From positions 13,206,001 through 13,270,000 of the forward strand of contig OZ116701.1 in assembly GCA_964199315.1 (NCBI GenBank): a stretch of 64,000 nt of DNA, read 5' to 3'. Source of the stretch: Orbicella franksi. Lineage: Eukaryota. A program made the position numbers and the translations under genes. Positions 1 through 64,000 of the stretch are shown one piece after another. Below the pieces are notes generated by a model, which did not search any database, was not told where the DNA came from, and worked only from the letters and a program-made list of their open reading frames with translations. Each line of letters opens with the position of its first letter. Position 1 is the first letter of the stretch.

Positions 1-12584: not shown

Positions 12585-12799
12585 CATTTACATTCCTATT
12601 TTGCAGTCATTCTGAGTTATTTCGAGGGCTCCGCTGGTAAAGGAAAGAAACGAGATCTGCCAAATCTGAGATCTGCTGTGAAAGAGACTTGGCGCAGACA
12701 AACAAAGCAGCTGTATAAAGGGTAGGCATAATGTTCTGTTTATATGCGCTAGTCGTCTGCATCGGTGGTCAACTTTTCTCTCTTGATGCTAAAGTAATC

Positions 12800-12838
<39 letters not shown>

Positions 12839-13645
12839 GTGAAAGTAAAGTAAAGTGATCTCATTGTACCATACACTCATCGTTTCGTTCATAGCATTTT
12901 TGGGTTACTATAAATCTGCAAATTTGCTTAATCGAAAATTTCCCGAAAGTTGCCGGAAGACGAAAGACAATGGTTTGCCCTCTTTTTCAGTCTTATTGGG
13001 TACATTAAATGTCTTAATCGTGGTTCAGTACTAGCATAACGAGTTAATGTTTGTCCTCTAGAAAACAAGGGACTATCGCGCGTTGCTCACCGGAAATGGC
13101 CTTCGGGTGAATTAATTCCAAACTGTTCGCTGTCTCTTTGAGAGAAATGCTTTTGGTGAACTCATTCCACACTATTCGCTGTCTCTTTGAGAGAAATGCT
13201 TTTATTTTGAGACCCTAAACTTATTAATGTATCGGCGATTCAAGATTGCCGGGAGTTAATTTACATTTGCAGTCATTCTGAGTCATTTCAAAGGCTGGAG
13301 AGAAAAAAGAAAAGAGACTAAGGGAAGACATCAGCCCGATCTAAGTTCCGCTGAGAAAAGGACTTACCAAAGGGACAAAGCAGCTGGATAAAGGGTAGGC
13401 ATATTTGTTTATATGCCTTAGCTCGGACTGCATTGTTGGACATACAACTATCCTCTCTGATGCTAAGATAAAGGGACCATTGTATCATACAATAAACGCC
13501 TCGCTCATAGCACTTTTGTTTTGCTTTAAATCAGTGCAACTTTGCAAATTTGCCGGACGGCGAGGGTCAATTGTTTGCCCCCTTTTTCAGTCTTATTGGG
13601 TACATTGAATGCAAGGGACTATCGCGCGTTGCTCTCCGGAAATTG
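12585..13645 (+). repeat. Diverged local tandem duplication (12585-13100 and 13255-13645) with an (AAGT)n microsatellite at 12800-12855
   Basis: Shared blocks ttgcagtcattctgag, ataaagggtaggcata, ttttcagtcttattgggtacatt and caagggactatcgcgcgttgct. Confidence 0.75.
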
Positions 13646-14243
13646 TAGTTGAATCATGCAATGTATTTTATTGGCATAATTGTTAAAATTGTCTATGTTA
13701 TTATAATCTTTGACAGTTAAAAGAACTCAAGATTTTACCTTCTTAAACTTTCTTTCAGTTTGTAGTTGAAAAGGAAACAACTTTCGTCTTTCTGTGCGGC
13801 TTGACATGTTACTGCTCGGTGGTTGACACACTCTCATTGGTTTATCGCACTCTGCGGACGTTGACTTGTTTAAAAAAATTATCTTTTTGTGGACAACTCC
13901 TTAAAACTCTTCAAGAATTTTTTTTCGTAAAATCGGCCCTTACAGGTCTACAGGAACCTTAATTCCTTAATAAGGTAAGCTTTTGCTTTTATCATAAGTC
14001 TTTCCAATCTAGTCGAGAATCACCTCGGTCGTCAAAACTTTCCTTTTGTATTGAATTGTACTTTATTATCCAACTGTAGCGAATACCGTCCAAATAACGG
14101 TACAAATATACAGCGATATTGTACAGTTATTTGTACAGTAGCAAACCTGTTTGCCGGACAGGTCGGCGCGCGCACGCAAAACTGTCACACTCTACCTCTT
14201 CCACCAATAAATTTATTGACTACAGCAATTAGATAATAAATCT

Positions 14244-14383
14244 CTTATTGGATGTTGTGGTGTGTAGTATCGCTTTATCTTTTTACTCGTTGTTTGTATT
14301 TTGACTCGCCCTACGGGCTCGTCAAAATACGCCACAACTCGTAAAAATGTACAGCGATACTACACACCAAAACATCTAATAAG
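14244..14383. mobile_element. ~140-bp palindromic (hairpin) non-autonomous element
   Basis: cttattggatgttgtggtgtgtagtatcgct ... agcgatactacacaccaaaacatctaataag, with an inner ttttgac...gtcaaaa stem. Confidence 0.7.
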
Positions 14384-14542
14384 ATATAGGTCTTTTTTAT
14401 TTGTGTTTGTGACGGTCATTTTAACCACATCTGAACAGCATGTGTCCACCAGTTTCTTTGTCTGCTCTGAACATATTTACATAAATATTAATGAATATTA
14501 TCACTACTATAAAATGTTTTGCCGATAAAGCCAAAACAATAC

Positions 14543-14632
14543 AGTTTCATTTCTGCTGAAACGAAGCAAAAATGTCAAAGGGGTACCCTCATCCAGACTT
14601 TCAGTTTCCTCTATTGTTCTAATACACCCAAT
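14543..14632 (+). promoter_or_regulatory. Proximal promoter of IFI27-like gene 2: two ISRE/IRF-E motifs plus CCAAT box
   Basis: AGTTTCATTTC (14543-14553), ACTTTCAGTTTCC (14597-14609, TTTCnnTTTC) and CCAAT (14628-14632), upstream of ATG 14730. Confidence 0.6.
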
Positions 14633-14729
14633 CAAAGCTCGCCACGTTCCAATTACATAACAGAAACGTAGTCCCTCGCAATCGGTGAACTGAGAGAAAT
14701 AATTAGCAAGCAAAGCGAAAACCCTCAAG

Positions 14730-16400
14730 ATGAACTGCATATTTATTTTTTGTATTGTTTTGCTTTTCGCCTCGCAGGCCTGTGCAAATGGTAAGTGGAA
14801 TAAGTAACGTAACGTCAATTGCCGGTGAGTTTTCTATTGTCGAAATTTCAACTGTTAACTGAAGTGTTTTAGTGCCGGACAGCTGGGGTTGAAAAGCGGT
14901 GTATGACATTTGCAGACTGCAGACTGTAGACAAGGCCGCAGACTGTGGAGTTTTCAGCTAACATGGTACATTCAATTTCCATTACCAAGTACTAACCGTA
15001 AACAGGCTAACCTGTGTGCTATTAAGGCTAACCTAAGTCATATTCGGGGTAACTGGGGCGCTATTTATGCCTAAATGTAGTCCGTAGTCTATAATCTTGA
15101 GTCAGCAAATCTCATACATCTGTTGAAAAGTAATATTCCACGATGGCTTTCAACTCATTGCAGTAAAGATATTTTCGTGGACATTTAGAAGATTACATTT
15201 CATGGAAGATAGTCCACGACAATTTCGTAAACATCGATGATCATGATCAGTGCCCTGAATATAATGTCCAGCAATATATGAACTATATGCCTTCTCTGGA
15301 TCGTAGCAGTGAAAGAGAGATTTTAACAACACCATTGCGAATCACGCTTCGAGTTATTGAGACAGTTTCGGAGATCCCCTGAGCTTCAGGCATTCATCTT
15401 TTCTTTTACTTAAAGAATTTCCTGCTCGATAAGTTTCCTTGGTTTTTATGGTCGACCTTTTAGTACGTCTATTCCTGCTGCCAAACTTTTTGTAAAGTAT
15501 GCTTTTCAAATTCACCAGTGCTTGTTTGAAATGCGGCGAAATAATTTAGCTTTCATGGCAGAGCGTGAAATATAAGGTATTGCATCGTAGATTTCACTCA
15601 GAGCTTTGCGAAGACGAGTGGAACGTTTTGATAAAGCGTGATTTTCATTTTGTGGTTTGAGAAAAGCATTGATTTTTCGTAGAAAATGGTCTAAAAATAG
15701 ATCCTGACAATCTTGTGCCCAGTCCCCAGCATTCAACGACGAGTGGCTGACAAATTTCGGCTCAAAAGTACGTTACAAATAATTGGACCCTTATTTCATA
15801 TGTTGGTCAAGAAATGGATTATAATAAGTTTGATTTTAGTTCATGAGCAATAGCTACTGTAAAAGAGCAAAATCACTCTTTCTCCTCAAATGCTGGAGCC
15901 TCCAAAGTTATCAAATGATCTTATCAATGTGTCACTCTTAGTGACACATTGGTAAGATCACCTGGCTGTCACGTGAAAAAATTTCGTTAAAATAACTTGA
16001 CCTTAAAATAGTGTGTAATGTCTTTACAACGTTTCTTTTTTCAGACGAGAGTACAAATGGCGAAGAAAATGATGTATGCGTTAGCTGCTGTAGTTGGATG
16101 CACTGTAACCGTAGCTGCGTCTCGATTTGGACTAGCCTGCGTAGGCGCCTGGATAGGGTTCACAGCTGCGGAAGAAGCTGCAAACCCAATCGCTATTTTG
16201 GTCCAATGTGTGGTAGATGGAGGCGCTATGACCGCTACAATTATATTTGCAGTGCTACAAAACATTGTATACGTGGCTGGTGGATCAAGCACGAGGGCGG
16301 GCTTGGTTGTTTTCATAACTGTTGCCGGATTCGCCTTATGGTTAATGTACCCCAGAGAGTAGCTTATGGAGTTATCACTTCCTTAGCAATGCATATGTGA
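14730..16400 (+). CDS. IFI27: IFI27-like paralog 2, join(14730..14790,16045..16400). The signal-peptide exon splices into a Cys-rich alternative frame; the ISG12-like frame survives as 16057..16362 from an internal ATG
   Basis: Exon 1 MNCIFIFCIVLLFASQACAN (phase 1, g|gtaagt) and the exon 2 start DEST are homologous to gene 1, and so is the intron. The ISG12-like YALAAVVGCTVTVAA...GFTAAEEAANPIA...VLQ lies in a different frame from DEST. Confidence 0.65.
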
Positions 16401-17699
16401 TGCCAGCCAGTTGGCGTATAACCTGTTAGAACTCTAAAAAGAAAGATTCCGTTCAATTTGCATATAATGTTAGGCTTAATTTTGAAAACAGATCAGACGA
16501 CTCCAGCGTAGCCTATCGGTCGGTAACTTTGTACACATGTATCTTAGGGACCAGCAAGGGTCTATTTGTTTGTTGTTATCCAGTGGAACTCTATGAAGTA
16601 ATGAACACCAATCATCCAATAAATTTCGACCTTTTTCATGGAAATGATCATTAGCCGTGTATTTTCTCTTTTCGAGTGCCGTCTAATAAGCTGTTCACTG
16701 ACCTTACTTGCTCGAGCCTTGCTGGGGAATGTTGGCACTCGGTCGCCTCTGTACGGACATCGCTTCACTCTGTCCGTATTGCCACGACCTCTGGCCAATG
16801 TTCCCCAGTAAGGCCCCCGCGCTTGGTTAGTAGGTAGTCAATATTGCTTGTAGTCTTTGGGAAACTCCAGGTGATGTCGAATATGCATGGTCCGCAGAAA
16901 CTCATGAAAATAGCCGATCAAGAGGATAACGCCAATCTCTTTTCCTCCTGACCCATTCCGCTCGATGAGGGTAACGCGAACTTTAGGTTATTCTAGCTTC
17001 TTACAACACAGCAACTGTTGAACCCCAGTAATCTGCGACTGCACATCCGTCCTATTCAGAAATATTGAAGTAGGGATCTAACACTTGCTATACCTTGCTA
17101 ATAGCATATTGACAAACATTGACGCGCAGTGCCCAATGTCAATGCGTAGGGAAAAGTGATTAACTTGCCTAGAAATGCTTGATATATTGATGCATATACA
17201 AAAGTCTGAAATCGCTGCTGAGAGGTTGGATAAAGATTGTGGTGTGGTCGAGTTGTCACGCTTAAAAGGAGCGACGCCGATGACGGTATACCGCCAACGC
17301 GTTTCTTTGAAAAACCAGACAGACAGACAGACAAACAGGCAGCAGACAGATAGAAAAAAAATGCAGGCAAACAATAGACGGACCGCCTGTTCTCCCCCTC
17401 CCCTCCACTACCCCTCACACTAGCTCACAGCACCAAGCTGTCTGTCTGGCTGGCTGGCTGCCTACTATGGGTCAGTACTACGTCCCAGGGTCGTCTCTTG
17501 AGGTGACGGTGAAATTAATCGATTTGCTTTTTAAGGAATTAGATTACATAGATCCATACTTTACAAGAACTAACAGTAAATGGAACCTGATGGGGAAACC
17601 GCCAGATGTCATTCAAACGATAGAATGACAGAAAGCGCAGCCAACACCTGTAGCAATTGAAGGATAAGCAGGAAGATTTCACAATCACGTGAGGAATCG

Positions 17700-17995
17700 T
17701 TACCAAGATGAAGTCTACACAAACCTCACCAAACGATGCAATTTATGTACGACAGAGAAACACTTTGTGGTAACTAAACCATACTTGGGAACATGGAATG
17801 TATAATCTTCTGGTGTGTCCACGTTATAACAGGGAAACTGAGGAGGCGTGCTTTTCAAGTTCGTGGGTTTAATCTTTGGAATGCGATTCCACTCGAAGTA
17901 CGTAAGAAAGACACCGTTAACGCCTTTAAAACTGCTAATAAAAAATATTTTTTAGCCTGGCTCTCATTACATTCCTCTCAATTTTCTTAAGTTTT
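17700..17995 (+). mobile_element. Retroelement remnants: Penelope-type C-terminal patch followed by a CR1/L2 LINE 3' end
   Basis: TKRCNLCTTEKHFV at about 17728-17770, then RRAFQVRGFNLWNAIPLEVRKKDTVNAFK, typical of the CR1/L2 RT C-terminus. Confidence 0.6.
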
Positions 17996-18386
17996 TGTAA
18001 AACGATGCTCTATTAGGCAGGCATGGTGAATTTATTTGTAAGCCTGTTTGTTTATTATATGACGGGAACGTTTACTACACTGTGATTGGTGGAGAGCACT
18101 TTTATTTTCCACTATGGTGCAAATTAATGCAGGCTTGCTCGTAATTTTATCTAACATATAATAAATAAGTAATCGCATGAAACCTCGGGAAATTCAGGAT
18201 TTACACTACTCGTGATTTTAAAACTACTCTTATTGTAGTAAGGCATGATATTTGTTGTCACTGACCAAAAGGGGCTGATTTGGACGTTTCCGTTAAAAAC
18301 ACTATAACCTTCTTCAGCATAAAAATTATGCGTTAAAAACGGCATCAAGATGTAACTGAGGCCTTTTAAAATGAGTGAGATTCCCC

Positions 18387-19105
18387 CTAGGGATTGGCTA
18401 AAATAGTTTGGATGACTAGAATCTGGATGTGCTCATTAAAAGAATTCTGGTCACACATAGAATGAAACGCTTCTAGAAACAATCTTCGCGACCACTGCGA
18501 ACAGCGGTCCACTATCTGTACATCATCGACATCAAATTCGTGGCTGTTTTGTGCGCAATTTTGTGCCAACAAAGAGATCTTATCACCCGTAATGACGGCT
18601 TTTTTGTGTTCTTCTGTTCTTGTTTTTAAAGCGCGCGAGGTTTGTCCAATGTACACGTTTTCGCAATCTTTGCATTTGATTTTGTAAACAACTCCAGTGC
18701 ATAGATCTTCGCTAAATTTGTCTTTAGGTCATTTTAAGATTGAACCAACGGTTTTTACGGGCTTATGAGCCACATTGACATGAAACTGACTCACGGTTTT
18801 TGCGATTTTCTCCGAAATTCCTTGTATGTACGGTAAAATGACGAAATCCCTACGTTCTTCAGGCTGGCTGGCAGGTATTGTGGTGTTTTGACTCGTTGTC
18901 ATTTTGTCGAGAAAGGCAGTAGATCCGTCGTTCTCCTCTTCCACGGTGAACTTAACGTTCCGTTGATAGAGTTGAGATGGTTATGGAACTCTCTGAGGTG
19001 CGCTCTGGAGAGGCAGACGTGGCTGTCGTCATCGACATACCTGTACCACCACTTAGGAGGATGGGGTGCGGTGTTCAGCGCCTTTTCTTCGATGTAGGAT
19101 TGCAC
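18387..19105 (-). mobile_element. Penelope-like element fragment (RT C-terminus plus GIY-YIG endonuclease), frameshifted
   Basis: PKWWYRYVDD; FVILPYIQGISEKIAK..VAHKP; YIGQTSRALKTRTEEH...RRLFLEAFH. Confidence 0.9.
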
Positions 19106-19371
19106 TCACTGGTGAACACTCATAGGGCAGCCAAATAATTGCTTGTAGAATGCAAGTAAATGTAAGGAAGAGACTTTATTTTATGAGGGTGACAACTAAC
19201 ATTACGGATGAACTTGTGGCCCTCTAAAAAATACAAAGTACAAATAATAAAAACTACATTAGCGATAGATGTTATTTACAATAGAAATAAAAATAAAAAT
19301 ATTCTAGAATTTGATAACTGAACAAATCGATTTAAAACGAAGAACATGCAAACATCTATATATTGTCATTA

Positions 19372-19565
19372 ATTTATGTCAAACGATGCCTTTGTCTTCT
19401 CAGAATTTAGCACTATTTTCCATAATTCAGCCTTGAAGGATTTCAAAGACTTCATTGTCATTAGTGATCGAGGCAAATTGTTCCAATCCTTTACAGTTCT
19501 TACGGCAAAGGTGCGTCCTCCTCCGAGATGTTTCTGTGAAGGGGGCACAATAAATTTACATTACA
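19372..19565 (-). mobile_element. CR1/L2 LINE 3' fragment
   Basis: Minus strand reads GGRTFAVRTVKDWNNLPRSLMTMKSLKSFKAELW. Confidence 0.75.
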
Positions 19566-20608
19566 GTTTCTCGTGATTCTTGAGTGAGCATCCGAGTTTT
19601 TTCTTAAGGACGCGTTTAAATAGCCGGGTAGAGTACCGTTTATCCGTTTATCCGTTTATAGGCCAGTTCACATCGCTTTATTAGACGTAGAGGTTTCGTC
19701 ACTTTACCGTTATGAAAACTAAACGATTTGGAATTAGTCTTAAAGACTCCTAAATAATTAATAGATTTGATCACAATTTCCTGGCAGTACTCAATAGCCT
19801 GCCAAAGTGTAGCTTTGTCAAGTGTAAGTTCGATTTCTAAATGTGATTGTACTTTTAATTTCACATGAAAGCATGAGTTTATCAAGAACAAAATTGTTGC
19901 GATGAAAAAAAATTGGGCAGCAAAGGTTTACTCAGCTAAAACTCACGTTTCCTTCGCAGAGGTCTCGTATTCCGTGAAACATTGTTTCTACAGCTGTTTG
20001 TTAGAATTGACAGTCTACTTCAACAGCTGTCTTTAAGTCTCAATTTCTCAAGGCTGTTTTCCTATGTAAAAAGTTGTTTAGAATGCATTTACATAAGAAC
20101 CTCGAGGAAAAGTTGTGGAAACCAAACTTTTAGAAGTGACGAGGTCACGAGTTTGATATAATGACTTTAGTTAGCGTGATCTCGATTGATTTCATTGCGT
20201 TTGAAAATTCGCATCTTAATAATGACCCAAATCCTGCCTCGTTTTCGTGTTAGAGCACCAGAGAAATTCGACTGCTATATCCCTTGAAACGCCACTGGTA
20301 AATATTTACAAAGTCAACACTACATTCTTACATGTCCATAAGCCTGTTAGGTTAACAATATCTCATTTGCTAGTGAAGATTATTGTATCGCCAATATCTC
20401 GAAGCTCGCAGTCTCTTGCTGATAACCTAAAAATTCAATCAGGACAAAGGAAAGATTTTGAGGTAACGCTTAATGTTCTGTTGTCCTTTTTTCCTGTTTC
20501 CCATATCGCTTTGCCATAATTAGCTCAGTAATACTTATTTTTTTCCCACCCAAAGAAGCAGGTGCAGAGATATCTTTGCCTTTCAAACACATACAGTTTT
20601 GATTATAT

Positions 20609-20902
20609 GAGAGGCGTGGTGGCTTCATGGTTAGTGCACTTGTCTCCGGATGAGCGGTCCGGGTTCGAGCCCTGACCGGGGACATTGTGTTGTGTTCTTG
20701 AGTAAAACACTTTACTCTCACAGTGCCTCTCTCCAACCAGGTGTATAAATGAGTACCGGCGAACTTAACGCTGGGGTTAACCCTGCGATGGACTAGCATC
20801 CCTTCCAGGGGAGAGTAGAAATAGTCCTAGTCGCTTCATCCTTCAGCAAAACCGGGATAAGCTTCGGCCTGATGGGCAACTTGGCTCGTAAGCAGACTTG
20901 AC
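20609..20902 (+). mobile_element. tRNA-derived SINE, family 1 (same insertion as 7648 and 41852, copied by segmental duplication)
   Basis: A and B boxes and CORE-like centre, with identical flanks. Confidence 0.9.
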
Positions 20903-22494
20903 ACTAAAATTTATCATCCCTTACTAGTAACTCGGCCGGAGTTTGCTCTGACAGTAAGGTTTAGTCTTCACATAGTGGCGCTTTTGTGAGTGTCACTTTC
21001 TTCACCCACGTCTTCAAGTTACTTTTATTCAGACATATACAGTCTTTCGAAAAATACGACGCATGGTCGACTAAGACCTTACTTCGAATGACAAGCAAAC
21101 TTATATCTATCTGTTTTAATCGTATCATTCGATTTCGGTGTATGGTAAGCATCAGTTCAATCGTGATTTACTTGTCGAAGGCTTCAATTTTTTTTCTGCG
21201 AATTTTCACCGCAAATTAAAACATCTTGGAATGGAATCTTTTTCAGTGTGAGTTATTTCCAATTCCTTCCCAAACCAAATGGAATCAAATTCTCAGTGAA
21301 TAAGATTTTTTGTTTCCCCAAGTCGTGACAACACAAATCGGGGAAATTGATGATATTTCACTTCTTGTGCTCAGAATACAATACATAATTAAAAACTACA
21401 CTTTTAAAATATGTATGGTGATTCTATTATTACTGTCAGTCAGAAAAGCTGTAAGTTCTACGAATACCAGTGTCGCTGCCGACATTTCTCGTGTTGATAA
21501 ATTTGCCCAGTGACGAAGAACGGGAAGCAACATTTTTTTAAGATGATGTTGTCATTTCAAACCATCCTCCCCCAACAAATAGAGCAACAATGGCAGATTC
21601 TTTTTCAAATTCCTGGCTGGAGGGTCTTTCAGAATGCTTTTAGCAAAGTCGAAATTTTTAACGCAAAAAAAAAGTTGTAATGCGATGAATAAATTTTGGA
21701 TTTAATTGAGTGATTTTCCCGCTCTGTGGCAGGTCATGCTGCTTTCGGTGACGTCAGTTTTCGCCTCCCTCATTCTGGTTAGCTCATTGGAACAGGCAAG
21801 TACAATATCTCTGTCGTCCTTCCACTGTCTGAAACTCAACTGTCCTGCATACGAACGAGGAGTCGTGATTACGTTAATTACAAACTGCCACACCTCTATC
21901 AGACTTTTTCTCTAAAGGAGTATGGAGTATACGTTTTATGAGCTGGATATTTATGTATTTTCATGGAAACAGCTAATTAACTCACACCTCAACAATAACA
22001 ACTTTATTATGACTCGCATATTTACAACTTTACAGAAATATATACACATTAAGTTAAAAAAGCTTGACAATAGCAACAGCGCGAACCCGCCAGTAGCCTG
22101 GGCTAATCTAGGCGGACCACATCTATATTTATATTAGACCATTAATACATAAATAAGATTGTTATGCAACCTCCTGTTTACAGCAATCGAGTTCTTCCAC
22201 AATTCAACCACCTAATTGAGCTTTAAGATGTTCCTTGTATGAACTCGTTCATCAGTTTTAATTCATACTTTCAATAGTCTACTAGTGAAACAAAAAAGAA
22301 TTACACTATGGCTAATATAATACTACAGTAATTACACTTTAACAATACTGTGATCATGCAAACCAATATCAGATGCACTTTTGTCTCACAAATTCTTAGA
22401 TGTGAAAACAAAGAACAGAAACAAAAAAAAAACTTACAGGAAAATTATATCAAAAACCGGTTAGGAAATAATCACTTTATATACTGAAACATAG

Positions 22495-24923
22495 GTAAGC
22501 TCTTTTCTCCTTGAGGATAGTGTCCCATGGGCCGCTGACTCCAACGTAAAACGACAGGGTATGTATTATAATTGAAAAAATGCTATCCTCTCGATAAAAG
22601 CTTTAATTAGAAAAGTTTTGTTGGAATCAAGCGAAACAAAATTAAAAATCTCAAGATCGCCGTTTATCGCACGCGGGTGGAATGATCCTTTAATCGCATG
22701 TACAGTACTATACCGTGTAAGGGAAATTTGTCGAACTGCGTCGAAAAATTACGAAATTGTGCGAATCATTTATAGATCTACAAGTGTACTATATATATTT
22801 CGTGGAAATTTCGCTGAGCTAGACGGAAACGTTCTGCCAAAGTTCCCAAAGTTACATATTTTCGTTTGTTTGAACCAAACAAAGCTCCTTATAATGCACT
22901 ATACGGGAAGGCACCACAAGAAAGTACCCTAGCTACCTCGGGCTTGAGTTATACGAATGAGTAAGGATTTGGTAAGGATCACGAGTTGAATTGTAGAGAG
23001 GGTGGGTAAAACTGTCAAAAAAATCTTTCAAAATTCCTCAAACAGACTCACTCAACGACTAATGAATGGAAGTATTTTTAAGCGCCAGTAATTAGAAATT
23101 GAACATGGCCGGACAAAATCTTTAACTGAAAATATCGTCCAAATGGCTCAAGAGAATATGATCTTATCAACGTGATATCTTTGTGGATCTCTCTTTTGCT
23201 TCAGTTAAACATAGGTCATCTATTGGAAAAACCTCAAGAATACATTGGCTTGATCTTAATAACGCGAAAAAATCCGCTCTTGCCGAAAAGAGGTCAAAAG
23301 ATGGAAATCTAGTGCTTCTATGCCTAACCCGTCTAGAATTTTACATAGCTAGCTGGAAAATAGTGTAGAAGTAATTTTAACTTTTTAAAATTTTCATCTC
23401 GTGCTACTTGTTTAGATTCGAACTCATGTGACTGTTGTCCTGGTCCAAGTTCCTGCAAAGAGATTTATGAAAAAGATCAGTAAGTTATGAAGAAAATATT
23501 TAGAAGATACTGCGGTAGAATTCAAATAGGTTTTTAGTGTACCATGTTCCTTATTTTGGGTTAACAAGAAGAAAAAGAGGAAAAAGTATTCTTTGAGACA
23601 CCAAGAATTTTCATTTGTTTTCTTTTTATCGGGATCTACATAAGCTCCTATAGCTGATGCAATACATTGAAAATACCTAAGACCCAGTGAACTTTACATG
23701 CAATAATTACATACACCATGATAAACAAATAAAATACAGTATTCGAATTTAATTTAAAGGCCAACCGAAAACAAAGCATACATGCTGCAGCTTGGCAGTC
23801 AAAAGCTTCCTGTCTACTGTCACATGACTGGAGCTGATCTTGGCGACTGCGGCCATGGAGGATGGACGCTGGTCATGAAGACTGACGGCTCTAAGGTAAT
23901 TTAAACTCCAACGTTTTATAAAGGGCTAAACGCCATCACTGCTGTAGATACAACCGTCCTCAAAGGCATCATGTTAAAGGAACGTCTCAAGACATCATTG
24001 GTTTGGGATAACACGCGAAGTTTTGGCGACACCTGTAATATGGAAAGGGGTCGACGCGAATTCCAAATAATTCAAATTGGGACGTTCATTTTAGAATGTT
24101 AGCCCTTAACAAGTCTGTGACAAAAAAAAATTAAGCCTCTTGTTACAGAAAAAGTAAAGCTTCGAGACCAAACGAAGCTGGACGTTTTAACGCCTACCCA
24201 TTTGTTACACGAAAGTATTTCATAGAATCGAATGAAACCACCTAGACTAGTCAAAACGATTTGTTCAAAAGTGTTTTTAACAGTACTCAGAAATAACCGG
24301 ATCAAAATTAAAGAAGAAAGATAAATGAAACTATCATTAGCGTGCCCTAAAATGCAACACCAAAATCTCACAAGGCATCCTAACCTTTTTAACTTATCTT
24401 GCAGCGGACGTTTCATTACGATTCGCCCTACTGGACCAACAAGAGAGAATATGGCATCCCCGAAGGAGAAACAGGCTTAGACCAGGAAGAAACAAAGCTA
24501 CCAACCTACTGGAACACACCATTTACCAGGATCTGTCTCGGCATGAAGATTGGACACGAGACCAGGTTCATTCTTCTCAACAAGAAGGCTAGCTCGTTGT
24601 ACGCCCTGATTCAAGATGGTAAATACCGCCCCACCTCACTGGTTCGTGACGCATGGAAGTTTTTGATCGGCCCTGAGGCCTCCCTGCAGAGCAACTGCAA
24701 CAGACAAGGTTTCAATGTTATAGCTGGCAACTCCATTAATGGAAAGGCACGAATTGGTTATATTGCTAATCAAGAAAATGATTGCGATTCACCCGACTCC
24801 AGGATTGGGTTTGGCACCGGAGGGAACAACGACGACTCCAACACGTGTGGAAACGAGGCTACGCATCATCCAGACAACGGAGACAAACACATCAAGGCCA
24901 TGGGGTACATCTTGGTCCAGTAA
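22495..24923 (+). CDS. USOMP5: USOMP5-like (fibrinogen-like/FReD-type) protein copy 1, join(22495..22558,23416..23479,23760..23895,24405..24923); start exon unresolved
   Basis: Phase-compatible exons: VSSFLLED...NVKRQ | [18 protein letters not shown] | ...VYCHMT...[13 protein letters not shown] | RTFHYDS...[18 protein letters not shown]...[13 protein letters not shown] possible upstream exon lies at 20351-20462. Confidence 0.85.
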
Positions 24924-25403
24924 AAAGAACTGACGGAAATTATAAGGTTATAAATTAAGGGCGTAAAATCAAGCGGGTGGAGTGATTTGCTGTTAAAATT
25001 AAAACTTTCACAGACGTGTCATAATTCACTGCTGGGGTGAATGAAATGTTGCTATCAAATAAGAAATATAATGATCAAATACTATTTCCTTGTAAGGAAT
25101 TGTATTCCTGGGCTATGTACGAGCTCTTTGCAAGACCCTCGTCGTGTTCCTGGCTTTGAATGTCAGTAAACCTTCTCTCTCTCGACAGCAACACATCTAT
25201 GATAAAGTATAGTCGTAACTCTTGGCAAAAACAAACGCTTTTAGAGGAAAACCTTATTGAAGCAGTCATCTGTTCCTGAACACCGGTTGTCAGATTGCTA
25301 AATCCTCCACGAAACAAAATACGCTACCGTTTTAGTTTGCTCATCTGTCACGAGTATATTGACATGTTTATAACGTTTATCTATCTGCTTATCTGCCTAT
25401 CTT

Positions 25404-25434
<31 letters not shown>

Positions 25435-25456
25435 TTCTGTCTGTCTGTCTGTCTGT
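25404..25456. repeat. (CTGT)n microsatellite
   Basis: Read directly. Confidence 0.95.
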
Positions 25457-27179
25457 GACGATAATATAGGCGCACAGGGCATGCAAGAGTTATGTCTTAT
25501 CAGGAGCCATAATCGGGAACGGAGACCGTAAGCGCGCGCCATTTCAAGTATTGGGGTTGTCCCCATGATATGGGACAATAATTCTATTTTTAGAACAAAT
25601 TGCGCCATCACCCGCAGCACACGCGTGTACATGCTGCGAGGATTTTTGCGGATGTCGCGCGGGGGAAATGGCGTCCGAAATTCCCGAAATGTTTCATGTT
25701 TTTGCCCCACAACTCAACGCGTTTACGTCTGTTGGAATTTTGCTTAAGTATTTTCGTCGTAAGCTGCTCCAGTTTGAGTGAAGTGAGACAGTGTCGAATT
25801 TAGGTATGTTTCACTGTAAGCTTATATATATCGCTGAACAAGTTGTGTTCCGACTGATGCTTCTTTTACATGAGCTGTACATTACTCCACTTTAAATTTC
25901 ATACATGTTGAAGATTAACAGCTTTTCCATTACACAGCAAAAAACTAGCTGGATATATTTAGATATAGCAGAGCTTCAGGACTTCATAGTTTCCTAGCTC
26001 CTCTTGCCACACGCTTGCGAGGAATTTGTCAGTCTATCGCGACCGAAAAGTAAAACAAAATAATTGCTAGTTTGAGTTTCGCTTGAATTGTAAGCAACGC
26101 TTGATGTTTCATCAAGGCTTAATAACTTTACGTCCGTAGATACTGCTCAGTTTTATTCGTGTAAAAATCCAGTAAATTCTCTGTTGTCGATGAATGAGAG
26201 CGCCCGCCGATGCGTGTTTTGTACAGTCAGTAAACATGACAAATTGTACTTCCGCCGCACTTTCGTGTGAAAGCGTACATCGAACTCAAACAATAGCTCT
26301 ATAGTTTTTAATATGTTTAAGATTGATAAATGTTTGAGAACATATTAAAAGCTAAGCTGAAAATATGTGAATAAAGCAGAAACAATCAGCAAAGTTACGA
26401 TGACGCTTTCTTTAATCACTTTGGAATGACGATTTCGATTTTGATTATCGAGTTATCAAAACTCCAGGTCTATTTTCATTTTCGCAGTGTAAAACTTCAC
26501 TATGCTTATGTTGAAGAAACACACGATTATGGCTCCTGATCTTATGAATTGAATATCTCTTCTAGGAGACTTCTTGTTTAGATACGATTAACTGCAGAAA
26601 TATAGAATTTATGGCATAGCTAGAATCCTAAACCCGCAACTGGTAGTGGCTAAGATTAGCAGGAGGTAATTCTTAGGTTTCATTTAGAAACTTGTTGAGA
26701 TTTTGTGGATAAAGGACAAGGGCAGAATTTGTGACCTTACTAAATGTGATGTGAGGTTTAACTACTTTCAGCAGGATAACTAAACGTCATGGAGTCTGCA
26801 ATTGTAGAAAAGTTTAAGTAACACAACCTAAGGCAAACGATAAAAGGCAGACTGCTGTAGATTCCGAGAAATTTTCTTTATGACATTAAAACTGAAGAAT
26901 TTGCAAATTATGATAGTAACTTATTTCCGAGAACTTTTAGTGAGGTGAAAATGTCAAGTAGCGTGTCTACGAGTAGAAACACACTACTTTTTCAGAGAAA
27001 AACACAAACAAAAATATTTTAAAGACAAAATGATAAACATTTTAAAAAATTAATCCTTTGGTATGATTTTAAGATAGCAGATGCAATGAATGACGCACTT
27101 TTTTGTTGTCACTTCAAAAAAAGCCAGGTAAAGTAAGGTAAATCTGCGTCGTCTTGCCAAATAGTGAATACCTCGGGAG

Positions 27180-27482
27180 TTTATCCCGGCTTTCTTCACA
27201 TGAAGTAAGCAGGAGAGTTTTTCCTCCCCCCACCCCTTTCTGAATGGGATGCTAGTCCATTGAAGGGTTACTTATAGGGTATAAACCTGGGTGGGAAGAG
27301 ATGCTGCGAGAAGGCGAGAACTGTCTTACCCAAGAACACAAAACAGTGACCCCGGCCAGGGCTAGGCTCAGTCTCCAGCAGTGGGTGTTTCGGTGCGCCC
27401 GCGATGCTCTCCACCCGAAGCTTTTCCCCAGACCACTCAACCGGAGTCCAGTGCGCTAACCATAAGCCCACCACTGAACCGA
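27180..27482 (-). mobile_element. SINE family 1, independent insertion with an ~60-nt insert in the B box
   Basis: Minus strand ttatggttagcgcac...gagtggtctggg[insert]agccctggccgggg...ttcttgggtaagacag...ggactagcatccc. Confidence 0.8.
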
Positions 27483-29293
27483 GAAATAAAATATGGTCTC
27501 TCATCATATTGTTATTGATCAAACTATCTATCATAATAGAAATGTCGTCGTTGATAAAAGAAAATTGCTCTTCGTAAAACATTTACTCAGTCATGGGATC
27601 ACAAAAATAAGAGGCTTTCTTTGCGACACAAATGAGTCTTTAGAGGTTTTAAAAAGTGTTTACGTCCACCACAGTACTTGAGAGATAAAAATTACTACAT
27701 CAAATAAAAAATTCGGCAGCAAAGGTTTCCTCAGCTAATTTAGAAACCCACGTTCACCATCGCAGAGGTCGCGAGTGCTCTGTAGAACATTGTTTCTACA
27801 GTTGTTGGTTAAAATTGACACAGCTTACGTCAGCAGCTGCTTCTAATTCTCAAGTTCACAAGGCCCTTTACACATGTGAAAGGGTTGATTAAAATAGATT
27901 TATTTAGGAAAATCAAAGAAAAGCTGCGAAAAGCGAATTGTTGAAGTGACGAGTTCCAGGTAGTGCAACTTAACCGAATGATCCAAATTCTGTCGCGTTC
28001 TTTTTTGAGTTTAAGAGCTCTATAGAATCTCCACGGTTATTTGCCTTCAAACGTCATTGTAAATATGCACGGACTCAACACTAATTACTTACATGTTCAT
28101 AGCCTGTCAGGTTAACAACATCCAACATGAGCGAAGCGATTCAAAGATTTCAGTCCCTTACAGACACCTGGGAATTGATTAAGACAAAAAAAAGATTTTA
28201 AGGTAATGCTTAAGTTTTGGTTCCTTTCCTTTTGTAGAATCTCAATAGTTTTTCTCCCCGCATAAACATTCCTTGCTCCGAAAGAAGCAGTTGCAAAGAT
28301 TTTTTTGTAGCAAAAACATTTATTTCTGTTCTTACATAGATAATTAATTTGGATATGAAGAGCGTTTACGTACTTGCAGCTTAGCTGCTTGTACGATCAT
28401 AACGTGATTTTAACATCATTTTCTCACGACGTAAATTTTAGTTTACTTGTATTCTAATTTTAACTTAACGCAGAACTTGCAACCGATAATCAAGATTCAG
28501 TTCACTATTCTCACAGGTAAAATAACCACGAATCTAGCCTGCGCGCAACGCTGGTATGTCACAACACCTCACACATCGGGGATATAGGTCAAAGGAATGC
28601 CTGGGAAACTCATTGTCCTCTTTAACAACTGGTCTCAGGTTTTCTGTCACTCTTGACAGGGTTAGGTGGTCTTGCGCCGCTACAGATTTTTTGACCCTTC
28701 CACCTTCCCTTCGGCGACGCTCAACTCCCTTCCTTTTCTCTGTCTTACGAACCTCTGCCTTAGCAAAATCTCGCTCACCATAACTTCGCTGCGCTAAGGC
28801 AGTAAGTGGTTGTATTGACAGTGAAAATGTTTTACTTTCTTTCATTCTTAGTTGCGCGGGCAACACTCCCACCTGTTTCTAACTGGGTTTTTTTTGGTTT
28901 TTTTTTTGGTTTTTTTTTTTTACTCTTTTCATTAACACGGGCATTAGATCAACGCTAATCCGTGTTATAAAGTTACCCATCACTGAGTTCTTCTCTGCCT
29001 CCAAATTTACCTCTACTCCTAATTTATTGACTTTCCTTCTCCTTAACCAATAGAGTTAACTAGTGCTCGCCAAATTATTGCTTAAGTTACTACTGAATTG
29101 CTTCCCAAATCCCTTATTGGTTCTGTAAAATCACACGTTAAATTACGTTAAATTCACACGTGAAGTTTTCTACGTAGCTTGATATCATTACCTTACAATC
29201 TAGTTAGACAACTTCCTATAATTCCGCTTCTAAAGCTAGAAAAGACTAACTAGTGGAGAACTTACTGACGGAACCAACACAAAACTGAACGCC

Positions 29294-29323
29294 TGACTGA
29301 CTGACTGACTGACTGACTGACTG
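29294..29323. repeat. (GACT)n microsatellite
   Basis: Read directly. Confidence 0.9.
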
Positions 29324-30952
29324 ATCGACCGAGCGACCGAACGATATAGACCGAACGACCGACCGACAGATGGCTGACTGATGACCGAATACTAAGTGAC
29401 GCTCCTTGAAGAAAACTATTAAAGTACAAAGATTAAACTAGATCCCGGTTTGTAGTTTGTGTGCCTCTCGCCTAGCAAGCGTGGTGCCCTAATGTTCCCA
29501 TAAAAGACCTTCACTACAATTTCCTTTCATTAAAAAATGCCTAAAACAAGACGCCTTTCTTGTTTTAGCAAACAACAAAAAAATTCTACCTGCAGAAAAG
29601 ACTTACGACTTTTCTCTGTTGTGTGTCCAAATAATATCTTTCCTAGGAATGTTTATGGTATCGCCTTAAAAATATGTCCAACATTCAGTATAATTAATGA
29701 CAGGAATTCTTAACGACCACGATTTTACTGAAACTGATAAACTACGTGCTACAGCCAAAATCGGTTTTGCCACTCAATTTTATTACTTTTAATTGATAAT
29801 TTGGTCGTAGTTCTCTTCTCGTAGTCAAAATATATTTCCTAATGACGATTCTTTGAAAGAGTCGTTATAGGAAAATTATCACTCTTGTTGATTTTGTCCG
29901 TTTATTACTGAAATCATATTTCTTTTCTTCAAACAGAACTCAAATTATTTAAACCGGATTGACAAGTCGTCCATAGCAGAGCTTTACCAAAATAGCTAAG
30001 TTATCCTGCCTCGCAAACACTTGGACAACAATAAAAAAGAAATGTGCAACTGTTAGGGGTATCCTCTTTCTTTAGGCTTGCGCTTATACTAGCCTACAGT
30101 TTACACCTGCCTGCAAGTAAAACAGTCCTTTAAAATTTGTCGTCTATCTCAGGATGTATTCTCATCACATTGTCGATTCGTTATGTCAGGAGGCACGTGA
30201 TCCGAATTGAGTGTTGATACATCCGCCCTGTTTCTTTGTTTTATCAGAATGAGAGACCAGAAGCTAGATTTTGTTTCTGATTTTGTCATGATAAGCTTGT
30301 AAGGTCAGAACCTCCCCCACCAGAGAACAACCGTGCCAGATGTTTCCTACAAATTCCTGGCTTAAAAAGGGTTGAAATTTAAGTTCTGATGAAAGGAAAT
30401 ATTTTTTGATGTATCAAAAGGAATTTTCCCGTTCTATAACAGATCATGCTGCTTTCAATGACGTTTTGTGCATCCTTCCTTCTGGTAAACTCATTACAAC
30501 AGGCAAGTAAACTGGATTTATTTGGCTGCAACTTCATCGGATGAAGAGCTGAAGGTTAATTAACGTACCACAATACCCTGCAATGACTCTGTTATACGTT
30601 ATATGAGCTCAAACGTTATGGATACTCATTCGAAACTTAATAAAAAAGATTTTTCTTTGAGGAAAGCTTTTTTTCAGCCACTATTGGAGTAACTTATTCA
30701 ATCTGTTATTTTTTTTAACAATAATAAAGCTTTATAAAAGTGTCAAACCAAGTAGCCATGGGGCCTGTTTGTTTGTTTGTTTGTTTGTTTCTTGTGGAGG
30801 CAGGGCCTTAGTAAGGAGCACTCATACAGCCCTTTGCATCAAAAATTCTTGGTGACGTGAAAGAACAGGAAACTTTAAACAAGAAAGGTTATATCAAAAA
30901 CCCGGTCAGAAAATAATCACTTAAAAATACTGAAACATGCGTTTCGCTATAG

Positions 30953-32658
30953 GTTATTTCTGTTGATCGTGAGGTTAGTGTCACATGGGCCAATCACTAC
31001 AGAGTAAAACGACAAGGTATGTAATAATAATCGCCTCAATAAACAATGGAGAAGAAGAAAAGTTCTTTGTTTTCTTGTTTTCTTGACTCGAACGACGCAA
31101 CACGAAACTTGATGCTAGAAGTCTTCGAGTCTCGAGGATCGATGATCGCGTCGTTCGAGTTTCGAATGACTGTCAATTTACATTTGACCGGTGCTGTACT
31201 ACCCACTATTCTCTAATTCCATTGTGTTCGTTTGTCTCAAGAGCGGTTTCATGAGGGTCATCGTAATCATCCTAGACTGCTACCTGGGGTAGTGAGCGTT
31301 TAACAAATTTTTTAACGTTGTAGTCGTATAGATAGCTTTAAAATTGTTCATTTCTCATCTCCTTGTTTAGATTCGAACTCGTGTGACTGTTGTCCAAGTC
31401 CTGGTCCGAGGTCATGCAAAGAGATTCATGACAAATACCAGTAAGTTTTGAAGAACGTGTACACAGGTAGATCTGCGCTTGGAATATCGGCCCGAGAAGA
31501 CCAAGGGGCAACATTCTCCAAGTATGTTCCAGAACAAACATGGCTAACAAGAGATTTATAACCTGACTGAAAATCTGCAAAAAATTCCACGATCACAGAT
31601 TGGAAAGACCCCACAGTTTACTCAACAAAGTTCACCGCAACAGCGCGCAAAATGACGCGTACTGTCCAATTACAAGCATGACGCGTACACTGTCCAATTA
31701 ATGCTGAAATCGGGCTGCTGATAGCCAATGACGTTCGAGAATTTTTATAGTTTTGATTAGTGTTGTAATAAACGAAGGTACCTTACACGTAATGAGCTTT
31801 ACTTCCAGTAGTTAAAAGCTAATGCAGTATTTGAAATTCAATTAAAGAACAACCGAAAACAAAGCATACACGCTCCAGTTTGGTAGCCAAAACGTTCCTG
31901 TCTACTGTAGTATGGATGGAGTTGATCTTGGCGACTGTGGCTGTGGAGGATGGACGCTGGTCATGAAGATTGACGGCTCTAAGGTATTTTAAACGCCAAA
32001 GTTTCATAAAGAGCTTAATGCATCACCACTGACATCTGGGGATCTTGGTGGAAGGCCCCATAACGTTATTGTTGTGGAATATACTGTACACGTATTTTTG
32101 CCGTGTTCTTTGAGTTGACTCTTCAATTTGATCTTGCAGCGGACGTTTCATTACGATTCGTCTTACTGGACTGACAAGAAAGCATATGGCATCCCTGAAG
32201 GAGAAACAGGTTTAGACCAGAAAGAAACAAAGCTACCAACCTACTGGAACACACCATTTACCAGGATCTGTCTCGGCATGAAGATTGGACACGAGACCAG
32301 GTTCATTGTTCTCGAAAAGAAGGCTAGCTCGTTGTACGCCCTAATTCAAGATGGTAAATACCGCCCCACTTCACTGGGTCGTGACGCTTGGAAGAATTTG
32401 ATTGGTCCTGAGGCCTCCCTGCAGCACAATTGCAACAGAGAAGGTTTTAATGTTATAGCTGACAACTCCCTTAATGTTAAGGCACGAATTGGTTTTATTA
32501 CTAATCAAGAAAATGATTGCAATAGCCCTGACTCCAGGATTGGGTTCGGCACCGGAGGGAACCAAGACGACTCCAACACGTGTGGAAACGAGGCTCTATA
32601 TAGTCCAGACAACGGAGACAAACACATCAAAGCTATGGGGTACATCTTGATTCAGTGA
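30953..32658 (+). CDS. USOMP5: USOMP5-like protein copy 2, join(30953..31016,31371..31440,31848..31983,32140..32658); start exon unresolved
   Basis: Same exon architecture as copy 1 (VISVD...HYRVKRQ | [20 protein letters not shown] | ...[13 protein letters not shown] | RTFHYD...MGYILIQ). A candidate ATG exon at 28127-28202 is out of phase by one base in an A8 run. Confidence 0.85.
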
Positions 32659-34677
32659 AGTGAACTGAACTGAAGCGATCATGAACTGAACTTCCAGTTA
32701 AGTTACAGACTAAAGGGGCAAAGGAAAGTGATCAGCATGATATGTTATGATCGATAGTTTATTAAATTTCAATCGTTACAGTACAAAACTAGATTATGAA
32801 ATAGGAATTAGGAATTAAGGCTATACATAATAGATTAAGAAAAATAAAAAAATATATTACAAAGGATTCAAATTGACTATCGTCTTATTTACAGTGGCTA
32901 TACTATGAAACAGTTCTGCATTCTGTTTGTTTTACATATAGACAATTGAAACTTATATGCACAGGACTGCACGGAGGTACGGCAGTATACGTAATCGGCA
33001 GAGATAAAAAATAATGTAACTTGTGATCTTTGATGCTAAGATAGAGCCTTCCAAAAAAACTCTACTGTTTCAATGCTGTGGGAAACGAAATAATGTAAAT
33101 GCCTTGCTATTACGTATCAGTGAGAAATATAATGAAATAATAATTCATATTTCACGTCCATTTTATAAATTCTAAGGCACTGCGGACTTTTGATGACCCT
33201 AGAACGGCCGCATAATTACGTGACCTCCAGTTTCGTCCCTGAATTGCCACTTTCCTTGGATGGGATGCTAGTCCCAGTATTGCCCCCAGCACTTTGTCAG
33301 ATCATAACAGCTTGCCGGTACTCATTTATAGGAAGTGGTTACATGTAGTTTCTAACTGAACTGCAATGATTGGTCGGAAGCAAGTGACACTCTCGGTTGA
33401 TTACAAACTTGACAATGACGTTTTGAATATTGAAAAGCTGACGTCTCGATGTTTAGCCCTTCGAGCCAACGAATCAACGACTGCATACAACCTTCCAGCC
33501 CTCGCTCCTCTCAGCCTTTCACCTTTCACCTACCGATCCCTTTCCTTATATATGTCACCGTTTACCTCCCCGTCCCTTTCCAGTTCTTTTGTTATTATAT
33601 TAGCGTGAGACTCGTCCCGCGATATGCATTATAATTTCACAGACATTTCCGGTAAGTCACTTTCTGTGACCTCCCTGTTAGAGACGTGATCTCTTTGTTA
33701 GGGAGGTCATTTGTGCTTTAAAATCTGGAGAAGTGATTAAATGATGTACATACTTATGTACTTTATTGAGCAAAAATTGAACCTCCCCAATGGGGGCCTC
33801 ACGATCAGTAAATTTAAAAGAGATTCCTACATGTACAATAACAAGATTGTTAATATATGTTAAATAAGATAAAAGCCATTGCAGTTCAATAAAGGCTATA
33901 AGACAACACTGTAAATTTCCATTAAAATCACTCTAAAAAGCGTTAAAACGAAATATTTAAGATGCGAAGAGTTTAAGATTTCTTAATAAGAGCATATGTT
34001 TTAAGGTCTTTTTAAAAAATGTCACAATAGGCTATGATATTATACGTTTTTTTTGTATGTGTTTGTTTGTTAGTTTGTTTCTTTGTTTTTTCTCGTTTTA
34101 CGTTATTAGTTCTTTGTTACTGTCGAGATGAATTTTATTTGGTGATGTAGGCAGCGTTCTCTTGTGCTCCCAAAGGTTGCGTGAATGTCGTAAGTGTTGT
34201 TGCGATTGCTGTTATAAGGAGTTGCTACTTGCGTCGCCGAAACAAGATCTCTCTAATTCAACCTACAAAACAAGCGATATTGTTGTCAACAAAACACTTT
34301 TATCTAAAAAAGAAGAGTCAACCTTTGGATACAAACAGGGATTTAGCCTGAGCAATATGAAGACTATGAAATAAAAACGAGACTATAACTAAATAGTTAC
34401 AGTAGCAAGTTGGCGTTGCTACCCTTGAAAAACTGTATATGTGCATATAAAATATCCATTATTTCTATCGGACTAGGAGGCCCTCGACAGAAAAACTGAA
34501 TTGTTGACATAGTACGCCGGATAGTTCAACCTGAGCCAATATTGATAAACATGAAAACTTTTACTATAACTCAAGAGAACAACAAAAAGTGTTTTCTATT
34601 TAATAAACTAAAATTAAATTTCTTAACATTTATTTCACCTCCGATTCCTCTCAGGGTGCTACTCGTAAGAACAATTG

Positions 34678-36102
34678 TTATAACATAACTAAAGCAAAGC
34701 GCGCGCTCTGATTGGTTAATTTAGCGTCTACTATTTCCCTATGGATGTACGCTGCTGACGTGTGTGCCAATGTTTACAAAGCAAATCTTTTGACAGACAT
34801 TGTTTCCAAAGTAATGGCCGACGTCCTTCTCCCAGAAATGCGAAACTGTCTTCACAGTTGTGTGAAGATGAAACTTTATCGAGTTACTGGTGTGCAGTCA
34901 GTTGTAATGAACGAATTTTCGCGCGCTTCTTTTCTCTTGTCATGTAAGACTACACGAACATTTTTTTTTATGGCGTTTACCATTTGTTAATTTGTATTTT
35001 AAATTACCGTACATGAGTCCTTTTTCTATCATAACGCAACGCAGAATTAAGAAATTAGTTAGCACTTTTTGCACTGACCTAGACATTAAGTTGGTGTTTA
35101 CCCCGTTTAAAATCAGGAGTTGGTTTGGGGTTAGGGATCCTATCCCTGCGGATTTACGATCGCGAGTCATTTATAAGTTTTCATGTGCAGGCTGTAGTGC
35201 CTGTTATGTTGGTGAAACCAACAGACACTTCGCCACTTGCATCCACGAACATTTCTCCTCTGACAAACATTCCCACGTCTTTAAACACCTGAGAAGTTGG
35301 AAAAATTGTCGCTTCCTTTGTTCAGAAGATTGTTTTAAAATTCTCAAAGCTTCCAATTGAAAATCAAGGAAACCATACACATCCTTTAGCAGCAGCCGTC
35401 TTTAAATTGCCAGGTCAAACATCTTGATTTATCCCTTTTATACTGCTTAGTCTCCTTCTTAGCTTAAATAGTTTTACCCTTTTTTTGGTTCGCGCCCTCA
35501 TCCCTAATTATTCTTGTTAATATCTCACTTTGTTATACTATTTATTGAATATTTTCATTTTATTTCTCACTGTACTGATCCGAAACATGTTTATAACATA
35601 ACTAAAGCAAAGCGCGCGCTCTGATTGGTTAATTTAGCGTCTACCATTTGCCAATGGCAAACGCTGCTGACGTGTGTGCTAATGTTTACAAAGCAAATAT
35701 TTTAACAAACATTGTTTCCAAAGTAATGGCCGACATTCTTCTGCCAGAAATGCGAAACTGTCTTCACAGTTGTCTGAAGAAGAAACTTTATCGAGTTACT
35801 GGTGTGCAGTCGGTTGTCATGAATGAATTTTCGCGCGCTTCTTTTCTCTTGTCATGTAAGACTACACGAACATTTATTTGTGATGTAGGTCAATAAAAGG
35901 ACTTCTGTTGTTCCAATGTCTCAATGTTATGTTATAAAACAAATGGTAAACGCCATAGCGTGCACTATTGAGTTATGGATGCACTTGGGAGGTGTGCTAA
36001 GCACTCGAGAAGCTAGAGTCGCAAACGGCTTTTTTCGTGCTTAGCAACCTCCCGCGTGCATCCATAACTCAATAGTGCACGCTATGGCGTTTACCATTTG
36101 TT
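34678..36102. mobile_element. Two copies of a small element (34678-34990 truncated; 35591-35937 with TTATAACATAAC TIRs) plus a 165-bp hairpin (35938-36102)
   Basis: ~290-bp direct repeat beginning ttataacataactaaagcaaagcgcgcgctctgattgg; near-perfect palindrome aacaaatggtaaacgccatagcgtgcac...gtgcacgctatggcgtttaccatttgtt. Confidence 0.7.
34992..35440 (+). mobile_element. Penelope-like GIY-YIG endonuclease fragment
   Basis: VIYKFSCAGCSACYVGETNRHFATCIHEH...HSHVFKHL. Confidence 0.85.
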
Positions 36103-36157
36103 AAATTGTCTTCATTAAAAAATGAACTTCAAAAACACCGTGTGGTTCATAAAAGCT

Positions 36158-36256
36158 ATTATTATTATTATCATTATCATTATCAGTGTCATCGTCATCG
36201 TCATTGTCATTGTCATCGTTATTGTTATTGTTATTATTATTATTATTATTATTAAT
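36158..36256. repeat. Compound trinucleotide repeat (ATT/ATC/GTC)
   Basis: Read directly. Confidence 0.9.
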
Positions 36257-37411
36257 TCACCTTTTCATTTGTGAAAACAAGATGTAAATTCGAGCAATTT
36301 AAACAAATACAAACAAAATTTAAAACACTTGGGGACGCGCTGCCTTGCAGGGTCGCTGGTCAAAACTCTATCTTCTCAAGAAATAAGTTTATTTGTTTAA
36401 GTGTTGGCGATCTGAAAAATAAATTTTAAGTGTCGCCAACTGTTCAAATGCCTTTCTTGGAAAATGTTTTGTCCATTACAAGTTAATACTTAATTAATTA
36501 AAAACACTTTTACCACAGGCTTCAACTTCACGTGCAGATCGTTATTTGTCATTCGATCAAGCTTAGTTTTCTATCGAGCCATTCGAACGCTACCAAAGTA
36601 GACCAAACATGCAAAGTACGCGCGTGAACGCACTGCTCTAATCTTTGATTACTACTAGTCTTAATTACATGGATTGCCAGCTTCCAACTCTACGAATCGT
36701 CAACCTAAAGCCAGAACTGCACTAGATGGTCACACGCCTCTGCTTTCCAAAATGCGGAAAGAAGTAACTGCATAGAACAAGAATTGGAGTGATCAGTTCA
36801 AGTCAGGAATAAATGTGGTTGAGGCAGAATGTTCATGAGCGAGTTCTTCAAATTATCAAAATTGGTCTCCACTTAACCGTTTGCATGTTAAACTTTCACT
36901 GTAACGTGACCGTGACGACAACAACAACCCTACCAAACAAGGGTTATATATTGATACACCAAGTGAACCAGTAACTGAAGTATAGGGTCCGCATAATTAC
37001 ACACTTGATAATGAGACGCCTCGTGTCAGCGCTGAAGACTGCAATGCGGTGAACCGGCAAAGTCATGAAACACAGCGTAACCCTAATACGGTACAGTATA
37101 TATGTTTACGTCTCTTCAAGATGAACACAGTGATCCCAAAATACACGTTGAGAAACAACATAGATGAAAAATTCCCTACAGAACGCTACAGGTAAGGCAT
37201 TAGTGAAGTCAGACATCTTTTACATTTAAATCACAAAATGAATTTAGCCCAATATTCTATTCTTTTTTCTTTGCGGGGAGCGGGGAAGGTAAACAAATTT
37301 ACAAATTTTAGTATGTTAGCGAGTATTCCTGCCCAAGAGTTTTTTGTTTGGTTCAGTCTTTGATGTTCTTTGCCTTATTGCCTGTTGTAATAAATTACAG
37401 TAGTTCGCAAA

Positions 37412-37651
37412 ATTTAGAGTGGAAGCCACATCAGCCTTAGCTGGTTTTCATGCAGGTCCTCTATCCTGGTCCAATTGGAATTTGGAGATGTTGGTTTTGT
37501 GGAGGGAGGAAAAACGGAGAACCGGGAGAAAAGCCCTCGGAGCAAGAAGGGGACCAACAAGAAACTCAACCCACATATGGCACCCGGGCCAGAATCGAAC
37601 ACGGAACAGATTGGTAGGAGGTGAGTGCTTTCATCACTGTGCCATCCCTGC
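37412..37651 (-). mobile_element. tRNA-derived SINE, family 2 (V-domain-like centre)
   Basis: Minus strand gggatggcacagtgatgaaagcac...gttcgattc...gtgggttgagtttcttgttgg...ttctcccggttctccgtttttcctccc. Confidence 0.8.
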
Positions 37652-38442
37652 TTCACTGCAATACGGAAAATAGGGATGCATTTTGGTTCAGGACTACGCT
37701 AAAGGAGATCTGGAAGAAAGAGTGTATGGCCTCAAATCAAGAAGGACCCTTAAATCAGTTGCTTTCAGTTCCCTCAGTTAAGAAGGCTTTCTGCAGCAGA
37801 ATGCTCACGACTTGGGACCCATAGTTGAAACAACCACGAGCTATTATCTCAAGAATAGGAAGCAATCTAGCTTCTTCAGTTTTTTAATACTAGAAATAGA
37901 ATTGCAGGAACTACGTGATTGAAGGATTAGCACTCTCGGCTAAGACTGTTTTGGCGAGGAAAAACCTACTTAGTTGTTATTATGCGGTGCACTTCGGGAC
38001 AACGTCGCTGACAGTGAGACTATGCAATAATTGCACCACATTTCTCATTTATTTCTTAAAATCCAGTTTCAGGTTCTTTCTAAGTTTAGACATGCAAAGT
38101 CCGTTTTCGGATATAACTCCTACACCGCTTAACTTTGTGCTTTAAACTGGACTAGTGAGTCGCTTGGCTTTATTCAGACCTCTTCACTAAGGGCCTTGAG
38201 AGCATGTTAGCACTACGCACGAGTTAGTCTCTTAGATATCATGCGTGACATTATGTAACCGAGACCCAACTCATTTTAATCACGTGATTACCCTTCCAAT
38301 TATCCCTTACCCGGCTTGAATTCCACCGTCTTATTAACAGCTAGTTTCGCATGCGATTAACCCACAAGTAAGCAATACAATGTACGTTCCTTTTACTTTT
38401 ATTGACTTTTGTAAGTTTTGCTTTATTGATCATATTGCTTCT

Positions 38443-39943
38443 CTAAAATACAAGAGAATATATCAGGTTAGCACCAAAATAACTGTGGCTAGGCCCCAAC
38501 CACATTTTCGTATTAAAACCAATTACTGTTACATAGATCTTTTCTCCTCTTTTCAATGAATGAGTTGCCAGTCATCGGATACCTGTGTTTGCACGAAGAA
38601 CTCTGGGATCGTCAGGGGGCAAACACTGTTAGTCGCTAGAAGGAAGTGTATGACGAAAAGTTGTTTCGAGGTATAAGAAAACGATTTTTGAGACAGATCA
38701 ACGCTTTTTCGCCGTCGTTTTTATCGCGAATGGATTTGGGCAATGTTGATATGTGGAATATGTAAGTTTTTATTTGAATAACCGTGAAATATATGACAAA
38801 ATCTACCGATAAACTCCATTGCTTGCGTGAGGTTTATTGTGAAATTTACATCGCGTAATGGTCTGAAAATATCACAAAATTAATTAGGTATAAATCGAGA
38901 AGAAATAACCCAGTAAAGCCTTTTAAGTTGCGTACAGGCTACTTTTGGCTTATTTGAAAGCTCAGTCATACAAATAACACTGGAAATAAGTCCGGCGGCG
39001 ATCATTGTACTGTCTGGGGTTGATTTAATGACAAACGAGTCCGCGCGACTCATGCTGTGTGGCTACTGTATTGCTCAAAGCCTTTGTTTTGCTTTTACAA
39101 GCACGTATTTCAGTGATTTTCCTATTCTATAACAGATCAAGGGTGGCTCCTTGAATATATCTCTGAGTATTTGTATTTAAAAGTGCCATTTGTGCGTGAT
39201 TGTGCTTTCCAAAGTATGGTATTGACGGTTGAGTGAAATTGCCCGACACAAAGGGTAGTAGTTTCTTCTGCAATTTTCGATTTCTGTTTTAGAGCTTCTT
39301 TTCTGTCTTTATATTTAACTTCTCGGAGGGTCTTTTCTACCATTTGCTCCGGGTAGCCTCTAGAGATCACGCTTGTATAGAAATTTTCAATATTCTCTTC
39401 AATGTATTTCACAATAAACCTCACGCAAGCAAAAGGGAGTTTATCGGTAAATGTTATCACTTATTTCACGGTTGTTCAAACAAAAACTTACATTTTCCAT
39501 GTATCAACATTGCCAAAATCCATTCGTGATAAAACAACGGCGAAAAAGCGTTGATCTCTTCCCAAAACCATGTTTTTGGGCGTCGAAACAACATTTCCCC
39601 ATACATTTCCTTCTAGCGACTTGCAATGTTTGCCCCCTGACGATCCCAGAGTTCTTTGCGCAAGCACGGGTATCCGATTACTAGCAACTCATTTATTGGA
39701 ATACGTCTCCAGCAAAACCGGTGGTCTCCTGTCCGGGCGACATATCCTTGTGAATCATCAAGAGAATGCGATTGTCGGCAAAAAGAGCCACACGGTTGTT
39801 ATTGTTGTGTGACCTTTTGTTGAAGTACATCTGCATATAAACATAGTAAAGACCACCCTCGGGCACTTGCAGTCTTCCATAAGCATACTCAAAGCGAGGC
39901 AACACATGGCTATTAGGGTGAGCAGCGTACCATGCGGTAATTA
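38443..39943 (-). pseudogene. TNF-superfamily ligand terminal exon, split by a TIR element
   Basis: Acceptor ttttag| at 39943, then ITAWYAAHPNSHVLPRFEYAYGRLQVPEGGLYYVYMQMYF...ETTGFAGDVFQ. Beyond the element the frame resumes as LKRGEKIYVTV...GPSHSYFGANLIYSLVF*, completing the TNF homology domain. Upstream exons were not found. Confidence 0.85.
38558..39694. mobile_element. 1.14-kb non-autonomous TIR element, copy 1 (ISL2EU/PHIS-like AT target duplication), carrying a Penelope RT fragment
   Basis: ~115-bp TIRs starting GAATGAGTTGCC; AT duplicated at 38556-57 and 39695-96; internal minus-strand SRGYPEQMVEKTLREVKY...RKEALKQK. Confidence 0.85.
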
Positions 39944-40510
39944 CTAAAATTAGTCAAGGAAACAAACGACATTGATATGTTTTTAATGAGCCATTATATA
40001 ACACAATTTAAGATTTCGAGGAATTCATTCCGAAACGAAATATATCATGCAATCATCTATTCTTTCCTTTTTAAAATATTTTAATAGTGACCCGTTGGCC
40101 TCCAAATCTAAACGCTTTCAAAAACACTCAGCCGGATCTTGGGAGTTCCTAAAGGGCCATTTCCGAGTACCCTTGTGCCTCTGTTTCAAAACGAGTCTTG
40201 GTTCCCGTACTTGTCAAAAAGATATTTAAGCTACGATAATTTGAAAAAAGATGTGCGATATTTATGTCGCCCAGCCCAGCTAAATTCCCGTGTGGACTTT
40301 TTTAAGATTTCTACGCGTCTTATAGAGTCAGTTTGACTTTCATTGAAATCTTTGTTCTCCACAACTTGAATAATGATGGACAGTAAGGGATTTTTTTTTC
40401 TTTTTTTTTTTTTTTTGCCTCGTTCCTAGCCTCAATGCGTCATAGGTATCATCAATGTGTCGACTATGGTATAGAATTAAATCGATCCCGACTCGCTTCT
40501 GTTTTAAGTA

Positions 40511-40686
40511 CAGTTGAACCCCGCTATTTCGAACTCGCGCAGGTGAAACGAAACACAGTACGAAATAGCGAGAGTTCGAAATAGCCGATAGTAAATGACT
40601 AAAGAGGAATTCCAAGAGAAATGGCTTTGGGTTCCAAATAACGGGGAACTTGAAATAAACGAGTTCGAATTAGCGGGGTTCAACTG
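40511..40686. mobile_element. Tc1/mariner-type MITE
   Basis: TA|CAGTTGAACCCCGCT...AGCGGGGTTCAACTG|TA. Confidence 0.85.
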
Positions 40687-41851
40687 TAATCTATTTTTAT
40701 TTCGTATTTCAATCTTCTTGGAAGAGAAATTTCACTTTCCTTGCGCGACAACGAACACTACAGAGAACAAAATTTTCGAACTGAAACAGAACGTTGCCCT
40801 ACTTTTCTAGCACCACACCGTCCATGCAGCTCACTGACCTCTCAAATTAGAAACCACCTTCCAAGTTGTGTTCAAGCAGCAACGCGTCCGACCGACTCAC
40901 TTTGATGAAATGCTTTCGCTGTCAATATTGGGATAGTTTAACTAGAAACACTCGCAATCTTGTTATGAAAACTAAACGATTTAGAATAAGTCTTCAAGAC
41001 TCCTAAATAATCATAATCTCTTGGCAGTAGTCAATAGCGTGCCGAAGTGTAGCTTTGTCAAGTGTAAGTTCGATTTCTAAATGTGATTGTAGCCTTTAAA
41101 TCCACGTGAAAGTCTGAGTTTATTGAGAACAAATTGTTGCGATGCAAAAAAATGGGCAGCAAAGGTTTACTCAACCAAACTCACGTTTCCTTCGAAGAGG
41201 TCACGTATTCTGTGGAACATTGTTTCTACAGCTGTTTGTTAGAATTGACATAGTCTACTTCAACAGCTGTCTGTAAGTCTCACTTTCTCAAGGCTGTTTT
41301 CATATGTAAAAAGTTGTTTAGAATACATTTACTTAAGAAACTTGAGGAAAAGCTGTGGAAACCAAACTTTTAGAAGTGACGAGGTCACGAATTTGATATT
41401 AAGACTTTAGTTAGCGTGATCTCTATTGATTTCATTGTGTTTGAAAATTCGCATCTTAATAATGACCCATATCCTGTCTCGTTTTCAGTCGTATAAGAGC
41501 ACCAGAGTAATTCGACTGCTATATTCCTTGAAAAGTCACTGGTAAATAATTACAAAGTCAACACTGAATTCTTAATGTCCATAAGCCTGTTAGGTTAACA
41601 ATATCTCATTTGCTAGTGACGATTATTGTATCGCCAATATCTTAAAGCTCGCAGTCTCTTGCAGATAACCTAGAAATTCAATCAGGACAAAGGAAAGATT
41701 TTAAGGTAATGCTTAATGTTCTGTTGTCCTTTTCTCCTGTTTTCCGTATCGCTTTGCCAAAATTAGCGCGGTAATACTTAGTTTTTTCTCACACAAAGAA
41801 GCAGGTGCAGAGACTTCTTTGCCTTTAAAACACGTACAGTTTTGATTATAT

Positions 41852-42141
41852 GAGAGGCGTGGTGGCCTCATGGTTAGTGCGCTCGTCTCCGGATCGGGCG
41901 GTCCGGGTTCAAGCCCTCACTGGGACATTGTGTTTTGTTCTTGGGCAAAACACTTTACTCTCAGTGTGCCTCTCTCCAACCAGGTGTATAAATGAGTACC
42001 GGCGAACTTAATGTTGAGGTAAGCCTGCGATGGACTAGCATCCCATCCAGGGGTAGTAGAAATAGTCCTAGTCGCTTCATCCTGCAGCGAAACCGGGATA
42101 AGCTTCGGCCTGATTGGCCACTTGGCTCGTAAGCAGACTTG
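41852..42141 (+). mobile_element. tRNA-derived SINE, family 1 (third duplicated copy)
   Basis: A and B boxes and shared flanks. Confidence 0.9.
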
Positions 42142-43199
42142 CCACTAAAATTTATTTTTCATTACCAGGTTAAGTAGGTAACTCATGTAACTCGGCCTGC
42201 GTTTGCTCTGACAGTAAGGTTTAGTCTTTACATAGTGGAGCTTTTGTGACTGTCACGTTCTTCACCCACGTCTTCAAGTTACTTTTATTAAAACATATAC
42301 AGTCTTTTGAAATATACGACGCATGGTCGAATAAGACCTTACTTCAAATGGCATGCAAAATTATACCTACCTATTTTAATCATATCATTCGATTTCGGTG
42401 TATGGTAAGCATCAGTTTAATCGTGATTTACTTGTCGAAGGCTTCAATTTTTTCTGTGAATTTTCACCACAAATAAAAATTTCTTGGAATGGAATCTTTC
42501 CCACTGTGAATTATTCCCAATTCCTTCCCAAACCAAATAGAAACAAACTCTCAGTGAATAAAATTGTCTGTACCTCCAAATCGTGACAACACAAATAGGT
42601 AAATTGATGATATTTCACTTCTTGCGCTCAGAATATATAGTTAAAAACTACTCTTTTAAAATATGTATTGTGATTCTATTGCCGATTTTGTCAGTCAGAA
42701 ACGCTACAAGTTCTACGAATACCAGTGTCGCTGCCGACATTTCTCATGTTTATAAATCTGCCCAGTGACGAAGAACCGAAAGCAAAACTACCCAACATTT
42801 TTTTAAGATGATGTTGTTATTTCAAACCATCCTCCCCTCACAAATAGAGCAACGATAGTAGATTCTTTTTCAAATTTCTGGGTGGAGGGTCTTTCAGACT
42901 GCTTTTTAGCAAAGTCGAAATTTTTATCGCAAAAAAAGGTTGTAATGCAGTGAATTAATTTTTGGTTTAATTAAATGATTTTTCCTCTCTGGGACAGGTC
43001 ATGTTGCTTTCGGTGACGTTTTTCGGATCCCTAATTCTGGTTAGCTCATTAGAACAGGCAAGTACAATATCCCTGTCCTGCCACTGGCTGAAACTCAGCT
43101 GTCATGCAGTCGTGATTACGTTAATCACAAACTGCCACACCTATATCAGACATTTTCTAAGGGTGTTTGCAGTGTCTGTTTTATGAGCTATGACTAATA

Positions 43200-44105
43200 T
43201 AATACTAGTATAATTTCAGAGCTGAACAAAGAGTTTCCAGCAATCTAATTGGTTCAGCGATCCCTTATATGACGTTTTATATAATAATTAAATGAATGCG
43301 CACGCTCTGATTGGTCAATCAGCTATGGTTTATTGTGCCAGTAAACTCATGGAAATTTCGCGTGTCTTCTGAATTATTATATAAAAGCATGCGGCTCGTG
43401 ATTTACGAATTCTTCGAGTGTTCTTCCAACATCGCAAGTGGTATATCAGCCTATAAACCATGAAAACTTGTGGTCTATTGCTTAAATATAAACCGCGTTA
43501 AGCGGTTTATATAACATTTTCCAGGCCTGACTACTAAGCTCGATACCTTGGCCATCTCGGCAAGTAAACATGGCGGACAGTAGGTGAATGAATTTTTCAT
43601 CTATTCGGAAGACATCACTCTAAGTCCAGGATATTTGAAAGGATGGAGAATTTTCAAAATGACTGCTGTCTTCCTTGCACCAAAAATTCTTTCAAGGACT
43701 CGTGTTCAAGGAAGTTAAGAATCGTAAACGCAGTGGTCACGTTGATTGCCAGCAGGTCAGGGTCGATTGACCGAAATCTGTTTTTCTCCAAACTGAATGC
43801 TACTCATTTTGAGACGATGATGACAACTGTGGATGAAGTCAACAGCGATAAAACAAAGGTACCGGATGAACTTATTTTTCGTAGTGTTTTGCTTATTTGT
43901 TTTAATGCAGAACTCGATGAGTTAGCTGATTCACAATCGATGTAAACTTACATGTAAGCTCCTTATTAAAACTATTCGGCTGCATACGTGCATGCAAACG
44001 AACAATTGCGTCCCTGTTTTTATGTTTCAGTCCGTTATTCTCTGTTGTTCAGTTCTGAAATCATACTAAAACAATTATTCACCTCGCCTTCGGCGAGTAA
44101 TTGTT
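43200..44105. mobile_element. Non-autonomous element(s) ending in a GC hairpin (Helitron/Helentron-like end)
   Basis: Block absent from the copy-1 equivalent; ends aattattcacctcgccttcggcgagtaattgtt. Confidence 0.35.
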
Positions 44106-44273
44106 AAATAGTAATTACACTTTAGTAATACTGTGGTCATGCAACCGAATATCAGAAGCATTTTTGCCTCACAAATTCTTAGATGTGAAAAAAAGAACAG
44201 AAGCACGAAAAACTTACAGGAGGCCACTTAAAAAACCAGTTAGGAAATAATCACTTTATATACTGAAACACAG

Positions 44274-45536
44274 GTAAGCTCTTTTCGTCTTGGGGATGTT
44301 GTCCCGAGTGTTGGTGCGACTTCATGCAAAGAGATTCATGACGAATACCGGTAAGTTTTGAAAAAATGTATACATGTAGATCTGCGCTTGGAATATCGGC
44401 CCGAGAAGACCAAGGGGCAAAATTTTCCTAGTATGGTCCAGAACAAACATTAATAAGAGATTTATAACATGACTGAAAATATCTAAAAAAAAATTCCACG
44501 ATCACAGACTGGAAAAACACCATAAACTTCCATCCCGCAATTCTGAGATTCGATTCGAGCAATCTGATTGGTGGATTTTAGTTATCAGCCCTCTGATTAG
44601 TAGTGTAATAAAATGAAGGTACCTAACACGTGATGAGCTTTACTTCCAATAGTTATAATAGCATGTAAAAAAAAAACAAATACAATACAAATTAAAAGTT
44701 AATGCATTATTTGAATTTTTTTTTAAAGAACAACTGAAAACAAAGCCTACATGCTCCAGTTTGGCGGCCAAAATGTTTCTGTCTACTGTAGTATGGATGG
44801 AACTGATCTTGGCGACTGTGGCTGTGGGGGATGGACGCTGGTCATGAAGATTGACGGCTCTAAGGTATTTTAAACGCCAAAGTTTTATAAAGAACTAAAC
44901 GCCATTACCACATCTGGGGATCTTGGTGGAACGTCCCATAACGTTATTGTTGTGGAAAACACTGTACATGTACTTTTGCCGTGTTCGTTGAGTTGACTCT
45001 TCAATTTGATCTTGCAGCGGACGTTTCATTACGATTCGTCTTACTGGACCGACAAGAAAGCATATGGCATCCCTGAAGGAGAAACAGGTTTAGATCAGAA
45101 AGAAACAAAGCTACCAACCTACTGGAACACACCATTTACCAGGATCTGTCTCGGCATGAAGACTGGAGACGAAACTAGGTTCATTCTTCTCGGCCAGAAG
45201 GCCAGCTCGCTCTACTCCCTGATTCAAGATGGTAAATACCGCCCCACTTCACTGGGTCGTGACACTTGGAAGAATTTGATCGGTCCTGAGGCCTCCCTGC
45301 AGGGCAACTGCAACAGAGAAGGATTTAATGTTAAACCTGACGATTCCGTTCATTCTAAGGCACGAATTGGTTATATTGCTAATCAAGAAAATGATTGCAA
45401 TAGCCCTGACTCCAGGATTGGGTTCGGCACTGGAGGGAAGCACGACGACTCCAACACGTGTGGAAACGAGGCTACGTATGATCCAGACAACGGAGTCAAA
45501 CACATCAAGGCCATGGGGTATATCTTGGTTCAGTGA
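44274..45536 (+). CDS. USOMP5: USOMP5-like protein copy 3 (chimeric), join(44274..44350,44729..44864,45018..45536)
   Basis: Fused exon VSSFRLGDVVPSVGATSCKEIHDEYR, followed by intact 136-nt and 519-nt exons. The homologous upstream exon 41594-41705 contains TAA, so function is uncertain. Confidence 0.75.
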
Positions 45537-47436
45537 AGTGAAGCAAACTGAAGTGATCATGAACTGAACTTCCAGTGATCAGCGTGAAATGTTATGATTG
45601 ATAGTTCATTAAATTTTAAACCTTACAGTACAAAACTAAATTATGGGTTATGAATTAAGGCTATACATAACAGATTAAGAAAATAAAAAAATATATTACA
45701 AAGGATTCAAATTGACTATCGTCTTATTTGCAGTGGCTATATATGAAACAGTTCTGCATTCTGTTTGTTCTACATGTAGACAATTGAAGGCGGTATACGT
45801 CATCGGCGGAGGTAAAAATGTCGTAGCTTGTGATCGTGGTTATTAAAATAGGGCCTTCCAAAAAAAAAACTCTACTTTTTCAATGTTGAGGACCGGGCCT
45901 ATAGGAAATGGTACTCATTTATAGGAAGTGGTTACATGTAGTTTCTAACTGAACTGCAATGATGGGTCGGAAGCATGTGACACTCTTGGTTGATTACAAA
46001 CTCGACAATGACGTTATACGTATTGAAAAGCTGACGTCTCGATGTTTAGCCCTACGAGCCCACCACTCAACGACTGCATACAACCTTCCGGCCCTCCCTC
46101 CTCCTCTCAGCCTTTCACCTTTCACCTACCGATCCCTTTCCTTACATATGTCACTCTTTACCTACCCGTCCCTGTCCAGTTCTTTTGTTATTGTCGTCAG
46201 ACTCGTCCCGCGATGTGCATTATAATTTCACAAATATTTTCAGATAAGTCACTTAAGGGACTTCTCTGTTAGAGACGTGATCTCTTTGTTAGGGAGGTCA
46301 TTTGTGCTTTAAAATCTAGAGAAGTAATCAAATAATGCACATACTTATATACTTTATTGAGCAGCAATTGAACCTCCTTAATGGGGGCTTCACGAACACT
46401 AAATTTAAAAGAGATTCCCACATTTACAGTAATAAGATATATTGCAGTTTAATAAGAGCTATAAGATAACAACATAAATTTGCATCAAAATCACTCTAAA
46501 AAGCGTTAAAAAGAAATAGTTAAGATGCTAAGAGTCCAAGAATTTCTTAACAAGAGCTTATGTTTCAAGGTCTTTTTGAAAAATGTCACAGTAGGCTATG
46601 GTGTTGTTCGTTTTATTTGTTTTTTTTTGTTTGTTTGTTGTTGTTGTTTTTCGTTTTTACGTATTAGTCTTTGTTACTTTCGAGGCGAATTTTATTTGGT
46701 GATGCAGGCAGCGTTCTCTTGTGCTGCAGTGCTATGACCGCTTTGTCGCTCAGAGAGGTTGCGTGGATGTCGTAAGTGTTGTTGCGATTGCTGAAATAAG
46801 GAGTTGTTACTTGCGTCGCCGTGACAAGATCCCTCTAGTTCACCCTACAAAACGCGTGATATTGTTGTCAGCAAAACATGTTTAACTAAAAAAGGAGTGT
46901 TAGCCTTCGGATACAAACAAGGATTTAGCCTGAGCAATGTGAAGACTATGAAATAAAAACGAGACTATAGCTAATAGTTACAGCAACAGGTTGGCGTTGC
47001 TACATTGAACACTTGACAAATTGCATATAAGCATATAAAATATCCGTTTTTTAGGACAACGATTTATGCGGGCAACTATCGGACTAAGTAAGCCCTCGAG
47101 AGAAAAACTGAATTGTTTACATATTACACCGGACAGCTCAACCAGTGCCAATATTGAAAAACAAGAAAAAAATTCTTCTAAAACTCAAAAGAGCAACAAA
47201 AGTGTTTTCTATTTCTTAAACTAAAGCAAAATCCAAATAATTAAAAGGAACAGAGTGATCTGAATCAAGCACTCACTTATTTCTAAGACACGAGCGACGC
47301 AGGTAAAATGTAACTAGTAACGGATTGGGTTGCAAGGTGTCTACTTCCTTTCTATTCCTGGTTACGCACGAGAGGCATTCACCGGAAATGACGCCATGGA
47401 CATGACGCAGCGTAAATCATCCATGTTTATAACATC

Positions 47437-50400
47437 ATGTCGGAAGAAGGCGCAGATGAAACGTGCGATCAAACAGGACACAACTCTAGACAAGTAAGTT
47501 ATTCAGTCGATTGAAACCAAGCCTTTCTCTAAATTACAAATCTGATGGGCTTTACATAACACATTTGCGGACCCACAGCAACACGAAACATCACGCGACA
47601 TCACGCCACCAAAACAAAAGTAAACATTTCAAGCATTACTGTTGCGATATTAAACCTCAAACCCGATCATATTGCTCATGAATCGTTAGAAAAATCCAAC
47701 GTTTGACTTGATTCTAATGAAGCTGTATGACGAGAAACAACTTTGCTAGTATAGTTAAGGTACTATGTTTCTCATGCTGTATTTGCAAGAGAGGTTTACT
47801 TCGGCAGCCATATTTACTTCGTGACCACTGGACCGCAAATCATGTAGGAAAACCATTTACACAACTAGTGGCTTCATACAGGAATTGCACCTCGCTAAAA
47901 TGCACTCCAGTTTAATAGCATAAAAACCACTTTGGTTAGCTTAACAGCACTGCGGTCAGCCTGACTAACGCTTTATGATCCAGTTAGCTTAGGTTAATGC
48001 TGACTTACAAGGAATACACTATTAATACTGAACTCTATATGATACTTTCTTGTACTTACACGTTGCTACATGCTTTACACAGAATTAATAACTAAATTGA
48101 GCTGTGGACAACTGACGGAGCTTAAAGCGAGAAATAATTGAGATTTTGTCGTTTAACAAGTGTTGCAATGCCGTCTGGAAAGATATTTGGATCCTTTGCT
48201 GTTATTTATTGTTCTAAGAGAAGGGTCCAATATTGCCTGTCCCTACAGACAATTATAATTTTTGTTATTGTCTGATTGTCCTACTAAGATACACACAATA
48301 AAGGGAGTGGGGTGGGGAAGAAAAATCTTTGATAACTTTTCCAATATTTAAGTAAAAGCCTTCAAACTTGTCGGCATATAAAGCTGAAATTTGTCAGGAA
48401 ACAATTTATTATGACATTTCCTTGTTCATGTACTTGTAACTTCATGTTTACATGGCAAAAAAGTTTGACAGTTTTCCTTTTATTTCAAAATATGGAATAA
48501 CCTTGTTTTTATTAACAAAATTGTACACCCAGGTATTAGCAGTAGCAGCAAATTAATGCTGGGGAGGTTGTGGCCCTGCTAGGTCAGTAATTATAATTGC
48601 AAAAGCACTATTAAACCTTTAGATGGCTATTAAGATATGATTTATGAATCAAGGAGATAAACTTTGCAAGAACTTATTGCAGACATTTGAACTAAACATA
48701 TTATGCAAGGTGGTGAAATATAAATACACACTGTAGTGGTTAATGAGAGCCACCCTAATGAAATTAGTGTTAGCTTTNNNNNNNNNNNNNNNNNNNNNNN
48801 NNNNNNNNNNNNNNNNNNNNNNNNNNNNNNNNNNNNNNNNNNNNNNNNNNNNNNNNNNNNNNNNNNNNNNNNNNNNNNNNNNNNNNNNNNNNNNNNNNNN
48901 NNNNNNNNNNNNNNNNNNNNNNNNNNNNNNNNNNNNNNNNNNNNNNNNNNNNNNNNNNNNNNNNNNNNNNAAGATTATGAGTGCATTCGGCCTTAAATGA
49001 TTTCACTAGCTGACTTTCAACCTCTGTCTATAGCTAAAATCAACATTTTTCGTCAACAACGAGGATTTATACACATACATATCATAGTGTCAAAGTTCAT
49101 GCCAATGAACAGGTCCCCTGTATAAACTACAATTTGTTGATACATTGTGTGACAGCGCCAGTTTCCGCAGACTCACAAAAATATTTACATTATTTCGTGC
49201 TAAATATTTTCCCATGAACTGGTAATCTTTAAGCGTAAAAAGCTAATTTGAAAAAGTATATATTTTTTACGTACATTGTTTTAAGCTGGGAGCAGAAATA
49301 TAAGCAAACATTTGTAATCGCACACTTGTTTATCGTAAACAAACTCTGTGCGACTGATTCGAATATTTCCTCTGATGAATGAGAGTAGACAGCATGTTTA
49401 CATTGTCCTCCCTTGGTTCAGGCTCACTTTTCTGGATCTTACCTTTAGAGTACTTTTCTACTGATTCCAAACTACATTTGACTGGATAAAGACTGAGCTA
49501 TCTGTCGTGACTGGAACTAAGTAGCAAGTGCGATCAAACTACAGCCAATGAAATATAACTGTTCCCATGGTTAACATCCCAAAGCCAAAGCGATTCAAAG
49601 TCCTGTTCGTGAGCAAGTATATTAAACTACAAAACCACGCGGTAGTCTCTAGCTTTAGAAATCTGCTTTACAATGCTCAGACTTGCTCAGACTACCACAG
49701 AACCACAAGGTGCACGATAGTCTTTGCGCATATGACATAACATATGATGCCAGTCAATTAATGGCCCAGAAAATGCAGAAGCTCAACAAAAAAGTCTCAA
49801 AAGAAGTCACCCTTAAAACCACAGGACACCGAAGATTATGAACTATGTTCTGCAAAAGCGATTTGTAAACATAATTGGACTTATTCTTTGGAGTACAATT
49901 CAGGAAGTAATAGCGCAAGTAATTTCAAAATTGGACAAGCACAAAGCATGACGCCGATTTGAAAGTACGAGCATGATTACCTCCTGAATTGTACGAAATA
50001 AGGTCCAATTACTAATTAATCGCATCGATAACAAATTTACACATTAAAGAAGTCTTTTGAGAACTTAGTTTGAGCGAAAGAGCGAGTGGCACTTTCTATA
50101 AGTTTTAGGACATATCCAATTACGAGTATCCAATAACAAAAAGTTGTAATTGGACAGCCATGTGATCATGTGCCGATTACGTGACAAAAAGGCACCCAGA
50201 GAACCAATCACAGTCGACAATTGTGTAATAGATATTATCAAAGGTGTAATCTGGTGAAACACTATTGGTTACAATCTGAATTTCATTATGATATGTACTG
50301 CATCATCAGGAACCAAAATATATAATTGTCTCTGCTATTATAGCACAATTACCTTTATAAATTACAGACAACAACATTTTCCTGAAGATTTTAGCCCTTA

Positions 50401-51467
50401 ATCTACAGTCCAGCTAGTTATGGGAAAAAAAACAGACTTCTTGCTCAGGGTCTCAACAGAATTAACAAGGAAAACATAGTAAGGAAAAGTCAGGTTAATC
50501 CTAATGAAGTTGTATATTCCTTGTATAGGAAGATAAAGCTTCAGATAAAGGAAAAGAATCTGTGCTTCATCATGATGCTGAGTGTGGTCCTTCAACAAAA
50601 ACAAGTACTTCAGCAACCAGTGCTGGTTCCCACAATGAAAGCAGTCCTCTAGTGAAGACTTCAGACACTTCTAGTAGTGAAGACAATCCTTCAGTGAGCA
50701 GTAGGGACACTTCCACTAATGAGGACAAGCCTGCAGTGAAAAGTAACGACACTTCCAGTGATGAGGATAAGCCTCTAGCGAACAGTAACAGCCCTTCCAG
50801 CAATGAGCACAATCCTCCAGCAAGCAATACGGACACTTCCAGCAATGAGGACAAGCCCTCAGTGAACAGTAACGACACCTACAGTAATGAGGACAATCCT
50901 CCAGGGAACAATAAGGATATTTCTTGCAATGGCGACAATCCTTCAGCAAGTAGTAACAACACTTCCAGCAATGGGGAAAATCTTCCTGTAAGCAATAAGG
51001 AGACCTCCAGCAATAGGGACAATCCTCCAGCAAGCAGTAAGGACACTTCCACCAATGAGGACAAGCCTCCAGTGAACAGTAAAGACGCTTCCAGCAATAG
51101 AGACAAACCTCCAGAGAGCAGTAACAATACTTCCAGCAACGAGGACAAGCCTTCAATGAAGAGTATGGACGCTTCCAGTGTCAAGGATCAGCCTGTAGTG
51201 AATCATGCAGACACTTCCAACAATGAGCGCAATCCTCCCGTGAACAGTAAAGACAGCTCCAGCAATGACGAGAGGCCGTCAGTAAACAGTAAGGACTCCT
51301 CAAGCAAAGGAGACAAGCCTCCAAGGAGAAAAAGGCGATCTGAAAAATCTGGATATTTTGGAGGCTCCATGTTTTCATGGCTACAGAGTGCCGGAAATGC
51401 TGCCATTGGTGAGATTACTGAAGGGATTGCAGCCATAGGAGCAAAGATGTTTGTATGTCTCAATTAA
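47437..51467 (+). CDS. Acidic-repeat/ISG12-tail protein A, join(47437..47493,50529..51467), about 331 aa
   Basis: Exon 1 MSEEGADETCDQTGHNSRQ|gtaagt (phase 0) follows a CpG-rich region with CCGGAAAT and TGACG motifs. The phase-0 acceptor ttgtatag| opens about 16 x 14-aa repeats, then RRKRR and an ISG12 C-terminal piece (MFSWLQSAGNAAIG...AKMFVCLN). The link crosses an N gap. Confidence 0.65.
48778..48970. other. Assembly gap (Ns)
   Basis: Run of N. Confidence 1.
50640..51320 (+). repeat. Coding tandem repeat, 42-bp/14-aa unit (consensus near TSSNEDKPPVNSKD)
   Basis: About 16 diverged units can be read in the ORF 50562..51467. Confidence 0.9.
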
Positions 51468-51470
51468 TAA

Positions 51471-51738
51471 TTATCTCCTCAGAGCTTTATTATCTAGCTC
51501 TCTGCCCGCACTGCAGGCCTATGACGCTCCCTCATCATAGGCCTGCAGTGCGTGCAGAGAGCTAGATAATAAAGCTCTCCCTCATCATAGGCCTGCAGTG
51601 CGTGCAGAGAGCTAGATAATAAAGCTCTCCCTCATCATAGGCCTGCAGTGCGTGCAGAGAGCTAGATAATAAAGCTCTCCCTCATCATAGGCCTGCAGTG
51701 CATGCAGAGAGCTAGATAATAAAGCTCTGAGGAGATAA
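51471..51738. repeat. Foldback element: one inverted arm followed by 4 tandem 50-bp copies of the complementary arm
   Basis: ttatctcctcagagctttattatctagctctctgcccgcactgcaggcctatga, then units starting at 51529, 51579, 51629 and 51679, closing with gaggagataa. Confidence 0.95.
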
Positions 51739-52216
51739 TATTATTGCTTCCATAATTTTAATTGGCTTTAAGTATAGAATAGTTAAGTTAATCACTGGAT
51801 TACTACATTCTAAAATAGAAAACGTATACCGCACACGTAGATTGAGACAATTGAATTTACTTGAAGTTCAAAAGAGAAAAGAAACTGTGTAAGTGAGAGG
51901 GACTAAACAGGGGTATATCATATATTAAAGCTGTTCAAAAGTTATCGGCACATACCAATTTAGTTGGTGGAAAAATGTTGAACCAAACTCAAGTGATATT
52001 TTTTATGCAACTATTGACCAAGTATTAACCAACATCTCTGACTAATGTAGTATTTGCTGGCAGTTCCTGTTATTAGTAAAAATCAAGAAAAGTTTCTTCA
52101 TATTTGCTTAACCTGAAATTCGCTTTGATGTAGCATGACATCCAATTCTGTGCCTCTGCATAAGACCAGAGGTTGTTGTTCTTGGATCGGGAATTGATAG
52201 TGTTATTACCCTGTAG

Positions 52217-55200
52217 GAAGAACCAGAAGAACCAGAAGAACCTAAACCACATCAAGATAATGCTAGATGCAGTCCTTCAGCAGAGGCAAATGCTTCTGAA
52301 TCACCAACAACTGCTCCATCCCACAATAGGGAGAATCCCTCAGTGAGAAGTAAGGACACTTCTAGTGATGAGGACAACCCTCCAGTGAACCGTTTGGACA
52401 CATCCAACCATGAGGGCAAGCCTCCAGGGAATGGTGAGGGCACTTCCAGCAATGGGGAGAAGCCTTCACTGGACATTATGAACACTTCCAGTATCAGTGA
52501 TGAGGACAGCAACCCTCAAACAAAAAAAGGTAACATGGAATGAAAGAGTTTAAGAATGAATGAGTTGCCAGTAATCGGATACCCGTGTTTGCGCGAAGAA
52601 CTCTGGGATCGTCAGGGGCAAACATTGCTAGTCGCTAGAAGGAAATGTATGACGAAAAGTTGTTTCGAGGTACAAGAAAACGATTTTTGAGACAGATCAA
52701 CGCTTTTTCGCCGTCGTTTTTATCGCGAATGGATTTGGGCAATGTTGATATGTGGAATATGTAAGTTTTTGTTTGAATAACCGTGAAATATGTGACAAAA
52801 TCTACCGATAAACTCCGTTGTTTGCGTGAGGTTTATTGTGAAATTTACATCGCGTAATGGTCTTAAAATATTACAAAATTAATTAGGCATAAATCGAAAG
52901 AAAATAACCCAGGGAAGCCTTTTAAGTTGTGTACAGGCTACTTTTGGCTTATTTGAAAGCTCAGTCATACAAATAATACTGGAAATAAGCCCGGTGGCGA
53001 TCATTGTACTGTCTGGGGTTGATTTAATGACAAATGAGTCCGCGCGACTCATGCTTTGTGACTACTGTGTTGCTCAAAGTACGTATTTCAGTGATTTTCC
53101 TTTTCTGTAACAGATCAAGGGTGGCTCCTTGAATATATCTCTGAGTATTTGTATTTAAAAGTGCCATTTGTGCGTAATTATGCTCTCCAGAGTTTGGTTT
53201 TGACGGTTGAGTGAAATTACCCGACACGAAGGGTGGTAATTCCTTCTGCAATTTTCGATTTCTGTTTTAGAGCTTCTTTTCTGTCTTTATATTTAACTCT
53301 CGCGATCAGGCGTGTATTTAAATTCTCAATATTCTCTTCAATGTATTTCACAATAAACCTCACGCAAGCAAAAGGGAGTTTATCGGTAAATTTTACCACT
53401 TATTTCACGGTTATTCAAACAAAAACTTACATTTTCCATGTATCAACATTGCCAAAATCCAATCGCAATAAAGCAACGGCAAGAAAGCGTTGATCTGTCC
53501 CCAAAACCATGTTTTTGGGCGTCGAAACAACTTTTCGCTATACATATCCTTCTAGCCACTTGCAATGTTTGCCCCCTGACGATCCCAGAGTTCTTTACGC
53601 AAATACGGGTATCAGATTACTGGCAACTCATTCATTATCTAGCTCTTTGTACGCATTGCAGGTCTATAATGTTGTTGCCGGTGCACTGTTTGCATACATT
53701 GTGAGTCTAAGGCAAGAGGCCACTGTTAAGTTCCAGATCTTTTGTCATTCCTTGATCGTTGGAAATTTTAAGGTAGTGGAAAAAATTCTACTTGGCAAAC
53801 AGTTCCACGGAGATTGTTTCAGATTGTTAGCAAGAAGATTTGCTTGAAAACCAAACTTTTGGACAAATATATTTCAGATTTTTCTCTTGTTTTTATTTTG
53901 CTCTTTTATCTCATCAATTCTATTTCAATGGTTTGTCCTTTCTGTGAGGATCAGAAGGTAACCAAGTGTATGTCATTTAATCTGTTTGCTATTAGAATTA
54001 AATGCAATAATCAGTTTTCAGGTTCTCAGTTGTAAGAAAGAAAGTTATTTTCAAACTCTGCCCATTTCCAGTGATTCCATTGTCATAATTAGGTCAAGCT
54101 TAATTTTCCTTAACATCAAATTGTTATTCATTCATTTACTTAAAAAGCTTAGAACAACATATACCTTCCAACCTTTTCCGAGTCGCAGGCATGAGATCTG
54201 TTTTCTGGAAGTTCTACTGTAGCTAGATTTTGAAGATCTGATCATATCCAAAAGACCTCTGAAGATCTCAGAGGATGTTCCAAAGATTTCCAAAGGGGTT
54301 TCATATATATTTCCTGGTTCCAGGCACAGCTTCCAATGCTTTGCTAAACATATTAACACAGCCAGATTGTTCTCTTGAAAATTGTAAAATTGAGGATGTG
54401 TTCTATCATTTACATAGACTTTACCTTTCTTCCATTTGTTTGGGTTCACAGATATTTTTTGAAAATGTGTAAGTGAAAGCTCTTTCAGCTAGGTGTGCAA
54501 TTTTAATTCATAAACGTGAGTTAAGGTGTGAGATCAAAGTTTTTGACCTGCAGGCATGGGACTCACCAAAGTTAAATTTTGGAAAATATTTGCGAGCCAG
54601 GTGCCATAAGCATATTTACGTGTACACTCTGCATTAAATTTCGGTTTAAATACATGCTTGTCCTGATACGGCTGAACCTCAGCTTTTTGAAAGGCCTCCT
54701 ATTGATCTTGCACGGATGGCAAACATCAAGCAAAAGGCCCGGGGGGGGGAGGGACTCCAAAATAAAAAGGACGGGGGTGCTTGTCGGAAATTTTGAAAAG
54801 AACCCCTTAAAGGTACCCAGATTCTGTTTGTTGGCGTGGCTTAATTTTTTTTTTCCCCTAAGAGGTACCATTTCTTACATAGCACAATATAGATCTCCTG
54901 TCATATTTTTTCTGCTCAATACCCTAAAAGGTACAGCAAAAGCTCCGCCTGTGAACCTTTTGAGGCTGAACACCCTAAGAGGTACCAAAACTGCTATTTT
55001 TTAACCCCTAGAAGGTACGACGAGCACCCCTGTCATTTTTAAATGGAATCTCCCCTGGGGGATAAAGTAGATTCAGCGTCAAATCATTGGAGTGAGTATA
55101 ATGGTTCGTGTAGAAACTAAAAATATGGCAATGTAAACACATTATTTCTCTCAGTCGACTGAGTCATTTGCTGTCAAAAAATTGAGTGTAAGTAAACATT

Positions 55201-56433
55201 ACAGAAACATTTGCAACTAAAAAATGCAAACTAAAATGGTCATTTTGGTGTCGTCCTTATTTAGGCGAATGAAAAGAAAAAAGTTGTGTAAGATTCATAA
55301 AGGGGATAAATAGCTACTTTTCGCTCGCGGGTGTCAGGTCAAAACGAAATGATAAACATGTCATTGCACTCTTCCGAAAAGCTGTCTGTCACCAGTCGGT
55401 TATCATCAACAGTTTTCTGAATCGCCAGTGCTATAGCACAGTATGTCAAATATCACACGACAGACGTTCTAGGAACAATGGCTGCTCGATGATTGTTGTC
55501 GGACAAACATCTTGATTTAACATTCGTCTTTCCAATTAAAACCTTTCGAGACAACATTTTGACACATTCGGTGGAAACTGTGTCTGGCTAAATGAGAAAA
55601 AAAAGGTTGAAAACATTGTCTACTCACCAAGATATCCAAATCGAATCTCAGCCAAAGCCGGATTGGGGAAAACGAGTCTGCAATGTCCCATGTTTTGACT
55701 AAGTAGCGGCCAGCAGTTTCTGTGTTAGAGATCACTAACATTCGTAGCGCTGCTGTAGCGCCATGTTTGTGCTATAACTCGAATTTTTGTTAACTCGAAA
55801 TGTGGCATTCAACGAAACGGTATCATTTATAAACTGTAAAAAGCAGTCATTCTCATAGAACTGGCGTGAAAGAACCCTAGTAAATCTGGAGGTGAACTGG
55901 AGTAAAAGCTAGTAAATCTCGAGGTGTTTTCGGCCTCATTTCGTGAGATTGCTCCGAAAGCCTCCGAAAAGTCACATAGTACAGTGACTGGCCTAAGGCA
56001 GTAAGCACAAAAATTGTGTCCACCAACACCCTTTAGATTGCAAATTTCAAACACAATAAGGCCTAAGCACTACCGCCTCTCATCATTAAACCTTAGTACC
56101 CGCCCTCGGCTATTACACTTCTCTAGGTTGACCTACAATTTGTATAGAGCAGCGTATACTGTTGAACCACCCTTTAACTTTCTCTTGTATTTTTCAGACC
56201 TCTTGCGCTATGCAGCTGTCGGAGTAGCAGCTGGTACTGCCGCTGTGGTTGCTGCTCCACTGGTTCTTGGTGCTGCTGGTTTTGCTGGTGCAGGTGTTGC
56301 TGCTGGTTCCATTGCAGCGGCAACTGTAAAGACTGGAGGTTTGTTTGCAATGGCTGCCGGCAATGCTGCCATTGGTGGGATTACTGGAGGGATTGCAGCC
56401 TTAGGAGCAAAGATGTTTGTATGTCTCAATTAA
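52217..56433 (+). CDS. IFI27: Acidic-repeat/ISG12 protein B, join(52217..52529,56198..56433); needs a phase-0 upstream exon (47437..47493 fits)
   Basis: Acceptor ctgtag|GAA; 4-5 of the same 14-aa repeats; phase-1 donor g|gtaac joins ttttcag|AC to give DLLRYAAVGVAAGTAAVVAAPLVLGAAGFAGAGVAAGSIAAA...AKMFVCLN. Confidence 0.7.
52558..53633. mobile_element. 1.08-kb TIR element, copy 2 (same family as 38558-39694), intronic
   Basis: GAATGAGTTGCC...GGCAACTCATTC with AT duplicated at 52556-57 and 53634-35; same Penelope fragment inside. Confidence 0.85.
54738..55060. mobile_element. MITE with CCCGGGGG..GACTCC-type ends and internal 'cctaagaggtac' repeats
   Basis: cccggggggggagggactcc ... aatctcccctgggg; repeated (c)ctaa(g)aggtac motifs. 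Confidence 0.55.
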
Positions 56434-56773
56434 TAATCGTTTAATGTCTAATTAATAAGAGAAATCTTTTTATGAGTTTACATTTCTCATACATTTTTTT
56501 GTCTTGAAATGATTCAGTATTAACAATGCAAAGATATGCATAGGAGTATTATAATGTATCTTGGCACCTTCACTCGGAGGGTGGGGCTTAATTAAAAATC
56601 TAACGTTTAAGAGAGCTTATTAGAAAGGTACATGAGCTAAATAGGGCTTTCACGATACATGATGTTGATGCTTAGCTAAGTGCTAAGAGATTGTGATTAA
56701 TTGATTACAAGTAAAGAGTTAACTTCAAGATTTACGTTTCGTTAATTTATACAAGCCTAAATTCAATTTATAG

Positions 56774-59630
56774 GACAGTTTTGTAGATATCAAGCTGTTG
56801 ATATGTGGAAGTGGCAGTGAAGCCCACGCATTTGCCGGTATTGCCTCATCTGTGAAAGGAACAGATGTTCGAGTTTTTAGTTTACACCAAGATGAAGCAG
56901 ATTACTGGTTTGCTGCAATGCATAAAAACGACCTCAAGATTACTTTTCATCGAAAGGGAGAAGAACCAACTTGTATTACATCTAGACTTCCGCTAGCAAC
57001 GAGTAACCCAGAGGATGCCATGCAAGATATTGATATCGTGGTCTTTGTGCTGCCGGCATTTGCCCATCAAGTTCTTCTGTATACCTTGAAACCTTACTTC
57101 AAACCTGGCACAATAATAGTCGGCCTACCAGGTGCTCCAGGGTTTGAGTACCAGGTACTTCACGTGCTGGGTGAAGTAGGACAGCAATGCACGATCATGA
57201 ATTTTGAATCATCACCCTGGGTCTCCTGTATCTCTGACTTCAGTGTTGGGTGTGAGGTTCTTGGCACCAAGGAGACCCTATTGGGAGCCATCAAGGTAAC
57301 AGACTCTCACTTCAAATACGTACCCGTGATATTTGTTGGGTTGCAATCATTACAGACTGCAGAAAGTTTGCGGTGCAGACAACAGATTGAAAACATAGCC
57401 TCTTTTATACCTTCAGATACAAAACCAATAACACCTTTCGATTATATAGATTGGCTGTATTTTCCATAATCAAAGTGATATAGTTTCACCACAATCGTTT
57501 TGAACCAACACGCGCAGGCAAAAATTAGCTATTTACTCCCTTTTTGAATCTTACTCAACTTTTTTCTTTTCATTTTTTTAGCCAATATGACCATGTTAAC
57601 GAAATTGCAATTGCAAATGTTTTCGTAATGTTTACATATACTCAATTTTTTGACCGCAAATGATTCAGTCGAGTGAGGGAAACATTACATTCACAATGTC
57701 ATATTTTCAGTTATCCGTGAACCATTATACTGTACTGATATCACTGGTATGACGTTGAATCACTCTACACGACTGGTAAACAGCTTTGCCCCAGAAAATT
57801 TCTTCCTCTCTTTGCTTCGCGAGATCGTCCACTTTGTTTGTTGTTCTTTGTAATTTTGTTTCTGTTTGTACTTTTTTCACAGCAAGGAAAAGGTGTTGCT
57901 CCCAAGAAAGACCCAGCTTCCACACTACAATATCTCCTGGGTCCCCTCCCTAAACTTAACGTCTCTGGTCACCTATTGGGCGTTCAGTTGATGAGCGTCA
58001 ATGCGTACCTGCACACGTCAATACTATATGGTCAATGGGAGGGGTGGCAGGGGAAACCAGTTGATGAACCACCTCTGTTCTACAATGGCCTAACTGAGCC
58101 AACAGCGGACCTGCTGTCCAGTATATCAGATGAGATTGTAAGCATCGCTAGGGTCATTGAGTTGAAGACTGAAGCTGACTTGTCTCATGTAAGATATTTC
58201 TATGAATTTATTTACAAAAACTCATCTTTTTGTTCTAATGTTACGTTTCATCATTTGGAGTGGTTATGACAGGTACATACAACCAAAAGAACGTTTTAAT
58301 GTTTGGAAGGGAGGGAAAGTAATTTAGTTAAATTTCTTCTGTACAACCGGCTTAGCTGATAGAAAAAATAATCAAGGCAGGCCTGGCAGGAGACAAGAAA
58401 GACGACCAGATAGAAAAGACGAGCAGACAGACAGACAAGCAGACAGATGTGTTTATAAGTAACTACCGACGTAATCATGTTGTTCACTGTCGTGAGCTAT
58501 CATCCAACCGGTCTGATACAGGAAGCAGACTAAATTTTTGGTCGAGAGGCTTAGGGCCTACCTTTGTTCCTTTACGTCTTAAAGAGTAGTTGTCCCTATC
58601 AGCAGTTACAAACTGGTGAGTTATGGCTGCAGAGGCCTATGTGGCATCCATCAGTGCGCCTATCTGTGGCACGGCGAACTAACCAGTATTTGCTCCACTG
58701 GAAGGCTTCACAGCTTTTCTTTAATTCAAAGATTTTTCAGTCGTTATTGATACCTCGACAGGGTAGGGAGGTATTGTTTGGGTCCCTTATCAGTCTAAAA
58801 CTCGCAAGCGAAACACCGTGACATGATGCCTCTAAAAGATCGTGAATAGCCTGGTAACGACACGTATTTTAGTACGTAATCTTGTTTGCTTAATTTTTGC
58901 CATTTGTAAATATAATTACAAAATATCAATCTACTCAGTCTCCAAGTAAGGAAGCCCAGGGAAGCCAATAAGACTTACATAAGGACTACCTTGAAGATAC
59001 CTAAGACTTCACTAAACAATAAAAATGCTATCATCGGAACACAAAATGATCATAAATTTAGATAAAAAAATAATTAAGCAAAGCTAAACGCGCAAAAGCG
59101 CAAAAGCAAAGAAAGACAAAAAAGGCGAAAAGAAGCACACACACAACCACACTAAGAGAAGTTAAATATACTTATGCCATGAAAGATCAATTAAGTAAAG
59201 AGGTGAACACAGGTTCTGGTTATGCTTTTTTTCTGACATTAACTCTCTACAGGTTGTACACATTCATCTATGGCTTGTGCGACGTTATTCTCATGACATC
59301 TCAAATAAGTCGACCCTTTACAAGGCAATACAGACCAATGCTGCCTTTCAAGGAATCAAGCATCCAGTCAAGACAACTGAAGACGGCAAATTCGTGCCAG
59401 ATTTCACGCACCGCTACATCACGGAGGATGTCCCATATGGCCTGGTCGTCATCCGGGGTATTGCAGAAATTGTCGGAGTTCAGACGCCGAATATTGACAA
59501 GGTGCTTACATGGTGTCAGGAGAAAATGGGCAAAGAATATCTCGTGAACTCAAAACTGCAAGGAAAAGATGTTGGCTTATCCACAGCACCGCAGAGATAT
59601 GGATTCATAACTCTTGAGTCCATCTTGTGA
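56774..59630 (+). CDS. odh: Opine dehydrogenase (octopine/tauropine/strombine DH family), join(56774..57295,57883..58188,59253..59630), about 401 aa; ATG exon not identified
   Basis: Three phase-0 exons with no stops. Family motifs: IxGxGxxAH, VLPAFAH, GLPG.PGFE, FESSPW, EVLGTKE, YLHTSILYGQW, PPLFYNG, PDFTHRYITEDVPYG, W.QEKMGKEY, PQRYG. Confidence 0.93.
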
Positions 59631-59753
59631 AGCTATCTAAACATTCGACACGTCCGTAGACCAAGAAAGCAGAAAGTTCAATATTGCTTAAAAAGATAAT
59701 AGGCTCTGTTTAGCGCGGAAATATGCGAGCGGTTTTCCGAGAAAATCTGTGAG

Positions 59754-59927
59754 TAGACTGCTGGCAGTCGAAATTCAGCAGGGGTCATGAGGCGAGACGT
59801 TATTGCCTAAAGGGGAATGGGACGAGACTTGGGCGTGGCACGCACACCATACCGCCCTTTTGCGTTCGCGTTGGCTAAACACTCACCTAAATGGCCCTAA
59901 GAGAACAAACCGGCTGCCGGCAGTCTA
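59754..59927. mobile_element. MITE with TAG...CTA ends and a 9-bp TSD (AcademH- or MULE-type)
   Basis: atctgtgag|TAGACTGCTGGCAG...CTGCCGGCAGTCTA|atctgtgag. Confidence 0.8.
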
Positions 59928-60254
59928 ATCTGTGAGCTAGAAATGTAGAACACCCGAGGAATGCCTTATCTGGACTACACAGGGACGTAATGGTCTGGCT
60001 TCGCTGCTCTGAACTGGGAATACAATTTGATGTGCGTTTGTCCTAAACATTGCCTGAACCCGTCCTAATCAAGGTATGGTTTCACGATTGCCAACGTTAG
60101 GTATGATTCATCCAGTACTCAGTATCCTTCAGTATCCTTCAGTATCCTTCAGTTCTAGTCAAGGGGTTCTAGAATAGCGGGTGTTGGGTGTTCCAGCGTA
60201 GGGTAGGTATTTAACGTTGTAATTGTCCAATCAAGCTATCCCCATCTCCAAATA

Positions 60255-60670
60255 CATTACTTGCAAACAATTTCGGACGCTCGCATTTGGGACGTTTTAT
60301 TTCGGACGTTTTATTTTAGGACACTTTTATCTCACTTTGGACAAATTTCGGACAAAAATTTCGGACACTTCGGTAACATAGCCAACGTAAATTTACGCCT
60401 AAAAACACGTTTTAGACTGGAACAACATCTGTGAAAATGATAGTTTTACTGCACCCTCAGGGTAAGAGAAATTCTATCAAGCTGTTACGTATCACAAGCA
60501 GTGTCTTTACTAGAATTCGCTCTATAAAGGAAACTAGCCTTTTAGGAGCTATGTAAACATTTTATACTGTACTGTAAATATTTGGGACGCTAAAAAAATT
60601 TCGGACGGTTTTATTTTCGGACACCTTTTTGTGCGAAATTAAAATCGTCCCAACCTTTTTGCAAGTAATG
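60255..60670. mobile_element. MITE with short TIRs and internal TTCGGAC repeats
   Basis: cattacttgcaaa ... tttgcaagtaatg. Confidence 0.55.
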
Positions 60671-62272
60671 AACGTAAATGTAGCATTAAAAAAAATGATT
60701 CTTTAACTTGCAAGATTTGTATGAAACTCATTGGAAATAGTTCTTCAAAACCAGCAAATAGATCAGGGCCGTAGCAACGCAATTTTGTCGGGTTGAGAAG
60801 AGATGGAGTCTGGAGGGGTCAGCTTATCGGCCTGCTAAACCAAAAGGCTCATAAAGGTATAGGAGTGGGCATTTTGGCTTTCTTGAAAGTTACTGTTTAT
60901 GTTAGCAATGTATGGGATTTGTATAGATAATAGATTTCTGTCTGTAAGACCCCATTGTTCGATATGCTATTTAACATAAAAGCATTTGTATTGAGATTTG
61001 TAGCGTCAAAGATAACGAATGGTTGATGTAAGTCTCATAGAAATAAGGATAAACAACAAAATAACATTTATGAAAAGGGCATTGCTGCAATGCATATATA
61101 ATGTATAACCCTAAACCCTTCACTTGGGACAAATGTAAACTAACAAATAATATATTAAGCTGTAAAAATAAAAAGCAACCGGAATGGAGAGTCGTGGATA
61201 CTTTAAATTAGTAAGCAAAAGCTACATAAAGGCAACAGATCTTTTCCCAACTGACTGTTTGAGTTACCTTCATGTGAAAAGACAACATTTTGGGCATGTC
61301 CATTGTCGTATTCTGTGAAAAGTTCAAAAAGCTGGCTTCGCATAATTTCAAGCCCATCAAAATTATTAGGGGCTAGTTAACCTCTCCGTCCCCTCCCCTA
61401 GCTAAAGTGTGTACCGTTGTGTAGACTTGGACGGTGCCGTTGGCTTGTGGCTATCATACTTACTAATATAGGCATCCGATAATAAGCCACTGGGTTAAGC
61501 TAAGGACTGATCGTAGGATGTAACGTGGCGTGAGATCTAATCCTTTGTCCAAGGAGCTCTTGGTTTGAAATTTCGTCCAAACTTTTTGAAAACATTTTTA
61601 GAATTCAATAAAACGATATCAACTATGTTGAACTTTGGTCGCGAAAGTTTGGCTAACTGATGATGATGGATGGCGAGTCAGTATTTTTACCTTAGATATC
61701 GACATATCGATATTTCGACAAGAACTTTATAGACCTCGCGTGACATCCATATAGGACTTCAAGTTTTTGCATACTCGTGAACCAAGCTGACAGTGAATGT
61801 ATCGCATTCCGTGAATTTTACCAAAGCGCGGTACGCGATCTGGGTTTAGTCTCCCAGAAGGAATCAAGAAGCCTTACCAAGCTTGGAATCGGGTCGCACA
61901 AGTTAATTATTAACTCATTTTTATTAAAACAAAACTTAAGTTTAACTGTTCTTATTATAGAACGTGACATTCCCCACGCTATGTGCGTTAGTTACACTAC
62001 TTCTTGCATCGATTATTCGAGTTTCAAAAGCTCGAGTCCAAACGTGTGTAATAAATTTCTATTGTTCTGTTCCTTAAAACTCAGGGAAATAATCTAATAA
62101 CAGTTTTCCTTTTTCCGTTTTTTTTTTTTTTGTTATAATTTTTCCTTGCTTTATCCAAATGTATTTTGTTTCGTGATTTACTTTACTAGATTTTTTTTCT
62201 CTAGAACGTACACATCTTTACATTATGTGGAATAAAAATTCGCGTAATGAAAGTCACCCAAAATCCTTCCAA

Positions 62273-62614
62273 GGGCCTGTTTACAAGGAGGTGGGGCTAC
62301 CCTAGCAAGCGGGCTAACCCTAGCTAAAGGGCAAAGTTGAACCTGGGACAACTTTAAATTGCGCGGTTACACTCAGAGGGTCTGGAAACAATTAGAAAGT
62401 TAGCCCGGGTGGGCGGGTTAACCCTACCTGGATTGTTTACAAGGGAAAAAGTTAACCCGCCTGCCAGGGTGAACCTAGCACGCAGATAGGGTAACCCGCC
62501 TACCCGGGTAACCCTAGCTGCCTTGTAAACACGACGAAGAAAAAAAAGAGGAAATGTGTGAGTGTTAGGGTAACCCGCTTGCTAGGGTAACCCTTCCTCC
62601 TTGTAAACAGGCCC
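62273..62614. mobile_element. PIF/Harbinger-type MITE
   Basis: caa|GGGCCTGTTTACAAGG...CCTTGTAAACAGGCCC|taa, with internal gggtaaccc repeats. Confidence 0.8.
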
Positions 62615-63012
62615 TAACAAAGGCCTGATATTCACTCACGGTGGCCACGCGGAGAGGTCTCGGTTCACTCGCTCACAAAACGACAAAAATAAGCAACGAG
62701 CAGAAACAGGAGCATATCACAATGCTCCTGGCAGAAAATGATCTGACGTGGGTAGGCCGTGCCGATTTACAAAGAAGAATCACGCCTCAGAGACCCAGGG
62801 GCAGTTAGTTGGGCGGAAAGAAGTAAACGCTGCAAAAATCGAAGCGATGAAAGTTGCCCCGACTAATGCGCTGGCGGCTGCCGTGATGTGGAGATACCGT
62901 TACCAGATCAACTGAGCATGACACCGTGACACATACGTGACGGTAAAAACGTTGGCGAAGGACTGGGTTTGTTATGAATCGACTTCCGATTCTACTGATC
63001 AGCTGAACAATC

Positions 63013-63096
63013 ATGGCGGCAAGAGAAGATGATATTGTGGCGGGTGAAATGGAGGATCAGACATCCGACCAAACAGGACAAAACTCGGCAGAACAG
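63013..63096 (+). CDS. First coding exon of a further gene paralogous to the 47437 exon; continues beyond the window
   Basis: atcATGGCG...MAAREDDIVAGEMEDQTSDQTGQNSAEQ|gtcagt, phase 0, after a CpG-rich region. DQTGQNS matches DQTGHNS at 47437. Confidence 0.6.
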
Positions 63097-64000
63097 GTCA
63101 GTAATTCACAAAATAACCTTCAAACCTTTTGTAATCCAAAATTCAGAAATACTTTTAAAATTAAGAGGTACCCCGATACCAAATTGTCTAGCTAACTTAA
63201 AAATTTATTGTAAGCTTACGTGTCAAGCTGTAGAACGAAATATTAAGCTTAATATCATGTAATATTCTAAGCGAGTTCAGGCTTATTTTGTTTTAGTTTT
63301 TTTGTGAATTCTATTTGACTCAATGCCTAATAACTTTGAATACTACCCGGGAATGTGGTAAGTAAAACGTTTTTGAAATCCATCGTTTGCCTTTAGCCAG
63401 ACAATAGGCCACTTTCATTACATTAAAATTCAGCTTGATCACAAACAAAAGATAGGAATAAACATTTTCACTTTGTTACCTTTCTTTGTGTCCTTAGGTC
63501 TCGCTAGGAAGCTGCGTTTTGATGTATAACTTGAAAGTACATGTGTAACCTATTGCTATAGAAATTGTCGGCTTAACTGAGAAAAAGTTAATTTAACTAC
63601 CAATTACGTGCATCATATATCTTCATGTGGAGCTTTTCGTTTGGCGTTCTGCTAAAACAGACTAACAACACAATTACCAGAGCAATATAACGCTATGCAC
63701 AAGATGTATTCATTGAATAACTGTAACCAAAGCTGGATCAACTGGGTAAAATCAGTGCAAGTCGTGGTCAGAAGAAGATATTGATAAATGATAGTTTCTC
63801 ATTGCATCCAAGTTAAATTATGATCGTTTCTTTTGCCTATAGATGAAAGAAAGTCAAACACCCGGGGTCAAACATAAGACCATGCTTTAAAAGAGCAAAC
63901 CTCCATCCACTTACAATTCAAACCTGCCAGCTTTTCAATCAACATTCTTCCAAAAATTTGAATTAGATGTAGATGGAGAATGTAGTAGTAGGCATAAAGC

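Follow-up and report, generated by a model that had tools for sequence, protein, structure and literature searches.

A polymorphic 23-nt deletion in a divergent Ifi-6-16 paralog of Orbicella: probably a young allele of loss-of-function type

Genes and reading frames at the locus

The window, i.e., the whole stretch of DNA that was analysed, comprises 64,000 nt (C4:13206001-13270000 of genome assembly G000, 497 Mb) and harbors, on the + strand, gene 1 and gene 2, which share a leader exon, the splice phase, the DEST junction at the start of the second exon, the upstream region and the intron (68–74% similarity between the two introns). Labels of sequencing runs and names of matching proteins assign the DNA to a reef coral of the Orbicella complex. 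The coordinates of the features are collected in Table 1.

Table 1. Positions of the features discussed, numbered from the first letter of the window (a slash marks a splice boundary).
Feature	Position	Strand	Description and basis
Gene 1, intact paralog	2547..4355	+	Signal-peptide exon 2547-2613; exon 2 from 4005 to TAA 4353-4355
Gene 2, exon 1	14461..14790	+	5' UTR of at least 269 nt, then signal-peptide CDS 14730-14790 (MNCIFIFCIVLLFASQACAN + G, phase 1); L020 alignment and translation
Gene 2, intron	14791..16044	+	GTAAGT ... tttcttttttcag; exactly this interval is skipped in the L020 mRNA
Gene 2, exon 2 (terminal)	16045..16641	+	AATAAA at 16618-16623; L020 aligns over 16044-16641
Frameshifted reading in exon 2	16045..16400	+	DESTNGEEND (10 native residues) followed by 108 residues read out of frame, with many Cys/Arg/Trp; TGA 16398-16400
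Candidate acceptor AG (gAG/ta)	16050..16051	+	Its use would restore the ISG12-like frame behind the signal peptide (123 aa); hypothetical, from translation
ISG12-like (divergent Ifi-6-16) frame	16057..16362	+	Open; 101 aa, ATG 16057 to TAG 16360-16362
Deletion junction	16072..16073	+	ATGGTGTTTCAAAGACTACATTT (23 nt) missing between these positions; EWCFKDYI(L) lost and frame shifted; DNA alignments

In gene 2, translation starts at ATG 14730 with a hydrophobic leader of 20 residues. The donor G/GTAAGT follows position 14790 in phase 1, and the acceptor cag (16042-16044) stands behind a long pyrimidine tract. Gene 1, with its donor after 2613, splices to DESTDEGSQ in the same phase. The spliced product of the window allele of gene 2 is a polypeptide of 138 aa (MNCIF...ACAN-DESTNGEEND-VCVSCCSWMHCNRSC...CFHNCC...MHM) that, once the leader is removed, contains 13 Cys, 15 Arg, and 5 Trp, with a pI of 9.2 and a net charge of about +10. 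The ISG12-like frame, which begins at an ATG in strong context (acaaATGg), is cut off from the signal peptide by the deletion. Regarding this architecture, an earlier sequence-only reading is borne out by sequence and translation: the signal-peptide exon joins DESTNGEEND in the manner of gene 1, the departure from the ISG12-like frame comes 28 nt into exon 2 (placed there at about 30 nt), the resulting 138-aa frame with its 13 Cys is open to 16400, and the 101-aa frame from ATG 16057 is open as well.

The regions flanking these exons display several further elements. A TATA-like site is found at 14511, and upstream ATGs occur at 14491, 14514, and 14572, within 14461-14729. The only core of IRF type at gene 2, GAAACTGAAA, lies at 14599-14608; such cores are not enriched in the window, where 12 were found for 7 expected. 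Since the mRNA represented by contig L020 (see below) covers 14461-14729, both the TATA-like site and the IRF-type core fall inside the 5' UTR of that transcript. Just upstream of gene 2, at 14240-14387, there is a MITE-like foldback with 54-nt arms that are 85% complementary; its words are thousands deep in contigs from RNA libraries, which identifies it as a dispersed, transcribed repeat. The intron carries at 15916-15960 a 21-nt palindrome (95% complementary, 3-nt loop) that is also present in the L018 and L019 contigs.

The deletion, the ancestral frame and the Ifi-6-16 family

When aligned with contigs L018, L020, and L021, the window lacks exactly 23 nt after position 16072, 28 nt into exon 2, and the same gap is found in L019, a contig from another sample that is 99.8% identical to the window over 3 kb. 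In intact alleles and orthologs, DESTNGEENEWCFKDYILYAL leads straight into the ISG12-like frame. A search with this frame retrieved relatives at 98, 93, 79, 74, and 64% identity (P0003-P0007), and the intact relatives, P0004 and P0007 (XP_020620846.1) included, read SP-DESTNGE(E/G)NEWCFKDYIL(Y/F)AL... in one frame. P0004 (129 aa) derives from L020, a 933-nt JGI contig with 87–90% DNA identity, which aligns to 14461-14790 of the window and then directly to 16044-16641. As it jumps the intron, L020 represents a spliced mRNA of a related coral and proves both splice sites. Its leader runs on as DESTNGEGNEWCFKDYILYAL... in the ISG12-like frame, and the same holds for L018, L021, and XP_020620846.1. 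The exact 23-nt gap relative to intact relatives shows that the signal peptide was ancestrally followed by the ISG12-like frame as coding frame and that the deletion in the window is derived. Relative to the ancestral frame, the disabling change is this deletion, which parts the signal peptide from the frame used in L020 and XP_020620846.1; no further stops or indels were found in the ISG12-like frame of the deleted contigs, which is open in all of them.

The deletion itself is well documented. Four sampled 31-mers that span the junction are all present in each of 20 runs, which belong to 9 studies and have at least three organism labels in addition to 'coral metagenome,' and the contigs of three RNA libraries (X2, X3, and X7) that cross the site show no indel rows at the junction. 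The presence of the same junction in the independent contig L019, in these RNA-library contigs and in the 20 runs confirms the indel in other data and rules out a sequencing error; that an error of sequencing or assembly hides an intact gene in this genome is thus of negligible probability. JGI metagenome contigs were also scanned for exact matches to the deletion junction and to the junction of the spliced exons; the scans gave 0 matches and, as even the known L020 record was missed, are uninformative.

The deletion is polymorphic, coexists with intact alleles and is not fixed. In one run series (SRR31168890 to SRR31169006), deleted contigs (L019, L022, and L023) occur together with intact ones (L018, L024, L027, and L028). 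The two kinds differ at few sites (about 1–2%), which are reshuffled among recombinant haplotypes: L024 carries the intact allele on a window-like haplotype and L023 the deletion on the other main haplotype. Among ORFs in the ISG12-like frame in the protein collection, the deletion signature is seen on 7 contigs and the intact form on 13. A second junction is present in L022:1-200 (SRR31168965), corresponding to 16066-16075 of the window, where GAAGAAA/ATTTTG (GAAGAAA/ATTTTGTATG; here the slash marks the deletion) reads MAKKILYAL with the same net loss of 23 nt. It reflects either a separate deletion event, displaced by 4 nt, or a window-type deletion together with a GA>TT change.

With regards to family membership, gene 1 matches PF06140 with 57.7 bits (E 1.1e-15; gathering score 29.1 bits), and a Pfam search of the whole genome returned, besides fragments, seven Ifi-6-16 exons that exceed the threshold; all of these map to the + strand of C4, at 13.11–13.33 Mb. 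For the ISG12-like frame of the window, the Pfam search gave no PF06140 match at E<=1, and the intact orthologs of gene 2 likewise stay under the threshold (best 11 bits, E 0.43). However, an hhalign comparison of the gene 2 orthogroup alignment with the cluster paralogs yields a probability of 97.3% (E 1.9e-11, 81 columns), and by tblastn the ISG12-like frame of gene 2 is 44% identical to gene 1. Taken with the structure shared with gene 1, this profile match points to an old, strongly diverged tandem duplicate, so that gene 2 is best classified, on sequence and structural grounds, as a homologous member of the Ifi-6-16 (ISG12/IFI27-like) family despite falling under the Pfam threshold. The cluster core GFTxGGVAAGSxAA is absent from gene 2, where GFTAAEEAANPIA is found in its place, while EAANPI, VTVAASR, SSTRAGL, and VAGFALW show no variation in an alignment of six sequences, namely the window frame and five homologues that are intact. 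Since EAANPI is invariant in all intact orthologs, the divergence of the core motif is older than the deletion; this divergence, noted in the sequence-only reading, is therefore real but does not reflect decay after the frameshift.

Other members of the cluster also deserve mention. The window contains at 56224-56406 a shortened Ifi-6-16 copy that lacks an internal part of the domain, and two short fragments are located elsewhere in the cluster (G000 C4:13134378-13134491 and C4:13171302-13171379), which suggests an ongoing birth and death of cluster copies. In L021, from a more distant relative, a Pfam-positive Ifi-6-16 gene stands at 7518-7838, about 3 kb downstream of the gene 2 ortholog, whereas in the window about 40 kb separate gene 2 from the next exon of the family.

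The Cys-rich frame: composition, selection and expression

The frame entered after the deletion is open in most of the paralogs compared. Across the Pfam-matched segment, the -1 frame is stop-free in six of eight paralogs, with ORFs of 88–119 codons, and in gene 1 it is open for 99 codons (4021-4320), in line with the latent Cys/Arg-rich frame reported there earlier. Stops are few because the Ala, Gly, Val, and Thr codons that abound in this family (GCN, GGN, GTN, and ACN) cannot make TAA, TAG, or TGA when read one base early, and then specify Cys, Arg, Trp, Ser, and Gly. After shuffling, an open -1 frame is obtained in 5.6% of cases when the codons of gene 2 are the units and in 0.6% when single bases are. 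That the Cys-rich frame is open is a by-product of composition throughout the family, and the proposal that openness arises from codons read out of frame as Cys, Arg, and Trp is supported by both the paralogs and the shuffles.

The proposal that the frameshift gave birth, by overprinting, to a functional secreted peptide, cationic and disulfide-rich, possibly under a promoter of IRF/ISRE type and possibly beside a still-coding old frame, has to be weighed against this background. The signal peptide is kept, the product is Cys-rich and cationic (+10), none of the four deleted contigs has a stop in the frame, the allele is widespread, an IRF-type core is present upstream and, the stop being in the last exon, nonsense-mediated decay is not expected. 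However, the frame is just as open, as a latent one that cannot be joined to the leader, in six of seven intact Orbicella haplotypes and in the six paralogs mentioned above, and a TGA stands ahead of it in every intact allele. Among intact relatives, it is interrupted by one stop in L018, a near-identical allele, and by two in L021, a more distant ortholog, so that it is not conserved in the lineage; stops in orthologs are what the sequence-only reading itself had named as refuting a new peptide. The allele is not fixed, and the number of Cys, 13, is odd. No Pfam family matches the 138-aa polypeptide, no second copy was found by a search of its own genome, and among 5.8 billion sequences no similar protein was found apart from P0001, whose ORF was called with a start in a relative's intron. 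AF2 run without an alignment, which is a weak test, gives a mean pLDDT of 36.8 and no confident fold. Neither a spliced transcript nor a matching predicted protein was found for the new frame, and substitutions since the deletion are too few to show selection. A newborn peptide or dual coding is accordingly left without support by the compositional openness, the stops in relatives, the TGA of intact alleles and the transcript data, and we regard it as highly improbable.

Since its split from L018, the window lineage has acquired, besides the deletion, a single substitution in the CDS (CAG>GAG), which leaves no power to test selection on the new frame. For the ISG12-like frame, dN/dS ranges from 0.6 to 1.8 between species and from 0.3 to 1.3 among near-identical Orbicella alleles; the other frames give similar values, the 22–36 differences per comparison being too few to separate frames. 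Codon positions 2 and 3 are substituted equally often, in small counts. These figures suggest that gene 2 as a whole is weakly constrained and fast-evolving, so that a disabling allele could plausibly drift in it. Two variants confined to deleted haplotypes and synonymous in the Cys-rich frame (16103 and 16235) were considered and given no weight, one being ancestral in outgroups and the other a CpG transition.

Regarding expression, the spliced joint 14790>16045 was not seen in four RNA runs, which as far as known are not challenge experiments. In polyA raw reads of X24 (about 12% of the run read), 0 reads fall on gene 2, and coverage is confined to the foldback repeat. Logan contigs of X2, X3, and X7 cover the intron and exon 2 at depths of 3–12 and are unspliced across the acceptor, while exon 1 is uncovered in X2 and X3 and barely covered in X7 (depth about 2). 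As genes of ISG type, i.e., interferon-type genes, can be induced, their absence from the RNA of unstimulated samples is weak evidence. In two polyA RNA libraries, contigs begin within the intron, at 15826 and 15837, and run unspliced into exon 2 (window 15826-16435), and in the polyA runs exon 2 together with about 220 nt of intron is two to four times as deep as other intron pieces. Possible sources of these contigs are transcription from a start inside the intron, intron retention and carried-over DNA.

Such contigs bear on whether the deleted allele still makes an ISG12-like protein, the deletion altering its targeting rather than destroying the gene. Possible routes are use of the AG at 16050-16051, leaky scanning to ATG 16057, or a transcript starting in the intron and giving a leaderless protein of 101–114 aa. 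The ISG12-like frame is intact in four of four deleted contigs, the window-type and the L022 junctions both place ATG 16057 in frame with the domain, a 123-aa product can be computed for the alternative acceptor, and the contigs starting in the intron are deeper than other intron pieces and lack cover of exon 1. Each route nevertheless meets an obstacle. GAG is the least favored type of acceptor, and the one that would rescue the frame lies 7 nt downstream of the first AG, a CAG placed right after a strong pyrimidine tract; a purine at -3 of the exon 1 ATG should make leaky scanning minor; and a transcript starting in the intron would include upstream ATGs, while the unspliced contigs, with depths of only 3–12, may be pre-mRNA or carried-over DNA. 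Continued production of an ISG12-like protein is therefore considered unlikely, although it is the alternative to be taken most seriously.

Interpretation and comparison with known systems

The most probable reading, to which we assign a probability of roughly three in four, is that the window carries a young, segregating allele of loss-of-function type in a fast-evolving, divergent Ifi-6-16 paralog, the Cys-rich polypeptide being incidental. The alternative of a pseudogene, also raised in the sequence-only reading, is thereby supported, as orthologs and intact alleles show the ancestral frame and the 23-nt deletion is polymorphic. Gene 2 falls into the orthogroup of Orbicella faveolata LOC110058539; in its normal product, the signal peptide is followed by a short acidic stretch (DESTNGEENEWCFKDY) and then by a hydrophobic domain of ISG12-like type. 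With 23 nt of exon 2 lost, the ribosome would, after normal splicing, exit the ISG12-like frame and continue in the -1 frame, so that the original function would be lost in the deleted allele. If the gene is transcribed and spliced normally, an aberrant polypeptide of 118 residues with an odd number of Cys would be sent to the ER, where it would probably be degraded, or else be secreted without a role. An mRNA that terminates in its last exon should escape nonsense-mediated decay. This would be expected of the mRNA of the deleted allele, if made, since its stop is placed in the final exon, 38 nt beyond the original one.

Several observations run counter to a simple loss of function. The absence of any further lesion from the ISG12-like frame is compatible both with a young allele and with continued use. 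The deletion allele is common and is found on several haplotype backgrounds and under several organism labels; this frequency and spread may reflect drift in a dispensable gene, but maintenance by selection may account for them as well. L022 shows a second junction variant with the same net loss of 23 nt, and some transcription of exon 2 may start from inside the intron. It can be hypothesized from such observations that the deletion, with its two junctions and several Orbicella labels, is a maintained functional polymorphism that switches the product from a signal-peptide-bearing ISG12-like membrane protein to a secreted cationic Cys-rich polypeptide, to a leaderless ISG12-like protein from ATG 16057, or to both. 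This is very unlikely in our estimation; if true, it would be a natural case of recruitment of a pre-adapted open alternative frame.

Under the preferred reading of a young loss-of-function-type allele, the value of the analysis is mainly one of clean-up, as what looked like the birth of a gene is resolved into a segregating frameshift allele. A common and likely loss-of-function frameshift variant is also documented in an uncharacterized gene of an immune family in a threatened complex of reef-building corals. Because of the long stop-free -1 frame rich in Cys, Arg, and Trp in Ifi-6-16 genes, any -1 shift in the terminal exon would give a novel polypeptide that is full-length and immune to nonsense-mediated decay, and with natural carriers and non-carriers available, the fate of a raw frameshift protein could be tracked.

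The closest counterpart is O. faveolata LOC110058539 itself (XP_020620846.1, uncharacterized, 133 aa), a locus of the same type that is 91% identical in the ISG12-like frame and has both the leader and the exon 2 start, DESTNGEEN, in common with gene 2. It is intact (NEWCFKDYILYAL), whereas the window allele lacks 23 nt at that point and also differs at E/G, V/M, and Q/E sites. A literature search found nothing on LOC110058539 or on coral ISG12-like genes, and for the Orbicella species complex, background only was drawn from the literature (PMC12630909). As in overprinting and other cases of coding sequences born by frameshift, the window allele puts a pre-existing open frame behind a working start and signal peptide; unlike in those cases, no translation or fixation of the new frame, conservation of its ORF or selection on it was found. 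Like the Ifi-6-16 family (PF06140; vertebrate ISG12/IFI27 and IFI6), gene 2 would specify a small hydrophobic domain rich in Ala, Gly, and Val and belongs to a tandem cluster with seven Pfam-positive copies. In contrast to that family, its orthogroup stays below the Pfam threshold and has GFTA(A/P)EEAANPIA instead of GFTxGGVAAGSxAA in all orthologs, and its window allele is frameshifted. The allele most resembles the segregating frameshift alleles and unitary pseudogenes of fast-evolving immune families, with which it shares a short deletion in a coding exon beside intact alleles, a dN/dS near 1, and a recently duplicated cluster with fragments. It differs from them in that its out-of-frame reading is full-length, running past the normal stop within the last exon, and would thus yield a novel full-length polypeptide instead of a truncated product targeted to nonsense-mediated decay.

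Follow-up and report, generated by a model that had tools for sequence, protein, structure and literature searches.

The locus that begins at position 47437 of the window (the whole 64,000-nucleotide stretch of Orbicella franksi DNA analyzed here) may be one modular transcription unit rather than a plain ISG12 gene, in which one first exon would be joined to the bodies of two paralogous acidic-repeat modules (A and B) and of an opine dehydrogenase. We give this reading an even chance. In-frame splice donors leading from the ISG12 modules to the dehydrogenase, together with a dehydrogenase that has no start codon, suggest that the locus is probably one composite gene.

One first exon precedes two paralogous modules

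The features of the first exon and the two modules are as follows, in window coordinates (a slash marks a splice junction).

47381..47436, + strand: conserved block directly 5' of the exon 1 ATG, candidate core promoter or 5' UTR
47437..47493, + strand: exon 1, 19 codons (MSEEGADETCDQTGHNSRQ), read directly; ATG at 47437; GTAAGT donor at 47494, phase 0
48778..48970, no strand: assembly gap (N) inside intron 1, no coding frame
50529..51467, + strand: module A exon, phase-0 acceptor tatag/GAA at 50529; 312 codons, TAA at 51465-51467
50664..51323, + strand: acidic Ser/Asp/Asn/Pro repeat array, 15.7 copies of a 42-bp (14-aa) unit, consensus DTSSNEDNPPVNSK (Tandem Repeats Finder)
51324..51338, + strand: RRKRR basic patch (GRKRR in L003 and L007)
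51354..51464, + strand: truncated ISG12 tail, YFGGSMFSWLQSAG...IGEITEGIAAIGAKMFVCLN, partial match to Pfam PF06140, placed by family alignment
51453..51458, + strand: candidate module A 5' splice site, GTATGT at the codon boundary KMF/VCLN (use predicted)
51470..51739, no strand: foldback or MITE-like insertion directly 3' of the A stop, with inverted repeats and four AATAAA
52217..52529, + strand: B2 (module B exon 2), acceptor ctgtag/GAA at 52217, phase 0; donor AAAAAG/GTAACA after 52529, phase 1
52543..53648, no strand: foldback transposon-like insertion in the B intron, inverted arms of about 280 nt
56198..56433, + strand: B3 (module B exon 3), acceptor ttttcag/AC at 56198; shortened ISG12 domain; AKMFVCLN, then stop at 56431-56433
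56419..56424, + strand: B3 5' splice site, GTATGT within the last ISG12 codons KMF/VCLN, phase 0
63014..63097, + strand: paralogous first exon of the next unit, …DQTGQNSAEQ/GTCAGT, phase 0

A sequence-only reading had proposed a single phase-0 first exon followed by two paralogous modules with no second first exon between them, and each of these points was confirmed in the sequence. No exon-1-like sequence was found between A and B; the sole other copy in the window, at 63014-63097, lies past the next gene. Exon 1 has an orthologue with an identical donor at 3701-3757 of L007, an ungapped 50x contig from a related coral, and another paralogue at 12197-12253 of L006 (handles beginning with L denote the loci compared). 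In the alignment to L007, the block directly upstream of the ATG was near-identical (ACCGGAAATGACGC...CAGCGTAAATC.TCCATGTTT) and the adjoining sequence was unalignable. The motif GGAYTGGGTT occurs at 47322 and 62960, in each case about 100 nt 5' of an exon-1 copy, and likewise upstream of the L006 copy.

Because the assembly gap lies within intron 1, the reading frame is unaffected, and order and orientation across it are backed by collinear matches to L007 on both sides. L007 retains the order exon 1, A, B2, B3 with splice sites and both frames intact, a recurrence that exceeds chance, and L003 has part of the arrangement. A search of JGI contigs with the junction 20-mer yielded no junction of exon 1 to a module, its eight matches being due to chance.

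Module A was confirmed as about 16 repeats (70% matches in Tandem Repeats Finder), RRKRR and a C-terminal part of ISG12 with two Gly-to-Glu changes. Its orthologue in L007 (7946-8839) is an intact ORF of 297 codons with a conserved acceptor, and the arrays are collinear save for a one-unit indel. In alignment, the RRKRR region matches the A-rich B2 exon end followed by the former donor, in which GT has become GC, and B carries TKK, KRK or TRK at the matching position. With this counterpart in B, RRKRR is better explained as a basic patch inherited as the terminus of the acidic exon than as a furin site; a protease switch had been suggested before.

Module B has the expected 4-5 repeats and hydrophobic ISG12 exon, whose domain is the full ISG12 domain minus about 25 internal residues in the alignment. 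The degenerate 14-aa units of B2 are 41-43% identical to the A repeats (tblastn, E 1e-16 to 1e-19), and B2 has orthologues at 9351-9654 of L007 and about 1059-1363 of L003. The entry acceptor of the module is phase 0; its internal splice is phase 1, not phase 0. Repeats of A and B2 drift (dN/dS 0.7-0.8) yet remain open, with indels in frame. Both insertions are missing in L003 and L007, where, in the B intron, window positions 52557 and 53634 abut. As had been noted, A and B both end in AKMFVCLN, with stops directly after.

ISG12 domains and their conservation in other corals

The A tail corresponds to the last third of the ISG12 domain in the family alignment. It contains IGEITEGIAAIG at 51405-51440, followed by AKMFVCLN at 51441-51464, and is 95% identical in nucleotides to the B3 tail over 83 nt, where IGGITGGIAALG is found at 56371-56406. 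Against PF06140, B3 scored 18.3 bits (E 0.0021, profile positions 3-61 of 84; L007 orthologue, 18.1 bits) and the A tail 15.0 bits (E 0.024, positions 51-80 of 84); neither reached the gathering score of 29.1 bits. Compared by tblastn, B3 is 62-67% identical to the syntenic full-length exons in L005 (E 7e-29) and L004 (E 3e-26), and the ISG12 exons of L005 and L006 exceed the threshold at 59.7 and 61 bits. By transitivity and synteny, B3 and the A tail belong to the ISG12 family, being descended from profile-matching exons. A canonical PF06140 paralogue was also present in the window at 3983-4354 (E 1.4e-15).

Purifying selection on the ISG12 parts is evident from dN/dS values of 0.13 for B3 and 0.21 for the A tail; in B3, 13 of 233 nt differ, compared with 17% in the intron. 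The maximum Kyte-Doolittle 19-residue mean was 2.10 for B3 and 1.36 for the A tail (usual cut-off near 1.6), so that B3 hydropathy is membrane-like and the A tail weakly hydrophobic. An AlphaFold2 model of B3 was helical with low confidence (pLDDT 54.9). The predicted products of A and B have 331 and 201 residues, respectively, and neither is small. No signal peptide was found in the predicted product, indicating that the N-terminus should be cytosolic.

The joining of the acidic 14-aa repeat to ISG12 proved real, and its exon structure is conserved in at least four other coral assemblies (L005, L006, L007 and L016). L006 and L005 hold a three-exon B-type gene (exon 1, acidic exon, ISG12 exon) and no A. 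The presence of only the B-type gene in more distant corals marks A as a lineage-specific duplicate. The unit of exon 1, acidic exon, ISG12 and dehydrogenase is tandemly repeated in the window, L004/L006 and L017, and the order ISG12, dehydrogenase, next exon 1 also recurs in L004/L006 and L017.

A dehydrogenase without a start codon and the KMF/VCLN splice donor

An opine dehydrogenase begins 340 bp 3' of B3 and comprises three exons.

56774..57295, + strand: first coding exon, DSFVDIKLLICGSGSEAH..., phase-0 acceptor, no start codon
57868..58212 (approximate limits), + strand: middle exon, Pfam PF02317, 3C7A residues 165-279
59283..59630 (approximate start), + strand: last exon, PF02317 E 1e-23, 3C7A residues 282-395

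Together, the exons cover residues 3-170, 165-279 and 282-395 of Pecten octopine dehydrogenase (3C7A), including the GxGxxA nucleotide-binding motif. Octopine, strombine and alanopine dehydrogenases all belong to the opine dehydrogenases. In corals, fermentation relies mainly on the strombine enzyme (PMC7669893). The first exon is open solely in the dehydrogenase frame (dN/dS 0.18), and its residue 6 aligns to residue 3 of 3C7A. It opens at a YAG/GAC acceptor that is kept, with its frame, in five loci. No ATG was found between this acceptor and the GxGxxA motif in the five loci (window, L007, two copies in L006, and L005), and the 340-bp interval contained no conserved ATG mini-exon. Translation of the dehydrogenase must therefore start in exon 1 or in an ISG12 module.

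The lengths of module A as far as its donor (924 nt) and of B2+B3 (534 nt) are divisible by three, so that all combinations are in frame. The A donor hexamer, GTAAGT in L003 and L007, is GTATGT in the window, which matches the hexamer and position of the L016 donor; the hexamer at the B3 donor is retained as GTA-NGT in all loci compared. The residue after Val is Cys, Arg or Ser, and its codon is always NGT, which preserves donor positions +5 and +6. Species differ in where the stop lies beyond the donor: CLN-stop and RLT-stop occur, as do extensions of 6, about 37 and about 130 residues.

In L016 (protein P0018), a spliced contig of another coral, both introns are missing precisely where predicted, so that the acidic exon is joined to ISG12 and ...TTGTTT (KxF/) to GACAGG... 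of the dehydrogenase. The contig keeps the end of intron 1, and a 1-nt deletion throws the dehydrogenase out of frame, in addition to a stop. L016 may be a transcribed pseudogene or retrocopy; it demonstrates a junction, not a productive fusion. It represents another coral or a paralogue.

These observations give only partial support to the proposal that A and B are alternative terminal exons. The phases fit and paralogous modules do lie behind one exon 1, but KMF/VCLN doubles as a 5' splice site that is used in L016. Given this use and the missing ATG of the dehydrogenase exon in five loci, A and B may act as internal cassette modules, either in addition to a terminal role or in place of it.

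In its strict form, the terminal model holds that exon 1 is spliced either to A or to B2-B3, each ending in VCLN-stop with its own poly(A) site, and that the dehydrogenase is a separate gene, read-through splicing being noise. We regard this as unlikely. A dehydrogenase with neither an ATG nor a conserved first exon of its own argues against it, as do a donor hexamer retained even when the amino acid differs and a post-donor stop whose position is not conserved. The poly(A) signals after A are not conserved either: in the window, all four AATAAA lie within the species-specific insertion, and at this place a single ATTAAA occurs in L007 and no signal in L003. Downstream of B3, the window carries a single ATTAAA and L007 carries none. 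The strict model does account for a phase-0 exon 1 that suits both acceptors, for the lack of an exon-1 copy between A and B, and for the arrangement kept in L007. It is also favored by the broken dehydrogenase part of L016 and by L017, in which the ISG12 exon is intact and dehydrogenase exon 1 is missing, so that ISG12 can be maintained alone. VCLN is fairly well retained across many coral paralogues, which counts against the composite-gene reading and for the strict model, and suggests that those residues are also translated.

Selection on module A

A second alternative is that A is a relic, that is, a degenerating partial duplicate in intron 1 that is never or accidentally spliced, with only exon 1-B2-B3 (with or without the dehydrogenase) being functional. 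Its dN/dS against L007 (0.80 overall and 2.3 in the unique N-terminal part) would suit such a relic, but B2, certainly an exon, evolves nearly as fast (0.70), and the A tail is constrained (0.21), with one difference from L003 in about 140 nt between flanks diverged by 15-18%. Under neutral substitutions, the probability of finding no stop in A is only 0.074, a value compatible with decay. Against this, the frame is open over 312 and 297 codons in the two species, and all three indels relative to L007 (3, 42 and 6 nt) are in frame. The evidence that selection holds the frame of A open is moderate. The acceptor is conserved, and three assemblies share both Glu substitutions, one of them at a position where Gly is almost invariant across the family. 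The restriction of A to this lineage, a transposon inserted 3 nt past its stop, and the lack of any full-length A-like protein among 1.8 billion representatives, which yielded just a 100-aa ORF call from L007, also point toward a relic, which on this balance we consider quite unlikely.

The spacer between A and B

In a third alternative, B, perhaps with the dehydrogenase, would be transcribed from a separate promoter, with a non-coding first exon in the spacer between the modules. A and B would then be adjacent genes, and the exon at 47437 would serve A only. Identity to L007 is 85-93% in two spacer blocks (51841-51919 and 51953-52032), which matches the conservation of the B2 exon, and the first holds GTAAGT or GTGAGT in three species. 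However, this block contains no ATG, and B2 opens at a conserved acceptor followed by 90 in-frame codons before the first Met, which out-of-frame ATGs precede. The exon-1 promoter-side motif is not in the spacer, and in more distant corals each acidic exon is accompanied by a single exon 1; we consider a separate B promoter very unlikely.

Constitutive joining of exon 1, A (to KMF), B2, B3 (to KMF) and the dehydrogenase into a protein of about 900 residues with two ISG12-like segments is extremely improbable: all module-to-module junctions are phase 0 with A and B in whole codons, and the A donor is a perfect GTAAGT in L003 and L007, but there is no precedent, the in-frame stops four codons past the donor are kept in A in both species, and the ancestral gene is single-module.

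Proposed expression of the composite locus

In the composite-gene reading, exon 1 (47437), ending in phase 0, would be spliced to any of three bodies at phase-0 acceptors, namely A (50529), B (52217, with its ISG12 exon at 56198) and the dehydrogenase (56774). B would represent the ancestral form, in which an acidic exon bearing the repeats is spliced to the exon for the ISG12 membrane domain. A would be a duplicate arising in this coral lineage: its array would have expanded to about 16 units, a GT-to-GC change would have removed its donor, and a deletion would have fused it in frame to the last part of the ISG12 exon alone. At each KMF/VCLN site there would be two choices. Reading on for four more codons to the stop, followed by polyadenylation, would give a small acidic protein of ISG12 type; that of B would be a membrane form, and that of A would be weakly hydrophobic and carry the Glu substitutions. 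Splicing from GTATGT at the codon boundary would instead continue in frame, ultimately into the dehydrogenase. In this species exon 1 would feed all bodies; which isoforms dominate is likewise a matter of inference, and A may modulate B-type proteins.

Comparison with known systems

Compared with Pecten maximus octopine dehydrogenase (PDB 3C7A, 404 residues), the coral body aligns to residues 3-395, carries PF02317 and is under purifying selection. Unlike 3C7A, it has no initiator, and its first exon starts at an acceptor three residues before the start of the scallop enzyme.

B3 and the A tail share Gly/Ala-rich helices and the GGITGGI motif with the ISG12/IFI6/IFI27 family (Pfam PF06140, Ifi-6-16). 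Vertebrate members are small, hydrophobic proteins of about 100-130 residues with no long acidic tails, whereas the coral domain is preceded by a 19-residue exon and 100-310 residues of acidic Ser/Asp/Asn-rich repeats. The coral domains also differ from typical ISG12 in that B3, short of about 25 internal residues, falls under the Pfam cut-off, A is reduced to the final third and has Glu where Gly is almost invariant, and the domain exon ends in a splice donor leading into an enzyme gene.

In calcitonin/CGRP-type loci and the cholinergic locus ChAT/VAChT, one 5' exon is joined to alternative bodies encoding different proteins. The coral 5' exon likewise heads alternative bodies, with splicing choices that are predicted from sequence. 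Unlike in those loci, the coral alternatives arose by tandem module duplication, and their phase-0 junctions mean that the modules could be cassettes.

Structure of the locus

The region from 47000 to 57000 of the window and its open reading frames were read directly, and all boundaries were checked by script. The arrangement of exon 1, module A and module B described in the sequence-only reading was accurate, and the phases fit the layout it gave, except that the junction between exons B2 and B3 is in phase 1.

Features of the locus (window coordinates, numbered along the forward strand)
47437-47493, exon 1: ATG at 47437, 19 codons (MSEEGADETCDQTGHNSRQ), GTAAGT directly following, hence a phase 0 end
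48778-48970, run of N in intron 1, the sole one of the window
50529-51467, module A: starts after tatag, 312 open codons, TAA at 51465-51467
51324-51338, RRKRR, 3' of the repeats of A
51453, GTATGT in A at the codon boundary after Phe, candidate donor
52217 onward, exon B2 of module B: starts after ctgtag, phase 0 acceptor
After 52529, donor of B2, AAAAAG/GTAACA, phase 1
56198-56433, exon B3: starts after ttttcag, stop at 56431-56433
56419, GTATGT in B3 at the codon boundary after Phe, candidate donor
56774, conserved acceptor YAG/GAC of the first opine dehydrogenase exon, which reads DSFVDIKLLICGSG
63014-63097, second, paralogous exon 1, …DQTGQNSAEQ/GTCAGT, whose unit runs off the window

Tandem Repeats Finder revealed 15.7 copies of a 42-bp unit in module A (50664-51323, 70% matches; consensus peptide DTSSNEDNPPVNSK), and RRKRR is followed by an ISG12-like tail of 37 residues ending in IGEITEGIAAIGAKMFVCLN. 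B2 contains four to five degenerate units of the same repeat, with 41-43% identity to the units of A (tblastn), and both A and B3 finish AAG ATG TTT GTA TGT CTC AAT TAA. The predicted product of exon 1 and A has 331 residues, a pI of 4.7 and 29 S/T-x-x-D/E sites, and its top 19-residue hydrophobic window (1.36) lies under the usual membrane threshold. The predicted product of exon 1, B2 and B3 has 201 residues, a pI of 4.6 and a membrane-like domain (2.10). Neither product was found to have a signal peptide, and B has a homologous patch of basic residues; a furin-site reading of RRKRR was therefore dropped as first choice. RRKRR probably lies on the cytosolic side beside the first helix, like TKK/KRK/TRK in B, rather than being a convertase site.

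Since the run of N lies between exon 1 and both modules, it concerns scaffold continuity and not the reading frame. An ungapped 156-kb contig of a related coral (L007, ENA ERZ26858540, 50x) was collinear with the window on both sides of the gap, with exon 1 located 4.2 kb 5' of A in the same orientation. The sequence GACGCAG/GTAAAAT at 47296-47310, about 130 nt 5' of the exon 1 ATG and also kept in L007, could be a promoter element or a splice donor belonging to a non-coding leader exon. Three paralogous ORFs of 174-176 aa (24399-24923, 32128-32658 and 45006-45536) were collinear with the start of L007, and the copy tested, 45006-45536, had no Pfam match.

A foldback element or array with four AATAAA (51470-51739) begins 3 nt past the stop of A; it is a recent insertion, because it is absent from the orthologous site in L007 and in L003, a 2x contig of a second relative. 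Its unit matches, at 53631-53671, the end of a second foldback element. This transposon-like element (52543-53648, inverted arms of about 280 nt) sits in the intron of B and is also absent from L003 and L007. Two spacer blocks at 51841-52032, as conserved as B2, may belong to the 3' UTR of A or to a promoter of B.

Conservation and selection

All four exons were present in L007, with every splice-site dinucleotide as in the window. The dN/dS ratios between the window and L007 were calculated by the Nei-Gojobori method.

Orthologous exons in L007 and dN/dS against the window
Exon 1 (19 codons): 3701-3757, GTAAGT donor, dN/dS 0.72
Module A, whole: 7946-8839, 297 codons, intact, dN/dS 0.80
Tail of A: dN/dS 0.21
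B2: 9351-9654, dN/dS 0.70
B3: 12200-12430, dN/dS 0.13

B3 differed at 13 of 233 nucleotides, nearly all synonymous, and its intron at about 17%. The array of A was collinear between the two corals save for an indel of one unit (42 nt) and two smaller ones (3 and 6 nt), and the probability that A would acquire no stop under neutral substitution was 0.074. Taken with the dN/dS values, this probability and the in-frame indels moderately support A as a maintained coding exon. The tail of A is clearly constrained. It is GRKRR...GEITEGIAAIGAKMFVSLN both in L007 and in L003, a contig that also covers the spacer, B2 and B3; the basic patch and both Glu are thus retained in these relatives.

The tail at window 51346-51455 and L003 71-180 showed one change in about 140 nt and no synonymous change, with flanks differing by 15-18%; unlike this near-identical pair, the tail in L007 showed normal synonymous divergence. 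The near-identity could reflect nucleotide-level constraint, or the 2x contig L003 may be of mixed origin. At about position 1250 of L003, a one-base insertion shifts the frame of B2; it is probably a sequencing error, and the 50x contig L007 does not have it.

A word-index protein search gave no matches for the A exon and, for its tail, only P0031, a 100-aa ORF call from L007. An exhaustive protein search with A returned P0031 and compositionally similar repeat proteins lacking an ISG12 part. The gene calls in this collection begin at the first ATG of genomic ORFs, which is why the full-length A form is missing from it and why this absence says nothing about expression. Low-complexity look-alikes (best score 0.76) were all that A yielded in the ESM Atlas. 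Junction 20-mers, made of the end of exon 1 with the start of A or B2, matched JGI metagenome contigs eight times; all eight matches were confined to the 20-mer and were dismissed as chance.

Probable splicing to the opine dehydrogenase gene

The ORF 340 bp 3' of B3 (window 56774-59630) encodes a complete opine dehydrogenase (PF02317) in three exons, which in alignments cover residues 3-170, 165-279 and 282-395 of Pecten octopine dehydrogenase, a protein of 404 residues. Its first exon had a dN/dS of 0.18, and the remaining two frames are closed. The stretch from the acceptor to the nucleotide-binding motif contained no ATG in the window, L007, both copies in L006 or L005 (L005 and L006 being loci of more distant corals), and no conserved ATG mini-exon with a usable donor was found between the ISG12 stop and the acceptor. 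The start codon of the dehydrogenase must therefore come from an upstream exon.

In a 1144-bp contig of JGI (L016, encoding protein P0018), which comes from another coral, the acidic, ISG12 and dehydrogenase exons are joined with two introns absent, and the end of intron 1 is still present 5' of the acidic exon. The breakpoints are exactly the phase-1 junction and ...TTGTTT/GACAGG..., the point where the GTATGT donor would be joined to the conserved acceptor. We take the source of this contig, JGI sample 3300008040, to be a metatranscriptome. A 1-nt deletion throws its dehydrogenase out of frame and a further stop lies beyond, and the contig could represent either a pseudogene that is transcribed or a retrocopy. 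In the window, the ISG12-dehydrogenase junction is in frame, KMF/DSFVDIKLLICG. The residue following Val varies (Cys, Arg or Ser) while its codon is always NGT, and the stop position 3' of the donor varies widely between species; the constant codon and variable stop fit a real donor at KMF/VCLN.

It is also likely that an ISG12 product with a VCLN end is made on its own, because VCLN is kept in many paralogues and the ISG12 exon is intact in L017, a locus of a more distant coral (10318-15517) that retains dehydrogenase exons 2-3 and apparently lacks the first (Rossmann) exon. Exon 1 and the dehydrogenase acceptor are both in phase 0, and the former could be spliced straight to the latter. The order of exon 1, acidic exon, ISG12 and dehydrogenase was also observed in L017 and in the coral loci L004 and L006. 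Together with the second exon 1 of the window, this suggests that such units form a tandem array.

Family assignment and origin of module A

Against the Pfam profile PF06140 (Ifi-6-16), B3 scored weakly (18.3 bits; cut-off 29.1) and the tail of A scored 15 bits at profile positions 51-80; the syntenic exons of L005 and L006 scored 59.7 and 61 bits. B3 was 62-67% identical to the syntenic ISG12 exons of more distant corals. Alignments showed that B3 is the same domain minus about 25 internal residues, and that the tail of A is its last third, from the YGG...FALLQSAG motif, which is partly lost in B3. The two Glu of A stand in place of Gly64 and of Gly61, the latter nearly invariant across the family. 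A canonical ISG12 paralogue is located at 3983-4354 of the window (E 1.4e-15). The AlphaFold2 model of B3, built from 27 sequences, had a low pLDDT of 54.9.

In L005 and L006, which lack A, a single exon 1 is followed by a short acidic exon of 1-3 repeat units and then by a full-length ISG12 exon, in the same phases as the window (0, then 1). The exon start of A is homologous to that of B2, in the alignment its basic patch falls on the A-rich end of B2 and the former donor (B2 AAAAAGGTAACA vs A AAAAAGGCGATC), and its tail keeps motifs gone from B3; the introns 5' of A and of B2 can no longer be aligned. In the simplest history, an old tandem duplication of the acidic and ISG12 exons would have been followed by donor loss and an internal deletion that together fused the repeat exon, in frame, with the last part of the ISG12 exon; the array would have grown before the window species and that of L007 split. 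Recent concerted evolution was rejected as the source of the identity between the A and B tails: this is 86-96% in every pairing, be it of tails from one species or from two, and general constraint accounts for this better than conversion does.

Discussion

This analysis shows a conserved subfamily of coral ISG12 proteins that carry a long region of acidic repeats, and a truncated, Glu-substituted variant produced by a recent module duplication. The ISG12 modules are physically, and probably also transcriptionally, linked to opine dehydrogenase, which was unexpected. The sequence-only reading, in which exon 47437 is followed by alternative terminal modules, holds in that both modules exist, are paralogues, are conserved and have a single visible first exon in common; it is, however, probable that they are more than terminal exons. 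Our preferred reading, at even chances, makes the locus a modular, all-phase-0 transcription unit supplying opine dehydrogenase as well. More tentatively, and as the less probable case, the ISG12-type membrane module behind phosphorylatable acidic repeats might serve in this coral lineage as a swappable N-terminal anchor for the enzyme, with soluble enzyme, membrane-tethered enzyme and free ISG12-type proteins arising from one promoter. The choice of module (none, A or B, in phase 0) and the choice between stopping and splicing at KMF/VCLN would then yield the soluble, tethered and free products.

If the in-frame junction is productive, the resulting domain combination would be a previously undescribed one, and the present stand-alone coral annotations, ISG12-like and opine dehydrogenase-like, would be incomplete. 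In vertebrates, ISG12/IFI27 are small membrane proteins that take part in the interferon response, and a literature search for ISG12 or IFI27 in corals found nothing relevant. Opine dehydrogenase is the main fermentative enzyme of corals, with which they survive nightly hypoxia (PMC7669893). If the anchor reading is true, a protein family of innate immunity and apoptosis would be coupled to hypoxia metabolism.
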